DNA from: an uncultured Bacilli bacterium
GTDB lineage: Bacteria; Bacillota_I; Bacilli_A; RF39; UBA660
Reading direction: 5' to 3'
NCBI GenBank assembly: GCA_947630105.1
Contig: CANRGD010000003.1
Span: forward strand, 234 to 64,233
Length of the DNA: 64,000 nt
In this document: one piece after another, positions 1-64,000 of the stretch
How the letters are laid out: each line of letters starts with the position of its first letter
How positions within the stretch are numbered: position 1 is the stretch's first letter
Translations under genes and position numbers: made by a program
Notes under the pieces: model-generated
Seen by the model: the letters and a program-made list of their open reading frames with translations, nothing else
What the model was told of the DNA's origin: nothing
Databases searched by the model: none

Positions 1-2006
1 GTAAAACAAAAACCTTAACAACTAAAATTGCCTATCTAATTGAAGAAGAAAATGTAAATCCTCATAATATACTAGCAATTACCTTTACTAATAAGGCTGC
101 CAAAGAAATGAAAGACAGACTTTTTTCTTTAATAGGAGATTTAGCTAAATATTTACAAGTTTCTACTTTTCATAGTTTTGGCTTAAAATTATTAAAAGAA
201 AATTATAAAGTACTAGGATATGAAGCTAATTTTGTTATTATGGATAGTGATGATTCTTTAACAGTAGTAAAAAAAATACTTAAAGATTTAAATTATGATC
301 CTAAAATTTATAATCCTAAAGCCATTAGAAATAAAATTAGTAGTTGTAAAAATGAACTTATGTCACCAGAAAAATATGAAAAATATGCTGTAAGTGAATT
401 TGAAAAAATATTTTGTGAAGTTTATAAAAAATATGAATCAAAATTACAAAAAAATAATTCAGTAGACTTTGATGATTTACTTTTATTACCAATTAAACTT
501 TTTCAACAAGATCAAGTTTTATTAAATAAGTATCAAGATTTATATAAGTATGTTTTAATAGATGAATATCAAGATACAAACCAAGCTCAGTATATTTTAA
601 CAAAATTGATAAGTTCTAAATATGATAAAATTACTTGTGTTGGAGATGATTCACAAAGTATTTATAGCTTTAGAGGAGCAAACTACAAAAATATTTTAAA
701 TTTTGAAAAAGATTATCCTGATGCTAAAACAATCTTATTAGAACAAAATTATCGTTCTACGAGTACAATTTTAGATGCTGCTAATCAAGTTATTAGAAAT
801 AACCGAGAACGCAAAGATAAAAATTTATGGACTGCTAGAGGTCAAGGAGAAAAAATAAAATATTATCGTGCCTATAATGAAAAAGATGAAGCTCAGTATG
901 TTATTCGTAAAATTAAAGAATTAGTTTCTAAAAACACTGAGTACAAAGATATTGCTATTCTTTATCGTACAAATGCTCAATCTCGTGTCCTTGAAGAAGA
1001 AATGTTAAAAGAAAATTTACCTTATCGAGTAATAGGAAGCTTTTATTTTTATTCTAGAAAAGAAATTAAAGATTTAATTGCCTATTTAAGGTTAATTCAT
1101 AATTCTAAAGATAATGTTAGCTTATTAAGAGTAATTAATACTCCCAAAAGAGGAATTGGACTAAAGACCATAGAAAATTTAACTTTAAAAGCTGATAATC
1201 TTGGCATTAGTATATATGAAGCAATTTCTACAGGAAAAGAATTAGAATTTAAAAATTTAATTGAAAAACTTAAAGAAGTAGCTAATGAATTAACATTAAC
1301 TGAATTAATAGATAAAGTTTTAGCCTCAACTGGCTTGAGAAGTGAACTAGAAAGTGAAAAAACTTTAGAAGCAGAAATTAGATTAGAAAACTTAGAAGAA
1401 TTTAAATCAATTACTAAAACCTTTGAAGAAAGAGAAGGACTAATTTCTCTTGAAGACTTTCTTTTAGAAATTAGTTTAATAAGTGACGTCGAAGAATATA
1501 AAGATGATCCTAATAGGGTAAGTTTAATGACAGTTCATTCTGTAAAAGGTTTAGAATTTGCTCATGTCTTTGTAGTAGGGATGGAAGAAGGAATTTTTCC
1601 TCATATGAATTCTTTGATGGAATCAAGCGAATTAGAAGAAGAAAGACGCTTGTGTTATGTAGCTATCACTAGAGCTAAAGATGACTTACATTTAATAAAT
1701 GCTAGAAGAAGAACTCTTTTTGGCAAAGAGCAAATAAACCCTGTTAGTAGATTTATAAGTGAAATAAATACTAATCTTTTAGAAGTTATAAATGAAGAAG
1801 AAAAACCACCAGCAGAAAAAATTAATCCTTCTGATATGTTTAGAACAGAAGATATAAATTATCAAGTAGGAGATTATGTTTATCACGAAACTTTTGGAAC
1901 AGGAAAAGTAGTTGAAGTAACTTCTACATTAGTAAGTGTTGCATTCAAGCATCCACATGGAATAAAAAAATTAATGAAAAATCATAAAAAATTATCAAAA
2001 GTATAG
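1..2006 (+). CDS. pcrA: ATP-dependent DNA helicase, PcrA/UvrD family (5' end cut by window edge)
   Basis: Frame is open from nt 3 (GKTKTLTTKIAYLIEE... Walker A region lies upstream of the first Met in the ORF track). Helicase motifs DEYQDTN, VGDDSQSIYSFRGA, QNYRS, HSVKGLEF, YVAITRA. Conserved pcrA-ligA neighbourhood. Confidence 0.95.
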   Translation, partial: KTKTLTTKIAYLIEEENVNPHNILAITFTNKAAKEMKDRLFSLIGDLAKYLQVSTFHSFGLKLLKENYKVLGYEANFVIMDSDDSLTVVKKILKDLNYDPKIYNPKAIRNKISSCKNELMSPEKYEKYAVSEFEKIFCEVYKKYESKLQKNNSVDFDDLLLLPIKLFQQDQVLLNKYQDLYKYVLIDEYQDTNQAQYILTKLISSKYDKITCVGDDSQSIYSFRGANYKNILNFEKDYPDAKTILLEQNYRSTSTILDAANQVIRNNRERKDKNLWTARGQGEKIKYYRAYNEKDEAQYVIRKIKELVSKNTEYKDIAILYRTNAQSRVLEEEMLKENLPYRVIGSFYFYSRKEIKDLIAYLRLIHNSKDNVSLLRVINTPKRGIGLKTIENLTLKADNLGISIYEAISTGKELEFKNLIEKLKEVANELTLTELIDKVLASTGLRSELESEKTLEAEIRLENLEEFKSITKTFEEREGLISLEDFLLEISLISDVEEYKDDPNRVSLMTVHSVKGLEFAHVFVVGMEEGIFPHMNSLMESSELEEERRLCYVAITRAKDDLHLINARRRTLFGKEQINPVSRFISEINTNLLEVINEEEKPPAEKINPSDMFRTEDINYQVGDYVYHETFGTGKVVEVTSTLVSVAFKHPHGIKKLMKNHKKLSKV

Positions 2007-2021
2007 TTAGGAGTAAAAAAC

Positions 2022-2933
2022 ATGAAAGATATAACTTTAGTTATTATGGCGGCAGGAATGGGAAGCCGTTTTGGAGGGTTAAAACAAATAGAACCAATTG
2101 GACCAAATAATGAATTTATCATCGATTATTCTGTTTATGATGCCAAACAAGCAGGATTTAATAAAATTGTTTTTATTATAAAAAAGGAAAATTATCAAAT
2201 ATTTAAAGAAACTATTGGTAAAAGAGTAGAACCACATATAAAAACAGAATATGTTTTTCAAACTAATGAAATTTTTCCCAAAGAATATCAACAACTTTTA
2301 GCAAAAAGAGAAAAACCATTAGGGACAACTCATGCAATATATTGCGCCAAAGATAAAGTACATGAACCATTTGCCGTAATAAATGCCGATGATTTTTATG
2401 GTAGAGATGCTTATTTGCAAGCAGCTAAGTATTTACAAAATCCACAAAATTCTGATTATGCCATAGTAGGATATGAATTACAAAATACACTTTCTCCTAA
2501 TGGAGCTACTAAACGTGGTGTGTGTCAATTAGCAGAAAATAATAACTTAGCAAGTTTAATTGAAAGTAATGTAGAGCTTGTTAATGGTCAAATTGAAGCC
2601 ACTCCTTTAGATGGTAAAGAAAAATTTATTGCTCAAGCAGATTCTATATGCTCTATGAATTTTTTACTATTTTATCCCTCATTATTTGAGCGCCTAAACC
2701 AAGAGTTAACTGAATTTTTAGAAGAAAATAAAAATGATTTAACAAAATGTGAAACATTAATTCCCGTAGTTTTAAATAAATATATATCAACAGAAAAAAT
2801 GCCCGTTAAGGTTGTAAAAACAACAGCTAATTGGTATGGAGTTACTTATAAAGAAGATAAAGAAGAAGTAACTAAAGCTATTCAAGAATTAATAACTAAC
2901 AAAATATATCCTTATAATTTATGGGAAAAATAA
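2022..2933 (+). CDS. Sugar/alcohol-phosphate nucleotidyltransferase-like protein (GT-A fold, IspD/ManC-like N-terminal motif), paralogue 1
   Basis: AGGAG RBS 8 nt upstream. N-terminal MAAGMGSRFGGLKQ pyrophosphorylase-type glycine-rich loop. INADDFYG metal/sugar-binding motif. Confidence 0.6.
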   Translation: MKDITLVIMAAGMGSRFGGLKQIEPIGPNNEFIIDYSVYDAKQAGFNKIVFIIKKENYQIFKETIGKRVEPHIKTEYVFQTNEIFPKEYQQLLAKREKPLGTTHAIYCAKDKVHEPFAVINADDFYGRDAYLQAAKYLQNPQNSDYAIVGYELQNTLSPNGATKRGVCQLAENNNLASLIESNVELVNGQIEATPLDGKEKFIAQADSICSMNFLLFYPSLFERLNQELTEFLEENKNDLTKCETLIPVVLNKYISTEKMPVKVVKTTANWYGVTYKEDKEEVTKAIQELITNKIYPYNLWEK

Positions 2934-2946
2934 AGGAGAAATTAAT

Positions 2947-3873
2947 ATGAAAAAAAACAAAACCCTTTTAATTATGGCGGCAGGAATGGGAAGCCGTTTT
3001 GGAGGATTAAAACAAATAGAACCCATGGGCCCTAACAATGAATTTATTATAGATTATTCAATTTATGATGCTAAACAAGCAGGATTTAATAAAATAGTTT
3101 TTATAATAAAAAAAGAAAATTATCAAATATTTAAAGAAACAATTGGTAAAAGAGTTGAACCTATCATAAAAACTGAATATGTATTTCAAGAAAATCTTTC
3201 CTATGTTCCATCAGAATATCACCAAGCCTTATCAACAAGGGAAAAGCCATTAGGAACTGGGCATGCTATTTTATGTGCTCAAAAGAATATTCATGAACCA
3301 TTTGCCGTAATAAATGCTGATGATTTTTATGGCTCAAGTGCTTTTTTAGAAGCTTCTAAAATATTAGACACCTTACCTCAAGAAAAACCTTATCAATATG
3401 CTTTAATTGCTTATCTTATACAAAATACTATGACTGAAAATGGTTCAGTAAAAAGAGGAATATGTCAATATGATAAAAATATGTTACTAACAAATATTAT
3501 TGAATCTAAAATAGAAAATAAGAATAATAAAATATTAGCAACCAGTCTTGCCACTAATGAAGAATTCGAACTTGCCGAAGATACTCCTGTATCGATGAAT
3601 CTTACTCTTTTTACTCCCAGTTTTTTTCCCTATTTAGAAGAAAAATTTTTAAGCTTTTTGCAAAAAAACAAACAAGATTTATCAAAATGTGAATTTTTTA
3701 TGCCTGATGCTCTTTTTTCTGCTATAAAAGAAAAATATGCGACAGTTAAAGTTTATAAAACAACTTCTAAGTGGTATGGTGTAACTTATAAAGAAGATAC
3801 CCCAAAAGTAAAAGAAGCTTTAAAAAATATGCATCAAAATAAAGAATATCCACAGAAATTGTGGAAAAAATAA
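2947..3873 (+). CDS. Sugar/alcohol-phosphate nucleotidyltransferase-like protein, paralogue 2
   Basis: AAGGAG RBS. Same MAAGMGSRFGGLKQ and INADDFYG motifs. First ~75 aa almost identical to the upstream gene, the rest diverged. Confidence 0.6.
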   Translation: MKKNKTLLIMAAGMGSRFGGLKQIEPMGPNNEFIIDYSIYDAKQAGFNKIVFIIKKENYQIFKETIGKRVEPIIKTEYVFQENLSYVPSEYHQALSTREKPLGTGHAILCAQKNIHEPFAVINADDFYGSSAFLEASKILDTLPQEKPYQYALIAYLIQNTMTENGSVKRGICQYDKNMLLTNIIESKIENKNNKILATSLATNEEFELAEDTPVSMNLTLFTPSFFPYLEEKFLSFLQKNKQDLSKCEFFMPDALFSAIKEKYATVKVYKTTSKWYGVTYKEDTPKVKEALKNMHQNKEYPQKLWKK

Positions 3874-5877
<2,004 letters not shown>

Positions 5878-5948
5878 AGCCCTAGACTTTACAAATCATT
5901 AAAAAAAGGTTATAATATACACTACTTAAAGAAAGTGGGGGTATTGTA

Positions 5949-6692
5949 ATGTTTAAAAGAAAAAATAAAACTCAATTAGATGAATCAAGTGATTTACTTG
6001 ATGATATTGAAAATGAAACAGTAGATGATGAGCTATCTTTAGAAAGTTATGAAGAATATAATTTAGAAGATGAAGATATTTCTGAAGAATATAGTAAAAA
6101 ACCTAAATTTACAAGAAAAAAAACAAAATTATTAATTAATATAATATTTATTATCTTAACCATGGCAATGGTAATGATCGCAACAGATGTAATTTGTGTG
6201 GCAAGATATTCTCTTGGCCCTGTATTTGCCATAAAAACAAAGACTTATTCTGATGGTGGGACCAAAGAATATTATGGTTTAGGTTATAAAGTTATAAAAT
6301 ATAATCAAAAACAAGGTCGTAGAGATATAACAATCGGCTTTTGGAATATGCCTTATTCTGTAACTCCTATTGATATAAAAGATATAGATTTATCTATTGA
6401 ATTTATAAATGATTATGAACATGCTTATAATAAATATTATAAGAAATTTTTACGAGTATCTTCAAAACTTAATAAAATTGATAGTAAGAAAAATGAAATA
6501 GTTATAGGATATATTGATGAAGATAAGAAATATTCCTTAAATATTATTTGCTCAATGGCCAATAAAAATGCTACTAGTGAACTTGAACTTAATAAAGATA
6601 TAACAATAATTGGAACATTAAATAAATTTAGCTTAAAAACTAAAACTAAACCTAATCAAATTTATATAGAAAATTGTTTTGCGGAACAATAA
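5949..6692 (+). CDS. Hypothetical membrane-anchored protein (acidic N-terminus, one TM helix, extracytoplasmic domain)
   Basis: ORF with GTGGGGG RBS. A TTACAA/TATAAT promoter lies just upstream. One hydrophobic helix (LLINIIFIILTMAMVMIATDVICV). No recognisable catalytic motif. Confidence 0.5.
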   Translation: MFKRKNKTQLDESSDLLDDIENETVDDELSLESYEEYNLEDEDISEEYSKKPKFTRKKTKLLINIIFIILTMAMVMIATDVICVARYSLGPVFAIKTKTYSDGGTKEYYGLGYKVIKYNQKQGRRDITIGFWNMPYSVTPIDIKDIDLSIEFINDYEHAYNKYYKKFLRVSSKLNKIDSKKNEIVIGYIDEDKKYSLNIICSMANKNATSELELNKDITIIGTLNKFSLKTKTKPNQIYIENCFAEQ

Positions 6693-6708
6693 AAATAAAT
6701 AATTTCTG

Positions 6709-6739
6709 AAGATAAAATAGCACTTATTTTATCTTTTTT
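6709..6739 (+). terminator. Rho-independent terminator
   Basis: 10-bp stem AAGATAAAAT / ATTTTATCTT with a 7-nt loop, followed by a T-run. Confidence 0.7.
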
Positions 6740-6799
6740 CTTTAATTTACATATAAATTAATAAATGATATAATATAAAGGTCAAAAGGAGAAATGTCT

Positions 6800-7102
6800 A
6801 TGGAAGATAAATTAACAAAAGAAGAAGTTTTGCATGTAGCTCAACTTGCTCGAATAAATATTGACGAAGATGAACTTGAGACTTATCAAATTGAATTAAA
6901 AAAACTTCTTAATGAAGTTGAAAAAATAAGTGCTGTTAAAGGTTATGATGATGAAAAATTAATAGCTTCATGGGATAGAAAAACTGAACTAAGAGAAGAT
7001 ATTGCTGGTGAAATGCTTGATCCTAAAGAAGTAATTAATAATGCTCCTCGTCATAGTGGCAACTATATTGAAGTACCAGTAGTAATAGGAGATGAGTCAT
7101 AA
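6800..7102 (+). CDS. gatC: Asp/Glu-tRNA amidotransferase subunit C
   Basis: ~100 aa, LTKEEVLHVAQLARINIDEDE motif. Directly precedes gatA/gatB. The ATG at 6800 has better spacing to AAGGAG than the ATG at 6794. Confidence 0.9.
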   Translation: MEDKLTKEEVLHVAQLARINIDEDELETYQIELKKLLNEVEKISAVKGYDDEKLIASWDRKTELREDIAGEMLDPKEVINNAPRHSGNYIEVPVVIGDES

Positions 7103-8556
7103 TGAAATATTTGAATAAACCAATTTTAGAAATAAACAAACTTTTAAAAGAAAAGGTAATTAAACCTTTAGACTTAGTTGAAGAAGCTTTTGCTAATATA
7201 GAAAAAAATAAAGCTTTAAATGCCTATATTACATTAAATAAAGAAGAAGCAATAAAAACAGCCAAAGAATTAGAAAATAAAGAAGTTGACAATATTTTAT
7301 TTGGCCTTCCAATTGCGATTAAAGATAATATTATAACAAAAGATCTTCGCACCACATGTGCCTCTCATATGCTAGAAAATTTTCTTCCTATTTATGATGC
7401 CACTGTTGTCAAAAAAATAAAAGCCAAGAATATGATTATTATTGGAAAAACAAATATGGATGAATTTGCCATGGGCTCATCAAGTAGAACAAGTTATTTT
7501 GGTGCTCCTAAAAATCCTTGGAATACTAACAAAATTTCAGGTGGATCTTCAGGGGGCTCAGCTGTTACAGTTGCAGCACGTGATGTATTCCTTGCTTTAG
7601 GAAGCGATACAGGTGGTTCTATAAGACAACCTGCAAGTTATTGTGGAATAGTTGGAATGAAACCAACTTATGGAAGAGTATCTCGTTATGGGTTAGTAGC
7701 TTTTGCTTCTAGTTTTGACCAAATAGGGCCTCTTACCAAAAATGTTTATGAAAATGCTTTGCTTTTAAATGCTATTGTTGGTAAAGATGACAATGATTTA
7801 ACTTCTGCTGACAAAGAAAGTGAAGATTTTACAAGATTAATAGGCAAAGATATTAAAGGCATGAAATTTGCTCTACCTAATTATTTTATGAGTGATATTG
7901 TTAGCCAAGAAATAAAAGAAAAAATAATATCTGTTAGTAAAATTCTTGAAAAATTAGGTGCTAAAGTTGACTATGTAGATGTTAAATATTTAGAAAATGC
8001 CGTAACATTATATCAAATTATTGCTATGGGAGAAGCAAGTTCCAATTTAGCTCGTTATGACGGAATAAGATTTGGTTATTCACTACCTAATCCTACAAGT
8101 ATAGATAATTTATATTATGAAACCAGAAAAACAGGATTTGGAAAAGAAGTAAAAAGAAGAATCATGGTAGGATCTTACTTATTAAGTGGAGAAAATGCTA
8201 AAATATATTATAATAAGGCCCTATCTATAAGAGATGATATGCAAAAAGAATTTACTAATTTATTCCAAAAATATGATTTAGTAATAGGACCAACCACCAC
8301 CACAACGGCTTATGATTTAACAGATCCTATGGATGATCCTTTAAAAAGTTTTTTAGATGATGTTTTAGTAATACCTGTAAATATGGCAGGCCTTCCTGGC
8401 ATGAATGTTCCTATTGGCTTTTCTAAAGATAATATGCCTATTGGAATGCATATAATAGGAAATAAATTTGAAGAAGCTAAAATGTATCAATTAGCAAGTT
8501 GTATCGAAAAAGAATTAAACTTAGCTTTAACACCAGGAGGCGAGATTAATGAATAA
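7102..8556 (+). CDS. gatA: Asp/Glu-tRNA amidotransferase subunit A (amidase signature)
   Basis: Amidase signature GGSSGGSAVTVAA...GSDTGGSIRQPAS. TAATG overlap with gatC. Confidence 0.95.
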   Translation: MKYLNKPILEINKLLKEKVIKPLDLVEEAFANIEKNKALNAYITLNKEEAIKTAKELENKEVDNILFGLPIAIKDNIITKDLRTTCASHMLENFLPIYDATVVKKIKAKNMIIIGKTNMDEFAMGSSSRTSYFGAPKNPWNTNKISGGSSGGSAVTVAARDVFLALGSDTGGSIRQPASYCGIVGMKPTYGRVSRYGLVAFASSFDQIGPLTKNVYENALLLNAIVGKDDNDLTSADKESEDFTRLIGKDIKGMKFALPNYFMSDIVSQEIKEKIISVSKILEKLGAKVDYVDVKYLENAVTLYQIIAMGEASSNLARYDGIRFGYSLPNPTSIDNLYYETRKTGFGKEVKRRIMVGSYLLSGENAKIYYNKALSIRDDMQKEFTNLFQKYDLVIGPTTTTTAYDLTDPMDDPLKSFLDDVLVIPVNMAGLPGMNVPIGFSKDNMPIGMHIIGNKFEEAKMYQLASCIEKELNLALTPGGEINE

Positions 8557-9973
8557 ATATATTCCTACTATCGGAATAGAAGTCCATGTTGAATTAAAAA
8601 CAGCAACAAAAATATTTTCTAATTCTATTAATGGGTATGGCCAAATGGCCAATTCCTTAACAAATGTAGTCGATTTAGGCTATCCTGGAACTTTGCCAAC
8701 ACTTAATAAAGAGGTAATTAATTTAGCTATCAAAGCTGCCACTGTTTTAAATTGTAAAATTCGAAAAGAAATGCATTTTGATCGCAAAAATTATTTTTAT
8801 CCTGATATACCAAAAAATTATCAAATAACACAAAATGAAACTCCAATTGGCTATGATGGGTATGTTGAAATTACCATCAATGGAGAAAAAAAGAAAATAG
8901 AAATTGAAGAAATGCATATTGAAGAAGATACCTGCAAAAGTACTCATCGCAGTTCTAAAACTTTGCTTGATTTTAATCGTGCTGGAGTACCTTTAATTGA
9001 AATAGTTACTAAACCATGTATATCAAGTGGGGAAGAAGCTAAACTTTATTTAGAAAAATTAAGAGAATTATTATACTATTGTGATATAAGTGATTGTAAA
9101 ATTGAAGAAGGTTCTATGCGAGCAGATGCTAACGTATCTATTAGAAAAAATGAACAAGATCCCCTAGGAACTAAATGCGAAATTAAAAATATTGGGTCTA
9201 TATCTAATGTTGCCATTAGTATCGATAAAGAAATAAAAAATCAAATCGAACTTATAGAAAACAATAAACAAATAAAACAACAAACTAAACGCTATGATGA
9301 TAAACTAGGAAAAAACATTTTAATGCGTACAAAAGAAACAGGAAATGACTATCGTTATTTTCCAGAACCAGATATTCCGTATGTCATTTTAACAGAAGAT
9401 ATGATTGCCTCTGTTGTAAAAACTATCCCTATGTTACCAGATGAAAGAAGAAAAGTTTATCAAGCTAAAGGCGTTTCTGAATTGAATGCTAATAAATTAG
9501 TTCAAAATAGATCTTTAAGTGATTATTTTAATAAGTTATTAGATACTAACATTAATTTTAAAATAGCTAGTAATATCTTATTAGGAGATATTCAAGCCTA
9601 TTTAAATAAAAATGAAAAACAAATTAGTGATACTACTTTAACAGTTACTAGATTTGAAGAGTTAGTTAAAAATGTAGAAGATAAAACCTTAACAAGTAAA
9701 AATTTAAAAGATATTTTAGTAACAGTTTTAGAAGAGGAATCTTCTATATCCACTATAATAAAAAAATCAGGCATAGAAAATATTCAAGATGATCAAGCTT
9801 TAAGAACTATTATTAACTCTATAATTTCTTCTAATCAAGAAACAGTTAATGATTATAAAAATGGTCATGATAGAGCAATAAAGTTTTTTATGGGTCAAAT
9901 TATGAAAGAAACTAAAGGCTCTGCTAACCCTAAATTAGCTATGGATATTTTATTAGAAGAATTAAAAAAATAA
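8549..9973 (+). CDS. gatB: Asp/Glu-tRNA amidotransferase subunit B
   Basis: IGIEVHVEL, FDRKNYFYPDIPKNYQITQ, NRAGVPLIEIVT motifs and a C-terminal GatB/YqeY domain. AGGAGG RBS. Overlaps the gatA end. Confidence 0.95.
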   Translation: MNKYIPTIGIEVHVELKTATKIFSNSINGYGQMANSLTNVVDLGYPGTLPTLNKEVINLAIKAATVLNCKIRKEMHFDRKNYFYPDIPKNYQITQNETPIGYDGYVEITINGEKKKIEIEEMHIEEDTCKSTHRSSKTLLDFNRAGVPLIEIVTKPCISSGEEAKLYLEKLRELLYYCDISDCKIEEGSMRADANVSIRKNEQDPLGTKCEIKNIGSISNVAISIDKEIKNQIELIENNKQIKQQTKRYDDKLGKNILMRTKETGNDYRYFPEPDIPYVILTEDMIASVVKTIPMLPDERRKVYQAKGVSELNANKLVQNRSLSDYFNKLLDTNINFKIASNILLGDIQAYLNKNEKQISDTTLTVTRFEELVKNVEDKTLTSKNLKDILVTVLEEESSISTIIKKSGIENIQDDQALRTIINSIISSNQETVNDYKNGHDRAIKFFMGQIMKETKGSANPKLAMDILLEELKK

Positions 9974-9986
9974 CCATTAATAATAA

Positions 9987-10015
9987 TTGAAAATGCTTTT
10001 AACATGTTGTATAAT
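9987..10015 (+). promoter_or_regulatory. SigA-type promoter (TTGAAA - 17 bp - TATAAT)
   Basis: TTGAAA at 9987-9992 and TATAAT at 10010-10015. The ATG at 10004 used by the ORF track lies inside the spacer. Confidence 0.6.
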
Positions 10016-10036
10016 CTTTTCATAGGATGTGAATTT

Positions 10037-10495
10037 ATGAATTATTTAAAAAGAAATAAAAGTACGATAATAGCAATAGCCATATTTTTAATAGTTTTAA
10101 TTGTTGCTATGAATTTAATTAATATATTTTTTCCAAATGAAGAAAATGCTTTATATGGAAGTCGCCTTAATGGTATTAATGAGGTAAAAATAACTAATAA
10201 TACTGAAGATCAAATTACTGCAGCCTTAGAAAAAGACTGTTCAAAAGTTTCAATTAGAGAATCAGGTAAAATAATTGAAGTTATTTTGACAGTAGATAAA
10301 GATATGAGCTTAGAAACAGCCAAAAATTTAGCTCCAAAAATCACAGAACAATTAAAAAAAGAACAACTTGAATATTACGATATCCAAGTATTCATACAAA
10401 AAACAGCAAAGTCATCTGATTTTCCAATTATAGGTTATAAGCAACACACTAAAGAAGGTTTTAACTGGACAAAAGATAGAACGGGGAACGAGTAA
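10037..10495 (+). CDS. Hypothetical membrane-anchored protein
   Basis: Start moved to the ATG at 10037 (MNYLKRNKST...) because the promoter overlaps 10004. Single N-terminal TM helix. TAATG-coupled to the next gene. Confidence 0.5.
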   Translation: MNYLKRNKSTIIAIAIFLIVLIVAMNLINIFFPNEENALYGSRLNGINEVKITNNTEDQITAALEKDCSKVSIRESGKIIEVILTVDKDMSLETAKNLAPKITEQLKKEQLEYYDIQVFIQKTAKSSDFPIIGYKQHTKEGFNWTKDRTGNE

Positions 10496-12534
10496 TGAAA
10501 AAGAAATTAATAATTATTTTACCTATCCTAATAGCGATTATTACTTTTGTTTTTGTTTATCGCTATTATACAAATGAAGATAAAACAACAACTTTAACAG
10601 TATCAGAAAAAAGATGGATTGAAGAAAATAATGATCAAACTTATGATTTTGAAGTAGTAAATGATTATCCTTTATATGGTAAAAATGGTGAAGGAGTAAT
10701 CTTTAATTTTATAGAAGATTTTGAAAAAGATATTGATCTAGAATTTAATAAAATTCCTTATTTAAAACAATCAACTCCTACAACTGATAGCTATCGCATT
10801 AGAATTTTAGATAATGATGATAAATTAACTAATTTAGATTTACCTTTATTTAAAGATAATTATGTTGCCGTAGGTAAAAAATATCAAAGAATTAATCACA
10901 TAGTAGATATGAAAAACTTATCCTTTGGAGTATTTAAAAATGATTCTGAAGATATTTCCTACTATTTAAAAAGTGGAACTAATTTATCTTATAAAACATA
11001 TGATACAATTACTGATTTATATAAAGCATTAGATAATAATGAAGTTAATATGATTATTGTTCCCAATATTATGTATCTAGATTATACTATAGAAAAAAAT
11101 AAATATTCTATAAATTACATCTTCACAGAAATGAATAAACAAGTAGTTTTAACTTTAAGCTCTACTAATAAAGAATTAAATAAAATAGTAACCAAATATT
11201 ATAATAAATGGCGTCTTAACAACTATATCAAAGAATATAACGAAGCCTACTTAAATTATTACTTAAAAGAAAATAATTTAAGTGCCAAAACTAAATCTGC
11301 CCTTGTATCTAAAAACTATGTTTATGGATATGTTGAAAATTATCCTTATGAAGTTAAAGTAAATGGCAAAATTGCTGGTATAGCAGGTGAATATATTGAT
11401 AGAGTAGCCCGTCTTGCGAACATCAATTTTAAATTAAAAAAATACTCTTCTATAGAAAGTTTAAAAAAAGCCGTAGATAAAGAAGAAGTAGACATTTATT
11501 TTGATTATTATAATTATAGTAATGATAATTACAATGCTACTTTATCAACCTTTATTGAAGATTATGTAGTTTTAGGCAAAGAAAAAAATAACTATATTGT
11601 TACTTCCTTTGAAAGTTTAAGAAACAAAGAAATTTCCATGTTAAAAGGAAATTCATTATATAATTATTTTGTCAATAATTCTAAAACAAAGATTAATTCT
11701 TATACAAATATAGATGAATTACTATCTAAAAGTAAAGATGAATTATTAGTAGTTGATGCTGAAATATATATGTATTATCAAAATACTAAATTTAAAAAAT
11801 ATAAATTACTTTATAAAGATACAATGATGAATGATTATAAATTTATGATTAAAAATAATAATGAAGCATTTTACGATTTATTCAACTATATAATCAATAC
11901 TAATTCATACTATAATTATCGTAATAGTGGAATTGATAATTTACATGCTTCAATTTTACAAGATCAAACATTAGAACAAGTATATATAATTATATTAAGT
12001 CTTATCTTTATACCATTATTAATAATATTATTAATTTATTTTATCTTTAAAAAGAAAAAACAAGTAAAGAAAATAAAATTAAATGATCGTCAAAAATATA
12101 CTGATATGTTAACATCTTTAAAAAATAGAAATTATCTTAATGCTAAAGTTCCAGAATGGGAAGATTATGAAGTATTCCCTAAATCAATTGTAATAGTTGA
12201 TTTGAATAATGTTAAATATGTTAATGATAATTATGGACATGAAGAAGGAGATCAATTAATTATTAAAGCTGCTGGTGTATTAGTTAATACCCAACTAGAA
12301 AACAGTGAAGTTATTAGAACTGATGGTAATGAATTCTTAATATACTTAGTTGGATATAGCGAAAGACAAATTTCTACATACACTAAAAAATTAGCCAAAG
12401 AAATGAAAAATTTACCTCATGAATTTGGAGCAGCTATAGGTTATAGTATGATTACAGACAAAATAAAAACAATAGATGACGCAATCAATGAAGCAACAAT
12501 TGAAATGATAACTAATAAAGAAGAATATAAATAA
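10495..12534 (+). CDS. Membrane sensor with two periplasmic SBP-family-3-like domains and a C-terminal degenerate GGDEF domain
   Basis: N-terminal TM helix. Two solute-binding-protein-like segments (e.g. YVENYPYEVKVNGKIAGIAGEYIDRVARL). A second TM (IIILSLIFIPLLIILLIYFIF). GGDEF fold signature LTSLKNRNYL...VNDNYGHEEGD...RTDGNEF (12316-12336) in place of RxGG(D/E)EF. Confidence 0.75.
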   Translation: MKKKLIIILPILIAIITFVFVYRYYTNEDKTTTLTVSEKRWIEENNDQTYDFEVVNDYPLYGKNGEGVIFNFIEDFEKDIDLEFNKIPYLKQSTPTTDSYRIRILDNDDKLTNLDLPLFKDNYVAVGKKYQRINHIVDMKNLSFGVFKNDSEDISYYLKSGTNLSYKTYDTITDLYKALDNNEVNMIIVPNIMYLDYTIEKNKYSINYIFTEMNKQVVLTLSSTNKELNKIVTKYYNKWRLNNYIKEYNEAYLNYYLKENNLSAKTKSALVSKNYVYGYVENYPYEVKVNGKIAGIAGEYIDRVARLANINFKLKKYSSIESLKKAVDKEEVDIYFDYYNYSNDNYNATLSTFIEDYVVLGKEKNNYIVTSFESLRNKEISMLKGNSLYNYFVNNSKTKINSYTNIDELLSKSKDELLVVDAEIYMYYQNTKFKKYKLLYKDTMMNDYKFMIKNNNEAFYDLFNYIINTNSYYNYRNSGIDNLHASILQDQTLEQVYIIILSLIFIPLLIILLIYFIFKKKKQVKKIKLNDRQKYTDMLTSLKNRNYLNAKVPEWEDYEVFPKSIVIVDLNNVKYVNDNYGHEEGDQLIIKAAGVLVNTQLENSEVIRTDGNEFLIYLVGYSERQISTYTKKLAKEMKNLPHEFGAAIGYSMITDKIKTIDDAINEATIEMITNKEEYK

Positions 12535-12545
12535 GAGGTTAGTAA

Positions 12546-13355
12546 ATGAAAAAGGCAAGAACATTTTTTAAAAAAATAATATTACTAATAGCAAAACCAG
12601 AAATGCGTATTTTACCTGGTCAACTTGCCTTTTTTTTAGTTATGTCTTTAATACCTACCGTTGCTTTAATAGGAACGATAGCTTCTTCTTTATCTATTAT
12701 AGATAAAATATCAATATCAATTGGAGAATCCGTTCCCAAAGAAATATCCGATATTCTTATGCAATTTATTAACGGCCAAGGTATTAATTTCAATATTTCA
12801 GTTTTTTTCATTTCTGCCTTTATACTTGCTTCCAATGGTACCCATTCCATGATAATAACATCTAATGAAATATACAAAATAGAATCAAAAAATGCTATCA
12901 GAAGACGTATAAAAGCAATTATTATGATTATGATTTTAGTATTTTTGCTATTTTTATTATTATTTATTCCTGTATTTGGAGATACTTTATTTGAATTAAT
13001 AAAAATAGTAGTAAAAAATCAACAATCTCTATATTTTTTTCACGAATTATTCAAAGCCTTAAAATATCCCGTTTTAGTAACAATTTTATATATCTTTATA
13101 AAACTTATTTATGTTATAGCTCCAGATAAAGAAATTCCAAGTAATACAACTATAAAAGGAGCTTTATTTACTACTATTGGATGGATAGTCGCAACAGAAA
13201 TTTATGCTTTTTATGTTGGAAATTTTACTAAATATGATATTTTCTATGGTAGTATTTCTAGTTTAATTATACTATTAATATGGATTTATATTTTATCATA
13301 TATATTTGTCTTAGGTATGGTTATTAATGCTAGTTTATATGATGAATCCGTGTAA
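12546..13355 (+). CDS. YihY/BrkB (virulence factor BrkB / formerly RNase BN) family membrane protein
   Basis: Polytopic membrane protein of ~270 aa with the N-terminal ...LPGQLAFFLVMSLIPTV... motif typical of the YihY family. Confidence 0.7.
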   Translation: MKKARTFFKKIILLIAKPEMRILPGQLAFFLVMSLIPTVALIGTIASSLSIIDKISISIGESVPKEISDILMQFINGQGINFNISVFFISAFILASNGTHSMIITSNEIYKIESKNAIRRRIKAIIMIMILVFLLFLLLFIPVFGDTLFELIKIVVKNQQSLYFFHELFKALKYPVLVTILYIFIKLIYVIAPDKEIPSNTTIKGALFTTIGWIVATEIYAFYVGNFTKYDIFYGSISSLIILLIWIYILSYIFVLGMVINASLYDESV

Positions 13356-13367
13356 AATAATGTCATT

Positions 13368-13397
13368 AAAAGAGGAGTAAAGCCTCTTTTTATTTTT
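13368..13397 (+). terminator. Rho-independent terminator
   Basis: AAAAGAGG / CCTCTTTT stem with a 7-nt loop, followed by a T-run. Confidence 0.65.
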
Positions 13398-13460
13398 TAA
13401 ATTCCAATTAATTGAATTTTTATTATTAAAATGTTATAATATACTAGTGAGGTTGTAATT

Positions 13461-15509
13461 ATGAAAATAAAAAATAAATTTAACAACTTAAAAGAAAATA
13501 TAACTAAAAAAATTAAGCATATAAAACAAGAACATACAATTTCTAAATATATAAAAAATAATATATTATTTTTAACATTTGTCATAACAAGTGTAATTAA
13601 TGCTACTATATTAAGATTCTTTTGTATGAGAATGCTTGAAAATTACTTATCTATAAAACCAATTATTGCTGATTTAATAGTTGCTGTTTTAATTGGTTCC
13701 TTTGGTTATTTTTTTAAACCTAAAAATAGATTTACTTACTATATTATTGCAAATATATTTTTAACAGCTATTTGTATGATTAATTCAGTTTATTATACAT
13801 TTTATACTTCTTTTGCCTCAGTTTCTATGCTTTCTTTAACTCAATACATAGGTGATGTTGGAGACGCTGTAGTTGAAAATGTAATCCAGCTAAAAGATCT
13901 TGTTTATATTTTAAGTCCTATAATCTTAACAATAGTTCATTTAAAATTAAAAAAGAAAAACTATTACAAAAAAGTAGAAATTAAATCTATACGCAAAAAA
14001 AGAGGTTTTAGGACATTAGCTGCTTCAGGAGTTTTAACATTATTATTTATTGTAACCATGACTCCACTAGATGTTTCTAGATTTGCTAAACAATGGAATA
14101 AAGAATATATTGTTATGCGCTTTGGTATATATGTTTATCAAGCCAATGATGTAATAACTAGTATTAAACCTAAAATAAATTCTATGTTTGGATATGATAA
14201 AGCTAATAAAGAATTTAAAGATTATTTTGCCAATGTTGAAGAACCTAAAACTAATAAGTATACAAATATTTTTGCCGGCAAAAACGTTATTGTCATTCAT
14301 GCAGAAAGTATGCAAACCAATGTTATGGATTTAGAATTTAATGGTCAACAAGTAACTCCTAATTTAAATAAATTAGCTCAAGAAGGAATGTTCTTTTCCA
14401 ATTTTTATTCCCAAGTAAGTGTGGGTACAAGTAGTGATTCCGAATTAACTTATAATACTTCATTAATGCCAACAAAAAGTGGTACTGCCTTTGTATCATA
14501 TTCAGATCGTGAATTTAATTCTACTCCTAAATTATTAAAAGAAAAAGGATATTATACGTTTAGTATGCATGCCAATAATGCTGATTTTTGGAATAGAAGA
14601 GTAATGCATAAAAATTTAGGCTATGATAGATTTTATAGTAAACAAGACTATAAAGTTACTAAAGAAACAACTATAGGATTAGGCTTATCAGATAAAGAGT
14701 TTTTTGCCCAATCAATACCTAAAATTCAAAGTATTAATCAAAAATATTCAAATTGGTATGGGTTACTTATAATGTTAACTAATCACACTCCATTCTCAGA
14801 TACCGAAAAATATGGGGACTTTCCAGTAGATATAAAAGAAACAATTACTAAAGAAGATGGCACAACAGAACAAGTAACTTATCCATATATGGAAGGCACT
14901 AAATTAGGTAATTATTTTAAATCATACCATTATGCTGATGCTGCTTTAGGAGAGTTTATAGAAAATCTTGATGCTGCAGGTCTTTTAGAAAATACAGTTT
15001 TAGTAATATATGGAGACCATGATGCAAGATTACCAAAGAAAGAATATAATAGATTATATAATTATGATAAAAATACAGATGACACCCTTTCCAAAGATGA
15101 TCCAAATTATAAAGAATATGATTCTTATCAATATGAATTAGGACGAAAAGTACCTCTTATAATATGGACAAAAGATATGCAAGGAACAAAATTAAATCAA
15201 GAAATAACAAATGTTATGGGAATGTATGATGTAATGCCTACTTTAGGCAACATGTTTGGTTTTTATAATAAATATCAATTAGGACATGATATATTTTCAA
15301 TTAAAGAAGATAATATTGTTGTTTTCCCTAATGGTAATTGGGTAACTAATAAAGTATATTATAATAGCCAAAAAGAAGCCTATTTATCTCTTACAAATGA
15401 ACCAATTAGTGAAGAAGAAATAAGAAAAAATAATGAATATACAAATAAACTATTAGATGTTTCAAATAACATAATAGTATTTAATCTTTTAGATGATAAA
15501 AAAGAGTAG
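13461..15509 (+). CDS. LTA synthase family protein (LtaS-like polyglycerolphosphate/sulfatase-fold transferase)
   Basis: Five N-terminal TM helices plus an extracellular sulfatase-type domain (VIVIHAESMQ, SVGTSSDSELT with catalytic Thr context, YGDHD). Confidence 0.85.
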   Translation: MKIKNKFNNLKENITKKIKHIKQEHTISKYIKNNILFLTFVITSVINATILRFFCMRMLENYLSIKPIIADLIVAVLIGSFGYFFKPKNRFTYYIIANIFLTAICMINSVYYTFYTSFASVSMLSLTQYIGDVGDAVVENVIQLKDLVYILSPIILTIVHLKLKKKNYYKKVEIKSIRKKRGFRTLAASGVLTLLFIVTMTPLDVSRFAKQWNKEYIVMRFGIYVYQANDVITSIKPKINSMFGYDKANKEFKDYFANVEEPKTNKYTNIFAGKNVIVIHAESMQTNVMDLEFNGQQVTPNLNKLAQEGMFFSNFYSQVSVGTSSDSELTYNTSLMPTKSGTAFVSYSDREFNSTPKLLKEKGYYTFSMHANNADFWNRRVMHKNLGYDRFYSKQDYKVTKETTIGLGLSDKEFFAQSIPKIQSINQKYSNWYGLLIMLTNHTPFSDTEKYGDFPVDIKETITKEDGTTEQVTYPYMEGTKLGNYFKSYHYADAALGEFIENLDAAGLLENTVLVIYGDHDARLPKKEYNRLYNYDKNTDDTLSKDDPNYKEYDSYQYELGRKVPLIIWTKDMQGTKLNQEITNVMGMYDVMPTLGNMFGFYNKYQLGHDIFSIKEDNIVVFPNGNWVTNKVYYNSQKEAYLSLTNEPISEEEIRKNNEYTNKLLDVSNNIIVFNLLDDKKE

Positions 15510-15521
15510 AAAGGAAATTAT

Positions 15522-16145
15522 ATGAAATTAAAGAAAAAACCCAAAAAAATATTAAAGTGTATATTAGTTTTAATAATATTTATACTAATAGGTTTCTTAA
15601 TATATAAAATGGTATTAAAAAAAGACATAAAAGAAGTAAAAATAATAAATTCAATTAAAGATTATGGTTATAATTTAAAAGAAAATAAACCAAAAAAGTA
15701 TAAAGAGCTTTTTAATGAATTAAAAGAAATTTTATCAACTGATAAAGTTGATGAAGAAAAATATGTAAAAAAATTAACTGAAATGTTTATTTATGATTTC
15801 TATTCTTTAGATGATAAAGTTGCTAAGACAGATGTAGGAGGAGTAGAATTTATTCATAGTGATATTAAAGAAAATTTTCTAGCAAACGCTGAAAATACTT
15901 ATTATAAATATATTGAAAGTAATATCTATAATAATAGAAAACAAAAATTACCTATAGTTGCTGAAATTACAATAGATTCAACAGAACAAGAAACATTTGA
16001 ATATAATGATAAATCTGATGATGAAGCATATATAGTTAAAGCTTCTTGGACATATTCTGATTCAGATTTTGCTGATTACCAACAAGAAGCAACGTTAGTA
16101 TTTGTTCATGAAAATAAAAAATTAAGTTTAGTTGAATTACAATAA
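15522..16145 (+). CDS. Hypothetical membrane-anchored protein
   Basis: ORF with AAAGGAAA RBS and a single N-terminal TM. No recognised motif. Confidence 0.45.
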   Translation: MKLKKKPKKILKCILVLIIFILIGFLIYKMVLKKDIKEVKIINSIKDYGYNLKENKPKKYKELFNELKEILSTDKVDEEKYVKKLTEMFIYDFYSLDDKVAKTDVGGVEFIHSDIKENFLANAENTYYKYIESNIYNNRKQKLPIVAEITIDSTEQETFEYNDKSDDEAYIVKASWTYSDSDFADYQQEATLVFVHENKKLSLVELQ

Positions 16146-16152
16146 AGATAAT

Positions 16153-16189
16153 AAAATCCTAGATTAAATATTAATATCTAGGATTTTTT
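16153..16189. terminator. Bidirectional Rho-independent terminator between convergent genes
   Basis: Perfect 12-bp stem AAAATCCTAGAT / ATCTAGGATTTT with A-run/T-run flanks. Confidence 0.75.
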
Positions 16190-16263
16190 AGTGCTTTTAA
16201 AAATGACAATAAAAAAACTGTTACCTATACAGGTTACAGTCTTAACTATTTATTCAACATATA

Positions 16264-18249
16264 TTATTCATCAGGTGCTTTAGGAGTTTCTGTTACTTCA
16301 ACTTTAGGAGATTCAGGAACATCTTTTTCTTCACTTTCATCAGTATTTCCTAAACCTTCATCTTTATCTTCATCGTTATCTTTATCATTATCGGTTTTAT
16401 CTTTATCTGTATTCTTTTTATCAGTAGAATCATCTTTAGTAGTATTTTGTGATAATACAAGTTCTACGCTACCAGATAATTTATCAAGTCTTTTATTTGC
16501 CGGAACACTTTGTGAAACTACATAACCACCAGTACCTTTAAAAGTAACATTAATTCCTAATCTGCTAGCACTTGCTCTTGCTTGAGCTTCACTATCACCC
16601 ACAAAATTAGGAAGCAATTTATAAGAATTACTAGTTTTATATGGTCCTTCACCAATTACTTTTTTTTCATAAGGTTCATTAATTGAAAAACTAAATTCTT
16701 TAATTGTTTCATGATCTTCTAATTCCAAATTAACTTTCATTGCTTGAATTATATCTTTACGACTTTGATTATTAGGAATATAATCCCATAAAACTAATCT
16801 AATTCTTTCATCATAAATCATCTGTCCAACACCTTGTAAATATAGTTGTTGGATATTAACAAGTTCGGCTTCATCAGCAGATAAACTCTTTTTAAGAATA
16901 TCTTTACCAATATTATAGAAAGATAAAATTTGTTTAGTAGTCAAATTAGTATCTAAACTATTTGATATAGTATTTAATATATCCATAAATTTACTTACAT
17001 CAGTAATAGTTTTCATCTTATTAACTAAAGCCATAATAATTTCTTGTTGATGTTGAGCTCTTCCAAAATCACCATTTTCCAAATCATGTCTATTTCTTGC
17101 AAAAACTAAAGCTTGTTCACCATTTAATGTTTGCCAACCTGCATCAATACAAATCTCTCCATCACGCGAAGAATTATCAGTACATAATCTTTTAGGAACC
17201 TCAACTTCTACGCCCCCAACAGCATCAACTAATTTAACTAAACCTTTAAAATTAATCTTCGCATAGTAATCAATATCAGTATCAAAGTAATTTTCAATAG
17301 TATTCATCATACAATCTGTACCATATCCAGCTGCATGAGTAATTTTATTTTCTGCTTTATCAGACCAACAAGCAATAGGAACATAACTATCACGTGGAAT
17401 AGAAAGCATCGTAGCATTTAAAGTTTTAGGATTAAAAGTAATTAGTATTAAAGTATCTCCGTTAGCAACCGCATTCTTTGTTAAAACTTCATCAGTAGAA
17501 TCAATTCCCATTAATAAAATTGTAAAAGGTTCTGTAATATTTTTTCCCGAAGAAGCTGTTTCATTATCTGATGTATCAGCTTTTTTCATCTTTTTATCTT
17601 TACTAATAATAACTTTTGTATCAGTATCAATATTTTCATATCCTGTTATATTTGAAAACATTGAAACATAACTACTTGATACAAACATACAATCAATTTC
17701 TTCTGCATATAAATCCACAAGCATTGTTGAATAATCATCATACTCAACCATATCATTCTCATCTTTTAATTTATATTCCTTGATAATATCATTAGGAATT
17801 ATATAACCTTCAGGAGATTTTTTATCACTTAAAAGACCAATCTTTAAATCACTAACATCTTCAATATCATTAATTTCTGAATCTTTCATTGCTATTAAAC
17901 TTGAAGAATAAGTTACATAGACTTTATTTATACTATTTATTTGTCCATAAACATAAAAAATAGCTCCTCCAATTACTCCACAAATACAAGAATATAAAAT
18001 CATAAATAAAACTAAAAATACTCTCTTAGTTTTTTTCTTTTTCTTTGAACTTTTAACTTTAAATATTAAAATTAAATCAATAATAAGTAATACTCCAATA
18101 ATTATATACCTTATTAAATCTTCAATAGAATTAAGCAAAAATATTTCATATATAGCAAATAAACTTGTTGCTATTGCTATAATTAAAAAAAATAATTGTA
18201 CAACTTTTAAACCTTTCTTTTTTTCTTTTTCATCTTTATGTTTAGCCAT
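16264..18249 (-). CDS. LytR-CpsA-Psr (LCP) family glycopolymer-to-peptidoglycan ligase fused to a C-terminal PASTA domain and an Asp/Lys-rich tail
   Basis: N-terminal TM helices. LCP core (LLMGIDS...TLILITFNPKT...MLSIPRDSYV...NRHD...GDFGRAQHQQ). PASTA-like LLPNFVGDSEAQARASASRLGINVTFKGTGGYVVSQSVPANKRLDKLSGSVELVLS. Confidence 0.85.
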   Translation of the reverse strand: MAKHKDEKEKKKGLKVVQLFFLIIAIATSLFAIYEIFLLNSIEDLIRYIIIGVLLIIDLILIFKVKSSKKKKKTKRVFLVLFMILYSCICGVIGGAIFYVYGQINSINKVYVTYSSSLIAMKDSEINDIEDVSDLKIGLLSDKKSPEGYIIPNDIIKEYKLKDENDMVEYDDYSTMLVDLYAEEIDCMFVSSSYVSMFSNITGYENIDTDTKVIISKDKKMKKADTSDNETASSGKNITEPFTILLMGIDSTDEVLTKNAVANGDTLILITFNPKTLNATMLSIPRDSYVPIACWSDKAENKITHAAGYGTDCMMNTIENYFDTDIDYYAKINFKGLVKLVDAVGGVEVEVPKRLCTDNSSRDGEICIDAGWQTLNGEQALVFARNRHDLENGDFGRAQHQQEIIMALVNKMKTITDVSKFMDILNTISNSLDTNLTTKQILSFYNIGKDILKKSLSADEAELVNIQQLYLQGVGQMIYDERIRLVLWDYIPNNQSRKDIIQAMKVNLELEDHETIKEFSFSINEPYEKKVIGEGPYKTSNSYKLLPNFVGDSEAQARASASRLGINVTFKGTGGYVVSQSVPANKRLDKLSGSVELVLSQNTTKDDSTDKKNTDKDKTDNDKDNDEDKDEGLGNTDESEEKDVPESPKVEVTETPKAPDE

Positions 18250-18285
18250 AAAAACCTCCTTGCTCTCAAGTAGATATCATATTAA

Positions 18286-18576
18286 ATTATATCTAAATTA
18301 TAATAATTTTTCAAGAATATTGCTTTCCCTTTATAGATATAAATTTATTATTACAATTATTTGACAGTTTTTATATATTTTAATGTAAATAATTGTAAAA
18401 TAAAGCTTATAAAAGATAAAAATGTCGAAAAAACGCCTTCAAACTAGAAATTATTGTTATAATTAATATAAAGATATAATGAGGGAGGCTTTTATATGGA
18501 AAAAAGAAAATTTATTCTTAAATTTATTTTTGCTTTTTCACTAGTTTTAAATATAAACAATGTAAAAGCTTACTCC
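18286..18576 (+). repeat. Left copy of the 291-bp direct (target-site) duplication flanking the IS
   Basis: Reads identical to 20538-20828 (offset 2252 nt). Identity breaks at 18285/20537 and at 18577/20829. Confidence 0.9.
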
Positions 18577-18603
18577 CGGGAATTTATCAGTTTTGAATCA
18601 TAG
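18496..18603 (+). pseudogene. Orphan 5' stub of the glucosaminidase gene (27 codons of signal peptide fused to 8 IS-derived codons)
   Basis: MEKRKFILKFIFAFSLVLNINNVKAYS is identical to the start of the 20748 CDS. It then runs REFISFES and stops inside the IS left end. It keeps the duplicated RBS GAGGGAGG and the TGTTATAAT extended -10. Confidence 0.85.
18580..18597 (+). repeat. IS left terminal inverted repeat
   Basis: GAATTTATCAGTTTTGAA is the exact reverse complement of 20517-20534. Confidence 0.9.
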
Positions 18604-18712
18604 AAATTGTGAAAACCATTATAAAATGGTTATTTTTTTGTCAAATTTTTAAATTTTATATTGCATACGTTGTCGTACATTTAGTATAATTATTTTGTAA
18701 GGTAGTGATTTT

Positions 18713-20440
18713 ATGCATATCAAAAAAACTAAATCTAAAAATTATGAACATTATTCTATTATTTATGATGTTAATATTAATGGGAAAAGAACTTCTAAAG
18801 TTTATGAGAATATTGGCAATTATGATAAACTTAAACTTCGTGCTGGTAATGAAGATCCAATTTCTTGGTTAAATAATTATGTTGATAATTTAAACCAAAA
18901 AATTAAAGAAGAAAGTTTACCTTCTATTTTGAAAAAATATCCTAATAAAAAAATCGATAAAAATGTTAAACAATCGTTTAATGCTGGTTACTTATTCTTA
19001 CAAAAAATTTATTATGATTTAAGTATTAATAATATTTGTAATAATATTAAAGATAAATATCAATTTCATTATGATTTAAATAATATTTTATCTAATCTTA
19101 TATACTCTAGAATTATTTATCCTTCAAGTAAGTTAAAGACTTTGGAATCTTCTAAAAACTTCCTTGAACAACCTAACTTTACTTATAATGATATTTTAAG
19201 AAGTTTGGAAGTGTTATCTAAAGAAAGTGATTATATTCAATCTGAGCTTTATAAAAACAGTTTAAAATATTCTAAAAGAAATGATAAAATTTTATTCTAT
19301 GATTGTACTAATTATTATTTTGAAATTGAAGACGAAGATGATTTTAGAAAGTATGGCAAAAGTAAAGAAAATCGTCCTAACCCAATCATGGGAATGGGAT
19401 TATTTCTTGATGGCGATGGTATTCCTTTAACTTTTGATACTTTTGATGGAAGTAAGAATGAACAAGTTACTTTAAAACCTTTGGAAGAAAAAATAATAAA
19501 TGATTTTAATAATCCTAAATTCGTTGTTTGTACTGATGCCGGTTTATCTAGTATTGCTAATAGAAAATTTAATAATAAAAGCAATCGTAAATTTGTTACT
19601 ACTCAATCTTTAAAAAAACTAAAACAATTTTTAAAAGAATGGTCACTAGATTTATCTGAAGGTTGGCATTTACCTGGAATTGATAAAACTTTTAATATTT
19701 CTAAATTAAGAAATGATGATGAATTAATTAACAAATATTACGATAAAATATTTTACAAAGAAAGATGGATTAAAGAAGATGGGATTGAACAAAGACTTAT
19801 TATTACTTTCTCTCCTAAATATCAAGAATATCAAAAACATATTAGAGAAAAACAAATTCAAAGAGCAATTAACATTATAGAAAAGAATCCTAAAAAAATA
19901 AAAAGTAATAACGAAAATGATCCCAAAAGATTTATTGAAGTTATTTCTACAACTAAAGATGGTGAGATTGCTGAAGTAAACAATTATAATCTAAATCAAG
20001 AAAAAATAAATGACGAAGCTTTATATGATGGTTTATATGCCGTTTGTACTAATTTAGAAGATAATGTAGAAGAAATAATTAGAATTAACAAAAGAAGATG
20101 GGAAATTGAAGAATCTTTTAGAATTATGAAAACTGAATTTAAAGCTAGACCTGTTTATTTATCTAGAGAAGATAGAATTAAAGCACACTTTCTTACTTGT
20201 TTCTTATCTTTAGTTGTATTTAGATATTTAGAAAAGAAACTTGATGAAAAATACACTGTTTCAGAAATTATTGATACTTTAAAAAAATATGAATTGAAAA
20301 ATGAACAAATTGGCTATTCTCCAATTTACACTAGAACTGATATAACTGATTTATTACACGAAAAATTCGGCTTTTGCACTGATTATGAAATTATAGATAA
20401 TAAAAATATTAAAAAAATTTGTAAACAAACAAAAAATTAA
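18713..20440 (+). CDS. IS1634-family DDE transposase
   Basis: 575 aa. N-terminus HIKKTKSKNYEHYSIIYDVNINGKRTSKVYENIG resembles IS1634-group transposases. IS4-type R-x3-E-x6-K signature (RWEIEESFRIMK). Confidence 0.8.
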   Translation: MHIKKTKSKNYEHYSIIYDVNINGKRTSKVYENIGNYDKLKLRAGNEDPISWLNNYVDNLNQKIKEESLPSILKKYPNKKIDKNVKQSFNAGYLFLQKIYYDLSINNICNNIKDKYQFHYDLNNILSNLIYSRIIYPSSKLKTLESSKNFLEQPNFTYNDILRSLEVLSKESDYIQSELYKNSLKYSKRNDKILFYDCTNYYFEIEDEDDFRKYGKSKENRPNPIMGMGLFLDGDGIPLTFDTFDGSKNEQVTLKPLEEKIINDFNNPKFVVCTDAGLSSIANRKFNNKSNRKFVTTQSLKKLKQFLKEWSLDLSEGWHLPGIDKTFNISKLRNDDELINKYYDKIFYKERWIKEDGIEQRLIITFSPKYQEYQKHIREKQIQRAINIIEKNPKKIKSNNENDPKRFIEVISTTKDGEIAEVNNYNLNQEKINDEALYDGLYAVCTNLEDNVEEIIRINKRRWEIEESFRIMKTEFKARPVYLSREDRIKAHFLTCFLSLVVFRYLEKKLDEKYTVSEIIDTLKKYELKNEQIGYSPIYTRTDITDLLHEKFGFCTDYEIIDNKNIKKICKQTKN

Positions 20441-20516
20441 ATAACGTACGCACTTTTTCAAACACTTAAAAATCTCTCAATTCCTTATAAACAAAGGCTT
20501 TGGGAGATTTTTCTCT

Positions 20517-20534
20517 TTCAAAACTGATAAATTC
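20517..20534 (+). repeat. IS right terminal inverted repeat
   Basis: TTCAAAACTGATAAATTC is the exact reverse complement of 18580-18597. Confidence 0.9.
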
Positions 20535-20537
20535 AAG

Positions 20538-20828
20538 ATTATATCTAAATTATAATAATTTTTCAAGAATATTGCTTTCCCTTTATAGATATAAATTTAT
20601 TATTACAATTATTTGACAGTTTTTATATATTTTAATGTAAATAATTGTAAAATAAAGCTTATAAAAGATAAAAATGTCGAAAAAACGCCTTCAAACTAGA
20701 AATTATTGTTATAATTAATATAAAGATATAATGAGGGAGGCTTTTATATGGAAAAAAGAAAATTTATTCTTAAATTTATTTTTGCTTTTTCACTAGTTTT
20801 AAATATAAACAATGTAAAAGCTTACTCC
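20538..20828 (+). repeat. Right copy of the 291-bp direct duplication (functional promoter and 5' end of the 20748 CDS)
   Basis: Identical by eye to 18286-18576. Confidence 0.9.
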
Positions 20829-23800
20829 GCAAGTAATTATGAAAATCGAACTTTATGTGGTAATTTTGAAGTAGCTAGTTTTAAAAGTAATGGAACAATT
20901 ACAGCTGTAAATTGTCAAAGTACTTATGAACAAGCTAGAACTTGGATGAAAAATAATGGGGCCGATGATTTAGCTATAATGACTAAAGTTGCAGGTAAAA
21001 CAAAAATAATTGATGCCAATGTAGCTTTACTTGATTTAAGCGTAAATCCCGAAACTTTAACATATTTTTATACAAATAGTGAATTAACATCTTCTGCCTA
21101 TACATACATGGATACAGGATCATTGTATGGTGGAGTAGATGGAGCTCATATTGATACAGCCTATTCCTCAGCAAATAATGTTTGGACAGCTAAAGTAAAA
21201 ACAGGAAATTTCACAGGTTGGATAAGACAAAGCACCTATGAAATTGTTCCTATAACTTGGGTTAAATCATCAAGTTCTTACACAGTAACAAATGATTCTA
21301 TTAGACATAATTATGTTGCTAAAATTCAAAATACATATAGTGGTAGTGCTGGAAGTACCATCGGGCCAAAACCTTCTATGTTAAATGCTGGTACTTATTA
21401 TAGTTATGATGGTCATTATTTTTATAAGAACCTAACAACTTTAATTAAAGATTATAAAGCTGGTAATTATAATAACGCAGTTAATAAAAATGAAGCTTAT
21501 TATAATTATTATATGTATTTATCTAATCATACTAAAACTAACTATTCTAGTATTAACATTGATGAATATATAAGAAATAATTTAGGAATTTACCAAGATG
21601 CGTATGGAAATGACAGTTCCAATGGTAGTTCAAGATTATATGGTAAAGGAACCTTTTTCTATTATGCTCAAGAAAAATATGGCGTTAATGCTATTTTAGC
21701 TTTAAGCCTAAGTCGTAATGAAACAAGTAATGGACGTAGTAACTTAGCTATAAATAAAAACAATGGTTTTGGTTTAAATGCTGTAGACTCTAATCCAACT
21801 CAAGCAGCAAATTGGTATGCCTCTTTTGCTAGTAGTATTTTAGGTTATGCTTCTAAATGGATAACATATGGATATGCTCACCCTAGAGATTGGCGTTATT
21901 TTGGTCCTCAATTTGGCGACAAATGGATTGGAATGAATGTAAAATATGCCTCAGACACCTATTGGAGTGAAAAAATGGCTGCCAATTATTATTCTTTAGA
22001 TAAAGCCTTTGGCCTACAAGATTATAATAATTATCAGTTAGGAGTAGTAACAAAACAAACAAAAGCCTATCAAAATGCATCAACTTCTTCTAAATTTATA
22101 TACACTTATCCTGAAGCAGAAGATGCCGTTGTTATAGTTGGAGAAACTACAGGTACAACTATAGATGGTAATAATAAATGGTATAAAGTTGTAAGTGATT
22201 TAAATGTAGATGTCAATTATAATGAAGTTACAACTGGAAATTATAACTGGGGAAGATATGTTTATATTCCAGCAACTCATGTTAAAAAGATAAATACTGC
22301 TAAAAATGGTTATAAACTTCCAACCGATATAACAGAATATGAAAATAAAAATTATGAATATGATTTATTGATTGAAAATACAGAATTAAAACCTAAAGTA
22401 GGTTTAACTAACACAAATACAGCCTATTATTATGATTCTTCTTTACAATCAAAAACAGGCAAAACACTATTGAAAAATAAATATGTAATGATATATACAA
22501 TTGCTTATAAAAATAATATACCAGTAGCTTATCTTGTAACATCAGATTATAAATATGATCAAAAAGAATGGGTTAAAGCAAGTGATGTAAAATTAGTTAG
22601 TTCAAGTTATGGTAAAGTTAGTGTAACTGTATCTGGAAATCAATATACATGGGTAAATTCTACAACACAAGATACTGCTGCAACTTTAATTAGTGGTCTA
22701 TACACTAATTCATATGTACCTGTTTTAGACCAAAAAACAGTAAATGGCTATTTATGGTACAAAGTTCCCGTAAATTTAACAGGAACAGCTAATGAATTTG
22801 GTTGGACTCTAGCAACAGCTCCAGGAGTTGCCATAACTTTAAATAAGTCAGTAGCTATAAATGCCAAACCAGTAATAGATGCTTCTGATAAATATATAGT
22901 TCAAGGTACAATTTATGATCCTCTAAAAAATGTAAGCGCTACTGATGCTGAAGATGGAAATATTACTAATAAACTACAAGTAACAGAAAACACTGTAAAT
23001 AAAGATAAAGTAGGTACTTATAAAGTTACCTATAAAGTAACAGATAATAATAATCAAACAACTACTAAAACTATTAAAGTTATAGTAACTGAAAATAAAA
23101 AACCCGTAATAAATGCCTCTGATACTGAAATAACAATTAATCATGAAGTTAAAATAAATGTAACTGCCACTGATGCTGAAGATGGAGATATAACTTCCAA
23201 AATAAAAATTAAAGAAAATACAGTTAATAATAAAGTATTAGGTACTTATAAAATAGTTTATACAGTAACAGATAGTTATAACCAAACAACAACCAAAGAA
23301 ATAAAAGTAACTATAACCAAAGATAAAGTTCCTGTAATTACTGCTTCTGATAAAGAAATAGTAATTAATAGTACTTTCAATCCACTTACAAATGTAAGTG
23401 CAAGTGATAAAGAAGACGGTGACTTAACTAAAAATATAAAAGTAGTTGAAAATAATGTAAATACAAAAGAATTAGGTACTTATAAAGTAGTATATGAAGT
23501 TACAGATTCTATGAATCAAACGACAACCAAAGAAATAAAAGTAAAAGTAGTAGAAAAGATTTATGAAGAAAAAGAAGGTTTATTCTATTTCAATTATTTA
23601 AAAGAATCTAATGGACAATTAAATTTACAAGGATATCAAACAATAACAGGAATTGATAATAGTCTAAATACTAAAATTGATTATGAAATAATTTTTGAAA
23701 ATATTGAAACACAAGAAGAAATAGTATTTAAAGCCAATAGAATTGAAAAAGATATTCCTAAAAATGTTTATAGTCCAGATGGTAAAAACTATAACTATTC

Positions 23801-24497
23801 TTGGTTTAATGCTTATATTAACATAGATGATTTACCATTAGGTAATTATAAAGCTTATGCTAAAGCTATAACTAAAGAAGATAAATATTATTCTAAATCT
23901 TTAATAACTAATAAAACATATAATAATCAAATAACAAAAATTAAAAGTAAATCTCATACCGCAACCATATCCAACAATTATGATACCTCAACATCATTTG
24001 TAGAATTTAGTATTAGAAATGATTTTACCTTAGAAAGAACAGGTTCTTATATATATAATCAATATGAAAAATATACTAAATTTGAATTTACAAATAATAA
24101 ATTATATTTACGAGGAAATAGTTATTCTTATGGAATGGATCTAAGTTTAAATAAAGATGTCAAAAGATACATAATTTTTGAAGATACTACAACTTATAAA
24201 GAATATACAAAAGAATTATCTAGTATCACAAATGGAAATTATCAAGTATTTTTACCAGTTTCAGATAATTTAAATAAGACTAGAGCTTGGTATGATAAAA
24301 CTATTGATATTTCTGATTTACCTAAAGGAAACTATTTAATTTATATTAAAACTGAATCCAATATTATAGATGTTTCAGAAATGAAAGAAAAATTAGGAAG
24401 AAGTCTAAGTAATGTAACCGCAACTATTAATTCTAAAAAATACAGCTTTCTAATTAATAAAAATAGAGGTAATAGAATAGAATTAACTATTTCTTAA
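20748..24497 (+). CDS. Large secreted cell-wall hydrolase: N-acetylglucosaminidase (GH73-like) domain, SH3-like region, three Ig-like (DUF5011-type) repeats and two C-terminal beta-rich modules
   Basis: Signal peptide (…NINNVKA/YS). Glucosaminidase-type motif NAILALSLSRNETSNGRSNLAINKNNGFGLNAVD...YASDTYWSEKM. Three ~78-aa repeats ending TYKVTYKVTD..NQTTTK.IKV. Confidence 0.75.
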   Translation: MEKRKFILKFIFAFSLVLNINNVKAYSASNYENRTLCGNFEVASFKSNGTITAVNCQSTYEQARTWMKNNGADDLAIMTKVAGKTKIIDANVALLDLSVNPETLTYFYTNSELTSSAYTYMDTGSLYGGVDGAHIDTAYSSANNVWTAKVKTGNFTGWIRQSTYEIVPITWVKSSSSYTVTNDSIRHNYVAKIQNTYSGSAGSTIGPKPSMLNAGTYYSYDGHYFYKNLTTLIKDYKAGNYNNAVNKNEAYYNYYMYLSNHTKTNYSSINIDEYIRNNLGIYQDAYGNDSSNGSSRLYGKGTFFYYAQEKYGVNAILALSLSRNETSNGRSNLAINKNNGFGLNAVDSNPTQAANWYASFASSILGYASKWITYGYAHPRDWRYFGPQFGDKWIGMNVKYASDTYWSEKMAANYYSLDKAFGLQDYNNYQLGVVTKQTKAYQNASTSSKFIYTYPEAEDAVVIVGETTGTTIDGNNKWYKVVSDLNVDVNYNEVTTGNYNWGRYVYIPATHVKKINTAKNGYKLPTDITEYENKNYEYDLLIENTELKPKVGLTNTNTAYYYDSSLQSKTGKTLLKNKYVMIYTIAYKNNIPVAYLVTSDYKYDQKEWVKASDVKLVSSSYGKVSVTVSGNQYTWVNSTTQDTAATLISGLYTNSYVPVLDQKTVNGYLWYKVPVNLTGTANEFGWTLATAPGVAITLNKSVAINAKPVIDASDKYIVQGTIYDPLKNVSATDAEDGNITNKLQVTENTVNKDKVGTYKVTYKVTDNNNQTTTKTIKVIVTENKKPVINASDTEITINHEVKINVTATDAEDGDITSKIKIKENTVNNKVLGTYKIVYTVTDSYNQTTTKEIKVTITKDKVPVITASDKEIVINSTFNPLTNVSASDKEDGDLTKNIKVVENNVNTKELGTYKVVYEVTDSMNQTTTKEIKVKVVEKIYEEKEGLFYFNYLKESNGQLNLQGYQTITGIDNSLNTKIDYEIIFENIETQEEIVFKANRIEKDIPKNVYSPDGKNYNYSWFNAYINIDDLPLGNYKAYAKAITKEDKYYSKSLITNKTYNNQITKIKSKSHTATISNNYDTSTSFVEFSIRNDFTLERTGSYIYNQYEKYTKFEFTNNKLYLRGNSYSYGMDLSLNKDVKRYIIFEDTTTYKEYTKELSSITNGNYQVFLPVSDNLNKTRAWYDKTIDISDLPKGNYLIYIKTESNIIDVSEMKEKLGRSLSNVTATINSKKYSFLINKNRGNRIELTIS
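22861..23558 (+). repeat. Three tandem ~234-240-bp coding repeats (Ig-like/DUF5011-type domains)
   Basis: KPVI(D/N)ASD...ATDAEDG(N/D)IT...NTVN...GTYK(V/I)(T/V)Y(K/T)VTD..NQTTTK.IKV repeated three times. Confidence 0.8.
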
Positions 24498-24502
24498 AAT
24501 GA

Positions 24503-24532
24503 AAACAACTATCTTTATAGACAGTTGTTTTT
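24503..24532 (+). terminator. Rho-independent terminator
   Basis: AAACAACTATC / GACAGTTGTTT stem (one mismatch) followed by a T-run. Confidence 0.65.
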
Positions 24533-24587
24533 ATAGTTAATAAAAAATTAAATTTACACAAAAATTGTCAATAGAAATATATGAAAA

Positions 24588-24617
24588 TTGATATGGGGGG
24601 GGGTCATATTATATACT
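24588..24617 (+). promoter_or_regulatory. Putative promoter TTGATA - 18 bp - TATACT with a G9 homopolymer (24595-24603) in the spacer
   Basis: Hexamers and G-run read directly. AAGGAGG RBS at 24639-24645 and ATG at 24656 lie downstream. Confidence 0.6.
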
Positions 24618-24655
24618 TATAAAGTAAATAATAAAAATAAGGAGGAAAAAATAAA

Positions 24656-25420
24656 ATGGAAAAAGATAGAAATACAAAAATTATTTCAATCGTTTCAATG
24701 TTTATAGCTGTTTTATGTTTATCAATAGGTTTTGCAGCTTTTTCAAGAACATTAAATATTCAATCAAGTGCTACAGTAAACATAAGTAAAGAAAACTTCT
24801 CAGTAAAATTATCACAAACACCAAATTCACTTGTAGGAGGCAATATGGCAGGCTATGTAGAAGTAAGCCCAGAAGAAACAGATGCTAGACCAAGTTATGA
24901 TTATGAGCCTGTTGTTGCAGATAATGAGTCTGAAAGTCCTACTTTAAAAGGAATTAATGCAACATTTACAAAGCCTGGTCAATCAGTAACATATAAAGGT
25001 ATCTACATTGTAAATGATGGACAATTTGATGCAATATTAAATGGTTTAAGTATTGCTAATGTTGATGGTCAAAACAGTGCAGTTGTTTGTGAAGCTAAAG
25101 AGGGTACAAACGCTGATTATGTAAAAGAAGCTTGCAAAGGAATTAAAATGCAGATTACAATATCTTCAAATGATACTTTTAGCCCAACACCATACATAAT
25201 AGCATGGGCAACAACTGAAGAATCATACCCTGGAAATTATACTCCTGGTGCAGCAATGAATATAAAAGCTAATTTTGGTGGAAATGATAGTAGTGATGGA
25301 GAACCTCATGTTCTTGAAGTTAAATTGTCATATGAAGATGGAAGTACTGTAGCAGATGGACCTTTTGATGTAAAATTTGGAAATGTAAGTATTAATTATG
25401 GTACACAAATTGATAGTTAA
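24656..25420 (+). CDS. Uncharacterised signal-anchored surface/secreted protein, paralogue A (weak TasA/camelysin-like features)
   Basis: Strong RBS. N-terminal hydrophobic helix followed by the AAFSRTLNIQSSATV motif. Beta-rich body with TKPGQSVTYKGIYIVNDGQFDAIL. Cys pair VVCEAKEG...EACKG. Confidence 0.6.
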   Translation: MEKDRNTKIISIVSMFIAVLCLSIGFAAFSRTLNIQSSATVNISKENFSVKLSQTPNSLVGGNMAGYVEVSPEETDARPSYDYEPVVADNESESPTLKGINATFTKPGQSVTYKGIYIVNDGQFDAILNGLSIANVDGQNSAVVCEAKEGTNADYVKEACKGIKMQITISSNDTFSPTPYIIAWATTEESYPGNYTPGAAMNIKANFGGNDSSDGEPHVLEVKLSYEDGSTVADGPFDVKFGNVSINYGTQIDS

Positions 25421-25448
25421 AATATTCAAAAACAAATTAAATATTATT

Positions 25449-25479
25449 AAATAGTCAATTAAAAAATTGACTATTTTTT
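25449..25479 (+). terminator. Rho-independent terminator
   Basis: Perfect 12-bp stem AAATAGTCAATT / AATTGACTATTT followed by a T-run. Confidence 0.75.
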
Positions 25480-25523
25480 ATATAAAAATATTAATAATTA
25501 GTAGAAAAATAAAAATGTTAATA

Positions 25524-25555
25524 TTGACACTGGGGGGGGGTAGTTATAGTATAAT
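25524..25555 (+). promoter_or_regulatory. Putative promoter TTGACA - 20 bp - TATAAT with a G9 homopolymer (25532-25540) in the spacer
   Basis: Consensus hexamers read directly. GGGAGG RBS at 25596-25601 and ATG at 25609 lie downstream. Confidence 0.6.
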
Positions 25556-25608
25556 AATCTCATAAGAAGAATACCAAGTTGTGTATTATTTTTATGGGAG
25601 GTACTATA

Positions 25609-26388
25609 ATGGAAAGAAATAGAAAAACAAGAATAGTTGCAATTACTTCAATGTTAATAGCTGTTGTCTTTTTAACAGTTGCCTATGCGCTATTTTCAAA
25701 TAATTTAAATATTCAAAATATGTCTGCTACAGTAAAGGCAAATGAAGCAAACTTCAGTGTCAAATTTTCTAACTCATCAACTAAAGTAGATGAAAGTGAT
25801 GTAATACCACATTTTACTCATGGTGCAACTGGAACTCTATTAGATGCTCATATAGATAATAGTGGGCTCAATCCTAAACTTACTAATATAGGAGCAAACT
25901 TTGATTCTCTTGAAGGATTTGATGGTTATACTGACTATAAACAAGGTTGGGCAGGTTATGATTTATATGTTATAAATGATGGAGAATATGATGCTTATTT
26001 AAAAAGTATAAAAATAGAAAATGTTCCAGGTTATAATAAGCCATTAGTTTGCATACCAACTGAAGGAACCTCACAAACATTAGTAGATGAAGCTTGTAAA
26101 TCATTTAGAGTTTTAGTTGGCACTAATAGTAAATATATTGATGTTACATCAGAGGGGATAAAACATGGAGATAGTAATTACATTAATCAACCAGGAAATT
26201 ATACAGGAATAACTGGCATAAAATTAGCAAAACCAGATACTAGTAGAACTTATCCTTATTCTAATCATTATGTTTCTATAAGTATAGGTGCCCTAAGTGA
26301 AAATACTGGTGCAGCAGCTTCCGCAATTGATGGGTCATATGAAGTTAAAATTGGTGATGTAACCGTTGAATATAGTACTCAAGATTAA
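25609..26388 (+). CDS. Uncharacterised signal-anchored surface/secreted protein, paralogue B
   Basis: Start set at ATG 25609 (MERNRKTRIVAITSM...), which has a GGGAGG RBS. Shares the N-terminal (A.FS..LNIQ..SATV...ANFSVK.S), central (Y.(V/I)NDG..DA.L...VC...EGT...V.EACK) and C-terminal (VK.G.V...Y.TQ) motifs with paralogue A. Confidence 0.6.
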   Translation: MERNRKTRIVAITSMLIAVVFLTVAYALFSNNLNIQNMSATVKANEANFSVKFSNSSTKVDESDVIPHFTHGATGTLLDAHIDNSGLNPKLTNIGANFDSLEGFDGYTDYKQGWAGYDLYVINDGEYDAYLKSIKIENVPGYNKPLVCIPTEGTSQTLVDEACKSFRVLVGTNSKYIDVTSEGIKHGDSNYINQPGNYTGITGIKLAKPDTSRTYPYSNHYVSISIGALSENTGAAASAIDGSYEVKIGDVTVEYSTQD

Positions 26389-26408
26389 ATTTAAATAAAA
26401 TTAATTAT

Positions 26409-26441
26409 AAAAAAAATAGCTTTTATAGAGCTATTTTTTTT
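26409..26441. terminator. Bidirectional terminator between convergent genes
   Basis: AAAAATAGCT / AGCTATTTTT stem with A/T-run flanks. Confidence 0.6.
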
Positions 26442-26442
26442 A

Positions 26443-28347
26443 CTATTTTACAACCTTAATTGTTATGGTATCACAGAAGTTTCTAATTGACCCTTCAAGA
26501 CCTAACGTACATACTGTTCCTGGAGAAGAATCTCCATTATCACAAGCTTCCACAAACACAAAATTAAATTTATGGTTTGGATTCATTTGTTGAATTATTG
26601 CTTTAGTTTGAGCTCCACTAGATCCTGCTTGAATATTTAATTCTCCTGTCTTACTTTTGTCACAAGTAGAAGTAGAAGAACTACTAGAATTATTTGAATT
26701 ATTATTTTTATTTTCAACTTCTTTTGCTTTACCACTACTAACTGTAATAGTGATTGTTGTATTTTTAGAAATTTCACTACCTGCACTCATAGATTGAGAA
26801 ATAACTTTTCCTTCAGCAACACTATTACTATTTTTATAAACAAAATTATAATTTAAGCCTAATTTTTTAAGTTTACTAGCAGCATCATTTTTACTTAGTC
26901 CAACTAAATTAGGAACTTTTATTGCTACACCATCAGAAATTATAACCATAATAACATCATCATTTTTTATAATTTCTCCTTTTTTATATGAATAACTAAT
27001 TACTTCTCCACTAGGAATATCTTCATTAAATTCATGTTTTTCTTCATACTTAACATCATATTTATCAGCCCATTCTCTAAATTCATCATAAGATTTAACA
27101 TTAGGCATTTTTAAACTACCTTTAGAAATAACAACTTTTATTGTAGTACCTTGCTCAATAATATCACCTTTTTTATGACTAGCACTAATAATATTATTTT
27201 CTTTAACTTTAGCATCATATTTGTCACTAAATTCTAATTTTAAACGATTTTTAATAACCCAATCAGTTATCTCTGTTAAATCCATTTTTGTTAACTCAGG
27301 AACTTTTATTTCCGCACCCTTACTAAACGTAACAATAACTTTCTCATCTTCATTTTCAACTTTTACCATTTTTCCAGCTTTTATACTTTGCTTCATTACT
27401 AAGTCACGTTTTATATCATCAGAATAATCTCTATCAAATTGATATAAAATATGGTGTTGTTTTAAATATAATTCCACTTCAAATTTTGTTTTATTAGTAA
27501 AATCAATTAATTTAACTTCACTAAATCCTAATTCTTCTCCATAGGAAAAAGTTAATTTTAATTTTTCATCTCTTTCTAAATTACCACTTTTACTTTGCTC
27601 AATAACTGTATCTTGTGCTTTATCTGATTCAACAAATTCAACTTCTACATTAGTTAAATAATTTTTTAATACAAAATCTGTTACTTTATCAACATTCCAC
27701 GAAATCATATTTGGAACAACTACTTCTTTATTAGGATTAGGCCCTTCACTAACTGCAACAGTTAGTTCTTTAACATCCTCCAGTTTTGTACCTGCTTTAA
27801 TATCTTGACTTATAATTTCATACTCAGAAACCATATCACTATATTCATATTCTTGTTTAATTTCTACATTATTTTTGGCTGCCCATTTCATAACTTCAGT
27901 TAAACTTTTATTAGAAAAGTCTTTTACTGTAGTATTATCACTAATATTTATAAAATTAAGATTAGTAACAATACCATATCCAAAATAAGCTAATAAAAGA
28001 AAGGAACTAAATAATATCATACTTTTATTTTTTCTATTAGTTGTAAAAGCTACTGCTACATATACAACTGTAAATAATAATATTAATAATGAATTAATTA
28101 AAGTATCTATATTAGAATTATTTTTATTAAAAAACAAATTAACAATAAAATATATAATTGCCAATATTAAAACTACAAATAAGAAAAAATGTACCACTAT
28201 ATGTTTATTTTCTTTATTTTTTTTCTCCTCAATTTCACTACGTTTTTTAGTAGTTTTTATATCTTCTTTAATTTCATTTTTAGACTTCTCATTAGTCATT
28301 ATATCTTTTTTATCTTTATTTTTCTTATTAGTATTTTTATTATCCAT
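26443..28347 (-). CDS. Kinase-less membrane protein with six PASTA-like repeats and a Cys-containing C-terminal domain
   Basis: Lys-rich cytoplasmic N-terminus and 3-4 TM helices. Six ~65-aa repeats, the last canonical (VPNLVGLSKNDAASKLKKLGLNYNFVYKNSNSVAEGKVISQSMSAGSEISKNTTITITVSSG). No kinase or transpeptidase motifs. Confidence 0.7.
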   Translation of the reverse strand: MDNKNTNKKNKDKKDIMTNEKSKNEIKEDIKTTKKRSEIEEKKNKENKHIVVHFFLFVVLILAIIYFIVNLFFNKNNSNIDTLINSLLILLFTVVYVAVAFTTNRKNKSMILFSSFLLLAYFGYGIVTNLNFINISDNTTVKDFSNKSLTEVMKWAAKNNVEIKQEYEYSDMVSEYEIISQDIKAGTKLEDVKELTVAVSEGPNPNKEVVVPNMISWNVDKVTDFVLKNYLTNVEVEFVESDKAQDTVIEQSKSGNLERDEKLKLTFSYGEELGFSEVKLIDFTNKTKFEVELYLKQHHILYQFDRDYSDDIKRDLVMKQSIKAGKMVKVENEDEKVIVTFSKGAEIKVPELTKMDLTEITDWVIKNRLKLEFSDKYDAKVKENNIISASHKKGDIIEQGTTIKVVISKGSLKMPNVKSYDEFREWADKYDVKYEEKHEFNEDIPSGEVISYSYKKGEIIKNDDVIMVIISDGVAIKVPNLVGLSKNDAASKLKKLGLNYNFVYKNSNSVAEGKVISQSMSAGSEISKNTTITITVSSGKAKEVENKNNNSNNSSSSSTSTCDKSKTGELNIQAGSSGAQTKAIIQQMNPNHKFNFVFVEACDNGDSSPGTVCTLGLEGSIRNFCDTITIKVVK

Positions 28348-28487
28348 AAAACACCTCCATTATTATAATAATTATATAATAATTATAAAAAAAGATAAAT
28401 ATTTGTACTGTCTAAACTTGTAAAAAGCTGTCTATTATATAAATTTATGATATAATTAATTAATAAAACACTCTTTTAATAGATAGG

Positions 28488-30806
28488 ATGAGTAAAATGA
28501 AAGATTTTCTAAAGAAAAATATAAATTTAATTATAGCAATATTTATTATGTTTCAACCCTTTCTTGATTTATTAACAGGATTATGGGTTCATTTATTCTC
28601 TTTTAATTTAACTTTAGGTATAATAATTAAAATATTATTTTTATTATTTATTATGTATGTAACATTATTTATATTTAAACAAAAAAAAGTATTAATACCA
28701 TATCTATTTATTGGCATTTATTTTATTTTATATATTATAAATATTTTAATATTTAAATCAGGTCAAAATCTTTTTGGTGAAATACAAGGATTAATAAAAT
28801 GTTTTTATTTTCCCTTACTATTATGTTCTTTATATTATTTAAAAGATAATATAAAAATTAGTAAAATGACCTTAGTAACAACATTATTTATTTATTTAAC
28901 ATGTATTTTTGTCCCTTTAATATTTAATGTTGGCTATAAAACCTATGAAATTACAAAAGCTGGAACACTAGGTTTTTATAATTCAGCAAATGAAATAAGT
29001 GGAATTATTTCTATCTTAACCCCTTTAATGATTTTAATTTTTACTCAAAAAAATTCTTCTCTTTTTAAAATGATATTAGGAATAGTATATTTAATAGTTA
29101 TTTTAACTGTGGGAACTAAAACACCATTACTATCATTAGCTATAACTATTTTCTTTGCTATATTATATTTATGGATAAAGAGTATAAAAAAACACTTCTA
29201 CAAGCCCATAATAATATCTCTTTTATTTTTTATAATAGCAACAACTTTTCTTGTCCTAATAATTCCTACCACAAATTTTTATAAAAACATAGAAACTCAT
29301 CTTGATTATCTAGAATTAGATAATATAACAGAAGTGTTTACTGATGAAAAATTAGTTGATCATTTTATATTTAGTCAACGTTTAACATTTTTAAAGAAAA
29401 AAGCTGCTATTTATAAAAAATCTCCGCTATATCAAAAATTAACAGGAATAGGATACTATAAAAAAACAAAAGAAATAAAAATGATTGAAATGGATTATTT
29501 TGATATTTATTTTTCTCACGGATTAATAGGCTTTTTAGTTGTTTTTTCTATTTTAATAATTTATTTAGCTAAACTTTATAAACTAAAAGGAACGTTAACT
29601 TTTACTAATTATATGCTCGGAATAAGTTGTTTACTAATTATCTTTTTATCTTTCTTTACTGGCCATATAATAACAGCTCCATCAGTAAGTTTAATTGCCA
29701 CAATAATTATATTATCACTTGCTCCAAGACCAAAAAAAGATCTTTTATTTACAGGCGTCAATATGAAAATAGGAGGTATTGAAAAAGCCCAATTAAACTT
29801 ATTAAATAAAATTAATTATAATAAATATAATGTTGTTTTACTATTAGAAGAAAAAACAGGCATTTTATTAAAAGATTTAAGTAAAAATATTTTAGTACGA
29901 GAATTAAAAGTTAGTGAAAATAAAAATATTATTTTTAGAAAGTTTATAAATTTTTATCGAAAATTAATATTTACTATTTTTAATTATCATAATTATGATT
30001 TTAGTTGCTGTTATACAACATATAGTTATAGTTCTAATAAATTAGCAAGATTAGCATCCTTAAATAATTCAATCTATATACATAGTAATTATGAACATTT
30101 ATATACCAAAGACAAATACCTAGAATTTTTTAATTCTAGAAGTATAAGTAGTTTTCATCATATTATTTTTGTATCAGCTGAAGCAGCCGCTTATTTTACT
30201 AAATTATATCCAACCCTAAAAGAAAAAATAAAAGTATTTAATAATTTCGTAGATATAAAGCAACTTATTTTAAAAAGTAAAGAACATATTCCCCTAAAAC
30301 ATCCATCTAATAAAAAATTATTAGTATTTGTTGGTAGACTAGATGATTCAGCTAAAAAATTACAAAGAGCCATCAATATTGCTAAAAATATAAAAAATAT
30401 AGAATTATGGATTATAGGTTCTGGACCCGATGAAAAAAATTATAAAAGCTATGTTCAGTCTAATAAAATTAATAATGTTAAATTTTTAGGAGAACAAGCT
30501 AATCCTTATCCTTATATGAGTATAGCTGATTATTTAATTTTAACTTCTGAGTATGAAGGATTCCCAGTTGTTTATCTAGAAGGTATTGTTTTAAATAAAC
30601 CCTTTATAACCACTATTGATGTAAGTGATGATTATATTAACATAGGTAAAGATTATGCTTATATCATTCCAAAAGATGAAACAAAATTAAAAATTAAAAT
30701 AGAAAAAATATTATCTTTAACTCCTAAAAAAATTAATATAAATTTAGATAGTATTCAAACTAAAAGATTAGCCGCATTAGAAAAAATATTTGATGAGGTG
30801 ATATAA
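28488..30806 (+). CDS. Fusion protein: O-antigen ligase/polymerase-like (Wzy_C-type) polytopic membrane domain plus C-terminal GT4-family (GT-B) glycosyltransferase
   Basis: ~400-aa N-terminal half with >=10 TM helices. C-terminal LLVFVGRLDDSAKK...ELWIIGSGPDE...LILTSEYEGFPVVYLEGI (GT4 E-x7-E region). An alternative start at ATG 28497 is possible. Confidence 0.65.
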   Translation: MSKMKDFLKKNINLIIAIFIMFQPFLDLLTGLWVHLFSFNLTLGIIIKILFLLFIMYVTLFIFKQKKVLIPYLFIGIYFILYIINILIFKSGQNLFGEIQGLIKCFYFPLLLCSLYYLKDNIKISKMTLVTTLFIYLTCIFVPLIFNVGYKTYEITKAGTLGFYNSANEISGIISILTPLMILIFTQKNSSLFKMILGIVYLIVILTVGTKTPLLSLAITIFFAILYLWIKSIKKHFYKPIIISLLFFIIATTFLVLIIPTTNFYKNIETHLDYLELDNITEVFTDEKLVDHFIFSQRLTFLKKKAAIYKKSPLYQKLTGIGYYKKTKEIKMIEMDYFDIYFSHGLIGFLVVFSILIIYLAKLYKLKGTLTFTNYMLGISCLLIIFLSFFTGHIITAPSVSLIATIIILSLAPRPKKDLLFTGVNMKIGGIEKAQLNLLNKINYNKYNVVLLLEEKTGILLKDLSKNILVRELKVSENKNIIFRKFINFYRKLIFTIFNYHNYDFSCCYTTYSYSSNKLARLASLNNSIYIHSNYEHLYTKDKYLEFFNSRSISSFHHIIFVSAEAAAYFTKLYPTLKEKIKVFNNFVDIKQLILKSKEHIPLKHPSNKKLLVFVGRLDDSAKKLQRAINIAKNIKNIELWIIGSGPDEKNYKSYVQSNKINNVKFLGEQANPYPYMSIADYLILTSEYEGFPVVYLEGIVLNKPFITTIDVSDDYINIGKDYAYIIPKDETKLKIKIEKILSLTPKKININLDSIQTKRLAALEKIFDEVI

Positions 30807-31726
30807 TGCCAACATTTAGTATTATTGTACCTGTATATAATGTTGAAAAATATATTGACAGATGTTTAAAAAGTATTGTGAATCAAAGCTATAGTGATTA
30901 TGAAATAATTGTTATAAATGATGGCTCTGAAGATAACTCTATAGACATAGCTAAAAAATATCCTATTAAGTTAATAAATCAAAAAAATAGTGGCTTAAGT
31001 GCAGCTAGAAATGCTGGAATAAAAAAAGCTACTGGCAAATATTTAATATTTATAGATAGTGATGATTTTATAGAAAAAGATCTTTTAAAAAATATTTCTA
31101 AAAGTTTAGAAAATAGTCCTGATTTAGTTCGCTTTCAAATTCAAACAATTGATGAAAATAATAATATAAAAAAATTTCCTGAAAAATCTTTTTCTAATAA
31201 AAATGGAGTAGAGGCCTTTCAACAAATTGTATCTTTCCACTTTGTTGAAAGTGCTTGGTGCTATGCTTATAAAAGAAATTTTTTTGAACAAGAAAAATTT
31301 TCTTTTAAAAAAGGAACAGTACATGAAGATTATGGCTTAGTTCCTTTAATTATTATGAAAGCTAAAATTGTAAATTCCATTTCTTATATAGGATATAATT
31401 ATTTTAAACGAAGTGGAAGTATAATGACTAAAAATGACTATTCCTATACTAAAAAGAAAGTAGAAGATTTTTATAATCATTATCAATATTTAATTAAAGA
31501 AATAAATAAAACATCTTTAGATAGTAAAATATTTAAAAGTTATGCTGCCAATAGTGTTATTTTAAAAATATGTGAGTTAAATAATTTCGATTATAAACTA
31601 TATAAAAAGAAATTAAACAAAGATAAGGTTTTTAATAATCTTTTAACAGATTCTTATCTAAGAAAAATCAAAAAAATATTATTACAAATAAGTCCAAAAA
31701 TGTTTTATAAATATATAGCTAAATAA
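30806..31726 (+). CDS. Family 2 glycosyltransferase
   Basis: FSIIVPVYNVEKYIDRCLKSIVNQSY...IVINDGSEDNS...FIDSDD. TAATG overlap with the upstream gene. Confidence 0.85.
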   Translation: MPTFSIIVPVYNVEKYIDRCLKSIVNQSYSDYEIIVINDGSEDNSIDIAKKYPIKLINQKNSGLSAARNAGIKKATGKYLIFIDSDDFIEKDLLKNISKSLENSPDLVRFQIQTIDENNNIKKFPEKSFSNKNGVEAFQQIVSFHFVESAWCYAYKRNFFEQEKFSFKKGTVHEDYGLVPLIIMKAKIVNSISYIGYNYFKRSGSIMTKNDYSYTKKKVEDFYNHYQYLIKEINKTSLDSKIFKSYAANSVILKICELNNFDYKLYKKKLNKDKVFNNLLTDSYLRKIKKILLQISPKMFYKYIAK

Positions 31727-31744
31727 CAAATTATGAGGTGTAAA

Positions 31745-32719
31745 ATGAATTTAGCCAAGAAAAAAGATTTAATATCCATTATTGTACCTTGTTATAATGA
31801 AGAAGAAACTATTCCTATTTTTTATAATGAAATAAACAAAATTTCCAAAGAAATGAAACCAGTAAATTTTGAATTTTTATTTATTAATGATGGAAGTAAA
31901 GATAATACTCTTTCTATATTGAAACACTTAGCTCATACTGATAAAAGAGTTAGGTTTATATCTTTTTCTAGAAATTTTGGAAAAGAAGCAGGAATATATG
32001 CGGGTCTTAAAAATAGTAGGGGGGATTATGTTGCTATCATGGATGTTGATATGCAAGATCCTCCTGCAATGATTCCCAAAATGTATCAAGATATAAAAGA
32101 AACTAAATATGATTGCATAGCTTTATATACAAAGTCCCATGCTGATTATTCTTTTGTTAGAAAAAAATTTACTCAGTGGTGGTACAAATTAATTAAAACA
32201 TTATCTAAAACTAAACAAATGCCTGGAGCTAGAGATTTTAGATTAATGACAAGACAAATGGTAGAAGCTATAACATCCCTATCAGAATATAACCGTTATA
32301 CTAAAGGAATGTTTGGTTTTATTGGTTTTGAAACTAAGTGGATTGCCTATGATACCCCTAACAGAATTAAAGGAAAATCTAAATTTAGTCTAAGAAAATT
32401 AATTAAATATGCTATGGAAGGTATTATTGCTTTTTCAACTACACCATTAATAATTGCTGCATATATTGGCTTGTTTTTCTGCTTAGTAGCTTTTTTAGCC
32501 ATAATAATTATCATAACAAAAACTTTAATTTGGGGAGATCCTGTTACAGGTTGGCCATCTCTTGCTTGTTTAATTGTATTTATAGGAGGTCTTCAATTAT
32601 TCTTCTTTGGAATAATGGGAATTTACTTATCTAAAATATATTTAGAAGTAAAACATAGACCTATTTATATAACTAAAGAAACAGAAAAAGGTAGTGAAAA
32701 TTATGAAAACAAATGTTGA
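31745..32719 (+). CDS. GtrB/DPM1-like polyprenyl-phosphate glycosyltransferase (GT2 with two C-terminal TM helices)
   Basis: ISIIVPCYNEEETI...INDGSKDNT...MDVDMQDPP plus two C-terminal TM helices. Start at ATG 31745 after GAGGTG. Confidence 0.8.
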   Translation: MNLAKKKDLISIIVPCYNEEETIPIFYNEINKISKEMKPVNFEFLFINDGSKDNTLSILKHLAHTDKRVRFISFSRNFGKEAGIYAGLKNSRGDYVAIMDVDMQDPPAMIPKMYQDIKETKYDCIALYTKSHADYSFVRKKFTQWWYKLIKTLSKTKQMPGARDFRLMTRQMVEAITSLSEYNRYTKGMFGFIGFETKWIAYDTPNRIKGKSKFSLRKLIKYAMEGIIAFSTTPLIIAAYIGLFFCLVAFLAIIIIITKTLIWGDPVTGWPSLACLIVFIGGLQLFFFGIMGIYLSKIYLEVKHRPIYITKETEKGSENYENKC

Positions 32720-33656
32720 TATAAGTATTATAGTGCCTGCTTATAATGCTTCTTCAAGTATAAAAAAATGCCTAGAGTCATTAATAAATCAAACAAAAAA
32801 AGAGTTAGAATTTATAATTATTAATGATGGATCAACAGATGATACAGAAAAAAAAGTTAAAGAATTTACTGATCTAAGAATTAAATATTTTAAAAATAAA
32901 AATCAAGGAATAGGTAAAAGTAGAAATATTGGTATTGAAAAAGCAACGGGTAAATATATTATGTTTGTTGACAGCGATGATTATTTAGAATTAACAGCTT
33001 GTGAAAAATTATTTAATAAAGCAAAAAAAGATAAATTAGATATCGTAGTATGCGATTTTTATTGTGTTAATGAAAATAAAATAAAAGAAGAAAAATTAAT
33101 ATCTTTTTCCAATACAACATTAAAAGAAACTCCAAATCTTATAAATAACATAAATTTATCTCCATGGAATAAAATATATAGAGCATCTTTAATAAAAACA
33201 AATAATATAAAATTTATTGAAGATTTAAAATATGAAGATGCTCCCTTTGTTATTATCGCTTTAGATAAAGCACAAAAAATAGGTAAAATTAATGAATGTT
33301 TAAATTATTATATTATTCATAAAAATAGTGAAACAACAATAAGAGATAAAAAAGTTTTTGATATTTTAAAAATTCTAAATATTATAAGAACTTCTTTAAA
33401 AAATAAACCATATTTAGCAGAAGATTTAAATAAATTAACTGTAAGAATTATTACAAATTATACGATTCAACAACGCGTTCAACAAGATAAAGACATTAAA
33501 TTAAAATTTATTAATGCTGCTTTTAACTATCTAAAAAAAGAAGTTCCCGATTACAAAAAAAATAAGTATTTTAAAAATAGAAATTTTTTCCAAAAAACAA
33601 TTGAAAGAAGTAAATTGTTAACAATAATATATTGTTCCTTATATAGAAATAAATAA
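32703..33656 (+). CDS. Family 2 glycosyltransferase
   Basis: ISIIVPAYNASSSIKKCLESLINQT...IIINDGSTDDT...FVDSDD. Overlaps the previous gene's end. Confidence 0.85.
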   Translation: MKTNVDISIIVPAYNASSSIKKCLESLINQTKKELEFIIINDGSTDDTEKKVKEFTDLRIKYFKNKNQGIGKSRNIGIEKATGKYIMFVDSDDYLELTACEKLFNKAKKDKLDIVVCDFYCVNENKIKEEKLISFSNTTLKETPNLINNINLSPWNKIYRASLIKTNNIKFIEDLKYEDAPFVIIALDKAQKIGKINECLNYYIIHKNSETTIRDKKVFDILKILNIIRTSLKNKPYLAEDLNKLTVRIITNYTIQQRVQQDKDIKLKFINAAFNYLKKEVPDYKKNKYFKNRNFFQKTIERSKLLTIIYCSLYRNK

Positions 33657-33740
33657 AATAAAATAAAATTCATTTCTTTACAAGCTTATAATTAAGATAT
33701 ATAATAAAAAAGAATAACTAAAATGAAGGGGAGTTTATTT

Positions 33741-35453
33741 ATGAAAAAAAGATATGTTTTATTATTTTTATTAATTATGCTATTAACATTTCAAAAAGTT
33801 AATGCTCAAACATTAAATGGCTTAGTAAAAATTAATAATAATTATTATTACTATATTAATAATGTAAAGCAACAAGGCTTTCAAACAATAAATGGAAAAA
33901 CTTATTTCTTTAGTAGAGTAAATGATCATGCTATGCGTACTGGAATATTCGCCATAGATGGGTATTATTATAATTTTAATAATGAAGGAGTAATGCAAAC
34001 TGGCTGGTACCAAAGTGATGGCAAAAAATACTATTTTGATACTAACGGAAGACGAATATCGGGTTTTAAAAATATAGATGGAGAAACGTACTTTTTCAGT
34101 CGTGTAAATAGTAACGATATGCGTACAGGAATATTTGCCATAGATGGGTATTATTATAACTTTAATAATGAAGGAGTAATGCAAACTGGCTGGTATCAAA
34201 GTGGTGGTAAAAAATATTATTTTGATACTAACGGAAGACGAGTATCAGGCTTTAAAACTATAGAAGGAAAAACATACTTTTTCAGTCGTGTAAATAGTAA
34301 TGATATGCGTACTGGAATATTTGCCATAGATGGGTATTATTATAACTTTAATAATGAAGGAGTAATGCAAACAGGCTGGTATCAAAGTGATGGTAAAAAA
34401 TATTATTTTGATCCTAACGGAAGACGAGTAGCAGGCTTTAAAACCATAGAAGGAAAAACATATTTTTTCAGTCGTGTAAATAATAATGATATGCGTACAG
34501 GAATATTTGCCATAGATGGCTATTACTATAACTTTAATAATGAAGGAGTAATGCAAACAGGTTGGTACCAAAGTGGTGGTAAAAAATATTATTTTGATAC
34601 TAACGGAAGACGAGTATCAGGTTTTAAAACCATAGAAGGAAAAACATATTTTTTCAGTCGTGTAAATAGTAACGATATGCGTACTGGAATATTCGCCATA
34701 GATGGCTATTATTATAACTTCAACAATGAAGGAGTAATGCAAACAGGCTGGTATCAAAGTGATGGCAAAAAATACTATTTTGATACTAACGGAAGACGAG
34801 TATCAGGTTTTAAAACCATAGATGGAAAAACATACTTTTTCAGTCGTGTAAATAGTAATGATATGCGCACTGGAAAAATAATAATTGACAATTTAATTTA
34901 TTATTTTGACAATAATGGAGTATTACAAACAAATATAAAGAAACCAATTTATTATAGTCAAAAAGATTCAAGATGGCAGTTTACTACTTTTGGTTTAGGC
35001 AATATGAAAAATACTGGGTGTGCCCCAACTGCTTTAGCAATGGCTTTTTCAACTTTGTTAAATAAAACAATATTACCTACAGATGTGGCATCATACTTAT
35101 TTTACAATACTAGAGAATTTAATCGTTCAACTGCAGGGGCAAGTGGTTTAGCAGTTCAATATGCCGCTAATTATTATGGAGTAAAATGGCAAGGCCTTAA
35201 TTCCTTAAGTCAAGTAAAAGAAGCTTTAAAAAATGGTAAAATTGTTTTTGCTAATGTTGGTCCTGGAAAATTTACAAAACCAAATTTAACTCACTCAATT
35301 ATAATATATGATTTATTAAATGAATATACAGAAGCATATGACCCCTACAATATAAACAATAATGGTGTTGTATCTATAGATTTAGTCTGGGCACAAAGAA
35401 GTTTTTCAACTTATGATTTAAAAGGAGGCTATGTATTCTATGCACTTGGATAA
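33741..35453 (+). CDS. Secreted cell-wall-binding-repeat protein with C-terminal C39-like (papain-fold) cysteine peptidase domain
   Basis: Signal peptide (…FQKVNA/QT). Six 62-aa glucan/choline-binding-type repeat units (GKTYFFSRVN..MRTGIFAIDGYYYNFNNEGVMQTGWYQS.GKKYYFD.NGRR). C-terminal YYSQKDSRWQ...GCAPTALAMAFS with a later HSIIIYD. Confidence 0.75.
   Translation: MKKRYVLLFLLIMLLTFQKVNAQTLNGLVKINNNYYYYINNVKQQGFQTINGKTYFFSRVNDHAMRTGIFAIDGYYYNFNNEGVMQTGWYQSDGKKYYFDTNGRRISGFKNIDGETYFFSRVNSNDMRTGIFAIDGYYYNFNNEGVMQTGWYQSGGKKYYFDTNGRRVSGFKTIEGKTYFFSRVNSNDMRTGIFAIDGYYYNFNNEGVMQTGWYQSDGKKYYFDPNGRRVAGFKTIEGKTYFFSRVNNNDMRTGIFAIDGYYYNFNNEGVMQTGWYQSGGKKYYFDTNGRRVSGFKTIEGKTYFFSRVNSNDMRTGIFAIDGYYYNFNNEGVMQTGWYQSDGKKYYFDTNGRRVSGFKTIDGKTYFFSRVNSNDMRTGKIIIDNLIYYFDNNGVLQTNIKKPIYYSQKDSRWQFTTFGLGNMKNTGCAPTALAMAFSTLLNKTILPTDVASYLFYNTREFNRSTAGASGLAVQYAANYYGVKWQGLNSLSQVKEALKNGKIVFANVGPGKFTKPNLTHSIIIYDLLNEYTEAYDPYNINNNGVVSIDLVWAQRSFSTYDLKGGYVFYALG
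33876..34940 (+). repeat. Tandem 186-bp coding repeats (about 6 units, >90% nucleotide identity by eye)
   Basis: The unit GGxTTTAAAAxxATAGAxGGAxAAACxTAxTTTTTCAGTCGTGTAAATAGTAA... recurs every 186 nt. Confidence 0.85.
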
Positions 35454-37641
35454 AAAAATTGTAAAAATAGCTTTAACTATTTTTGCAATAAATTTAATTT
35501 TATTAACATTTCAAAAAGTCAATGCTCAAACATTAAATGGCTTAGTAAAAATTAATAATAATTATTATTACTATATTAATAATGTAAAGCAACAAGGCTT
35601 TCAAACAATAAATGGAAAAACTTATTTCTTTAGTAGAGTAAATGATCATGCTATGCGTACTGGAATATTCGCAATAGATGGGTATTATTATAACTTTAAT
35701 AATGAAGGAGTAATGCAAACTGGCTGGTACCAAAGTGGTGGTAAAAAATATTATTTTGATACTAACGGAAGACGAGTATCGGGTTTTAAAAATATAGACG
35801 GAAAAACATATTTTTTCAGTCGTGTAAATAGTAACGATATGCGCACTGGAATATTTGCCATAGATGGTTATTACTATAACTTCAACAATGAAGGCATAAT
35901 GCAAACTGGCTGGTACCAAAGTAATGGTAAAAAATATTATTTTGATACTAACGGAAAAAGAGTATCAGGTTTTAAAACCATAGAAGGAAAAACATATTTT
36001 TTCAGTCGTGTAAATAGTAACGATATGCGTACTGGAATATTTGCGATAGATGGCTATTATTATAACTTCAACAATGAAGGAGTAATGCAAACTGGCTGGT
36101 ACCAAAGTAATGGTAAAAAATATTATTTTGATCCTAACGGAAGACGAGTAACAGGTTTTAAAACCATAGATGGAGAAACGTACTTTTTCAGTCGTGTAAA
36201 TAATAATGATATGCGTACCGGTACATTTGCCATAGATGGAACAACTTATACTTTTTTAGAAAATGGTGTTATGGTTAAAGGTTGGTACAAAAAAGGAAAC
36301 AATACATACTACTATAATCAAAAAGGTCTAAAAGTATCAGGCTTTCAAACCATAGATGGAAAAACTTATTTTTTTAGTAGAGTAAATGATCACGCTATGC
36401 GCACAGGCTTTTTTGCGATAGATGGGTATTATTATTACTTTAATAATGAAGGAGTAATGCAAACTGGTAAACAATATGTAAATAATGGTGAAAGATATTT
36501 TTCTCCTAATGGAAAAATGCAAACCGGCATAGTTTCAATAAATGGCAAAAAATATTTTTATAATACTAATGGTATTTTAAGCTATGGTTTTCAAAAAATT
36601 AATGGAAAAACCTATTTCTTCAGTCGAGTAGATGATCATGCTATGCGCACAGGCTTTTTTGCGATAGATGGGTATTATTATTACTTTACAGCTGATGGAG
36701 TTATGCAAGTAGGTTTTCAAACAGTTAATGGCTTAAAAAGATTTTTTAGTAGAATTGATGGAAAAATGCGAGTATCATGGGTATCTATTGATGGTTACAA
36801 ATATTATTTTGATCCTAGTACTGGTCAAATGATAACAGGTGAACAAACTATTGATGATGTTAAATATTATTTTAATTCTGATGGAAAATTAAAAGATGGT
36901 TTCGTATCAGATAGTAAAGGAAATACCTATTATTATTTTATAGATGGAACAAAAGCAACTGGCTGGGTACGAATCCAAGGCGAAAAATATTATTTCAATA
37001 ATAATGGTATTATGATTGGCAAGAATTTAAAAAAAATAATTGACATTTCTTCACACCAAGGTCAAATTGATTGGGATACAGTAAAAGCCAAAGGTGATAT
37101 TGATGGTGTAATTGTTCGAGTTGCATCTAGTTTTAATAGTGTAGACAGTATAGATAGTCAATTTGCTCGTAATATAAGCGAATTAAATAGATTAAAAATA
37201 CCATATGGAATATATCTATATAGCTATGCTGAAGATAAAATAAGTACAGTAAATGGTCTTGGAACTATGCATGAAGGAGCATTAGATGCTAGAATAATAA
37301 TTAATTCTATAAAAAAATATAATGTAAAACTTACTTATCCTATATATTATGATTTAGAAGTTTGGGAAACTGGCAAAAATAGACTTTGGAATTCTACAAT
37401 TTATAAACCTATAATTGATGCATTTGATAAAGAAATGAAAAATGCTGGATACAACTGGCAAATATATACAAATAAAAATTGGGCTTTAACTGCCTTAATA
37501 AATTATACAAATAAAATTACTTGGATAGCCCAATGGAGTAATAACTGTGATTATCCATATAATTATAATATATGGCAATACACTTCTTCAGGAAGTATAC
37601 CTGGAATTTCTGGTAGAGTAGATATTAACGTTGGATTTTAA
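35440..37641 (+). CDS. Secreted cell-wall-binding-repeat protein with C-terminal GH25 muramidase (lysozyme) domain
   Basis: Same signal-peptide/repeat module as the upstream gene, then more diverged repeats. C-terminal IIDISSHQGQIDWDTVKAKGDIDGVIVRV...YLYSYA...YYDLE GH25 motifs. The ATG at 35431 is an alternative start. Confidence 0.8.
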   Translation: MHLDKKIVKIALTIFAINLILLTFQKVNAQTLNGLVKINNNYYYYINNVKQQGFQTINGKTYFFSRVNDHAMRTGIFAIDGYYYNFNNEGVMQTGWYQSGGKKYYFDTNGRRVSGFKNIDGKTYFFSRVNSNDMRTGIFAIDGYYYNFNNEGIMQTGWYQSNGKKYYFDTNGKRVSGFKTIEGKTYFFSRVNSNDMRTGIFAIDGYYYNFNNEGVMQTGWYQSNGKKYYFDPNGRRVTGFKTIDGETYFFSRVNNNDMRTGTFAIDGTTYTFLENGVMVKGWYKKGNNTYYYNQKGLKVSGFQTIDGKTYFFSRVNDHAMRTGFFAIDGYYYYFNNEGVMQTGKQYVNNGERYFSPNGKMQTGIVSINGKKYFYNTNGILSYGFQKINGKTYFFSRVDDHAMRTGFFAIDGYYYYFTADGVMQVGFQTVNGLKRFFSRIDGKMRVSWVSIDGYKYYFDPSTGQMITGEQTIDDVKYYFNSDGKLKDGFVSDSKGNTYYYFIDGTKATGWVRIQGEKYYFNNNGIMIGKNLKKIIDISSHQGQIDWDTVKAKGDIDGVIVRVASSFNSVDSIDSQFARNISELNRLKIPYGIYLYSYAEDKISTVNGLGTMHEGALDARIIINSIKKYNVKLTYPIYYDLEVWETGKNRLWNSTIYKPIIDAFDKEMKNAGYNWQIYTNKNWALTALINYTNKITWIAQWSNNCDYPYNYNIWQYTSSGSIPGISGRVDINVGF
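35596..37010 (+). repeat. Tandem cell-wall-binding coding repeats (first ~4 units of the 186-bp type, then degenerate units)
   Basis: 35501-35800 is near-identical to 33781-34080 (offset 1720 nt). The period is 186 nt up to ~36240. Confidence 0.8.
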
Positions 37642-37643
37642 TT

Positions 37644-37666
37644 AGACCTAATTAAGGTCTTTTTTC
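37644..37666 (+). terminator. Rho-independent terminator
   Basis: AGACCT / AGGTCT stem with a 5-nt loop and T5. Confidence 0.6.
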
Positions 37667-37694
37667 TTATAATATCGAAATAATACTAAAGAAT

Positions 37695-37724
37695 TTGACT
37701 GTTTTATTTTCATTATGCTATAAT
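37695..37724 (+). promoter_or_regulatory. SigA-type promoter (TTGACT - 18 bp - TATAAT)
   Basis: Hexamers read directly upstream of the ABC exporter genes. Confidence 0.55.
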
Positions 37725-37765
37725 TTTTATTGATATATATATAAAGAATGAGAGTGATAAACATA

Positions 37766-38578
37766 ATGCAAAGTATTAAAAATATTTTAAATAATTTTAA
37801 AAGATATAAATTTTTAATGGGACAATTAATTTTAAGAGACTTTAAAGTTAAATATAAAAGATCAGTTTTAGGAGTTATCTGGAGTTTATTATATCCTATA
37901 TTAATGATGGCAGTTATGGCATTAGTTTTTTCGCAAATGTTTAGATTTAATGTAGAAGGAGTTAATTATCTAGTCTATTTACTTACTGGTATTATTATGT
38001 TTCAATATTTTAGTGAAGCTTCTAATAATGCTATGACATCAATAGTCTTTAATTTTGGTCTTTTAAATAAAGTATATATACCAAAATATATTTTCCCATT
38101 AGCAAAGTGTATTTTTGTTGGAATAAATTTTGTATTAACTTTAATTCCTTGGATAATAATTATTATTATAACTCAATTTGGATTAGGAACTTATCCCGCA
38201 TCAATAAATATATACTACTTAATAATTCCATATATATTTTTATGCCTATTCCTATTCACTGTTGGCATAGGATTATTTTTATCATGCGTTTCTGTATTTT
38301 TACGTGATGTTTTTTACATATATGGAATAATTTTGACTATTTGGCAATATTTTACTCCTATTTTTTATAGTATAGAAATATTACCTCAGAAACTACAAAT
38401 GCTTTTTAATTTTAACCCTCTTTATCAATATATAACTGCAGTAAGAACAATAGTGCTTTATGGTCAATGCCCATCACTATCTAATTTAGGTATTTGTGCA
38501 TTATTTTCTATTGGAATGCTATTAATTGGAATTATTGTTTTCAAAAAAAATCAAGACAAATTTATATATTATATTTAA
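37766..38578 (+). CDS. ABC-2 type polysaccharide/teichoic-acid export permease (TagG/Wzm-like)
   Basis: Six TM helices. N-terminal LILRDFKVKYKRSVLGVIWSLL motif typical of ABC-2 permeases. Start at ATG 37766. Confidence 0.85.
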   Translation: MQSIKNILNNFKRYKFLMGQLILRDFKVKYKRSVLGVIWSLLYPILMMAVMALVFSQMFRFNVEGVNYLVYLLTGIIMFQYFSEASNNAMTSIVFNFGLLNKVYIPKYIFPLAKCIFVGINFVLTLIPWIIIIIITQFGLGTYPASINIYYLIIPYIFLCLFLFTVGIGLFLSCVSVFLRDVFYIYGIILTIWQYFTPIFYSIEILPQKLQMLFNFNPLYQYITAVRTIVLYGQCPSLSNLGICALFSIGMLLIGIIVFKKNQDKFIYYI

Positions 38579-38592
38579 TTAGGAGTGATTTT

Positions 38593-39330
38593 ATGATTAA
38601 GTTAAATAATGTAGCAATGCGCTTTAATTTAGGAATAGAAAAAAATTATTCTATTAAAGAAGCTTTTATTTCCATATTTGATAAAAAAAGACGCCTTAAA
38701 AAAAGTGAATTTTGGGCTTTAAAAAATATATCTTTCACTGTTGAAAAAGGTGAAGTAGTTGGCTTAATTGGAAGCAATGGAGCAGGTAAAAGTACCCTTT
38801 TAAAAATTGTAAGTGGTGTTATGAAACCAACTAAAGGAACAGTAGAAGTTCATGGCGTTATTTCTCCCATGATTGAATTAGGAGCTGGTTTTGACTTAGA
38901 ACTAACTGCAAGAGAAAATATTTATTTAAATGGTTCGATTTTAGGATATTCCAAAAAGTTTATAGATGATAAATTCACTGAAATAGTTGATTTTTCTGAA
39001 TTAAAAGATTTTTTAGATGTTCCAGTTAAAAATTTTTCTTCTGGTATGATTGCTAAATTAGCTTTTTCCATAGCAACAATAGTAAATCCTGAAATTTTAA
39101 TTGTTGATGAAATATTATCAGTAGGGGATATAAAATTTCAAGAAAAAAGTCGTAACAAAATGCTTCAAATGATTAAAGGTGGAACAACTGTATTATATGT
39201 TTCCCATTCCCTAGAATCAATTAAAGAATTATGTGATAAAGTAATTTGGATAGAACATGGAGAAATAGTTAAAATGGGAGCTACTGAGCAAATATGTCAA
39301 GAATACTATAACAAACAAATGGGAAAATAG
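38593..39330 (+). CDS. Polysaccharide/teichoic-acid export ATP-binding protein (TagH/Wzt-like, short form)
   Basis: Walker A GSNGAGKST, signature FSSGMIAKL, Walker B ILIVDE. Start at ATG 38593 after AGGAGTG. The ORF-track start at 38494 overlaps the permease in another frame. Confidence 0.9.
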   Translation: MIKLNNVAMRFNLGIEKNYSIKEAFISIFDKKRRLKKSEFWALKNISFTVEKGEVVGLIGSNGAGKSTLLKIVSGVMKPTKGTVEVHGVISPMIELGAGFDLELTARENIYLNGSILGYSKKFIDDKFTEIVDFSELKDFLDVPVKNFSSGMIAKLAFSIATIVNPEILIVDEILSVGDIKFQEKSRNKMLQMIKGGTTVLYVSHSLESIKELCDKVIWIEHGEIVKMGATEQICQEYYNKQMGK

Positions 39331-39344
39331 TTTCAGGAGGTTAT

Positions 39345-41396
39345 ATGAAAGAAATAAAAGAAATCCATAATAAAAAATATAAATATATATTTTTAGATAT
39401 ATTTGATACAATCGTATCTAGAAAAGTACAACCAGAATATACCAAAAAAATTTGGGCAAATAAAATAATAAAAAAATTAGCTTTAAATATAAGTATGTTA
39501 GAGCTTTATAAAAAAAGAAATGAAGTAGAAAAAAAATTAGGACAACAAGCCTTTAATAATAATAATGATTGGGAATTTAAATATATAGATCTAGTAGATG
39601 AATTATATAATTACTTACATCCAATGATATCATTAAAAAAATTTCAACAATTAGCTATAAAAACCGAAATAGAAGTTGAATCATCAGTTTTAATACCTGA
39701 GAAAAATCTCCTTAAAGAATTAGCTCAAGCTAAAAAAGAAAATAAAAAAATATATTGTATTTCAGATATGTATTTATCAAAAGAAATGATAAAAAAAATA
39801 TTTACAAATTTAAATATAATAGATTTATTCACAGACTTTTATATTTCCTGTGAATATATGAAAAATAAAAAAACTGGTTCTTTATATGATATAGTTTTAA
39901 AAAAATTAAATGTATCTTCTGAAAATTGTATTATGATAGGAGATAATTATAGTTCTGATTATGAAATACCAAAATCTAAAGGATTAACTGCTATTTTTTT
40001 AGATAAAACAACTACTTATCAAAAATATGATCAATTCATAAATGAAAATAATGAAAATAAAATTTTAGAGAAATTTTTAACTTTAACTAAGACTAAAACT
40101 AACAGATTTGAACATACAATCTTTTCTTTATACTTATTTATTGAAAAATTATACTATCAATTATTAAATGATAATTTAGATGAAGTCTTCTTTTTATCTC
40201 GAGAAGGAGAATTTCTTAAGAAATTATTTGATAGTTATGTTAATAAAATATATGGTAAAAAGATAAAATCTCATTATATAATTGCTTCTCGAAAATCAAC
40301 TTATTTACCATCATTAAAACCTTTAAAAGAAGAAAATTTTTCTGTTTTATTACAACAATATGTATATATTAATTTGGAAGAATTTTTAGCTAGTTTAAAT
40401 TTTAGTAAAGAAGAGCAAACATCTATTTTAGAAAGTTTTTCTCATGATTTAAAAAACATACCTCAAAAAGAAATTGCTAAATTTAAGGAAACAGAAAAAA
40501 AAGAATTACAAGCACTAATTAATAAAAAATATGATACAAAAATAATATATCTATATGAATCTAAAATCTTAAAATATTTAAAATTAAACAAGAAATTTCA
40601 AGAAATATATGAAACTAATAGAAAAAATCAAAATACTTTATTTAAAAAATATATCAAATCTTTAACAAAAGAGAAGAAAATATGTTTAGTAGATATTGGT
40701 TGGAATGGTAGTATTCAAGATAACATAGAAAAAATTTTAGGCCCAGATTATCAAGTAAAAGGTTATTTATTAGGTTTAATTAGAAGAGATATGAAAAACT
40801 CTGCTAATAAAAAAGGACTAATTTTTTATAACACCCCAACAAAATCTAAAAATTTTAATTTATACTTTGAAAATAGAACAATTTATGAAATACTCTTAGG
40901 TGCATCTCATGGAAGTGCTAACAAATATATTGAAAAAAATAATAAAGTTGAAGTTTTAACTTTTGAAAAAGAAGAAGAGCATAATTTATATATAAATTTA
41001 ATATCAAAAATTCAAGATAGTATGTTTCAAATTTTTGAAAAATTACTTGAAATTTTACCAAATGGTTATTATGATAATATACAATTAAATAAATTAATAA
41101 ATAAAATACATTTTCAAATGATTTTTGAACCTACCCAAGAACAATTACAATTTTTTAATAAAATCTATCATTATGAAAATTTTGGTGTATTTGAATTTTC
41201 TAAATTTAATTTAAAAAAGAAATTAAATATTAAATATTATTTAAAAGAAAATATTAAGTATTTTGTTCGCAATAAATCTTTCTTTTATGATGCCTTTTGG
41301 CCAACTTTAAAATTAGTAAATGAAAAGCTTTATCTTCAAAGATTTTTATATATAACTAAAAACAAAATTAAATTAAAATTGAAAGGTGTTTTTTAA
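39345..41396 (+). CDS. Large HAD-superfamily hydrolase fusion protein (N-terminal HAD domain plus ~450-aa uncharacterised C-terminal region)
   Basis: HAD motif I FLDIFDT. Motif IV GDNYSSD. C-terminal VDIGWNGSIQDNI segment. AGGAGG RBS. Confidence 0.6.
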   Translation: MKEIKEIHNKKYKYIFLDIFDTIVSRKVQPEYTKKIWANKIIKKLALNISMLELYKKRNEVEKKLGQQAFNNNNDWEFKYIDLVDELYNYLHPMISLKKFQQLAIKTEIEVESSVLIPEKNLLKELAQAKKENKKIYCISDMYLSKEMIKKIFTNLNIIDLFTDFYISCEYMKNKKTGSLYDIVLKKLNVSSENCIMIGDNYSSDYEIPKSKGLTAIFLDKTTTYQKYDQFINENNENKILEKFLTLTKTKTNRFEHTIFSLYLFIEKLYYQLLNDNLDEVFFLSREGEFLKKLFDSYVNKIYGKKIKSHYIIASRKSTYLPSLKPLKEENFSVLLQQYVYINLEEFLASLNFSKEEQTSILESFSHDLKNIPQKEIAKFKETEKKELQALINKKYDTKIIYLYESKILKYLKLNKKFQEIYETNRKNQNTLFKKYIKSLTKEKKICLVDIGWNGSIQDNIEKILGPDYQVKGYLLGLIRRDMKNSANKKGLIFYNTPTKSKNFNLYFENRTIYEILLGASHGSANKYIEKNNKVEVLTFEKEEEHNLYINLISKIQDSMFQIFEKLLEILPNGYYDNIQLNKLINKIHFQMIFEPTQEQLQFFNKIYHYENFGVFEFSKFNLKKKLNIKYYLKENIKYFVRNKSFFYDAFWPTLKLVNEKLYLQRFLYITKNKIKLKLKGVF

Positions 41397-41397
41397 T

Positions 41398-42558
41398 ATG
41401 AAATGTATCTTTACCTTAGGATCTCCAGCAATTGGTGGAGGAACAACTGTAATTTTTGAACATGCTACTAGAATGCTTTTAGAAAATGTAGATGTTTATA
41501 TAGTTACAGACCATAAAATAGATCCTCAAGAATATGCTTGGCACTCTTCAGCTCATAAATTAAAATGGGTTACTTATGATGAAATTGCTGATGAAGAATT
41601 TGATATGGCTATTGTTACTTGGTGGAGAACAGTATATGAAGCTTATAAAATAAAAGCTAAACATTATGTTTATTTTGTTCAATCTATTGAATCTAGATTT
41701 TATCCTGAAGAAGAACAAGGTCTTAAAATTTTAGCCGAATTAACTTATTTTTTAGGAATGCAAGTAATAACAGAAGCTACATGGATAAAAGAATATTTAG
41801 AAAAATATGGTATAAATGCTTATTTAGTACATAATGGAATAAGAAAAGACTTATATTCTAATATTGGAGATAAATATGAAAAATGTAATGGCTTAAGAGT
41901 ATTAGTAGAAGGACCTGTTGATGTTCCTTTCAAAAATGTACCTAAAACAATAAAATTAGTACAAGAAAGTATGGCAGATGAGATATGGCTGTTAACCTCT
42001 TCCAAAGTAGATTCTTATCCTGGAGTAGATAAAGTTTTTTCGCAAATTCCCCCTAAAGATTGTGCCAAGATTTTTAGATCATGCGATGTTATGGTTAAAT
42101 TAAGTTATATTGAAGGAATGTTTGGACCACCATTGGAAATGTTTCATTGTGGAGGAACAACTATAGTATATGATGTAACAGGACACGATGAATATATAGT
42201 TAATAATAAAAATGGTTTAGTTGTAAAAACAGATGACGATGAAAAGGTCATTGCATGTATAAATAAGTTGAAAGATGAAAAATTATTAAAAAAATTAAAA
42301 AAAGGTGCTCTTGAAACTGCAAAAAATTGGGTTTCATGGGAAGAATCATCGCATAATTTTTATAAGACTGTAAAAGAAATAGAAAAACTTCCTTCAATAG
42401 ATCAACAGGTATTAGAAACAAAATCAAAACTTTTCTTTGATGTTTATGTAAAATATGAAACCAAAGATGATACATCTATAAAAAAATTTATTGGCAAACG
42501 ATTAAGAAAAAATCACCCGAGAATATATACTATGTATAGAAAATTAATAAGAAAGTGA
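41398..42558 (+). CDS. GT4-family (GT-B) glycosyltransferase
   Basis: N-terminal GSPAIGGGTTVIFEHA and C-terminal EGMFGPPLEMFHCGGTTIVYDVTGHDEYIVNNKNGLVV. Confidence 0.7.
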   Translation: MKCIFTLGSPAIGGGTTVIFEHATRMLLENVDVYIVTDHKIDPQEYAWHSSAHKLKWVTYDEIADEEFDMAIVTWWRTVYEAYKIKAKHYVYFVQSIESRFYPEEEQGLKILAELTYFLGMQVITEATWIKEYLEKYGINAYLVHNGIRKDLYSNIGDKYEKCNGLRVLVEGPVDVPFKNVPKTIKLVQESMADEIWLLTSSKVDSYPGVDKVFSQIPPKDCAKIFRSCDVMVKLSYIEGMFGPPLEMFHCGGTTIVYDVTGHDEYIVNNKNGLVVKTDDDEKVIACINKLKDEKLLKKLKKGALETAKNWVSWEESSHNFYKTVKEIEKLPSIDQQVLETKSKLFFDVYVKYETKDDTSIKKFIGKRLRKNHPRIYTMYRKLIRK

Positions 42559-42566
42559 TGATATAT

Positions 42567-43787
42567 ATGAAAAATGGATTGGTAGTATTTAAAGAAACTG
42601 AAAATATTGGTGATGATATTCAAAGCTATGCAGCACTACGACATTTACCTAAAATTGATTATTATATTGAAAGAGAGGAATTAGATTTATTTATACCTAC
42701 CAAAAAAGAACAAGTTTTAACTATTATGAATGGCTGGTATTTACATTCAAAAATAAATTTTCCTCTATCACCTTATATTTATCCCATTTTTATATCAACT
42801 CATTTTTCATCATATAAAAGTGGAGGTATTAAAACTGAATATTTAAATGATTTTAGCAAAACAGAATTATTAAAATATGCTCCAATAGGATGTAGAGATA
42901 GTGGAACAGCAAAAATATTAGATGAATATAAAATACCAAATTATTTTTCTGGTTGTTTAACTTTAACAATTGAAAAAGATCCCACTATAGAAAAAAAAGA
43001 CTATATTTGTTTAGTTGACATAGACCCTAAAGTTGAAAATTGTATTTATAATAATTTAGGTACCAAATATGAAATAATTAAAAAGACTCATACTCTTAAT
43101 AAAGAAAAAAATATGCAATTAAGTTGGGAAGAAAGATTTAGTAATGTAAAAAAGTTATTAGATACATATCAATCAGCTAAATTAGTAGTTACTAGTAGAC
43201 TTCATTGTGCTCTACCTTGTTTAGCATTAAATACTCCCGTTTTATTATTATATAATGAAGAAGATATATATATAAAAGATCGTTTATCTGATTATACTAA
43301 ACTTTTAAATTTTATGAGTACAAAAGAATTTTTATCAAAGGGAATAAAAACTTTAAAAAAAGGAATAAAAAATAGTGATAAATATTTAAAAATAAAAAAT
43401 TCCCTTGAAACTAAATTGCAACAAAGTATTAAAGAAGCTACTAAAAATAATTTAAATTCTACTTTACCAGCCTTAAAAGATTATAAAGATTTATATATAA
43501 AACCTAAAAAACATTTTGATAAAATATATCATTTAGCAGTAAAGCAAATGGAAATTGATGAAAGAAATTATATTAATTTAAAATATGAAAAAGATTATTG
43601 GCAAAAGGAATTTAATAATCTTTTACTAAAAGTAAATGAATATAATAATTTAACCACAGAAAGAAATTATCTTTCAAAAAAATATGATGAAATTATTAAA
43701 GAAAATTCATTTTTAAAGAAGAAATTATCAAAATATGAAAAAAAGGAAAAAGTTATCAAAAGGAGTAAAAATGAACATAAAAAATAA
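42567..43787 (+). CDS. Polysaccharide pyruvyl transferase family protein with C-terminal coiled-coil
   Basis: NIGDDIQSYAALRHL near the N-terminus and VTSRLHCALPCLALNTPVLLL (family signature). Start ambiguous (GTG 42555 / ATG 42558 / ATG 42567). Confidence 0.6.
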   Translation: MKNGLVVFKETENIGDDIQSYAALRHLPKIDYYIEREELDLFIPTKKEQVLTIMNGWYLHSKINFPLSPYIYPIFISTHFSSYKSGGIKTEYLNDFSKTELLKYAPIGCRDSGTAKILDEYKIPNYFSGCLTLTIEKDPTIEKKDYICLVDIDPKVENCIYNNLGTKYEIIKKTHTLNKEKNMQLSWEERFSNVKKLLDTYQSAKLVVTSRLHCALPCLALNTPVLLLYNEEDIYIKDRLSDYTKLLNFMSTKEFLSKGIKTLKKGIKNSDKYLKIKNSLETKLQQSIKEATKNNLNSTLPALKDYKDLYIKPKKHFDKIYHLAVKQMEIDERNYINLKYEKDYWQKEFNNLLLKVNEYNNLTTERNYLSKKYDEIIKENSFLKKKLSKYEKKEKVIKRSKNEHKK

Positions 43788-45306
43788 AAAATTAACTTTA
43801 GCCGAATTTATTAAAACTTCTAAAATATCAATTTTAATAACTATAATTTTTTTACTATTTGGATATGGGCAAAGATTATTTTCTATAGCTTTTTCAATAG
43901 ATACAGAATTATATATTAGAAGTTATATTTCAAATTATACCTGGTGGTTAAGTCTCGATAGATGGGGCTTAGTATTATTTAATAAATTTTTTAAATTGGG
44001 ACCACTTCCCATTTTTCAAACAAATATTTTAACATTTTCATTAATTATAGTTTATAGTGTATTATTAAATTATTTATTTTATTTATATATTGATGAAAAA
44101 TATGAAAAAAAATTTATTTGTTGGCAATTTGTATTTTCACTTATATTTATTAGTAGTCCCATTTTTGCGGAGATATATAATTTTGCTATATTAAATGCTG
44201 CTGTTGCTGCTGGAATTTGTTTAATTGCTTTAGCGCAAATAATTTTACAAAAAGCATCTCTCATAAAAGATAAATTTTATAAAAATTGTCTACTTATACT
44301 AACAATTGTATTAGGAACATTTTCTTTCGGAATATACCAAGCTATAATTCCCTTATATATATTAATTGTAACATCACTTTATTTTTTACAATGTCTTAAA
44401 GAAAAAAATAGTTCCTTTAACTGGTTACTAAAACAAATTATTATTTTTGGAATTATAGCTATCTTATATTTTGTAATAAATAATTGTATAGGAATTTCTA
44501 ATGATTATTTAAACAATGGTTGGTTAAAAGGAAATATAAGTCAATGTATAATTAACATTTTTCAAGCCTTTAAAGAACTATTAAAAGGTAAATCTATTTT
44601 TTATAATTATGGATATGTAATTAGTATTGGATTAATTATTATCTATAATATTTATAAAATATTTAAGAAAAAAACAAATTTTGGCCTTATTTTATCTAGT
44701 CTCGGTTTAGTATTAGGACCTTTATATATATTTATATTAACAGGTGAAATTCAATTAAAAAGGACACAATTTAACTACCCATATACTATAGCTTTTATCT
44801 TTTTACTCTTAATGATATTTTTACAAAATAAAAAAGCCCATAATATATATTTAAGAGGTTTAGTTAGTTTAGTTATTTTATATTTTGCTTATTCTCAAAT
44901 GATGATTACTGGTAATTTATTTTATACTGATTCTGTTAGATATCAAAAAGATGTAGAACTAGCTGCTAAAATACAAAATAGAATTGAATCTCAAGAATGG
45001 TATGATAAAAATAAAAAATATACTTTGATATTTTATGGACGTATAAAAAATCAAACGGTTAACTCTTATATAAAAGGTGAAATAATAGGTAAGTCATTTT
45101 TTGAATTTGATTATAAATATCACTATGGAGTAAGCGATAGAGCAACAGCTTTTTTAGAATCCTTAGGATATTATTATAATGCTCCAACTATTGCTGAATT
45201 TGACGAAGCAAAAAAATATGCTACTACACTTCCTTCACTACCTAATAAAAATTGTATTTTTAATAAAGAAAATTATATTATTGTAAAACTTTCAGATGAT
45301 ATATAA
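43771..45306 (+). CDS. Polytopic membrane protein, GT-C-like (GtrC / Glucos_trans_II-like) glycosyltransferase candidate
   Basis: ~12 TM helices. Acidic first external loop (FSIDTELY). Sits directly upstream of a GtrB-like gene. Start at ATG 43771 after AAAGGAG. Confidence 0.45.
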   Translation: MNIKNKKLTLAEFIKTSKISILITIIFLLFGYGQRLFSIAFSIDTELYIRSYISNYTWWLSLDRWGLVLFNKFFKLGPLPIFQTNILTFSLIIVYSVLLNYLFYLYIDEKYEKKFICWQFVFSLIFISSPIFAEIYNFAILNAAVAAGICLIALAQIILQKASLIKDKFYKNCLLILTIVLGTFSFGIYQAIIPLYILIVTSLYFLQCLKEKNSSFNWLLKQIIIFGIIAILYFVINNCIGISNDYLNNGWLKGNISQCIINIFQAFKELLKGKSIFYNYGYVISIGLIIIYNIYKIFKKKTNFGLILSSLGLVLGPLYIFILTGEIQLKRTQFNYPYTIAFIFLLLMIFLQNKKAHNIYLRGLVSLVILYFAYSQMMITGNLFYTDSVRYQKDVELAAKIQNRIESQEWYDKNKKYTLIFYGRIKNQTVNSYIKGEIIGKSFFEFDYKYHYGVSDRATAFLESLGYYYNAPTIAEFDEAKKYATTLPSLPNKNCIFNKENYIIVKLSDDI

Positions 45307-45321
45307 AAGAAAGGATTAAAA

Positions 45322-46293
45322 ATGAAAAAAAACAAAGAAATATTATATATTGTAGTACCTTGTTATAATGAAGAAGAGGTATTAACAGAAACAACAAAAC
45401 AATTAAAATTAAAATTAACTAAACTTATAAAGGATAATAAAATAAGTGAAGAAAGTAGAGTAATGTACGTAAATGATGGTTCTTCTGATAAAACATGGGA
45501 ATTAATTGAAGAAATAAGTAAAAAAGAAAAACTTTTTACAGGAATTAGTCTCTCAAGAAATAGAGGTCATCAAAATGCTTTACTTGGAGGCTTAATGACT
45601 GCTAAAAATTATGCTGACATTGTGATTAGTATGGATGCAGATTTACAAGATGACATTGAAGCTATTGATCAAATGCTAGAAAAATATAAATTAGGCAATG
45701 ATATTGTTTATGGTGTTAGGAATGCTCGCCTTACAGATAGCTGGTTTAAACGAGTAACAGCTGAAGGCTTTTATAAATTTATGCAAAAAATGGGAGTAGA
45801 TATAGTATATAATCATGCTGATTACAGATTGATGAGTAAAAGAGCTTTAAATAATCTTGAAAATTTTAAAGAAGTTAATTTGTTTTTAAGAGGATTAGTC
45901 CCCTTAATTGGATATAAATCAGATGTAGTTTACTATGAAAGAAAAGAAAGATTTGCTGGAAAAAGTAAATATCCATTAAAAAAAATGTTAAATTTTGCTT
46001 GGGATGGTATAACATCATTTTCAATAAAGCCAATAAGATTAATACTTAATATAGGAATTATTATGTTTATTTTAAGTATTTTAATATTATTTTATAGTTT
46101 ATTTATGAAATTTATTGGTAAAACAGTAGCCGGCTGGACTTTTATAATATGCTCTTTATGGTTAGTAGGTGGAATTCAAATGCTATCACTTGGAATCATT
46201 GGTGAATATATTGGCAAAATTTATAATGAAACAAAAAGTAGACCTAGATATATCATATCTAGAAATTTAATAGAAGAAGATACTAAAAAATAG
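45322..46293 (+). CDS. GtrB/DPM1-like polyprenyl-phosphate glycosyltransferase (second copy)
   Basis: LYIVVPCYNEEEVL...VNDGSSDKT...MDADLQDD plus two C-terminal TM helices. Confidence 0.8.
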   Translation: MKKNKEILYIVVPCYNEEEVLTETTKQLKLKLTKLIKDNKISEESRVMYVNDGSSDKTWELIEEISKKEKLFTGISLSRNRGHQNALLGGLMTAKNYADIVISMDADLQDDIEAIDQMLEKYKLGNDIVYGVRNARLTDSWFKRVTAEGFYKFMQKMGVDIVYNHADYRLMSKRALNNLENFKEVNLFLRGLVPLIGYKSDVVYYERKERFAGKSKYPLKKMLNFAWDGITSFSIKPIRLILNIGIIMFILSILILFYSLFMKFIGKTVAGWTFIICSLWLVGGIQMLSLGIIGEYIGKIYNETKSRPRYIISRNLIEEDTKK

Positions 46294-46378
46294 TATTTTT
46301 TTTATGGATTTCTCTCTAAAAATTTACAAAATCTAAAAGATATTATATAATCTTTATATAAGATATGGGGAGACGGTT

Positions 46379-47482
46379 ATGAAAAAAAGAAATTCAAGTT
46401 ATGAAATAATGCGCATTATATCTATGCTTTTTATAGTTTTATATCATGTAATAAGTCATGGAAAAGTATTGACTAATTACAACAATCCTGGTGCAAAATT
46501 GCTTTTAGAAATTTTATTATTTATAATAATTATCCATGTAAATTCCTTTGTTTTACTAGCCGGTTATTTTCAATGTGAAAGTAAATTTAAACAAAGAAAA
46601 TTATGGGAATTAATTAATGCTAGTCTTTTTTATAAAATTAGTATAATAATTTTTTTAATAATATTAGGTGTTAATATAGATAAATTAACTATTTTTAAAG
46701 AATTAATTCCTATAAATACAGTAGAATATTGGTTTATAAAATGTTACTTTTTTCTTTATTGTTTAACACCATTTATAAATAAAGGTATAGAAAATTTAAA
46801 CAAAAAATATTTTACCAATTTATTATTAGTACTAATTTTTATTTTTTCCATAATTCCCTCTTATATCGGTTTAGATGCCTTTAACAATGATGGCTATACC
46901 TTATATCATTTTATATTAATGTATTTAATTGGTGCATATCTAAAAAAATATCCTTTACAAAATAATTATATATTTAAAAATTTTTCTAAAAAATTATTTC
47001 AAATAATTTTAATTATCCTATTCTTTTTAATGCCTTTAATTAACATAAGTTTTACCAGCTTTGCAGAAAAAATAAATAATACTAATTTTTTCTTTAATTT
47101 TATAAGTAAAAATATTACTTTAAGTTCACTAGCCTATAACAATCCTCTAATTATTATTCAAAGTATAGTGTATTTTTCCTTTTTTGGAACATTTAATTTT
47201 TACAATAAATTTATAAATAAGCTTTCATCTTTAACTTTAGGTGTTTACTTTATTCATGATAATAATTTTGTTAGAGAAAGATTATATAAATTTTTAAAAG
47301 TTGATATAAAAAATATTACTAGTTATAAGTTTATATTATATATTATTTTAATAAGTATCATTATATATTTAGTATGTATAATTATTGAATTTATTAGAAA
47401 ATTAATATTTAAATTTATATATAATAGAAAGATATCTTCTAAAATAAGAAATAAATATTATGCTATGTTAGCCAAAATATAA
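46379..47482 (+). CDS. Acyltransferase family 3 membrane protein (O-acetyltransferase-like)
   Basis: N-terminal YEIMRIISMLFIVLYHV motif and 10 or more TM helices. Confidence 0.75.
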   Translation: MKKRNSSYEIMRIISMLFIVLYHVISHGKVLTNYNNPGAKLLLEILLFIIIIHVNSFVLLAGYFQCESKFKQRKLWELINASLFYKISIIIFLIILGVNIDKLTIFKELIPINTVEYWFIKCYFFLYCLTPFINKGIENLNKKYFTNLLLVLIFIFSIIPSYIGLDAFNNDGYTLYHFILMYLIGAYLKKYPLQNNYIFKNFSKKLFQIILIILFFLMPLINISFTSFAEKINNTNFFFNFISKNITLSSLAYNNPLIIIQSIVYFSFFGTFNFYNKFINKLSSLTLGVYFIHDNNFVRERLYKFLKVDIKNITSYKFILYIILISIIIYLVCIIIEFIRKLIFKFIYNRKISSKIRNKYYAMLAKI

Positions 47483-47538
47483 ATTTTATAGTAAAACTAT
47501 AAAAAAATGATATAATAATTATAAGTGGAGCTGATATT

Positions 47539-48465
47539 ATGAAAAAGTGCATAATTATTATGAATCCAGCCAGTGGCAAAAAGAAAAAAATTGATAATTA
47601 TAAAGAGTTTTATGATATTTTAAGAAAATATGATTATGAAACTGAAATAAAATTTACTAAAGCAAAAAATGATGCTACCAAAATAATCGAGTCCTTGCCT
47701 AATGATATTGACCTAGTAATCAGTGCTGGAGGAGATGGTACATTAAATGAAGTCGTAACTGGTAATAATAATCGTCAAAAAAAATTAGCTTTAGCTAATT
47801 TACCAATGGGTACTACTAATGATGTTGGCAATATGTATGGATTAAATCAAAATGTTTATAAAAATCTTGAAAAATTATTAAGTGGTCAACCGAAAAAAAT
47901 AGATATTTGCTATATAAATAATATACCTTTTGTTTATGTAGCTTGTTTAGGAGATTATATTGATATGGCTTATAATACTCCTCGAGATTTAAAAAAGAAA
48001 TATGGTAAAATAGCCTATATCCTATATGGTCTAAAACAATTAAGAAATAAAATCAATCGATATAACATAAAATTTACAGTAGATGGTAAAAAATATACAG
48101 GTAAATATTCTTTTATCTTTATAACAAATTCATCACGTATTGCTGGGCTAACAGATGTTTATTATGATGTTAAATTAGATGATAAAATGTTTGAAGTTGC
48201 CTTAGCCGATGTTAAAACAAAAAAAGAAATGTTAAAAATGATAGCCTTAATAAATATTTTAGATGTAAAAGATATGCCTGGTATAACATACTTTCGAACA
48301 AACAATCTTGAAATAGAATTTTTAGATAAACCAAAAACCTCATGGTGTATTGATGGTGAAAAATTAGACTCTCAAAAGAAAAAGTATACTTTTCGAGTAG
48401 AAAACAATATGGACATGTTAATGCCCAAAGAAAAAATAAAAAAATTATTTCAAGAAGAAAAGTAG
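47539..48465 (+). CDS. Diacylglycerol kinase family lipid kinase (DagK/YegS-like)
   Basis: IIMNPASGKKK...GGDGTLNEVV...GTTNDV motifs. Confidence 0.85.
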   Translation: MKKCIIIMNPASGKKKKIDNYKEFYDILRKYDYETEIKFTKAKNDATKIIESLPNDIDLVISAGGDGTLNEVVTGNNNRQKKLALANLPMGTTNDVGNMYGLNQNVYKNLEKLLSGQPKKIDICYINNIPFVYVACLGDYIDMAYNTPRDLKKKYGKIAYILYGLKQLRNKINRYNIKFTVDGKKYTGKYSFIFITNSSRIAGLTDVYYDVKLDDKMFEVALADVKTKKEMLKMIALINILDVKDMPGITYFRTNNLEIEFLDKPKTSWCIDGEKLDSQKKKYTFRVENNMDMLMPKEKIKKLFQEEK

Positions 48466-48473
48466 ATGTTAAA

Positions 48474-49259
48474 ATGAAAAAGAAGAAAACAAAAAGAAAA
48501 TTTAAAATAAATTTAACAGTTTATTTTATTTTAAGAATTTTAGTTATTATATGCATGGTTTCTCAAGCCATCCATGGTAATTGGAATTCCGTCTTTTTAT
48601 GTGTATTCACTTTAATTTTATTTACTCTTCCCACAATAATTTCCAATAAATTAAATATTGAATTGCCAACTATTCTTGAAACAACAGTTTATTTATTCAT
48701 TTTTGCTGCTGAAATATTAGGAGAAATTCAAAATTTTTATGGAATATTTACTCACTGGGATTCTATACTCCATATTATCAATGGCTTTTTATGTGCCACA
48801 ATTGGTTTTTCCCTAATTGATATTTTAAATCGTTCAGCAAACGTTCATATAACACTTTCTCCTTTTTTTGTAGCTTTAGTTGCTTTTTGCTTTTCAATGA
48901 CAATAGGTATTATGTGGGAGTTTATAGAATTTACTGCGGATAGATATTTTTTATTAGATATGCAAAAAGATAGACTTATTTCCACCATATCATCTGTAAA
49001 AATAAATAAAAAAAATGAAAATGTTCCTGTTGTCATAAATGATATAATTAAAACAAAAATATATTCCTCTAATAAAGAAGTATTTACAATAAAAGGAGGC
49101 TATTTAGATATTGGCCTTATTGATTCCATGAAAGATTTATTTGTAAACTTTATAGGAGCTTTATCATTTTCTATAATAGGTTATTTATATATTCGTAATA
49201 GAGAAGATAATTATAAATTTGCTCTTAGTTTTATTCCTAAACTAAAGAAAAAAGAATAG
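48474..49259 (+). CDS. Hypothetical polytopic membrane protein (possibly YjdF/DUF2238-like)
   Basis: Five to six TM helices. HWDSILHIINGF motif. The family assignment is from memory only. Confidence 0.4.
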   Translation: MKKKKTKRKFKINLTVYFILRILVIICMVSQAIHGNWNSVFLCVFTLILFTLPTIISNKLNIELPTILETTVYLFIFAAEILGEIQNFYGIFTHWDSILHIINGFLCATIGFSLIDILNRSANVHITLSPFFVALVAFCFSMTIGIMWEFIEFTADRYFLLDMQKDRLISTISSVKINKKNENVPVVINDIIKTKIYSSNKEVFTIKGGYLDIGLIDSMKDLFVNFIGALSFSIIGYLYIRNREDNYKFALSFIPKLKKKE

Positions 49260-49266
49260 AGGTTTT

Positions 49267-49941
49267 ATGAAAAAGAAAAGAAAAAAAATTAATGAAAAAA
49301 AATTAACCATTAAATTATTACTAATAACTTTATATTTAATTGTAATAACTATCCTTTTTGTCTGTTCATATAAAATTTATCAAGATAAAAATATAATTAA
49401 ACCTTGGTCAGAAACTAGTAGTATTGAGGACTATACTTATATAGAAATCTCTAAAATGTCCGAAAAATTTGCTTATTACGAAGAAAAAAATATTGGTATT
49501 CATTTTGTCATTGAAAAAGAAGATACTGGCAGATGGCATACTTATTTAATTGCTATTGATGAAAAAGATTATGATAAATATAAAGAATTAATTGATTATT
49601 CTTATGAAAGAACTACTACAGAAGTAAAGCCTATTAAAGTATATGGCTATCCCGTAATAGTTAATAATGAATTAAAAGAGATGGCTATAAATAATATTAA
49701 AAATTTTGTCCCTGCTGAAAATGAAGTAACCATAACAGAGGATAACTATGAAACTTATTTAACTAATTGTTATTTAGACACTACTCAAAAGAGAAAAGAT
49801 TCATTTAGTTATTTATTATTAGTAACAAGTTTTTTCCTTTTTGTTGTAATTGTTTTATTAATTGCCACTATATTAGATCATGATAAACTTATAAGTAGAG
49901 TAGATAAAAAAGTAAAAGAAAAATTAAAAATAAAAAAATAA
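49267..49941 (+). CDS. Hypothetical protein with N- and C-terminal TM helices
   Basis: ORF with GAGG RBS. No recognisable motif. Confidence 0.4.
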   Translation: MKKKRKKINEKKLTIKLLLITLYLIVITILFVCSYKIYQDKNIIKPWSETSSIEDYTYIEISKMSEKFAYYEEKNIGIHFVIEKEDTGRWHTYLIAIDEKDYDKYKELIDYSYERTTTEVKPIKVYGYPVIVNNELKEMAINNIKNFVPAENEVTITEDNYETYLTNCYLDTTQKRKDSFSYLLLVTSFFLFVVIVLLIATILDHDKLISRVDKKVKEKLKIKK

Positions 49942-49955
49942 TTAGGAGGGATACA

Positions 49956-51182
49956 ATGCAATTTACAGAATTAACAGAACAAGAATATCAAAAATTTTGG
50001 GAAAATCATCCTTTAAAAACTTTTCTATCAGCCCCTGAAATAGGAAAATTAAGAGAACAATCAAATTGGAAGACAACATTTGTAGGAGTAAAAGAAAAAA
50101 AGAAAATACTAGCCGCAACTATGCTTCTTTCTCATAAAAGACACTTTGGTAAATATGAATTTTATTCACCTCGTGGCTATTTATTAGATTTTAAAAATGA
50201 AAAGTTACTAACTTTTTTTACTACAGAATTAAAAAAATATTTAAAACAAAAAAAAGCTTATGTTTTTAGAGTTGATCCCTACTTAATATATAAACAAAGA
50301 GATTTAGACGGTAATATTGTTGAAAATGGAGTAGATAATACTACTGTAGTAACCCACCTAAAACAACTAGGTTTTAAACAAGTACCTATTCCTGAAATGG
50401 AACAAGTAGGGTGGATGTTTTCTTTAGACTTAGCAGGTAAAACAGAAGACGAAATATTAAAAGAAATGAAACCGAATACTAGAAATATAATTAGAAAAAC
50501 AGAAAAATATGGTATTACAGTAAATGAAATATCTTATGACGAACTAGACAGATTTCAAAATATAATGATTGAAACAGGACAGCGCAAAGGCTTTTCCATC
50601 AGAAAATTATCCTACTATCAAGAAATGTATAAATTATTTCATGATAAAAATGAAGTGAAATTTTTTATAACCGAATTAAATTTAAAAAAATATATTGAAA
50701 ACTTAGAAAAAGAATTAACAGAAAAAAATAAAAAATTAGAAACTTTAAATAGTGCCAAATATAATGAAGGGCAAAAAAAGAATCTTCAAAGTGAAATTGC
50801 TTCTTTAACTAAAAGAATTAAAGAGTCAAAACAAATAATTAAAACTAAAAAAACTGATACAATCACTTTATCAGGTTCAATGTTTATATTAATTCAACCA
50901 GAAATTATTTATTTATCTAGTGGAAATTATGAAGAATTTATGAAATTTAATTCTCAATATCTAATTCAATGGGAACTAATTAAATATGGAATTAAACACG
51001 GTTTTAAAAAACATAATTTTTATGGTATTCCTGCCAATATAAATACTCATCCCAAAGATTACGGTATATATGAATTTAAAAGAGGCTTTAATGGCTACGT
51101 TGAAGAATTAATTGGAGAGTATGAATTGCCGATTACTTGGCATTATAAATTAATAAAGTTAATTCACAAAATAAAAAAGTAA
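49956..51182 (+). CDS. FemAB-family peptidoglycan interpeptide-bridge aminoacyltransferase (FemX/MurM-like)
   Basis: ~410 aa. N-terminal FTELTEQEYQKFWENHP...FLSAPEIGKL. Central coiled-coil insertion (LEKELTEKNKKLETLN...). C-terminal GIYEFKRGFNG. Confidence 0.8.
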   Translation: MQFTELTEQEYQKFWENHPLKTFLSAPEIGKLREQSNWKTTFVGVKEKKKILAATMLLSHKRHFGKYEFYSPRGYLLDFKNEKLLTFFTTELKKYLKQKKAYVFRVDPYLIYKQRDLDGNIVENGVDNTTVVTHLKQLGFKQVPIPEMEQVGWMFSLDLAGKTEDEILKEMKPNTRNIIRKTEKYGITVNEISYDELDRFQNIMIETGQRKGFSIRKLSYYQEMYKLFHDKNEVKFFITELNLKKYIENLEKELTEKNKKLETLNSAKYNEGQKKNLQSEIASLTKRIKESKQIIKTKKTDTITLSGSMFILIQPEIIYLSSGNYEEFMKFNSQYLIQWELIKYGIKHGFKKHNFYGIPANINTHPKDYGIYEFKRGFNGYVEELIGEYELPITWHYKLIKLIHKIKK

Positions 51183-51246
51183 ATTATTACTTTTTTTAAT
51201 TTGCTTTTTTAAGATTGTAAAGTTTAATATTTTATTTATAATTAAA

Positions 51247-51300
51247 TTGACAATAACCTGAATATATATTAATATGAATATATGAACAATTATTCATATA
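51247..51300 (+). promoter_or_regulatory. Promoter (TTGACA - 17 bp - TAATAT) overlapped by an ArsR/SmtB-type inverted-repeat operator
   Basis: TGAACAATTATTCA (51283-51296) within ATATGAACAATTATTCATAT. A second imperfect TGAATATATATTAA lies at 51259-51272. Confidence 0.6.
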
Positions 51301-51312
51301 AGGGATGATAAA

Positions 51313-51612
51313 ATGCAAATACATAGTAAAGAACTTCTATATGGCTTAAGTGAATTTTATAAAATATTCGGTGATCCCACACGCCTTAGAATATTAGATG
51401 TACTTTTAAATAAACCACTATGTGTTAATGAAATAAGTGATTATTTAAATGTAACTCAATCAGCTATTTCTCATCAATTAAAAAATCTCCGCTCCTCAAA
51501 TTTAGTTAAAACTGAAAAAATAGGGCAAAAAGTTTATTACAGTATAAGTGATGATCATATAAAAATAATATTAAAATATGGGATAGAACATATCTCAGAG
51601 GTGATGCTATGA
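51313..51612 (+). CDS. ArsR/SmtB-family metalloregulatory repressor
   Basis: 99 aa. Winged HTH LRILDVLLNKPLCVNEISDYLNVTQSAISHQLKNLR. ATGA overlap with the ATPase gene. Confidence 0.9.
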   Translation: MQIHSKELLYGLSEFYKIFGDPTRLRILDVLLNKPLCVNEISDYLNVTQSAISHQLKNLRSSNLVKTEKIGQKVYYSISDDHIKIILKYGIEHISEVML

Positions 51613-53438
51613 AACTTACTTTTCCATTAATTAAAATATTACTAAGTATTATTCTATATTGTATTTCCTTATTTTGTTTAAATTTAAATATAAAACTATT
51701 TTTTCTTTTAATTAGTTACCTAATCATAAGTTATGAAATTTATCTTGAAGCTTATAAAAATCTTAAAAATAAAGAGTTTTTTGATGAAAATTTATTAATG
51801 ATACTTGCGACTTTAGGAGCCTTTATTATAAAAAGTTATGAAGAAGCTGTTATGGTAATGTTACTATATAATATAGGCGAATATTTATCAGACTTAGCCA
51901 TAAATAATAGTAAAAAATCTATTACTAAAATTTTAGATTTAAGAATAGATACTATAACCTTAGAAAAAAATCAAAAATTATCCACCACTTCTATTGAAAA
52001 TGCTAAAATAGGGGATATTTTTATCGTAAAACCAGGAGAGAAAATTGCCTTAGATGGAAAAATCATTGCTGGAACATCTTATCTTGATACTTATCCTTTA
52101 ACAGGTGAAGCTATTCCCCAAAAAGTAACAATTGGAAGTGAAGTCTTAAGTGGTTGCATCAATAGACAATCACTTTTAAAAGTTCAAGCAACAAGCACCA
52201 TCCACACAACAACTGCTACTAAAATAATAAAATTATTAGAAGAAGCCGAAGATAAAAAAAGTACCACTGAAAGCTTTTTTAAAAAATTTGCTAAAATTTA
52301 TACACCAGTAATAATTTTTTGTGCCTTATTAGTAGCAATTATTCCCAGTATCCTAACAAAAGATTATTCCACATGGATTTATCGAGCATTAGTTTTTTTA
52401 GTTACATCTTGTCCTTGTGCATTAGTTATATCAATTCCTTTAGGCTATTTTTGTGGTCTCGGAGCAGCTAGTAAAAAAGGCATTTTAATTAAAGGCAGTA
52501 ATGAATTAGACAAAATTCGCTCTCTTGATTATTTAATATTAGATAAAACTGGTACTATTACTAAAGGTGTCTTTAAAGTAACAAAAGTAAAATCAAATAT
52601 ATTACCAGAAAAAAAGTTAGTGCAGTTAGTTGCTTCTGCTGAAGAAAACTCTCTTCATCCGATTGCCTCAGCTATAAAATCTTATAATAAAGAAAAACTA
52701 CTACCTGTTAAAAATTACCAAGAACTAAGTGGTCAAGGAATTACTTGTACTATTAATAATAAAAAAATACTTATTGGTAATAAATACTTAATGACTAAAA
52801 ATAATATTAAAGTAGCCGAAATTAATGAAATTGGTACAATCATTTATGTAAGTATAAATAATACCTATACTGGTTACATCGTAATAGCTGATGAAATAAA
52901 AGAAAGTTCCCAAAATTTATCATCCTTAAAATCATTCATTAAAAAAGATATCATTATTTTATCAGGGGATAAAAATGAAGTTGTTTCAGCTGTAGCTAAA
53001 AAATTAAAGATAGCAAAATATAAAGGAGAATTATTACCAACCGATAAAATAAAATATGTCCAAGAATATAAAAAAAATGGAGTAACTGCTTTTGTAGGAG
53101 ATGGAATTAATGATGCCCCTGTAATAAAAATTTCTGATATTGGTATATCAATGGGCATACTAGGAAGTGATGCCGCTATAGAAACTAGTGATGTAATACT
53201 TATGAAAGATGATTTAATGGCTTTAAAAGACGCTATTAATATATCAAAATTAACTAACAGAAAAGTCCTAGAAAGTATAATTTTTGCTTTAATTATAAAA
53301 TTATTAGTCTTAATTTTAGCTTTATTTGGTATTAGTACTATTTCTTTAGCAGTTTTTGCTGATGTTGGAGTAACTATTTTATCAATTTTAAATGTCTTAA
53401 CAATTATGCTTAGTAATAATAAAAAGGAGCTTAAATGA
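51609..53438 (+). CDS. Heavy-metal P1B-type ATPase (Cd/Zn/Co-type CPC motif) lacking an N-terminal HMA domain
   Basis: TGEAIP, SCPCALVIS, DKTGTITKG, GDGINDAP. The protein begins directly with TM helices. Confidence 0.9.
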   Translation: MKLTFPLIKILLSIILYCISLFCLNLNIKLFFLLISYLIISYEIYLEAYKNLKNKEFFDENLLMILATLGAFIIKSYEEAVMVMLLYNIGEYLSDLAINNSKKSITKILDLRIDTITLEKNQKLSTTSIENAKIGDIFIVKPGEKIALDGKIIAGTSYLDTYPLTGEAIPQKVTIGSEVLSGCINRQSLLKVQATSTIHTTTATKIIKLLEEAEDKKSTTESFFKKFAKIYTPVIIFCALLVAIIPSILTKDYSTWIYRALVFLVTSCPCALVISIPLGYFCGLGAASKKGILIKGSNELDKIRSLDYLILDKTGTITKGVFKVTKVKSNILPEKKLVQLVASAEENSLHPIASAIKSYNKEKLLPVKNYQELSGQGITCTINNKKILIGNKYLMTKNNIKVAEINEIGTIIYVSINNTYTGYIVIADEIKESSQNLSSLKSFIKKDIIILSGDKNEVVSAVAKKLKIAKYKGELLPTDKIKYVQEYKKNGVTAFVGDGINDAPVIKISDIGISMGILGSDAAIETSDVILMKDDLMALKDAINISKLTNRKVLESIIFALIIKLLVLILALFGISTISLAVFADVGVTILSILNVLTIMLSNNKKELK

Positions 53439-54637
53439 AAAAGAAAATTTTACTTATAATATTATCTATTATTTTATTAATTTTAATTATTGTAGGCTTT
53501 GTTTTTGCATACCAAAAATATCGTATTGCTCATGCCACAATTAAAGTTACTTTACAGGATAATTTAAATATTGAAGTGTATAGTAATGTAAAATTAAAAG
53601 ATCTTATTAAAAATATTAATGGTCAAATAACTAAAAATTTCTCTATTGATACAACTACCTTAGGAGAACAAGAAATTTCATTTTCCTACAAAAATGATGA
53701 CAACATTAAAGTTCCCTATAAATTTAAAATTAATATTGTAGATACAACTCCACCCATTATATCTCAATACAATACTTATTCTATAACAGTTAATCAAGAT
53801 GAAAATGTAGAAGAACAACTATTTTGTGGTGACAATTATGATGATAAACCCAAATGTGAATTAATTGGTAATTATAATAAAGATGAAGTTGGTACATATC
53901 CCGTAACATTTAAAGCAACAGATAGCTCTAATAATATATCTTCCTATGATTTTAATATAGTTGTCAAAGAACCACCAAAAAATTCCTCATCAACGCCATC
54001 TTTACCAGTAACAACTGATTTTAATGAAGTAAAAAATAATTACAAAACAAAAGATAATAAAATAGGAATTGATGTATCCCATTGGCAAGGAGATATTGAT
54101 TTTTCCCAAGTGAAAGAAGCAGGAGTTGAATTTGCTATTATCCGTTTAGGCAGTCAACGAGGAATAGATGGAGAATATTTTATTGATGATAAATTTGAAC
54201 AAAATATAAAAGGATTTAATGAAGTTAATATCCCAGTAGGAATCTATTTTTATTCTTATTCTAAAAATAAAAAAGCTGCTATAAAAGAAGCTAAATGGAT
54301 TATAAATAAAATAAAAAAATATGATATATCTTTACCAATTGTTTTTGATTGGGAAAATTGGTCTTTTTATCAAGAATTTAATTTAAGTTTTTATCATTTA
54401 ACAGAAATGGCTAATGCATTTTTAGAAACTATTGAAAAAAAAGGCTATACGGGAATGTTATATAGTAGTAAAAATTATTTAGAAAATATATGGATGGATA
54501 CTCCATATCCAATATGGCTTGCTCATTATACAGATAAAACTGATTATGAAGGCTCATATAAAATATGGCAATTATGTAGTAATGGCAAAGTAGCAGGGAT
54601 AAAAGATAACACTGTAGATATAGATATTATGTATTAA
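53435..54637 (+). CDS. Membrane-anchored GH25 muramidase with an Ig-like (DUF5011-type) domain
   Basis: N-terminal TM. TPPIISQ...GTYPVTFKATDSSNN Ig-like module. GIDVSHWQGDIDFSQVKEAGVEFAIIRLG...FYSYS...FDWE GH25 motifs. ATGA overlap with the ATPase stop. Confidence 0.8.
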   Translation: MKKKILLIILSIILLILIIVGFVFAYQKYRIAHATIKVTLQDNLNIEVYSNVKLKDLIKNINGQITKNFSIDTTTLGEQEISFSYKNDDNIKVPYKFKINIVDTTPPIISQYNTYSITVNQDENVEEQLFCGDNYDDKPKCELIGNYNKDEVGTYPVTFKATDSSNNISSYDFNIVVKEPPKNSSSTPSLPVTTDFNEVKNNYKTKDNKIGIDVSHWQGDIDFSQVKEAGVEFAIIRLGSQRGIDGEYFIDDKFEQNIKGFNEVNIPVGIYFYSYSKNKKAAIKEAKWIINKIKKYDISLPIVFDWENWSFYQEFNLSFYHLTEMANAFLETIEKKGYTGMLYSSKNYLENIWMDTPYPIWLAHYTDKTDYEGSYKIWQLCSNGKVAGIKDNTVDIDIMY

Positions 54638-54661
54638 AAAAAAGGAGTTAATCCTTTTTTT
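54636..54661. terminator. Bidirectional terminator between convergent genes
   Basis: AAAGGA / TCCTTT stem flanked by A8 and T7 runs. Confidence 0.55.
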
Positions 54662-55094
54662 ATAGAAATTTTTTTAATTTTTCTACACAAACTTCTTGCA
54701 TTTTAACATATTCATCAATTAACTTTTCCACATCTTTATCTGTATCTTTATGATTCAATAATTTTCTACCTTCAATAATACCCATATTAGTACCTTGTAA
54801 TAAAAGTTCCGCTAATTTTGAAGTTGTACTATCAGTTATAGTTTTCATTTGAATACTATACCAAGTCATAACTTTATTAGCTTTAGAAGTTTCATGTGGT
54901 TCTTTACTACTATATTCTGGATAAAGTTCATTAATTTTATCATGTATCTTTTTATAGTCAGCATATTGCTTTTCTAGTAAACTTTTAAAATCTTTTTCCG
55001 TAACCTTTTCCATAATAAATTCCATGGCATCCATTCCCATGCAACATCCTTTATTTAATTCATCTAATACATTAACATTTTTTTTTTCATTCAT
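54660..55094 (-). CDS. Small cytoplasmic helical protein (possibly DUF2383-like four-helix bundle)
   Basis: 144 aa, predicted all-helical. LNKGCCMGMDAMEF motif. The family assignment is from memory only. Confidence 0.4.
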   Translation of the reverse strand: MNEKKNVNVLDELNKGCCMGMDAMEFIMEKVTEKDFKSLLEKQYADYKKIHDKINELYPEYSSKEPHETSKANKVMTWYSIQMKTITDSTTSKLAELLLQGTNMGIIEGRKLLNHKDTDKDVEKLIDEYVKMQEVCVEKLKKFL

Positions 55095-55199
55095 AATTTT
55101 TCCTCCACATTTATTATGTGTAAAGATTAAAATATTTATACATTTACTAAATAACTAAAAAATGTTAAAATATATATACTTATAGAGATAGAGGTAATT

Positions 55200-56912
55200 A
55201 TGAAAAAATTAAAAACATTTAAGACAATTATTTCTTTAGCCAAAGAATATAAATATAAAATTATTTTTTGCTCATTAGGAATTTTTATAAGCAGTATTTC
55301 CTATATTTTAGTAGGATATTTTAATGGTGCTTCCATAGAAGCCATAATCAATTTAAATTTAAAATTATCACTACTATTATTATTACTTTATTTATTAACC
55401 CAAATTTTTTTTGGTATTATAGATCGTATATCAATAGCTAATTTATCGAAAATAGAATTAAATATTTCTCAAAAAATAGGTTATCTAACTTATAATAAAG
55501 CCCTATGTTTACCTGCATATGCTTATGAAGAAAAAACATCAGGAGAATTAATTAATAGAATTACTAATGATACAGAAACTATTATCAATTCCTTTGATCA
55601 ATTATTAAATATCTTTGCCAGTCTTATCTCATCTTTTATAATTTTAATATATATATTTTTTAATTCTTATCTTGTTGGTTTAGAAATCTTAATATTTCTT
55701 ATTTTATATTCTTTTGTAGTTAAATACTTTAATCCTAAAATGAAAACTGTCCACAAAGAAGTAAAAACATTATCTGATGAACATACATTAACTGTAACTG
55801 AATCAATTCGTGGAATTAGAGAAATAAAAACTTTAGGCATTAAAAAGCCCTTACTAAAAAATTTGCAAAGTTTAATTGATAAGTTGTTAAAAAAGTCTCA
55901 TCAAGAAGTAACACTCTATGAAAAATATGATATTATCTCTAGTATTATGAAAGCTACATTAGAAGTAAGTACTTTTATAACTTGTGCCATTTTATTATAT
56001 TATGGAAAAACTACTTTAACTTTCTTTATTGCTATAACGTATTATATTTATCGATTTACATGGATAATAGAAAATATCACTTCTTTTACAAAAAATTATA
56101 ATCAATTATCAGTATCTTTAAATCGTATAAATGAAATATTAGAAAACAAATTATACAAAGACGTTAAGTTTGGAACTAAAAGTATTGAAAATTTAAAAGG
56201 AATTATAAAATTTGAAAATGTCCGCTTTAATTATCCTAATGAAGATTTAATATTAAATAATTTTAATGCAACCTTTGTCCCTAATAAAAAAATAGGCATT
56301 GTAGGAAAAAGTGGTCAAGGGAAATCAACACTATTTAATTTATTAACCAGAGTTTTTGATACTACGGATGGCATAATTAGTATTGATGATATAAATATTC
56401 AAGATTTAACAGAAGAATCTTTAAGAAAATATATATCTATAATTAGACAAGAACCTTTTTTATTCAATAAATCTATTAAAGATAATTTTTTATTTCTAAA
56501 TGAAAATTTTACTCTTAATCAAATAAGAGAATTTTGTAAGTTAGCTTATATTGATGAATATATCATGTCTTTACCTCTTAAATATGATACAATATTAGGA
56601 GAAGGTGGAGTGAATTTATCAGGTGGGCAAAAGCAACGACTAGCTATAGCTAGAGCTTTAGCTAAAGAAAGTAAAATAATTTTATTTGATGAAGCAACTA
56701 GTTCTTTAGACAATGATTCACAAAAATATATTAAAAAAGTTATAGATAACTTAGTTAAAGACCATACTATTATAATAATAGCTCATCGTCTTTCAACTAT
56801 TGAAGACGCTGATATAATTTATGTTATCGATAAAGGAAAAATAGAATCTTGCGGAACTCATACTGATTTAATAGCAACTTCCAAAGTATATCAAACATTA
56901 TATAAATCATAG
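55200..56912 (+). CDS. ABC exporter, fused permease/ATPase (MsbA/MdlB type)
   Basis: Six-TM N-terminal domain. Walker A GKSGQGKST, signature LSGGQKQR, Walker B ILFDEATS. Confidence 0.9.
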   Translation: MKKLKTFKTIISLAKEYKYKIIFCSLGIFISSISYILVGYFNGASIEAIINLNLKLSLLLLLLYLLTQIFFGIIDRISIANLSKIELNISQKIGYLTYNKALCLPAYAYEEKTSGELINRITNDTETIINSFDQLLNIFASLISSFIILIYIFFNSYLVGLEILIFLILYSFVVKYFNPKMKTVHKEVKTLSDEHTLTVTESIRGIREIKTLGIKKPLLKNLQSLIDKLLKKSHQEVTLYEKYDIISSIMKATLEVSTFITCAILLYYGKTTLTFFIAITYYIYRFTWIIENITSFTKNYNQLSVSLNRINEILENKLYKDVKFGTKSIENLKGIIKFENVRFNYPNEDLILNNFNATFVPNKKIGIVGKSGQGKSTLFNLLTRVFDTTDGIISIDDINIQDLTEESLRKYISIIRQEPFLFNKSIKDNFLFLNENFTLNQIREFCKLAYIDEYIMSLPLKYDTILGEGGVNLSGGQKQRLAIARALAKESKIILFDEATSSLDNDSQKYIKKVIDNLVKDHTIIIIAHRLSTIEDADIIYVIDKGKIESCGTHTDLIATSKVYQTLYKS

Positions 56913-56929
56913 AAAGTAAGTGTTAATTA

Positions 56930-57799
56930 ATGAATATTGAAATAAAAACTTTAATTTATAGTATGTTAAATAACTTAGTAGTTTCATTAATTAAAATAAT
57001 TAGTGGACTTACATTTAATTTAGGATCTTTATTAGCTGATGGTTTACATACTTTTAGTGATTTTATAACAGATATATTTTCTTTAATAGCTAATAAAATA
57101 TCTAAGAAAAAACCAACAAAAGAGCACCCCTTTGGCTTTGGGCGAGTTGAATATTTAACTAATTTATTTATAGGTATTATTTTATTAATATTAAGTATTT
57201 TTATTTTTATTGAAGCTATCACAAATAAAGTAGTTATTCCACCATTTATAGTAATTTATATTTTGATATTTACAATTATATTAAAATTAATTGCCATAAT
57301 TATAATGCACAAAGTAGGGAAAAAAATAAATAGCAATATTTTAATAGTTTCTGTAGAAGAATCTAAATCTGACATTTATTCCTCTCTAGGAGTTTTACTA
57401 GTCGCTATTTTATTGCAATTTTCTAATCAACTACCTATTTTAAAGTACTCGGATTTAATATGCTCTTTATTAATATGTATTCTAGTCTTAAAAATAGCTT
57501 TAACAATAATAACTCAAAATTCACTAGCTTTACTAGGTGAAGTAGAAGAAAATGGTGAAATATATGAAAAATTAGCAGAAAAATTAACCCTTTATAAAAA
57601 TATTATAAATTATGATATTGATCTAATAAAATATGGCTCTTATTATAAATTACAGTTAGCCTTAGAATTAGACTCGTCTTTAACCTTAAAAGAAGTTACC
57701 AAAATTGTTAATAATATCAAAAAATCCATAAAAAAATCTCGTTCTTTAAAGATTAAATATATTACTATATATGTAAGTAATGAATTAGAAAGGAAATGA
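56930..57799 (+). CDS. Cation diffusion facilitator (CDF) family metal efflux transporter
   Basis: Six TM helices. LADGLHTFSDFITD (HxxxD). EHPFGFGRVE motif. Confidence 0.85.
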   Translation: MNIEIKTLIYSMLNNLVVSLIKIISGLTFNLGSLLADGLHTFSDFITDIFSLIANKISKKKPTKEHPFGFGRVEYLTNLFIGIILLILSIFIFIEAITNKVVIPPFIVIYILIFTIILKLIAIIIMHKVGKKINSNILIVSVEESKSDIYSSLGVLLVAILLQFSNQLPILKYSDLICSLLICILVLKIALTIITQNSLALLGEVEENGEIYEKLAEKLTLYKNIINYDIDLIKYGSYYKLQLALELDSSLTLKEVTKIVNNIKKSIKKSRSLKIKYITIYVSNELERK

Positions 57800-57801
57800 T
57801 T

Positions 57802-58002
57802 ATGAAAGCTCAAATTAAAGTATCAAATATGCATTGTGAAGGATGTAAAAAAAGAATTGCCAAAAGATTAAGCAATTTAAAAGATGTAAAAAATGTAAAT
57901 ATTGATTTAGATAAAAAAATAGTCTCTTTAGAATATAATAATATATCTTTAGAAGAAATTATTGAATATATAAATGAAATTGGTTTTGAGGCCAGTAAAT
58001 AA
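57802..58002 (+). CDS. Heavy-metal-associated (HMA) domain metallochaperone (CopZ-like)
   Basis: 66 aa with the M-H-C-E-G-C metal-binding loop. Translationally adjacent to the CDF gene (alternative ATGA start at 57796). Confidence 0.8.
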   Translation: MKAQIKVSNMHCEGCKKRIAKRLSNLKDVKNVNIDLDKKIVSLEYNNISLEEIIEYINEIGFEASK

Positions 58003-58060
58003 AAATAAGACTATCATTTTATCATTAATTGAATTATAATTAAATTAGGAGTTGAAAACA

Positions 58061-58756
58061 ATGAAAAAAATAAGCATTATATTATTAATTTTAATTTTAT
58101 TTGTTACCTTAACTGGTTGCAGCTCAAAAAAATTAACTGATGCTATGAAATTTAAAAATGAATATGAAAGTTTAAACAATACTACACGTGAAAGTGATGG
58201 AAAAAAAATAAGAAAAGTATCTATTCCTGAAGATAATCCTATAATTTATAAAAAGGCCCCAGAAATAGTAGATATGATAAATAATAAAGAAACATTTATT
58301 GTCTACTTTGGTTTTGCTGATTGTCCATGGTGTAGAAGTATTATAGAAACACTTTTAGAAGTTGCCAAAGATAAAAATATTGATAAAATTTATTATGTTG
58401 ATGTTAAAAATATAAGAGATACTAAGACTATAAATGAAAATGGAGAAATTGAAGTAACCAATAAAGGTGGCAAAGGATATTCTGATTTATTAGAAAAATT
58501 AGATAATGTTTTAGAGAACTATACTTTAAAAAAAGATGATGAAGAAATAGTTGCTGGTAAAAGAATTTATGCTCCAAACGTAGTAGTAATAAATAAAGGA
58601 GAAGCTAAAAAATTAGAATCTGGAGTCAGTGATAAACAAGAAGATGCATATCAAAAATTAACAAAAGAATTAAAACAAGATACTTATAATAAGTTTGAAT
58701 GTTTAGTTAAATGTATTCTAGAAGAAAAAACAACCTGCGAAAAAAATAAATGCTAA
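58061..58756 (+). CDS. Thioredoxin-fold lipoprotein (CxxC)
   Basis: Lipobox LTLTGC. FGFADCPWCRS active-site-like motif. Start at ATG 58061 after AGGAG. Confidence 0.7.
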   Translation: MKKISIILLILILFVTLTGCSSKKLTDAMKFKNEYESLNNTTRESDGKKIRKVSIPEDNPIIYKKAPEIVDMINNKETFIVYFGFADCPWCRSIIETLLEVAKDKNIDKIYYVDVKNIRDTKTINENGEIEVTNKGGKGYSDLLEKLDNVLENYTLKKDDEEIVAGKRIYAPNVVVINKGEAKKLESGVSDKQEDAYQKLTKELKQDTYNKFECLVKCILEEKTTCEKNKC

Positions 58757-58805
58757 AGAAAAAGCACTAATAGTGTTTTTTTTAATAAGTAAAGGATGAT
58801 GCTGA

Positions 58806-59234
58806 ATGGAAAGAAAAGTTGATAAAAAAAGATGTAAAATGAACATCGAAAAAATTACTAATGAACCATTTGATGATATAATTGGACATAGTGAATCTAT
58901 TAGAAAGTATTTTACTATAGAAAATAATGATCTCATATATAAACGTTTAAAAAAAGAAACTGATATAGTTAAATTACCATATTTAGGACCATGTGTAGAT
59001 TATGGATTAGGCGATATATGTATAGAAGAAAGTAGCAAAGATAATAAAGAAATATTTAAATTTTACATAATTGATAAAACATGTAAGTTTGATTATCAAG
59101 AATTTGCTAAAATAGAAGATGTAATAGCAAAATTAATATCGCATTATAAAGAAAAACATTTGATATCTAATCCAGAAAAAATGCAAGCTATTTTTACTGA
59201 AACATTAAAATTGTCTATAAACAAAAATCATTAG
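58806..59234 (+). CDS. Hypothetical protein
   Basis: 142-aa ORF with AAGGA RBS. No recognised motif. Confidence 0.4.
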   Translation: MERKVDKKRCKMNIEKITNEPFDDIIGHSESIRKYFTIENNDLIYKRLKKETDIVKLPYLGPCVDYGLGDICIEESSKDNKEIFKFYIIDKTCKFDYQEFAKIEDVIAKLISHYKEKHLISNPEKMQAIFTETLKLSINKNH

Positions 59235-59252
59235 AAGAAAGTTAGTATTAAT

Positions 59253-60149
59253 ATGAAAAATTATTATATTGATCTTGGTTCTTCAACAATAAAATTTTAT
59301 TGTTTTGAAAAAGAACTTAAATTAATAGAAGAGCATTCTATTTATTTTAAAAATGACTTTAATGCTGAAACAGGTATTAGCGAAAATAATTTAAAAGAAC
59401 TTTGCCATTATTTTGAAAAAATAAAAGAAAAATATGATTTAAAATATTATAATACTCATATTTTTGTTACAGGAATTTTTAGAAATCTAATTCAAGAAAG
59501 AAAACAAGATTTAGTTAAATTGTTTAATGATAAATTTGATTTGCATTTTAATATAATTAGTCATGGAATAGAAAATTATTATTTAGGGAAAGCCTTAGAA
59601 AATGATTATAACAACAAAAAAGTTTTAATAATTAATATGGGTGGTAAAACAACAGAATTAGTAAGCTTTAATGGTTCTAAAATAATTGATACTCAAAATT
59701 TAACAATAGGAGTTGCAGATTTATTAAATAATTTTAATAAAGTAAATGATAAATATAGTGCTACTAAAGTAGAAGAAATGGAAAAATATGTGGATGATAA
59801 ATTAAGTACTTTAAAATTAGATACAGATTATGATTGTGCAATTTTTACTGGTGGAGAAGAAAGGTTTGAATTATTAACAGGATTTAATTTAGTGCCTAAC
59901 ACTTTATTTAATGATAATATTCATAAATATATGCTTAGTTTAGAAGATTATATTAAAGGTACAAAAAAAGTTTTTTATGATATCTCCCTTGAAGAATTAT
60001 ATGCTTTAATGCCATCAAATCCTAAATGGATGGATGGAGCAAGAAGTGGAGCTATCATTCCGTTAGTTTTATTTAAAAAAGCCCATGTAAAATGGATAAT
60101 TCCTTCTGATTTAAATTTAATAAATGGTGTAATTAATGATTTAAAATAG
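59253..60149 (+). CDS. ASKHA-fold protein, Ppx/GppA-phosphatase-like (two N-terminal domains only)
   Basis: IDLGSSTIKF (phosphate-1 loop), VTGIFRN, ISHGIENYYLG, INMGGKTTEL (phosphate-2 loop). Confidence 0.5.
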   Translation: MKNYYIDLGSSTIKFYCFEKELKLIEEHSIYFKNDFNAETGISENNLKELCHYFEKIKEKYDLKYYNTHIFVTGIFRNLIQERKQDLVKLFNDKFDLHFNIISHGIENYYLGKALENDYNNKKVLIINMGGKTTELVSFNGSKIIDTQNLTIGVADLLNNFNKVNDKYSATKVEEMEKYVDDKLSTLKLDTDYDCAIFTGGEERFELLTGFNLVPNTLFNDNIHKYMLSLEDYIKGTKKVFYDISLEELYALMPSNPKWMDGARSGAIIPLVLFKKAHVKWIIPSDLNLINGVINDLK

Positions 60150-60172
60150 ATTTATTTAGAGGGGCAAAAGTA

Positions 60173-60911
60173 GTGGTAAAGAATGTAATTTCTGTAATAG
60201 ATGGAGCAGCAGGAAGTTGTAGTAAAGCAAAAGTAATTGGTGAAATAGCTACTCTTGAATCTATTAATCTTGGAGCACCTGTTACTAATTGTATGCCCAA
60301 TGCAGGACATACTTTTGTTGATGAAAAAGGACAAGCTACAATTTTTAGAAATATACTTGTAGCAATTGTTAATCCAAAAACAGAATTATTTATTGGCCCA
60401 GGTTCTGCCATTGATATGGAAGTATTTAAACAAGAATATGAACTTCGCAATTACTTGCTGACTCAGGAATTTCTGCTGAAAAGTTACTTCAAACAATTAT
60501 GGTGATTCGTCCTTTTCCTATTAGAATAAGTAATATTACTAAATCAGGAGAATTTATTTATACAGGTGATTATGATAAAGGTGATGAACTTACATGGACA
60601 CAAATTAATTTAGCTTCTATGTATGGAAGTTATCCTGTTACAGACGATGTAGAATGTTTACCTTAGACATAGTTAAATTAAAAATAAATCGTCGTATTAA
60701 TACTCCATCAAGCTTATATTTAAACTTTTTTCAACATTTAGGCTTAGATTATAAAGGTAATATTGGTAACTTTAACGATTTTTATTTTAATAGATATTTA
60801 AGGGAATATTTTAATTGGTTTGAAAGTGAAACTAATGTTGAAATATTGGCATTGGGAATTGGTGCTAAAAACGGCGAGAGAATTTTAAAAAAAGAATTAA
60901 TAAAAAAATAA
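60173..60911 (+). pseudogene. Decayed adenylosuccinate-synthetase-superfamily (PurA-like, short archaeal/phage-type) gene: three fragments in three frames with an internal deletion
   Basis: Fragment 1 (60173-60505): VIDGAAGSCSKAKVIGEI...PNAGHTFVDEKG...IGPGSAIDMEVF, which matches the PurA N-terminus with the NAGHT motif. Fragment 2 (60445-60666, next frame): MVIRPFPIRISN...ELTWTQIN. Fragment 3 (60654-60911): LDIVKLKINRRINTPSSLYLNFFQHL, which matches the PurA C-terminal ...LTKLDVL region. Confidence 0.55.
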
Positions 60912-60946
60912 TTAAATATATTTTAATACTAATTAATGAGGAAAAT

Positions 60947-60976
60947 TTGACATTATAAATGTAAATGTGATATGAT
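60947..60976 (+). promoter_or_regulatory. Promoter TTGACA - 18 bp - TATGAT with extended -10 TG
   Basis: TTGACA at 60947-60952 and TGATATGAT at 60968-60976. Confidence 0.6.
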
Positions 60977-61002
60977 TTAATTGCTTTTGAAGGAGAGATT
61001 AT

Positions 61003-61068
61003 ATGTTAAACAATCAAATGACAACGACAACTTATACAACAACATTAAAATCAATTTTGTTATATTGA
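61003..61068 (+). CDS. Thr-rich leader sORF (21 aa: MLNNQMTTTTYTTTLKSILLY)
   Basis: AGGAG RBS 7 nt upstream. 7 Thr codons in 8 consecutive positions (61021-61044). Followed by a terminator. Lies upstream of the T-box and thrS on the same strand. Confidence 0.45.
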   Translation: MLNNQMTTTTYTTTLKSILLY

Positions 61069-61110
61069 TTGTTTTAGCTTTACTTATCAAAATATTTTTT
61101 CTAAATATGC

Positions 61111-61140
61111 AGGTCTATTACAATCGGTAATAGACTTTTT
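61111..61140 (+). terminator. Rho-independent terminator downstream of the leader sORF
   Basis: Stem GTCTATTAC / GTAATAGAC (9 perfect bp, extendable to 11), 5-nt loop, T5. Confidence 0.75.
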
Positions 61141-61183
61141 CATTAGATAAAAGATAATATATTATTAATATAAATACTATGAT

Positions 61184-61373
61184 ATGGGACACGATTATTA
61201 AGATCTTATTTTTAAAGAGAGTTATCAGTTGGTGAAAGATAATAAATAAACTTAATAGTTACTACCCATTAGTTGCACTCGCAAGAGATTGCCCGAACTT
61301 CGGTTAAAAAAATTAAGTAAAAAAGAGGATGGTACCGTCTTAATAGACTCCTAATGGTTCATTCTCTTTTTTT
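61184..61373 (+). ncRNA. T-box riboswitch leader, Thr (ACU) specifier
   Basis: Stem I with AGAGAG bulge and GTTGGTGAAAG distal loop. Specifier ACT followed by A at 61261-61264 next to the closing helix ATGGG/CCCAT. T-box sequence GAGGATGGTACCGTC (61325-61339). Terminator helix 61325-61366 plus a T-run. Confidence 0.8.
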
Positions 61374-61390
61374 ATTAAGGAGATGATTAT

Positions 61391-61438
61391 ATGACGGAAA
61401 CGGAAACTGATACAAGTTTCTCCCTCAAAAGCAAATAA
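61391..61438 (+). CDS. Second short uORF (15 aa: MTETETDTSFSLKSK) between the T-box terminator and thrS
   Basis: Strong AAGGAG RBS at 61378-61383. 4 Thr codons among codons 2-8. Stops 17 nt before the thrS ATG. Confidence 0.35.
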   Translation: MTETETDTSFSLKSK

Positions 61439-61455
61439 AAGAAAGAAGGTAAATT

Positions 61456-62991
61456 ATGAATAAAAAATGCTGTGAATTATTAAAACAAGTAATTAAAAAT
61501 GAATGTAAAGATATAAGTTTAGATAATATATCTTATAATGAAGACGAATTTTATTATGAATTTAAATCGGACAAACAAATAAGTGAAAATGATTTTGCAA
61601 GATTAGAAAAAGAAATTAAACAATTAGATAGAAATATTTATGTAAAACTTTTAAGGATAAGTGGAGTATATTTTGCAGGAAATGCTAATAATGAAATGAT
61701 TACTAGAATTGTTGGTAAAGCTTTTTCATCTCAAGAAGAATTAGATAAATATAATAAATTTTTAGAAGCAGCCAAAGAAAGAGATCATAGAAAAATAGGG
61801 CAAGATTTAGATTTATTCTGTTTTTCAGATTATGTAGGAGCAGGTCTTCCTCTATATACTCCAAGAGGAACTATTGTAAAAGATGAACTTCAAAAAGAAA
61901 TAGAGAGAGTATGTAAAAAATATGGCTTTCAAAAAGTAAGTTGTCCATCCCTTGCTGATATATCATTATTTGAAACTTCTGGTCATGCTGGGAAGTTTAA
62001 TGATGAACTGTTTAGAGTAGAATCACCAAAAGGACATAAATTTGTCTTAAAACCAGTACAATGTCCTCATCATACTCAAATATTTGCCTCTAAATTAAGA
62101 AGTTATAAAGATTTGCCAATTAGATATATGGAAAGTGATAAACAATATCGTGCAGAATTGCAAGGTGCTGTTGGAAATAGCTTATCAAGAGTATATGCTA
62201 TTACTGTTGAAGATGGACATTCATTTTGTACTAGAAATCAGGTTAAACAAGAAGTTATCAATATGTGCAATTTGATTAAAGATTTCTATTCTAGAATGGG
62301 ATTATGGAAAGATCATTGGGTCTCTTTATCAGTAAGAGATTATGATCATCCAGAAAAATATATTGGTAGTAAAGAAGATTGGGATATTTGTGAACAAATG
62401 CTTGAAGAAGTATCTGAAGAATTAGGACTTAATGCTAAAAGATGTGAAAAAGAAGCTGCTTTATATGGACCAAAATTAGATTTTATGTTTAAGGATGCTT
62501 TAGGTAGAGATATTCAAATTCCAACTGTCCAATTAGATTTTGCCATGCCTAAAAGATTTGGACTTTTCTATATTGATGAAAATGGTGAAAAACAAACTCC
62601 TGTCATGGTACATAGAGCAGTTTTAGGCTCTTATGAAAGATTTCTAGTATTATTACTAGAACAATTCAAAGGAGTATTACCGATATGGCTTTCTCCTGTC
62701 CAAGTAAATATTATTCCTGTTAATATAAAATATCACGATGAATATTGTAAAAAAATTAAACAACTTTTAGAAGATGAAGATATAAGAGTAGAGTATGATA
62801 ATTCTAAAGATAAAATAAATAAAAAAATTAGACAAAGTAATGTAATGAAAAATCCTCTAACTTTAATACTTGGAGATAATGAAAGAGATAATAATTTAAT
62901 AAGCTATCGTCTTTATGGTAATGATGATACCAAAACAATGCCTATTGAAAAATTTTTAGAATATATAAAAAATGAAATAAAGAAAAGATAG
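61456..62991 (+). CDS. thrS: Threonyl-tRNA synthetase, N-terminally truncated form (no TGS domain, no editing site)
   Basis: 511 aa. RDHRKIGQDLDLF occurs at residue ~109, against ~241 in E. coli ThrRS. Zn/catalytic residues present (VQCPHH, EDGHSF, VHRAVLGSYERF). Anticodon-binding domain present. T-box with Thr codon upstream. Confidence 0.9.
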   Translation: MNKKCCELLKQVIKNECKDISLDNISYNEDEFYYEFKSDKQISENDFARLEKEIKQLDRNIYVKLLRISGVYFAGNANNEMITRIVGKAFSSQEELDKYNKFLEAAKERDHRKIGQDLDLFCFSDYVGAGLPLYTPRGTIVKDELQKEIERVCKKYGFQKVSCPSLADISLFETSGHAGKFNDELFRVESPKGHKFVLKPVQCPHHTQIFASKLRSYKDLPIRYMESDKQYRAELQGAVGNSLSRVYAITVEDGHSFCTRNQVKQEVINMCNLIKDFYSRMGLWKDHWVSLSVRDYDHPEKYIGSKEDWDICEQMLEEVSEELGLNAKRCEKEAALYGPKLDFMFKDALGRDIQIPTVQLDFAMPKRFGLFYIDENGEKQTPVMVHRAVLGSYERFLVLLLEQFKGVLPIWLSPVQVNIIPVNIKYHDEYCKKIKQLLEDEDIRVEYDNSKDKINKKIRQSNVMKNPLTLILGDNERDNNLISYRLYGNDDTKTMPIEKFLEYIKNEIKKR

Positions 62992-63102
62992 TATTAATAT
63001 GAGAAAACTTGAAAATTTAGAGCTTTTTTAATAAGATACAAATCTATTATATTTAATGTGTATTTAAATAGTATATTGCATATCTATATGGGGAAAAAGA
63101 AA

Positions 63103-63625
63103 GTGAAAAAATTATTTTTATATAGAACAATTGTTGAAACAGGAAAGATAGAAGATAATTCTAAAGAATTTAATAGTTCTTAGTATAATCAAGTATAAAT
63201 TTTGATGAATTATTATGTTTAATTAAAGCAGTTGATATTGGTTTTTTAAAATCTTTAGTAATATATGAAATGCGAGATTAGGAATGTATTCTTTTGATGT
63301 CATAAAAGGACAAGGTGTTTGTTTAGCTTATGCTAAACTATTATAGAATTATTTATCAATATATGGAAAAAATTCTTCAATTTTAAATTGCAAAGTACCA
63401 ACAGAAAAAAATGCCATTAGCTGCAATTATCGCCCGAAAATAGAAAGAAATACAAAAAAATAATATGAGCAGTAAAATTTTTAGTAGTTTTACGACATTA
63501 TTTCTAAAGTGGTTAATAAATAAATTTGGAAATCATGCTGTAACTTTAATTGAAGAAAACAATAAGAATCATAAGCATCATCTAATAAACCTATATTATT
63601 ATTTATTAGCTCCATTAAATTTTCA
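63103..63625 (+). pseudogene. ORF debris, possibly a decayed transglutaminase-like/cysteine-protease-fold gene
   Basis: Short fragments in several frames, interrupted by stops: VKKLFLYRTIVETGKIED..., YSFDVIKGQGVCLAYAKLL*, ...FGNHAVTLIEENNKNHKHH... The G-x-C...H pattern is only suggestive. Confidence 0.3.
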
Positions 63626-63828
63626 AAACTAAAGTAAATTCTTTTCTAGATAATGCTGGTTCAATATCTCCTAATAATTTTCTTATATATATGATTAGGA
63701 TCACAATGAGAATCTGTTAGAAAAGTCATTAAAGGTTTTATTGAAATTTCAAATCTATATAAAATAAAGGCCTTGCTTATTTTAATTTGAAATGTTACAA
63801 TAAATATGTCTAGAAAAGAAGTGATTAT

Positions 63829-64000
63829 ATGTCTAAAGAACAAAACATTATTAATTATTATGTAATATGTAATAGATTAAAAAATATTATAAGAACAGGT
63901 TGGAAAAACTGGAATGTTCAAAGAGAAAGAATTGAAAGTGTTGCTGAACATATCTTTGGAGTTCAAATGTTAGCAATTGCTATGAAATCAGAGTATCAAT
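63829..64000 (+). CDS. HD-domain protein, YfbR-like 5'-deoxynucleotidase family (3' end cut by window edge)
   Basis: MSKEQNIINYYVICNRLKNIIRTGWKNWNV..RERIESVAEHIFGVQMLAIAM matches the R(T/S)GW...ES(V)AEH signature. Absent from the ORF track because there is no stop in the window. Confidence 0.65.
   Translation, partial: MSKEQNIINYYVICNRLKNIIRTGWKNWNVQRERIESVAEHIFGVQMLAIAMKSEYQ

Follow-up and report, generated by a model that had tools for sequence, protein, structure and literature searches.

The vlp genes of Mycoplasma hyorhinis form a tandem multigene family with a poly-A tract in the promoter spacer. In Campylobacter jejuni most of the tracts are located inside coding regions and act by frameshift. 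Poly-G tracts between the -35 and -10 hexamers tune tp0126 of Treponema pallidum and porA of Neisseria meningitidis (PMC7864442). Tracts of the tpr genes vary between G7 and G11 with G9 being predominant, and G9 is also the main length of the tract in the tprL promoter of T. pallidum (PMC7864442). The contingency tracts of C. jejuni have a modal length of G9, which was attributed to a length-dependent bias of insertion and deletion (PMC3401435). From matrix-fibre loci of the TasA/Abp/Tafi type the pairing of an archaeal-type signal peptidase I with DUF5305 was described as a hallmark. Here we present two genes for secreted proteins, p1 and p2, from an uncultured gut Bacilli bacterium, each with a G9 tract in its predicted promoter, together with a comparison of related loci from metagenomes.

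The window (the whole 64-kb stretch of DNA analysed) has a G+C content of 24.9% (pG = 0.137, pC = 0.112). It contains only two G/C runs of more than 6 nt, namely G9 copy 1 and G9 copy 2 (Table 1). From the base counts of the window about 1.3e-3 G/C runs of 9 nt or more are expected, compared to two observed, and a chance origin of the two tracts is excluded. Homopolymers become prone to frequent slippage from about 7-8 nt, a length that both tracts reach, and both far exceed what the base composition predicts. The first-pass annotation had placed copy 1 correctly to the base, whereas its statement that no other G or C run exceeds 5 nt has to be corrected: a G6 is located at 32019-32024 inside a glycosyltransferase gene (31733-32719), as the sole other G/C run above 5 nt. 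The sole A/T run of at least 10 nt is an A10 on the minus strand (55078-55087), which covers codons 3-6 (ATG AAT GAA AAA AAA AAT) of a 144-aa DUF2383-like ORF (54660-55094); it could be a slippery tract of the frameshift type, or just Lys codons.

In all other respects the window is ordinary chromosomal DNA of a walled Firmicute. Among its gene products are PcrA, LigA, GatAB, a GGDEF protein, an LtaS-like sulfatase, LCP and an IS transposase, as well as a glucosaminidase/Ig surface protein, a PASTA protein, an O-antigen-ligase/glycosyltransferase cluster and choline-binding GH25 enzymes. The LCP gene and the large glucosaminidase/Ig-repeat gene flank the transposase gene (575 aa, DDE_Tnp_1, 18713-20440), which is located 4 kb 5' of the two G-tract genes. 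Two choline-binding-repeat proteins are encoded at 33723-37641 and 53435-54637, of which one carries a C39-like peptidase domain and the other a GH25 muramidase domain; together with a further GH25 enzyme they indicate a cell wall that is probably decorated with choline.

Table 1. Location of the p1 and p2 genes and of their predicted control elements in the window
Feature	Position	Strand	Basis or remark
Terminator-like hairpin and T-run	24499..24534	+	Inverted repeat of 16 nt, 88% complementary; ends the upstream gene for a 1249-aa glucosaminidase/Ig-repeat surface protein
-35-like hexamer TTGATA, promoter 1	24588..24593	+	Sequence and promoter scan
G9 copy 1, promoter spacer	24595..24603	+	Sequence; 1 nt past the -35 hexamer
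-10-like hexamer TATACT, promoter 1	24612..24617	+	18-bp spacer at G9
Weaker alternative -10 TATATA, promoter 1	24610-24615	+	16-bp spacer
Ribosome-binding site AAGGAGG of p1	24639..24645	+	Sequence
p1, 254 aa	24656..25420	+	ORF, ATG at 24656
Terminator-like hairpin and T-run 3' of p1	25449..25481	+	Perfect arms of 12 nt
-35 hexamer TTGACA (consensus), promoter 2	25524..25529	+	Sequence and promoter scan
G9 copy 2	25532..25540	+	Sequence; 2 nt (ct) past the -35 hexamer
Overlapping -10 candidates, promoter 2	25547..25555	+	TAGTAT 25547-52, 17 bp at G9; TATAAT 25550-55, 20 bp at G9 and 17 bp at G6
Ribosome-binding site GGGAGG of p2	25596..25601	+	Sequence
p2, 259 aa	25609..26388	+	ORF, ATG at 25609
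Hairpin bordered by A/T runs, separating p2 from the convergent PASTA-domain gene	26403..26447	.	Inverted repeat

Promoter 1 reads TTGATA-t-G9-tcatatta-TATACT. This pair of hexamers with its 18-bp spacing, and the AAGGAGG and ATG downstream of it, had been proposed previously; all of them were found at their coordinates, and a promoter scan lists the same pair. The first-pass annotation had further reported the same layout before a paralogous gene 940 bp downstream. A second tract does recur there, in the order -35, G9, -10, but the distance is 937 bp and the hexamers and spacing differ, with TTGACA-ct-G9 being followed by TAGTAT at 17 bp or by TATAAT at 20 bp. Of these two, TATAAT is the consensus and the better hexamer. 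The sequence supports the proposed position of the tract, namely within the spacer of a sigma-70-type promoter-like site that precedes a monocistronic gene for a surface or secreted protein. Promoter 1 is isolated by the hairpin that ends the upstream gene, while the hairpin beyond p2 looks like a bidirectional terminator. Because hairpins follow the upstream gene, p1 and p2, each of the two genes forms a self-contained unit of terminator, promoter, ribosome-binding site, gene and terminator.

The two proteins are paralogues (31% identity, E = 2e-33). Profile searches with p1 and p2 gave no match in Pfam, NCBIfam or PDB sequences, the TasA/camelysin models included, and by sequence they do not fall into the TasA family. 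An exact-protein look-up returned no record for P0002, the PASTA neighbour or p2, the last of which was tried with both start codons; the sole recorded form of p2 is a shorter call, P0142. The family of homologues is of modest size and was found only in MAGs of uncultured gut "Bacilli / Mollicutes / Mycoplasma sp. CAG", originating from human, rabbit, ruminant and chicken samples.

p1 begins with a signal/anchor helix that carries the SipW/TasA-like motif GFAAFS; a beta-sandwich with two cysteines follows. In the family alignment the N-terminus (MEKDRxTKIIAIxALxVAVVGLSIGFAAFSNxLxIQSSATV) and a C-terminal motif (ADGDFxVxFGDIxLNYSS) are conserved, and the two cysteines are invariant. The signal region, with the consensus VVGLSIGFAAFS, contains no conserved cysteine in the alignment, and the cysteine of p1 itself is not conserved. 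AlphaFold2 predicts the signal/anchor helix, a poorly ordered segment and the beta-sandwich. A first model of p1, which still contained the signal helix, matched nothing more specific than generic CBM/jelly-roll folds. The mature part was remodelled with 124 sequences (pLDDT 81, pTM 0.80), and Foldseek placed the TasA fibre 8aur at rank 3 with E = 2e-3 and a probability of 0.95, at a TM-score of only 0.35 and with similar scores for CBM-type sandwiches; the likeness of the modelled fold to the TasA fibre is suggestive but weak.

An archaeal-type signal peptidase I adjoins the family gene in 75 of the 86 long related loci, and a DUF5305 gene in 74 of them. The peptidase belongs to TIGR02228 (86 bits, cutoff 52) and is also SipW-like. 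Within the 64-kb window neither a signal peptidase gene nor a DUF5305 gene was found. From the signal/anchor helix, the beta-sandwich and the linkage of the family genes to a dedicated signal peptidase I we infer that p1 and p2 are surface or secreted proteins, a localisation that is well supported. They are probably processed in a SipW-like manner, as is TasA, and it is reasonable to regard the family as putative TasA-like fibre subunits.

Homopolymers were scanned in about 1.37 Mb of fetched related loci. Every G/C run of 9 nt or more in these loci is located just upstream of a family gene, and always with G on the sense strand. The rabbit-gut MAG Lapin-030__bin25 harbors at least 15 family paralogues with the layout of -35, G-run and -10, distributed over contigs L034 (7 of 10 tandem paralogues), L074 (3), L082 (3, one of them with G7) and L179 (2). 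These promoters read TTGACC(c)-G7/8/9-nnnnTGaTATTAT, with an extended -10 and a spacer of 16-17 bp at G9. The 15 share a common cassette ...TTTGTTTTCCACAA...TTGACC(c)-G9-nnnnTGaTATTATAAAC with a near-consensus -35. At the L082 paralogue with G7, whose neighbours have G9, the spacer would be 14 bp. In a third lineage (JGI contig L168) a G10 is located 39 nt before the ATG of a 406-aa family member.

The array in L034 (3300-11400, the same region as in L093) comprises 10 tandem paralogues 3' of parC and a mazEF toxin-antitoxin pair; three of them (starts 4126, 4933 and 6588) are without the G9 promoter present at the other seven. Among these seven G-tract genes the promoter cassettes are 87% identical to each other and the coding regions 66%, so that the putative switch is conserved while the products have diversified, which is the pattern of variable-antigen families. 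Upstream of the -35, at a distance of about 20-35 nt, the motif (A)TTTGTTTTCCACAA(T)TG is conserved at every G-tract promoter in L034, L074, L082 and L179 and may be where a regulator binds. In the window the rabbit-MAG motif TTTTCCACAA shows no enrichment, and neither of the two promoters has it.

At the same promoter position other members of the family have poly-T: T17 in L157 (2903-2919), T13 in L161 (84-96) and L166 (2255-2267), T14 in L167 (3957-3970) and T11 in L084 (5959-5969). L084 belongs to a chicken-gut MAG, the other four originate, as does L168, from the JGI metagenome Ga0326511. The T11-T17 runs are preceded by a TGAC/TTGC -35-like element and followed by a GATATTATAAT -10 region, as in the rabbit G9 cassettes. 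Among the A/T runs of 11 nt or more in the 1.37 Mb, five of six are located just upstream of a family gene, and these five are the T11-T17 runs. To judge from these sequences, a homopolymer in the spacer is a recurrent property of the predicted family promoters, whichever base it is made of. As the run at this spot can be G or T, a function based on length is favoured over one specific for G.

Three further runs were noted in the related loci. In a second rabbit MAG an A16 (L013:5849-5864) is located about 136 nt before an ATG, in a locus with a family gene. An A10 (L144:645-654), also in a locus with a family gene, is part of a promoter-like site TTGAAA...TGgTATAAT. On a contig of a Hadza MAG a G8 (L026:271-278) follows TTAACAt next to an unidentified gene.

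Tract length was compared between near-identical contigs, which are consensus assemblies from different ENA samples of one series with a coverage of 1.3-7.7x. L094 and L093 (about 7x) align over 5226 bp with 0 mismatches and 2 gaps, which are G8 versus G9 at two of five tracts. L180 and L179 (about 7x) align over 5626 bp with 0 mismatches and 1 gap, which is G8 versus G9 at one of two tracts. L001 (about 1.3x) differs from the window over 1637 bp by 2 mismatches and 1 gap, with G10 instead of G9 at copy 2 and G9 in both at copy 1, and L181 (2409 bp in two segments) has G9 at copy 2 as does the window. L034 and L093, which possibly derive from the same sample, are identical over 12413 bp (0 mismatches, 0 gaps), including 7 of 7 tracts. 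In total, 4 of the 17 tract comparisons differ by ±1 G; elsewhere in the approximately 34 kb of compared sequence there are 2 clear substitutions and one 46-bp deletion. The same contigs contain 14 A/T runs with a length of 7-8 nt, none of which varies. Length polymorphism with conserved flanks is therefore present, on consensus sequences of low coverage. Invariance of the tract between strains, which the first-pass annotation had named as evidence against a switch, was not what the public assemblies revealed: near-identical contigs differ by ±1 G at the tracts and almost nowhere else. These comparisons provide strong circumstantial evidence that the tracts are hypermutable.

The cross-strain comparison for the window itself comprises four short ENA contigs. 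GTDB representative genomes and metagenome contigs (JGI, ENA) contained no contig of the window's own species, the best matches having 34-37% identity. L002, a 940-bp contig, begins inside copy 1 and ends inside copy 2, and L085 begins inside a G tract. A widespread breakage of assemblies, with many homologue contigs of about 900 bp being bounded by G tracts, was considered and rejected, since none of the four contigs checked (L095-L098) ends in a G run. L181 (sample ERZ27249118, 2.4x) lacks about 46 bp corresponding to 25589-25634 of the window (L181:498-509). The deletion is bounded by the short direct repeats AGTTGTGtATTA and AGTTGcaATTA and takes out the ribosome-binding site and the start codon of p2, with the G tract still being G9; it may represent a natural null allele of p2.

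We consider it likely that the G9 runs form a promoter-spacer homopolymer contingency locus, a candidate switch in which slippage would alter the spacing of -35 and -10 and hence the promoter strength of each secreted-protein gene. Each G9, placed directly 3' of the -35 hexamer, would constitute a hypermutable simple-sequence tract within a sigma-A/sigma-70-type promoter spacer, and each promoter would serve one monocistronic gene for a secreted beta-sandwich protein. Slipped-strand mispairing during replication would lead to gain or loss of single G's, which would change the -35/-10 distance and the rotational phasing and with them the promoter strength of that gene alone. Each paralogue could in this way be switched or dimmed independently and reversibly, resulting in a population that is heterogeneous for the exposed proteins (phase or antigenic variation). 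We infer that the hexamers act as a promoter in use, that tract length affects transcription, that switching is frequent and reversible, and which roles the proteins have. The gap between the -35 and the tract is always 0-2 nt, and the tract is never located elsewhere in the spacer. With nine G's, copy 1 has a predicted spacer of 18 bp (or 16) and copy 2 one of 17 bp (or 20), compared to 16-17 bp in the rabbit cassettes. As G9 is near the spacing optimum for most of the promoters, a change by ±1-2 G should dim or silence a paralogue.

It is unlikely that G9 is instead a fixed cis-element, be it a family-specific regulator site or a structural element of the spacer, with the ±1 differences being sequencing or assembly noise. 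G9 is present at 13 of the 15 promoters of the rabbit MAG (reference assemblies) and at both window promoters, and this length holds despite a 1-nt difference in the offset between -35 and tract among the cassette types. Such uniformity fits a fixed functional element, and also a mutational equilibrium, for which the modal G9 of C. jejuni provides a known explanation (PMC3401435). All G tracts are located on the sense strand, which a spacing mechanism alone would not require, and the upstream motif of the rabbit cassettes could be the site of a regulator; that motif, however, is missing from the window promoters, and the replacement of G by T11-T17 at the same position in a sister lineage indicates that the identity of the base is not conserved. 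Homopolymer sequencing or PCR error could contribute to the length differences at the low coverage of the compared contigs, G9 being error-prone on Illumina. Noise as their sole source is argued against by the lack of indels other than these length differences; in two comparisons, each longer than 5 kb and at about 7x, no other difference at all is present.

A tract that varies could also act in another way, either by moving the site of an activator or a repressor with respect to the core promoter, as in fim of Bordetella and opc or nadA of meningococci, or from the transcribed leader on the mRNA. For the T. pallidum tprL gene the start site is 4 nt downstream of the poly-G (PMC7864442). The spacers at G9 range from 16 to 20 bp between promoters, and in the rabbit cassettes an element some 20 nt 5' of the -35 is conserved. 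We nevertheless regard this kind of action as improbable: near-consensus -35 and -10 hexamers, the latter in some cases extended, border the tract in the window and in at least 15 related promoters, no -10-like element is present upstream of the tract at a suitable distance, and the distance from the -10 to the ribosome-binding site and ATG is typical of a short leader. That the runs are an artefact of two-colour Illumina chemistry, which is known to produce poly-G at read ends, or of chimeric assembly or chance, is hardly credible. They are internal to long contigs, occupy the same positions in independent assemblies from at least five samples and three lineages and have an identical promoter context every time, with about 0.001 expected by chance. 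A fixed regulator site, an action through distal regulators or the mRNA leader, and an artefact are all less likely than spacing-based phase variation.

Phase-variation work on gut commensals has been centred on invertible promoters. With spacing-based phase variation as the preferred reading, uncultured, genome-reduced gut Bacilli are suggested to use slippage of promoter homopolymers instead, as do Neisseria, Treponema and Mycoplasma, and the varied products would be an expanded family of secreted, probably fibre-forming proteins. The mechanism as such is textbook knowledge; new are the lineage, the protein family and the evidence at population level. A literature search returned no description of the p1/p2 family or of G-tract promoters in these lineages. 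The sequence signature of -35 hexamer, G or T run and -10 could be used for finding variable surface genes in metagenomes, it would explain the assembly breaks at the tracts, and it points to candidate antigens exposed to host or phage in organisms that cannot yet be cultured. The multigene scale, the interchange of G and T across lineages and the evidence for variation at the metagenome level make the locus worth following up.

More tentatively, the data may point to an undescribed antigenic-variation system of uncultured gut Bacilli, made of TasA-like, SipW-processed fibre or matrix subunits that number at least 15 in a single rabbit-gut genome, every paralogue having a homopolymer switch of its own (G9 or T11-T17, depending on the lineage). 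We consider this possible but rather doubtful. If true, one clone could present many combinations of filament subunits to host immunity or phages, and this would be the first SSR-driven multigene system of surface variation in a Firmicute commensal with a cell wall, and likewise the first one based on TasA-type fibres.

Compared to the matrix-fibre operons of TasA and of the archaeal bundling pili (Abp, Tafi), the p1/p2 homologues resemble these in being usually located beside signal peptidase I and DUF5305 genes and in an N-terminus similar to SipW-type signals. They differ in that no Pfam or PDB sequence match exists, the TM-scores are about 0.35 and the window holds no peptidase or DUF5305 gene; fibre formation is putative.

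What the locus has in common with porA of N. meningitidis and tp0126/tpr of T. pallidum is a surface-protein gene whose promoter contains a G homopolymer of about 8-11 nt. In porA and tp0126 the length of the tract sets the -35/-10 spacing and hence the level of transcription, to which the window locus is likened from its sequence. As for tpr, several paralogues each have their own tract with G9 being predominant (PMC7864442). The hosts of porA, tp0126 and tpr are diderm pathogens and the products outer-membrane proteins, whereas the host here is an uncultured, walled gut Bacilli bacterium with 25% GC, the genes encode a Sec/SipW-type secreted beta-sandwich family, and the tract abuts the -35 hexamer. 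C. jejuni is similar in that its genome is A+T-rich and its phase-variable surface genes are marked by rare G/C runs, for which nine is the modal length (PMC3401435); unlike most of the C. jejuni tracts, the G tracts described here are all located in promoters.

The vlp system of M. hyorhinis resembles the present one in its tandem paralogues for surface proteins, each with a conserved promoter cassette and a spacer homopolymer (compare the L034 array and the T11-T17 variant), and in a conserved N-terminal signal region combined with a divergent exposed part. Vlp proteins are lipoproteins with repeat regions, whereas the p1/p2 family is without lipobox and without internal repeats, and no Vlp-type lipobox cysteine was found in its alignment. 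Further differences to vlp are the tract in the window, which consists of G, and the cell wall of the organism, as indicated by its PASTA, LCP and choline-binding genes. By analogy, and with protein families distinct from both, the functional parallel of the p1/p2 locus would be porA/tp0126 and its organisational parallel the vlp genes of M. hyorhinis.

Follow-up and report, generated by a model that had tools for sequence, protein, structure and literature searches.

Homopolymer switches in promoter spacers are textbook examples of gene regulation in a handful of pathogens. In Treponema pallidum, for instance, the OmpW homologue tp0126 has a poly-G tract between its -35 and -10 elements and is transcribed best when the spacer measures 17 bp (PMC7864442). 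The tracts of this species are about 8-11 G long, vary in length within isolates and often have G9 as the majority form (PMC7864442). For Neisseria meningitidis, the same article describes a poly-G tract between the -10 and -35 elements of porA, the length of which sets expression from high to none through the spacing, and a poly-C tract encompassing the -35 element of opc (PMC7864442). Furthermore, the Vlp surface proteins of Mycoplasma hyorhinis are encoded by paralogous genes with separate transcripts, a conserved 5' region and a promoter homopolymer, and insertions or deletions in this poly-A tract lead to independent, combinatorial ON/OFF expression (PMC10502178).

Multi-locus phase variation currently seems confined to pathogens, perhaps through database bias, according to a 2025 review (PMC11868660), and a literature search found no description of such promoters for Firmicutes/Bacilli gut commensals or RF39-type lineages. 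The initial annotation of the locus presented here had remarked that poly-G promoter switches were not known from this kind of organism. This remark is fair for the organism group. The mechanism as such is familiar from porA, tp0126 and vlp, and it is the host group and the gene class that are new.

The locus lies in a 64-kb stretch of DNA (64,000 nucleotides, hereafter the window) and comprises two paralogous genes, copy 1 and copy 2, each with nine consecutive G (G9) in its promoter region. It resembles the tp0126 and tpr genes of T. pallidum in that poly-G promoters precede genes for surface proteins, putative ones in the window, and several paralogues each carry a tract (PMC7864442). Whereas T. 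pallidum is a spirochaete with outer-membrane proteins, the window is from a low-GC, walled organism of Bacilli type and codes for an unannotated family of predicted secreted proteins; in tprE/G/J-type genes the tract is found just upstream of the start site, whereas here it is in the spacer; and both the variation and its effect on transcription have been measured in T. pallidum, whereas for the window they are deduced from sequence. PorA and opc are single genes of a Gram-negative pathogen, unlike the present family with its shared cassette. The Vlp system is phylogenetically the nearest case, because the closest relatives of the window are MAGs labelled Tenericutes, Mycoplasma or Bacilli, and it is also alike in that each window paralogue is a unit of its own with a tract-bearing promoter and a conserved 5' region. 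However, Vlp proteins are lipoproteins of a wall-less organism under poly-A control, while the window has poly-G tracts, products without a lipobox and cell-wall genes.

Two paralogous genes and their promoters

The window encodes PcrA, LigA, GatA and GatB as well as cell-wall functions such as LtaS, LCP, PASTA and FemAB proteins, choline-binding repeats and a large glycosyltransferase cluster. No GatB in the species representatives is more than 79% identical to that of the window, and the best matches are all from uncultured gut MAGs that are Bacilli, Tenericutes, Mollicutes, Erysipelotrichaceae or "Mycoplasma sp. CAG:877" by label. Taken together, the GatB identities and the cell-wall genes point to a low-GC, walled, uncultured gut species of the Bacilli that is unrepresented among these genomes.

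The features of the two genes are collected in Table 1. Strong hairpins with T runs follow the upstream 1249-aa gene, copy 1 and copy 2, and since each copy has its own promoter and flanking hairpins, the two form separate promoter-gene-terminator units. The hairpin behind copy 2, which separates this gene from a convergent PASTA-repeat gene, is likely a bidirectional terminator. For copy 2 the ATG is preferred as the start codon, and the TTG at 25579 given in the ORF-tool listing is not likely to be used. As a side observation, the first hairpin of the table isolates copy 1 from the gene before it, and the hairpin after copy 1 parts that gene from the copy 2 promoter.

Table 1. Positions in the window of the predicted elements of copy 1 and copy 2.
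Feature	Position	Strand	Remarks
Terminator-like hairpin after upstream 1249-aa surface-protein gene	24499..24534	+	Fold -14.0 kcal/mol, z = -5.1
Copy 1 -35-like hexamer TTGATA	24588..24593	+	Sequence; promoter scan 10/12 with 18-bp spacer
Copy 1 G9 tract in spacer	24595..24603	+	G9 also in independent assembly L126
Copy 1 -10-like hexamer TATACT	24612..24617	+	18 bp from -35
Copy 1 gene, 254 aa	24656..25420	+	RBS AGGAGG at 24640-45
Copy 1 terminator, 12-bp hairpin then T run	25449..25482	+	Fold -11.9 kcal/mol, z = -4.6
Copy 2 -35 hexamer TTGACA, consensus	25524..25529	+	Sequence, promoter scan; kept in all family cassettes
Copy 2 G9 tract	25532..25540	+	Begins 2 nt past -35; G10 in L126 at same locus
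Copy 2 -10 region tagttatagTATAAT	25541..25555	+	Three overlapping -10-like hexamers
TATAGT within copy 2 -10 region	25545-50	+	Spacer 15 bp
TAGTAT within copy 2 -10 region	25547-52	+	Spacer 17 bp
TATAAT, consensus, within copy 2 -10 region	25550-55	+	Spacer 20 bp
Copy 2 RBS GGGAGG	25596..25601	+	7 nt before ATG; conserved among cassettes
Copy 2 gene, 259 aa from ATG	25609..26388	+	No known family
Hairpin between A run and T run	26408..26441		Fold -13.7 kcal/mol, z = -3.6

Read directly from the window, positions 25520-25559 are aatatTTGACActGGGGGGGGGtagttatagTATAATaatc. The elements of copy 2 follow one another in the order TTGACA, ct, G9, tagttatag, TATAAT, a 40-nt leader, GGGAGG and ATG, with 9 nt between the end of the tract and the perfect TATAAT, and the spacer from TTGACA to TATAAT (25530-25549) amounts to 20 bp. 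In copy 1 the order is TTGATA, t, G9, tcatatta and TATACT. These readings bear out the anatomy proposed in the initial annotation, which had put nine G at 25532-25540 between a consensus TTGACA and a consensus TATAAT, in exact agreement with the sequence, had given the copy 2 spacer as 20 bp and that of copy 1 as 18 bp, the latter matched by both the sequence and the promoter scan, and had called the two genes paralogous, in line with the 31% identity of their proteins. At the level of the sequence, the G9 tract of copy 2 is thus positioned between the predicted -35 and -10 elements of its promoter, and both tracts reach the length of about 8 or more at which homopolymers become hypermutable. 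Copy 1, with its 18-bp spacer and a single -10, is predicted to be near the optimum: its profile under the heuristic promoter score described below has one simple peak at G8, which equals 17 bp, and G9 is one step off.

Tracts of this kind are rare in the window, which has a GC content of about 25% and 13.7% G. There are only two G runs of at least 8 in the 64 kb, namely those of copy 1 and copy 2, while the next longest is a G6 (32019-24) and the longest C run is at most 5. TTGACA occurs 25 times on both strands, and there are two perfect TTGACA-N14-22-TATAAT pairs, one of which is the copy 2 promoter. Only 0.04 pattern matches are expected by chance, and the observed number was reached in 0 of 100 shuffles. 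The scarcity of G runs and of perfect promoter pairs, the low expectation and the shuffles together place the tracts far from chance. Both begin 1-2 nt past the -35 of their respective genes, and the rest of the two promoters is unalignable.

Several other roles for the G tract were considered and rejected. A part in a hairpin or terminator was ruled out by the absence of a complementary C run, and an intragenic frameshift switch by the location of the tract upstream of the RBS and of every start codon, including the TTG at 25579. Similarly, a promoter of the MerR type, with a 19-20-bp spacer, was ruled out because the spacer has no dyad symmetry. The idea that an A-form-like G tract might make 20 bp equal to 17 bp was set aside; by a rough estimate the length would be similar, but the rotational phase of the hexamers would be off by about 90 degrees. 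The window had no matches in Rfam and tRNA scans, and therefore no RNA element explains the region.

Cassette conservation and tract length

A search of 5.8 billion clusters returned 10 homologues for copy 2 and 24 for copy 1 only. The family had no true matches in GTDB species representatives, whether by protein, by alignment or by the exact cassette 18-mer (the 26 matches to the 18-mer in these genomes are at the level of chance), and it was not found in JGI metagenomes by alignment or by a gapped cassette pattern. Comparative DNA for the window family comes from eleven short ENA or Logan contigs with a coverage of 1.3-2.5x. In these metagenome contigs, from four samples, the copy 2 cassette TTGACAc[t]-Gn-tag[tc]tatagTATAAT also precedes at least 8 more family genes, and the leader and signal-peptide coding region behind it are conserved as well. 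The cassette is found in tandem in contigs L029 and L114, and many copies share a conserved CGTGGAAAA motif that precedes the -35 by about 20-25 bp. When L029 is compared with L031, the cassette and the first ~150 nt of coding sequence are 95-100% identical, whereas the remaining gene is at about 50-65%. Such a mosaic of cassette and gene is typical of variable surface-protein families; the conservation of the cassette may, however, stem from gene conversion and not from independent selection on each copy.

The length of the tract differs among these otherwise conserved promoters. Ten cassette copies have G9 six times, G8, cG10, cG4AG6 and, in contig L126, G10, which gives spacers to TATAAT of 19, 20 or 21 bp (20 bp in 7 of 10 and 17-18 bp in none). 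In the cassettes with G8-G10, TAGTAT is always 16-18 bp from the -35, with a mode of 17. In contig L126 the window locus was assembled independently, from sample ERZ27249337, and over 1637 bp this contig differs from the window, at a coverage of 1.3x, by two SNPs and one indel. This sole indel is in the copy 2 tract, which is G10 in the 1.3x contig and G9 in the window, while copy 1 has G9 in both; at such coverage a homopolymer sequencing error is possible, and the difference is suggestive and no proof. Another contig, L127, starts inside the copy 1 tract and stops inside the copy 2 tract, and L001 starts just past a tract; a G run may, however, break a contig for technical reasons as well. 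The overall uniformity of the family (G9 in 6 of 10 copies, a 20-bp spacer in 7 of 10) would fit stabilising selection on one length and a default-off state equally well.

Two homologues without a tract help to identify the original promoter. Their -35 and -10 regions read TTGCAT-17-(tag)TATAAT in L113 and TTGCTT-17-(TGt)TATAAT in L117. Because both use the homologous TATAAT at 17 bp, this hexamer is taken as the ancestral -10, and the G9 allele of copy 2 therefore has its strong -10 3 bp out of register.

A similar arrangement recurs well beyond the window family. Scanning species-representative genomes for TTGACA-N0-3-G8+-N4-12-TATAAT gave at least 129 sites in at least 120 loci. Among the matches listed, loci with a GC content below 36% account for half of the sites, and most of these loci come from uncultured gut MAGs of Bacilli, Tenericutes and Anaeroplasmataceae, which were placed by their labels and may be of a different order from the window organism. 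The matches listed group into cassette families of which a MAG has several copies, these often lying in tandem; examples are TTGACAcc-G8/9/10-taataTATAAT in Lapin-017__bin4 and three tandem copies of TTGACAgtc-G10-tatctgtTATAAT in L232. The number of G varies in 6 of the 13 contexts with at least two members among these matches, as it does within the window family. In 379 kb of low-GC loci among the matches listed there are four further G runs of at least 8, and all four directly follow TTGAC.

The spacers of these promoters were counted once per sequence context, as cassette copies are not independent. Among the matches listed, 15 bp was found in 6 contexts, 16 bp in 11, 17 bp in 3, 18 bp in 3, 19 bp in 7, 20 bp in 8 and 21 bp in 1, a distribution that has two modes and dips at the optimum of 17-18 bp. 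The query does not impose this dip, because its pattern admitted any spacer between 12 bp and more than 24. Among these matches, a TGn extended -10 is present in most of the 20-bp class. Furthermore, most of the downstream ORFs in the matches listed begin with a charged start and a TM helix, as in the window proteins, and many then carry an AYF-like motif, [GS]x[YF]A[YFL][FY]. The downstream MAG proteins among these matches showed no homology to the window proteins beyond the N-terminus and no Pfam domain.

It is conceivable, and put forward here tentatively, that these loci are phase-variable throughout a lineage of uncultured, low-GC gut Bacilli, with nearly every G run of at least 8 being a promoter-spacer switch for a fast-evolving secreted protein with a TasA-like signal. 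The tracts would then keep the spacer at 15-16 or 19-20 bp, which is 1-3 bp away from the optimum, and overlapping -10 elements would make control multi-state instead of binary. If true, such commensals would be multi-locus phase-variable to a degree comparable to Neisseria or Campylobacter.

Expression state of copy 2 and competing explanations

We consider it somewhat probable that G9 in copy 2 is a slippage-prone homopolymer in the spacer of a sigma-A-type promoter, where it tunes, separately for each paralogue, a monocistronic gene whose product is a beta-sandwich protein, secreted or on the surface. By this mechanism, we infer, G residues would be gained or lost in the tract through replication slippage, which would alter the distance from TTGACA to the -10 region and could bring about a heritable and reversible change in transcription, with each paralogue tuned by its own tract. 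Tract anatomy, cassette conservation and length differences are observed directly, and it is from them that slippage, its reversibility and its consequences for transcription would follow. The paralogues may be in different expression states and may switch independently, as the initial annotation had proposed.

The initial annotation had gone further and called the G9 allele of copy 2 OFF. It was right in that TATAAT is 3 bp out of register, but the call is unsafe in view of TAGTAT, which is exactly 17 bp from TTGACA. Reduced expression would be expected at G9 because the ancestral TATAAT is 3 bp too distant at 20 bp, and yet the weaker, in-register TAGTAT probably leaves some residual transcription, so that expression of copy 2 is best described as reduced and probably not zero. 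Full expression would be expected at G6-G7. Common porA alleles are at or just below 17 bp, whereas the modal allele of the window family is 3 bp above 17, and its overlapping -10-like hexamers may act as a buffer. TATAGT, for instance, would come into register at G10-11.

The likely size of these effects was gauged with a heuristic position-weight score based on frequencies from the classical E. coli compilations. The values for copy 2 stay high over the whole range of G5 to G12; they peak locally at G6, G9 and G11 and are lowest at G8. Copy 2 may therefore be on at a weak or moderate level, and its promoter may be a dial instead of a switch. The tract could thus perhaps act in multiple steps and not as a clean ON/OFF switch, and changes in its length might, given the flat score, have small effects only.

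A further step in this direction would be to regard G9 as the selected functional length, with TTGACA-17-TAGTAT as the promoter in use, copy 2 ON, TATAAT not serving as the -10 and single-G changes only trimming expression. This is a serious but doubtful alternative. The promoter scan lists TTGACA-17-TAGTAT at 10/12 matches, and TAGTAT keeps T-12, A-11 and T-7; every observed cassette length gives it a spacer of 16-18 bp with a mode of 17; and the heuristic score of copy 2 at G9 is 13.1, higher than the value of about 11 for the natural tract-less promoters L113 and L117. However, TAGTATAAT is the ancestral context of the hexamer and is also found in tract-less L113, where TATAAT is in register. 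Moreover, other 20-bp poly-G cassette families of related MAGs among the matches listed read TGTTAT or ATGTAT at 17 bp, and because these families are without an in-register alternative -10, the 20-bp spacing to TATAAT seems to be a shared property. The purine at the usual start distance, an A at 25562, suits TATAAT better, the upkeep of G9 in a genome of 25% GC would go unexplained, and a fixed promoter would need no G run.

It is less probable still, and on balance unlikely, that the tract is a fixed cis element, either the site of a regulator or a structural spacer that sets promoter strength, whose length is held by selection without any mutational switching. G9 does prevail in the window-family cassettes, exactly G10 is found in 7 of 7 gtc-G10-tatctgt and 3 of 3 ac-G10-tattcatg cassettes from different MAG species among the matches listed, and the conserved CGTGGAAAA upstream of the -35 could be a regulator site. 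Nevertheless, tract length differs in the window family and in those 6 of 13 multi-member contexts among the matches listed, and while the flanks differ between families, the tract persists and always comes directly after the -35. There is no evident candidate for a regulator, and G runs of at least 8 are intrinsically unstable in known systems (PMC7864442), which also counts against a fixed element.

A sequencing or assembly artefact, for example two-colour-chemistry poly-G or a mis-join, was a concern of the initial annotation and is extremely improbable, since, although L127 and L001 start or stop in or at a tract and contig coverage is 1.3-2.5x, the tract is internal with unique conserved promoter sequence on either side, such an origin is excluded by its recurrence, as the window, an independent assembly and eight paralogous cassettes (four samples) all have it, and the same architecture is present in many unrelated MAG projects.

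Should the tracts indeed switch by slippage, families of secreted or surface proteins in an uncultured group of gut commensals would be under the control of many independent switches, with a bearing on immune (IgA) evasion, phage receptors and strain persistence in the gut. MAG consensus sequences would then hide population heterogeneity. Tract lengths at defined cassettes can be counted in existing deep metagenomes.

Nature of the encoded proteins

Both products start with a charged segment and a TM helix, then have a G/A-[YF]-A-x-F-S motif, which is GFAAFS in copy 1, and continue as a beta-sandwich with two invariant Cys. The copy 2 product, predicted to be secreted or anchored, has an AlphaFold2 model with a pLDDT of 81. 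Searches of Pfam and NCBIfam with the two paralogues, with the N-termini of both and with 24 family members gave no match; the AlphaFold2 model had no fold match in the PDB at E <= 0.001, and a profile search of PDB sequences also gave no match. A lipobox was not found in either product: no Cys occurs among the first 40 residues of copy 2, and the VLC of copy 1 misses the lipobox pattern L-[ASTVI]-[GAS]-C.

The layout of the N-terminus is the same as that of TasA and CalY (camelysin), secreted proteins that SipW processes, with a charged start, a hydrophobic helix and the motif G-x-[FY]-A-[AYL]-F-[SN], for which TasA has GGGTWAAFND and CalY has GGGTFAYFSD. The window products differ from TasA and camelysin in having no HMM, sequence or fold match to either. 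Of the 47 window ORFs with a length of at least 120 aa, 40 were scanned, and an archaeal-type signal peptidase I was not among them. The link to TasA and SipW is drawn from the motif and from the gene neighbourhood of distant homologues, and together these suggest that the products are secreted and possibly form fibres or surface structures. The distant homologues (P0028 loci) are directly upstream of an archaeal-type signal peptidase I, which scores 86 bits with TIGR02228 (cut-off 52) and is followed by a DUF5305 gene.

The cassette beyond the core promoter

Sequence conservation around the promoter cassette is not confined to the hexamers, G tract and leader; about 35 bp 5' of the -35 element are also conserved, both in the window (25485-25523) and in the cassettes of four contigs carrying relatives (L029, L030, L032 and L114). 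This stretch combines an A/T-rich part with, in most cassettes, a CGTGGAAAA motif, of which the window holds a degenerate copy (agtagaaaaa), and could be an UP element or regulator site.

Comparison of two of the related contigs (L029, 301-1400, and L031, 1240-2300) showed that two family genes are 95-100% identical from the promoter cassette through the leader to about nucleotide 150 of the coding sequence. Beyond that point, identity falls to about 50-65%. The mosaic pattern suggests that a 5' cassette has been recombined or gene-converted onto variable gene bodies.

Relatives without a G tract, and poly-G spacers elsewhere

In L117 (10001-14464), and also in L118-L122, remote homologues of copy 1 (P0028, 35% identical) form part of a conserved cluster. 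The family gene comes first, and the genes after it encode an archaeal-type signal peptidase I of 376 aa (TIGR02228), then DUF5305 and finally an unknown protein of 513 aa. This arrangement resembles a secretion and assembly operon such as tapA-sipW-tasA. At these loci the promoter has a normal 17-bp spacer and lacks a G tract. Furthermore, the P0016 sub-clade has three tandem family genes separated by gaps of 14-49 bp (L115, 1-1600), between which neither G tracts nor recognisable promoters were found; the three are probably co-transcribed.

Scanning GTDB representative genomes for poly-G spacers returned at least 120 loci (L128-L247). Among the matches listed, runs of G8-G17 between perfect TTGACA and TATAAT hexamers occur in many metagenome-assembled genomes of low-GC uncultured gut Bacilli/Tenericutes and also in some Clostridia, and they group into cassette families, often in tandem. 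Most of these listed spacers are 15-16 or 19-20 bp long. The genes 3' of most listed low-GC sites encode a protein with a charged N-terminus and a transmembrane (TM) helix, followed in many by an AYF-like motif.

Gene neighbourhood of the paralogues

The gene for the large Ig-like surface protein directly adjoins copy 1 on its upstream side, and an IS1634-family transposase lies 300 bp upstream of this large gene. Two SNPs distinguish the 3' end of the surface-protein gene from that in an independent assembly of the same locus (L126). The six-PASTA protein and the LCP-PASTA fusion are unusual wall-sensing architectures on either side of the locus.

Features of the window and example poly-G promoter sites in other genomes
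Sequence	Position	Strand	Feature	Support
Window	16264-18249	-	LCP (CpsA/LytR) protein fused to PASTA domain	
Window	18713-20440		IS1634-family transposase, 575 aa	NCBIfam, 365 bits
Window	20748-24497		1249-aa protein, glucosaminidase domain and three bacterial-surface Ig-like domains	
Window	26443-28347	-	634-aa membrane protein, six PASTA repeats, no kinase domain	
Window	28488-47482		Glycosyltransferase cluster including O-antigen-ligase-like/GT4 fusion, ABC-2 exporter, pyruvyl transferase, GtrII-like proteins, acyltransferase	
Window	32019-32024		G6 run	
Window	33723-37641		Two choline-binding-repeat proteins, C39-like peptidase and GH25 lysozyme domains	
L150	3256		Poly-G site	
L176	4376, 5505		Poly-G sites	
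L198	4135, 5561		Poly-G sites	
L232	997, 2716, 4143		Poly-G sites	

The long glycosyltransferase cluster, encoded entirely on one strand, probably represents a locus for wall teichoic acid or polysaccharide. A GT2 glycosyltransferase gene contains the window's sole other G run above five, which is probably too short for hypermutability but could be used within the window to gauge how often homopolymer errors occur.

Follow-up and report, generated by a model that had tools for sequence, protein, structure and literature searches.

A short leader at positions 60947–61140 of the plus strand, on which all features described here lie, precedes the threonyl-tRNA synthetase gene thrS in a 64,000-nucleotide stretch of DNA from an uncultured bacterium (the window). 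From its sequence we read this leader, with a probability of about 0.8, as a transcription attenuator of the ribosome-mediated, leader-peptide type, which would sense the supply of charged tRNA-Thr and thereby control thrS. The host is an RF39-like member of the uncultured Bacilli with a GC content of 25%, and not a classical cultured Firmicute. The original prediction, that a ribosome-sensing Thr leader and a Thr T-box together exert dual control of thrS, is strongly supported by comparative evidence, i.e., the conservation of the short ORF, its Thr run and its terminator, the synonymous variation and rare codons of the run, the presence of alternative helices, the placement of the stop codon on the switch, and the existence of a Cys version of the same element.

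The leader is equipped with its own promoter, Shine-Dalgarno sequence and terminator. Promoter P1 (60947–60976) joins the –35 element TTGACA (60947–60952) across the predicted 18-nt spacer to the extended –10 element TG-A-TATGAT (60968–60976); it matches 11 of 12 positions in addition to the TG and is the top promoter match within 60500–63400, and TTGACA followed by TATGATATTAT is found at the same place in relatives. The AGGAG Shine-Dalgarno sequence (60991–60995) and the 21-codon ORF, MLNNQMTTTTYTTTLKSILLY, are both where they had been placed, the ATG 7 nt downstream of the AGGAG and the ORF at 61003–61068 with the stop codon TGA at 61066–61068. The ORF is kept in about 50 related loci, and in 51 aligned leaders the GGAG is nearly invariant and the TG of the ATG invariant. 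The intrinsic terminator at 61111–61140 (regions 3:4) consists of an 11-bp stem (hairpin 61111–61137) with an AATCG loop, followed by a T run, and is the sole terminator-like site found in the scanned region, where 0.4 were expected. The terminator was correctly recognized in the original prediction, as was the order of terminator, T-box with ACU specifier and thrS, but both distances needed correction: the terminator begins 42 nt from the stop codon instead of 43, and the T run and the beginning of the T-box model are about 30 nt apart and not about 45.

The regulatory codon run at 61021–61044, ACA ACG ACA ACT TAT ACA ACA ACA, contains seven Thr codons in eight, in agreement with the first description of the locus, and is the only site with at least six ACN codons in eight in all six frames of the 64-kb window. 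The leader-peptide consensus among relatives is MLNNQL-TTTTxTTT-KSI.., and Thr accounts for 49% of codons 6–15 across leaders compared with 6.0% in the genes of the window. ACG, the rarest Thr codon, makes up 21% of the leader Thr codons as against 1.4% in the window's genes, a 15-fold enrichment. Furthermore, the entropy at the third codon position of the run is far above that at positions 1 and 2, with AC being retained and the wobble position varying synonymously.

A check of orthologous thrS genes for the short ORF and its Thr run gave a positive answer: among 80 related species-level MAGs, about 50, from RF39-like Bacilli, keep both of them, together with the terminator, upstream of the 511-aa thrS. 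A metagenome scan by DNA motif alone, unconditioned on thrS, returned 37 loci, 24 of which have a thrS match directly downstream, and most of the others end within a few hundred nucleotides. Three long motif loci are without a thrS match, namely L094, in which the element precedes cysS; L081, rejected as a chance match in GC-rich DNA; and L117, where leader and T-box are present and the contig diverges inside the T-box terminator. Extra minus-strand matches in L017, L025, L069 and L085 were discarded as reverse-complement echoes of the same element. The flanks upstream of the leader are unrelated between loci and the linkage to thrS is constant, from which it follows that the element travels with thrS.

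The leader RNA can adopt mutually exclusive structures that center on region 2 (ATTGATTGTTTTAG, 61064–61077), the switch strand, which holds the leader stop codon TGA. Region 2 pairs either with region 3 (CTATTACAATCGG, 61115–61127), which comprises the terminator 5′ arm and loop and serves as its antiterminator partner, or with one of two upstream copies of AATCAA: region 0 (AACAATCAA, 61009–61017, codons 3–5), the anti-antiterminator strand, and region 1 (AAATCAAT, 61048–61055), the second complement, which forms a local 1:2 hairpin. The antiterminator 2:3 thus opposes the anti-antiterminators 0:2 and 1:2, and the earlier remark that no obvious antiterminator helix could be found no longer applies. 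The duplex energies are –11.7 kcal/mol for 0:2, –12.6 kcal/mol for 2:3 and –13.6 kcal/mol for 3:4.

Across the related leaders, the 3:4 terminator is 98.8% paired with compensatory changes at 8 of 10 pairs, and the 1:2 pairing is 97.4% paired; both the terminator and the 1:2 hairpin are predicted independently by RNAalifold, and a possible role of the latter in the model is that of a pause hairpin or an anti-antiterminator. For the 0:2 pairing, 94% of the cells are paired among 49 distinct sequences, and the helix appears in the MFE structure of the free leader (z = –4.05). The antiterminator 2:3 core is 97.5% paired, with changes nearly all to G-U and two compensatory cells; its shuffle controls are not significant and its covariation is weak because the strands are almost invariant. 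Region 2 is nearly invariant in all leaders, tolerated changes being only transitions that keep G-U with all partners, since three pairing partners constrain it. Measured from the first nucleotide of region 2, the stop codon of the short ORF has its end at –4 to +33 nt in all loci, and region 2 is read in three frames among species with its nucleotides fixed. The conserved ‘IDCFS’ therefore represents RNA conservation, and a terminating ribosome would always be on or next to region 2. Genetic code 4 was considered for the TGA stop and rejected, as long table-11 ORFs throughout the window favour code 11; read with code 4, the leader ORF would still end, at a TAG inside region 2.

The effect of ribosome position was simulated by placing a 27-nt mask on RNA ending before region 4 and folding the remainder. 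A mask in the first 10–11 codons usually leads to the 2:3 pairing, and a mask in the last approximately eight codons or at the stop blocks region 2; in the short ORF of the window this applies to the last three positions. In the window the first Thr block conforms to the model, but with the mask on the second one (codons 12–14), 0:2 is predicted and not 2:3. When full-length leaders are folded with masks, the terminator, which is the most stable helix, is kept in the MFE structure at nearly every ribosome position; the switch would therefore have to be kinetic, with the ribosome keeping pace with the polymerase.

In L094, which was recovered by the DNA motif alone, the same scaffold stands immediately upstream of cysS and its codon run is one of Cys (…CICCC…). 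Four further species (L118–L121) carry the cysS version, and region 0 is also retained in the cysS leaders. The TGY runs in the five loci encode CICCC, CMCCC, CLCCC, CLCCCC and CCCC. Thr codons thus stand before thrS and Cys codons before cysS, so that the codon run tracks the regulated synthetase. The T run ends approximately 20 nt before the cysS ATG, which implies that in these loci the essential cysS is expressible by read-through only. The scaffold is absent from the more distant cysS loci L122 and L123 (72–74% identity).

Downstream of the leader terminator, a Thr T-box leader (RF00230) extends over 61170–61355, with the specifier ACU at 61261–61263 and the T-box sequence AGGATGGTACCG. 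The match covers the full model (positions 1–219) with 63 bits and E = 3e-13, or E = 2.6e-11 for the whole window; this score is below the Rfam gathering score of 93, and a search at gathering thresholds gave no match in the whole window, the T-box included. The hallmarks in the Rfam alignment are ACU-A at 61261–61264, AGAGAG at 61216, GUUGGUGAAAG and AGGAUGGUACCG. The specifier is ACU-A in 38 of 40 related T-boxes, the exceptions being L015 (ACU-C) and L038 (AAU); these two and 12 of the ACU-A specifiers were read by eye, i.e., 14 of the 40, and the rest by regular expression. The T-box terminator hairpin and T run occupy 61319–61376 (local fold –21.7 kcal/mol).

A second leader ORF, uORF2 (MTETETDTSFSLKSK, 61391–61438), follows with the Shine-Dalgarno sequence AAGGAG at 61377–61382; four of its 15 codons specify Thr, and 6 nt separate the end of its stop from the thrS Shine-Dalgarno sequence. 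The pattern MTETExDT.. is shared by uORF2 in 43 of the 47 distinct loci, in 26 of the 47 the stop ends 3–11 nt before the Shine-Dalgarno core, and rare ACG and ACC codons constitute 81% of the uORF2 Thr codons in relatives. The layout is of the rtpLP type known from Bacillus subtilis, with a position after the T-box terminator, cognate codons, and a stop within the ribosome footprint of the Shine-Dalgarno sequence. The thrS core GAAGG (61445–61449) lies inside the conserved AGAAAGAAGG, and thrS itself (61456–62991) encodes a 511-aa threonine-tRNA ligase that matches TIGR00418 with 504.7 bits (cutoff 383.65) over model positions 118–564 of 565. Pfam finds only tRNA-synt_2b and HGTP_anticodon in this ThrRS, and neither the TGS nor the SAD (editing, tRNA_SAD) domain; together with the start of the TIGR00418 match at position 118, this identifies the predicted enzyme as one in which the N-terminal TGS domain is missing, as is most of the editing domain. 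Looked up by its exact sequence, the protein gave no match.

In the mechanism that we propose, the first 21 codons of the P1 transcript would be translated, and the position of the lead ribosome would decide the fate of transcription. When Thr-tRNA is plentiful, this ribosome would reach the stop inside region 2 and cover region 2 during the synthesis of regions 3 and 4, upon which the 3:4 terminator would form and transcription would stop at about 61140; after release of the ribosome, region 0 or region 1 would keep region 2 paired. Under a shortage of Thr-tRNA, the ribosome would stall in 61021–61044 and cover region 0 and/or region 1, leaving region 2 free to pair with region 3, by which the terminator would be blocked and the polymerase could enter the Thr T-box. 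The T-box would then take a second, ribosome-independent decision on uncharged tRNA-Thr, and uORF2, by virtue of its rare Thr codons and the proximity of its stop to the Shine-Dalgarno sequence, probably fine-tunes the translation of thrS in an rtpLP-like way.

The arrangement in series is contested by a parallel one, which we regard as unlikely, in which the leader and its terminator would be mostly a dead-end unit, practically all T-box–thrS transcripts would come from a promoter in the spacer, and the leader would add little to thrS, although its RNA or peptide might act in trans, as is known for attenuator-derived small RNAs such as rnTrpL (PMC6614838). The spacer of the window contains a possible weak second promoter, P2 (TAGACT-16-GATAAT, 61131–61158). 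Its 9/12 match is at chance level in AT-rich DNA and the TG is missing; the original view that no second promoter is convincing needs the correction that a weak match does exist. The weak –10-like GATAAT stands at the place homologous to an extended –10 element (TGnTATAAT-like) that is present in the spacer of 24 of the 35 distinct relatives with leader and T-box, and that reads TGGTAAAAT in the closest relative, L002; in those 24 species the T-box would be independent of the leader. In one locus, L016, the leader ATG and terminator are lost, yet the extended –10 and the T-box are kept.

Other loci speak for read-through. Nine of the 35 relatives have T-box loci with spacers of at most 22 nt and no room for a promoter, so that read-through is the only route there. 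The T-box is absent and the leader lies directly before uORF2–thrS in L085, L083 and the L043 group; of these, L083 keeps a TATAAT-like hexamer, and L085 has a spacer too short for a promoter. In L085, in the nine short-spacer loci and in all five cysS loci, the element must be read through. P1 is, in addition, the strongest promoter of the region, and read-through from it would add to expression even with P2 active. The claim that the T-box transcript has to read through the leader terminator accordingly fits the nine short-spacer relatives, but not those 24 with an extended –10 element. On sequence grounds, strict serial control at the window is not secure, the window being ambiguous between transcription from P1 only and a weak parallel P2.

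A second alternative accepts attenuation by the leader but assigns the switch to another signal, either general translation capacity, through any stall or slow initiation, or a protein such as the synthetase binding to region 2 or the terminator loop, with the codon run being secondary; this we consider improbable. It draws on the observation that conservation is much stronger in regions 0, 2 and 3 than in the codon run, although the invariance of region 2 is explained by its three pairing partners. It also draws on the retention of the scaffold with only one to three Thr codons in L015, L018, L020 and L040–L043 (the run is lost, with one Thr remaining, in each of L015, L040, L041 and L042), and on the masking simulation, in which a ribosome anywhere in codons 1–10 leads to the antiterminator. 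A secondary role of the run is at odds with the change from ACN before thrS to TGY before cysS on one scaffold and with the enrichment of rare cognate codons. A precedent for a synthetase binding its own leader is the autoregulation of E. coli thrS, which operates by mimicry of the tRNA-Thr anticodon arm; on inspection of region 2, the terminator loop and uORF2, no such mimic was seen, and the ThrRS of the window is without N-terminal domains. That the short ORF is instead a small protein gene with its own terminator (e.g., for a membrane or signalling peptide), or a chance ORF beside the terminator of the upstream gene, is highly improbable despite its good promoter, Shine-Dalgarno sequence and terminator and the hydrophobic C-terminal part of its peptide, given that the C-terminal half is read in three frames among species at fixed nucleotides, the upstream genes differ between loci at constant thrS linkage, a Cys run takes the place of the Thr run before cysS, and the run is unique in the window.

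Attenuation by a translated leader peptide, the reading favored here, is a textbook mechanism of Proteobacteria, represented by thrL (thrABC), hisL, trpL and leuL, and by the pheM leader of E. coli pheST, which demonstrates that an aminoacyl-tRNA synthetase gene can be under this type of control. Firmicutes are thought to rely on T-boxes instead, one explanation offered being that ribosomes lag behind the polymerase in these bacteria. The window leader shares with the classical attenuators a short, presumably translated ORF, a cognate codon run, the 1:2, 2:3 and 3:4 helices, an intrinsic terminator, and a stop codon that would let the finishing ribosome mask region 2, and its energy ladder is similar to that of trpL. 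It differs from them in its AT-rich Bacilli host, the extra anti-antiterminator copy (region 0, codons 3–5), the downstream T-box of the same specificity, and the use of one scaffold for two amino acids. Neither Thr_leader nor another Rfam 15 leader family was matched in 60800–61600 at E ≤ 0.1 or in the whole window at E ≤ 0.01, the T-box being the only match, and searches of the literature turned up neither a Thr leader peptide in front of thrS nor the leader scaffold. As judged by these comparisons, the leader module is a member of no described sequence family.

Leader-peptide attenuation is, nevertheless, on record in Firmicutes. In the Bacillus group, His leader peptides have been predicted before hisZ and hisS paralogues (Naville and Gautheret 2010, PMC2965389), where leader-peptide attenuation stands before a synthetase paralogue and replaces or accompanies T-box control in the gene family. 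The Leu-rich attenuator peptide of Staphylococcus aureus ilv (PMC5794164) is a further example of the mechanism in this phylum. Both differ from the window leader in amino acid, sequence and taxon, and neither is reported to be stacked on a T-box in the same leader or to have a codon-swapped sister element.

A T-box and a leader peptide for one amino acid also occur together in the B. subtilis rtpA (anti-TRAP) operon. Its leader peptide, rtpLP, has three Trp codons, is located after the T-box and acts on translation. In this operon, which combines a T-box with a leader peptide (Chen and Yanofsky 2003, 2004, via PMC10327191), the same tRNA is sensed in tandem, by the T-box at the level of transcription and by ribosome stalling on cognate codons, as would be the case at the window. 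The original prediction that a leader peptide in combination with a T-box for the same amino acid would be unusual in a Firmicute is thus to be qualified by a precedent, though one that is translational and placed after the T-box. It is uORF2 that has the layout of rtpLP, following the T-box terminator and ending a few nucleotides before the Shine-Dalgarno sequence of the regulated gene. Compared with rtpA, the window has an additional putative leader-peptide transcription attenuator ahead of the T-box, which would make three sensors versus two. It further differs in that Thr is the amino acid concerned and that the gene under control is that of the synthetase itself.

Like the T-box leaders (RF00230) that precede thrS and thrZ in B. 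subtilis and other Firmicutes, the T-box has a Thr specifier in Stem I, UGGU within the T-box sequence, and a terminator/antiterminator ahead of thrS. It differs from these in being reduced, with Stem III missing and the Stem II region incomplete, in its 63 bits against the gathering score of 93, and in the leader-peptide module upstream.

A broader interpretation, which we hold to be evenly balanced, is that RF39-like gut Bacilli use one portable scaffold, with regions 0, 2, 3 and 4 almost invariant, that is re-targeted among aminoacyl-tRNA synthetase genes by a mere exchange of codon runs (a Thr run before thrS, a Cys run before cysS, possibly others), and that at thrS is stacked with the T-box and the rtpLP-like uORF, so that a single mRNA would read the charging of tRNA-Thr in three independent ways. 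If this is true, the lead ribosome and RNA polymerase would be kinetically coupled in RF39-like Bacilli, unlike in B. subtilis, for which transcription–translation coupling has been reported to be absent (PMC7858274). The leader would then offer an indirect probe of such coupling in a lineage that cannot so far be cultivated, and the exchange of codon runs a natural experiment in the re-targeting of an attenuator. The locus, in which a single thrS leader bears both devices and a third, probably translational uORF across a large group of uncultured gut Bacilli, is also a test case for why a cell reads the same tRNA on and off the ribosome. The motif TGATTGTTTTAG … CTATTACAATC can be used to annotate the corresponding small ORFs, which are currently unannotated.

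The promoter, Shine–Dalgarno sequence (SD), short ORF, threonine run, terminator, ACU-specifying T-box and thrS named in the original prediction are all present in the sequence. The promoter at 60947–60976 (TTGACA at 60947–60952, an 18-nt spacer and TG-A-TATGAT at 60968–60976) is the top promoter-like site within 60500–63400, matching at 11 of 12 positions in addition to the TG. An AGGAG SD at 60991–60995 precedes the ATG at 61003 of the leader ORF (61003–61068; product MLNNQMTTTTYTTTLKSILLY), and the threonine run at 61021–61044 (ACA ACG ACA ACT TAT ACA ACA ACA) is the sole site in the six frames of the whole 64-kb window with at least six ACN codons in eight. The sole terminator-like site in the leader region is an 11-bp hairpin at 61111–61137 with a T run after it. 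The T-box (61170–61355; specifier ACU followed by A at 61261–61264; terminator at 61319–61376) is a full-length Rfam match of 63 bits (E = 3e-13), and because this falls under the curated gathering score of 93, a default Rfam scan of the window is empty. thrS itself occupies 61456–62991 and matches an NCBIfam equivalog with 504.7 bits against a cutoff of 383.65.

The leader ORF with its threonine run is conserved, a short ORF being found at the homologous place in about 50 of 80 species-level relatives of the window thrS, with the consensus peptide MLNNQL-TTTTxTTT-KSIxxIDCFSI. In leader codons 6–15, 248 of 510 codons (49%) specify threonine, compared with 6.0% in the genes of the window (15,330 codons), and ACG, the rarest threonine codon, accounts for 21% of threonine codons in leaders versus 1.4% in genes. 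Within the run, AC is constant and the third base is free to vary (entropies of 0.39, 0.50 and 1.73 bits at codon 8), a hallmark of selection on coding. GGAG and ATG are nearly invariant across the aligned leaders. The DNA 5' of the −35 element is unrelated among loci, even between two with identical leaders (L009 and L010), so the element belongs to thrS and not to the upstream gene.

No obvious antiterminator had been noted originally; conserved complementary strands nevertheless supply one, together with mutually exclusive structures. Region 0 in codons 3–6 (AACAATCAAT), region 1 directly 3' of the threonine run (AAATCAAT) and region 2 at 61064–61077 (ATTGATTGTTTTAG) are almost invariant nucleotide blocks, as is region 3, the 5' arm and loop of the terminator (CTATTACAATC). 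Region 2 is complementary to regions 0, 1 and 3, with duplex energies in the window of −11.7 kcal/mol for 0:2, −5.0 kcal/mol for 1:2 and −12.6 kcal/mol for the antiterminator 2:3; the terminator 3:4 has −13.6 kcal/mol. The free leader folds as 0:2 plus terminator (z-score −4.05), and the consensus fold that RNAalifold predicts for 51 leaders consists of 1:2 and the terminator. Across 49 distinct sequences the terminator is 98.8% paired, and 8 of its 10 pairs show compensatory changes; the corresponding pairing is 97.5% for the 2:3 core, 97.4% for 1:2 and 94% for 0:2. Changes in these three helices are nearly all transitions that preserve G-U pairs, the two true compensatory changes occurring in L034 and L048, where ATTGgTTG faces CAAcC or CATcC. 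With so little variation in the strands, formal covariation lends 2:3 weak support, and near-invariance is what would be expected of a strand that fits three partners.

The reading frames and stop-codon positions indicate that what is conserved in region 2 is the RNA and not the peptide it encodes. Most leaders keep IDCFS, the translation of region 2 in one frame. A TGA within ATTGATTG ends the ORF in the window, L002, L004, L028 and others, and a third group reads region 2 as NWLF and stops at TAG. Relative to the start of region 2, the stop codon ends at −4 to +33 nt at all loci, so that a ribosome completing the ORF would always be on or beside this region. Folding was repeated with a 27-nt ribosome footprint masked and the RNA truncated before region 4, the strand that pairs with region 3 in the terminator. 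With the ribosome in the first 10–11 codons, 2:3 is usually the best fold; once the ribosome is within the last approximately eight codons or has reached the stop (the final three positions of the short window ORF), region 2 is blocked. A ribosome on the second threonine block of the window (codons 12–14) gives 0:2, not 2:3; this helix would need to form around the stalled ribosome, and steric hindrance or a ribosome trailing behind may perhaps stop it from forming. When region 4 is included the terminator is always the minimum free energy structure, which means that the choice has to be a kinetic one, as it is in trpL.

The strongest argument that the codon run is the sensor is that one scaffold carries a threonine run before thrS and a cysteine run before cysS. 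A search of metagenome contigs with nothing but the motif ATTGATTGTTTTAG-N20-50-CTATTACAATC returned 37 loci, 24 of them with a thrS match just downstream; most others end less than a few hundred nucleotides from the motif. Three long loci have no thrS match: L081 was rejected as a chance match in GC-rich DNA, the contig of L117 breaks inside a T-box, and in L094 the scaffold (about 4762–4927, minus strand) encodes MKNNQLNNCICCCKFNDYIDCFRVY. The gene directly 3' in L094, whose protein begins MKIYNTLTRKVEEF, is cysS as judged from relatives named cysteine-tRNA ligase (PF01406). Among six cysS relatives whose contigs were fetched, the four closest (82–92% identity; L118–L121, about 1035–1200) have the element and keep TGATTGTTTTAG and CTATTACAATC, and the two most distant lack it. 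The leader peptide of L118, read by eye (the automatic filter saw no SD), begins MKSNQFKKCMCCCNF, and those of the other three MKNNQYKNCLCCCIK, MRNNQLKTCLCCCCK and MKYILLNNLCCCCK. At the cysS loci the T-box is absent and the terminator T run stops about 20 nt 5' of the ATG, where a promoter cannot fit, so this essential gene would be expressible by read-through only. Other synthetase genes of these genomes may carry further versions of the scaffold. A distant cysS locus without the scaffold (L122, ~1128–1160) has a tiny ORF, MKKYAKRCC, with two terminal cysteine codons, about 45 nt upstream of cysS; it may be a chance occurrence or a different cysteine-sensing uORF.

A kinetic, ribosome-mediated, threonine-sensing attenuator is the best explanation of the leader (probability roughly 0.8), with each functional step inferred from sequence. 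It would feed into, or work alongside, the threonine T-box, and a translational threonine uORF (uORF2) would follow. The threonine-sensing model leaves unexplained five loci (L015, L040, L042, L041 and L070) which retain regions 0, 2, 3 and 4 together with the SD and ATG and in which the run is down to one threonine codon; L041 and L070 additionally lack the T-box and uORF2.

Dual control of thrS by leader peptide and T-box, as first proposed, is well supported, with a caveat concerning a second promoter. The accompanying claim, that there is no convincing promoter of this kind and that the T-box transcript probably needs read-through, holds for certain species; in the window such read-through may or may not be obligatory. 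Among 35 distinct loci having both leader and T-box, nine have a spacer of at most 22 nt (several of 0–12 nt), into which a promoter cannot fit, and only for these species is it shown that every T-box transcript passes the first terminator; 24 have a TGnTATAAT-like extended −10 in the spacer. The spacers of the window and L004 contain a plain −10-like hexamer only. In the window this is GATAAT (61153–61158), preceded at a distance of 16 nt by TAGACT; the pair matches at 9 of 12 positions, a score that shuffled sequence reaches as well, and the closest relative, L002, has TGGTAAAAT in place of GATAAT. The T-box has been lost, with the leader directly before thrS, in L025, L039, the L043 group, L046, L048, L050–L052, L056, L083 and L085. 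The leader has been lost and the T-box kept in one species, L016, whose degenerate leader (2551–2781) has AAG as start codon and no terminator, and retains region 2, the T-box and an extended −10 (TGATATAAT); this locus illustrates that a T-box with a promoter of its own can do without the leader.

uORF2 (61391–61438), which encodes the threonine-rich MTETETDTSFSLKSK between the T-box terminator and thrS, has a strong SD (AAGGAG, 61377–61382) 3' of that terminator. Of 47 distinct loci, 43 keep it in the form MTETExDT…, and 117 of its 143 threonine codons (81%) are the rare ACG or ACC, versus 12% in genes. The distance from its stop to the thrS SD core is 6 nt in the window and 3–11 nt in 26 of the 47 loci; in the T-box-less L043, L050 and L052 it is longer, with 28–29 codons and 6–8 threonines. 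In B. subtilis rtpLP, the following SD is blocked when a ribosome completes the leader peptide and is left accessible when the ribosome stalls on tryptophan codons. The layout of uORF2 resembles that of rtpLP before rtpA, with the stop a few nucleotides from the next SD, and we infer a further, translational level of control by uORF2, which is the part of the model that has been tested least.

Mechanistically the leader belongs with the leader-peptide attenuators thrL, hisL and trpL, and with the synthetase case pheM of E. coli pheST. It has no Rfam family match. A leader peptide in series with a T-box for the same amino acid had been thought unusual in a Firmicute; the rtpA operon of B. subtilis, where a T-box is likewise present (Chen and Yanofsky 2003, 2004, cited in PMC10327191), is a precedent. 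Literature searches found no paper on a threonine leader before thrS or on this scaffold. In Firmicutes, histidine leader peptides have been predicted before hisS paralogues (PMC2965389), and a leucine-rich attenuator peptide has been reported for S. aureus ilv (PMC5794164). What is new is the scaffold family itself and its reuse with different codon runs, as well as the combination, on a single synthetase mRNA, of an attenuator, a T-box and an rtpLP-like uORF. B. subtilis is reported to transcribe and translate largely without coupling of the two (PMC7858274), so a working ribosome-dependent transcription attenuator in a Bacilli lineage would inform on coupling there.

In the window ThrRS (511 aa) the TGS domain is missing, as is most of the editing domain, and TIGR00418 is matched from position 118 only. 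This short form is the rule among RF39-like relatives, and Ser-tRNA-Thr editing may be absent or supplied in trans. From about residue 62 on, the protein is 62–65% identical to MAG proteins labelled Saccharibacteria, Parcubacteria or Moranbacteria. The window has a GC content of about 25%, and its nearest relatives are RF39-like organisms, namely gut and rumen MAGs of uncultured Bacilli, Mycoplasmatota and 'Mycoplasma sp. CAG:776/877'. The stretches 33723–37641 and 53435–54637 encode two adjacent choline-binding-repeat proteins, one with a C39-like peptidase domain and the other with a GH25 muramidase domain, and another GH25 protein downstream. Although relatives carry 'Mycoplasma' labels, these proteins indicate that the cell has a wall whose polymers are decorated with choline. 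Three successive ORFs at 60173–60911 (110, 55 and 85 aa) overlap in different frames and look like a frameshifted, decaying PurA-like gene, which adjoins a Ppx/GppA-family gene at 59253–60149; the 110-aa ORF has a weak, below-cutoff match to adenylosuccinate synthetase (PF00709, E = 1e-5). A 575-aa DDE transposase (PF01609) at 18713–20440, in a low-GC stretch amid cell-envelope genes, suggests an insertion sequence.
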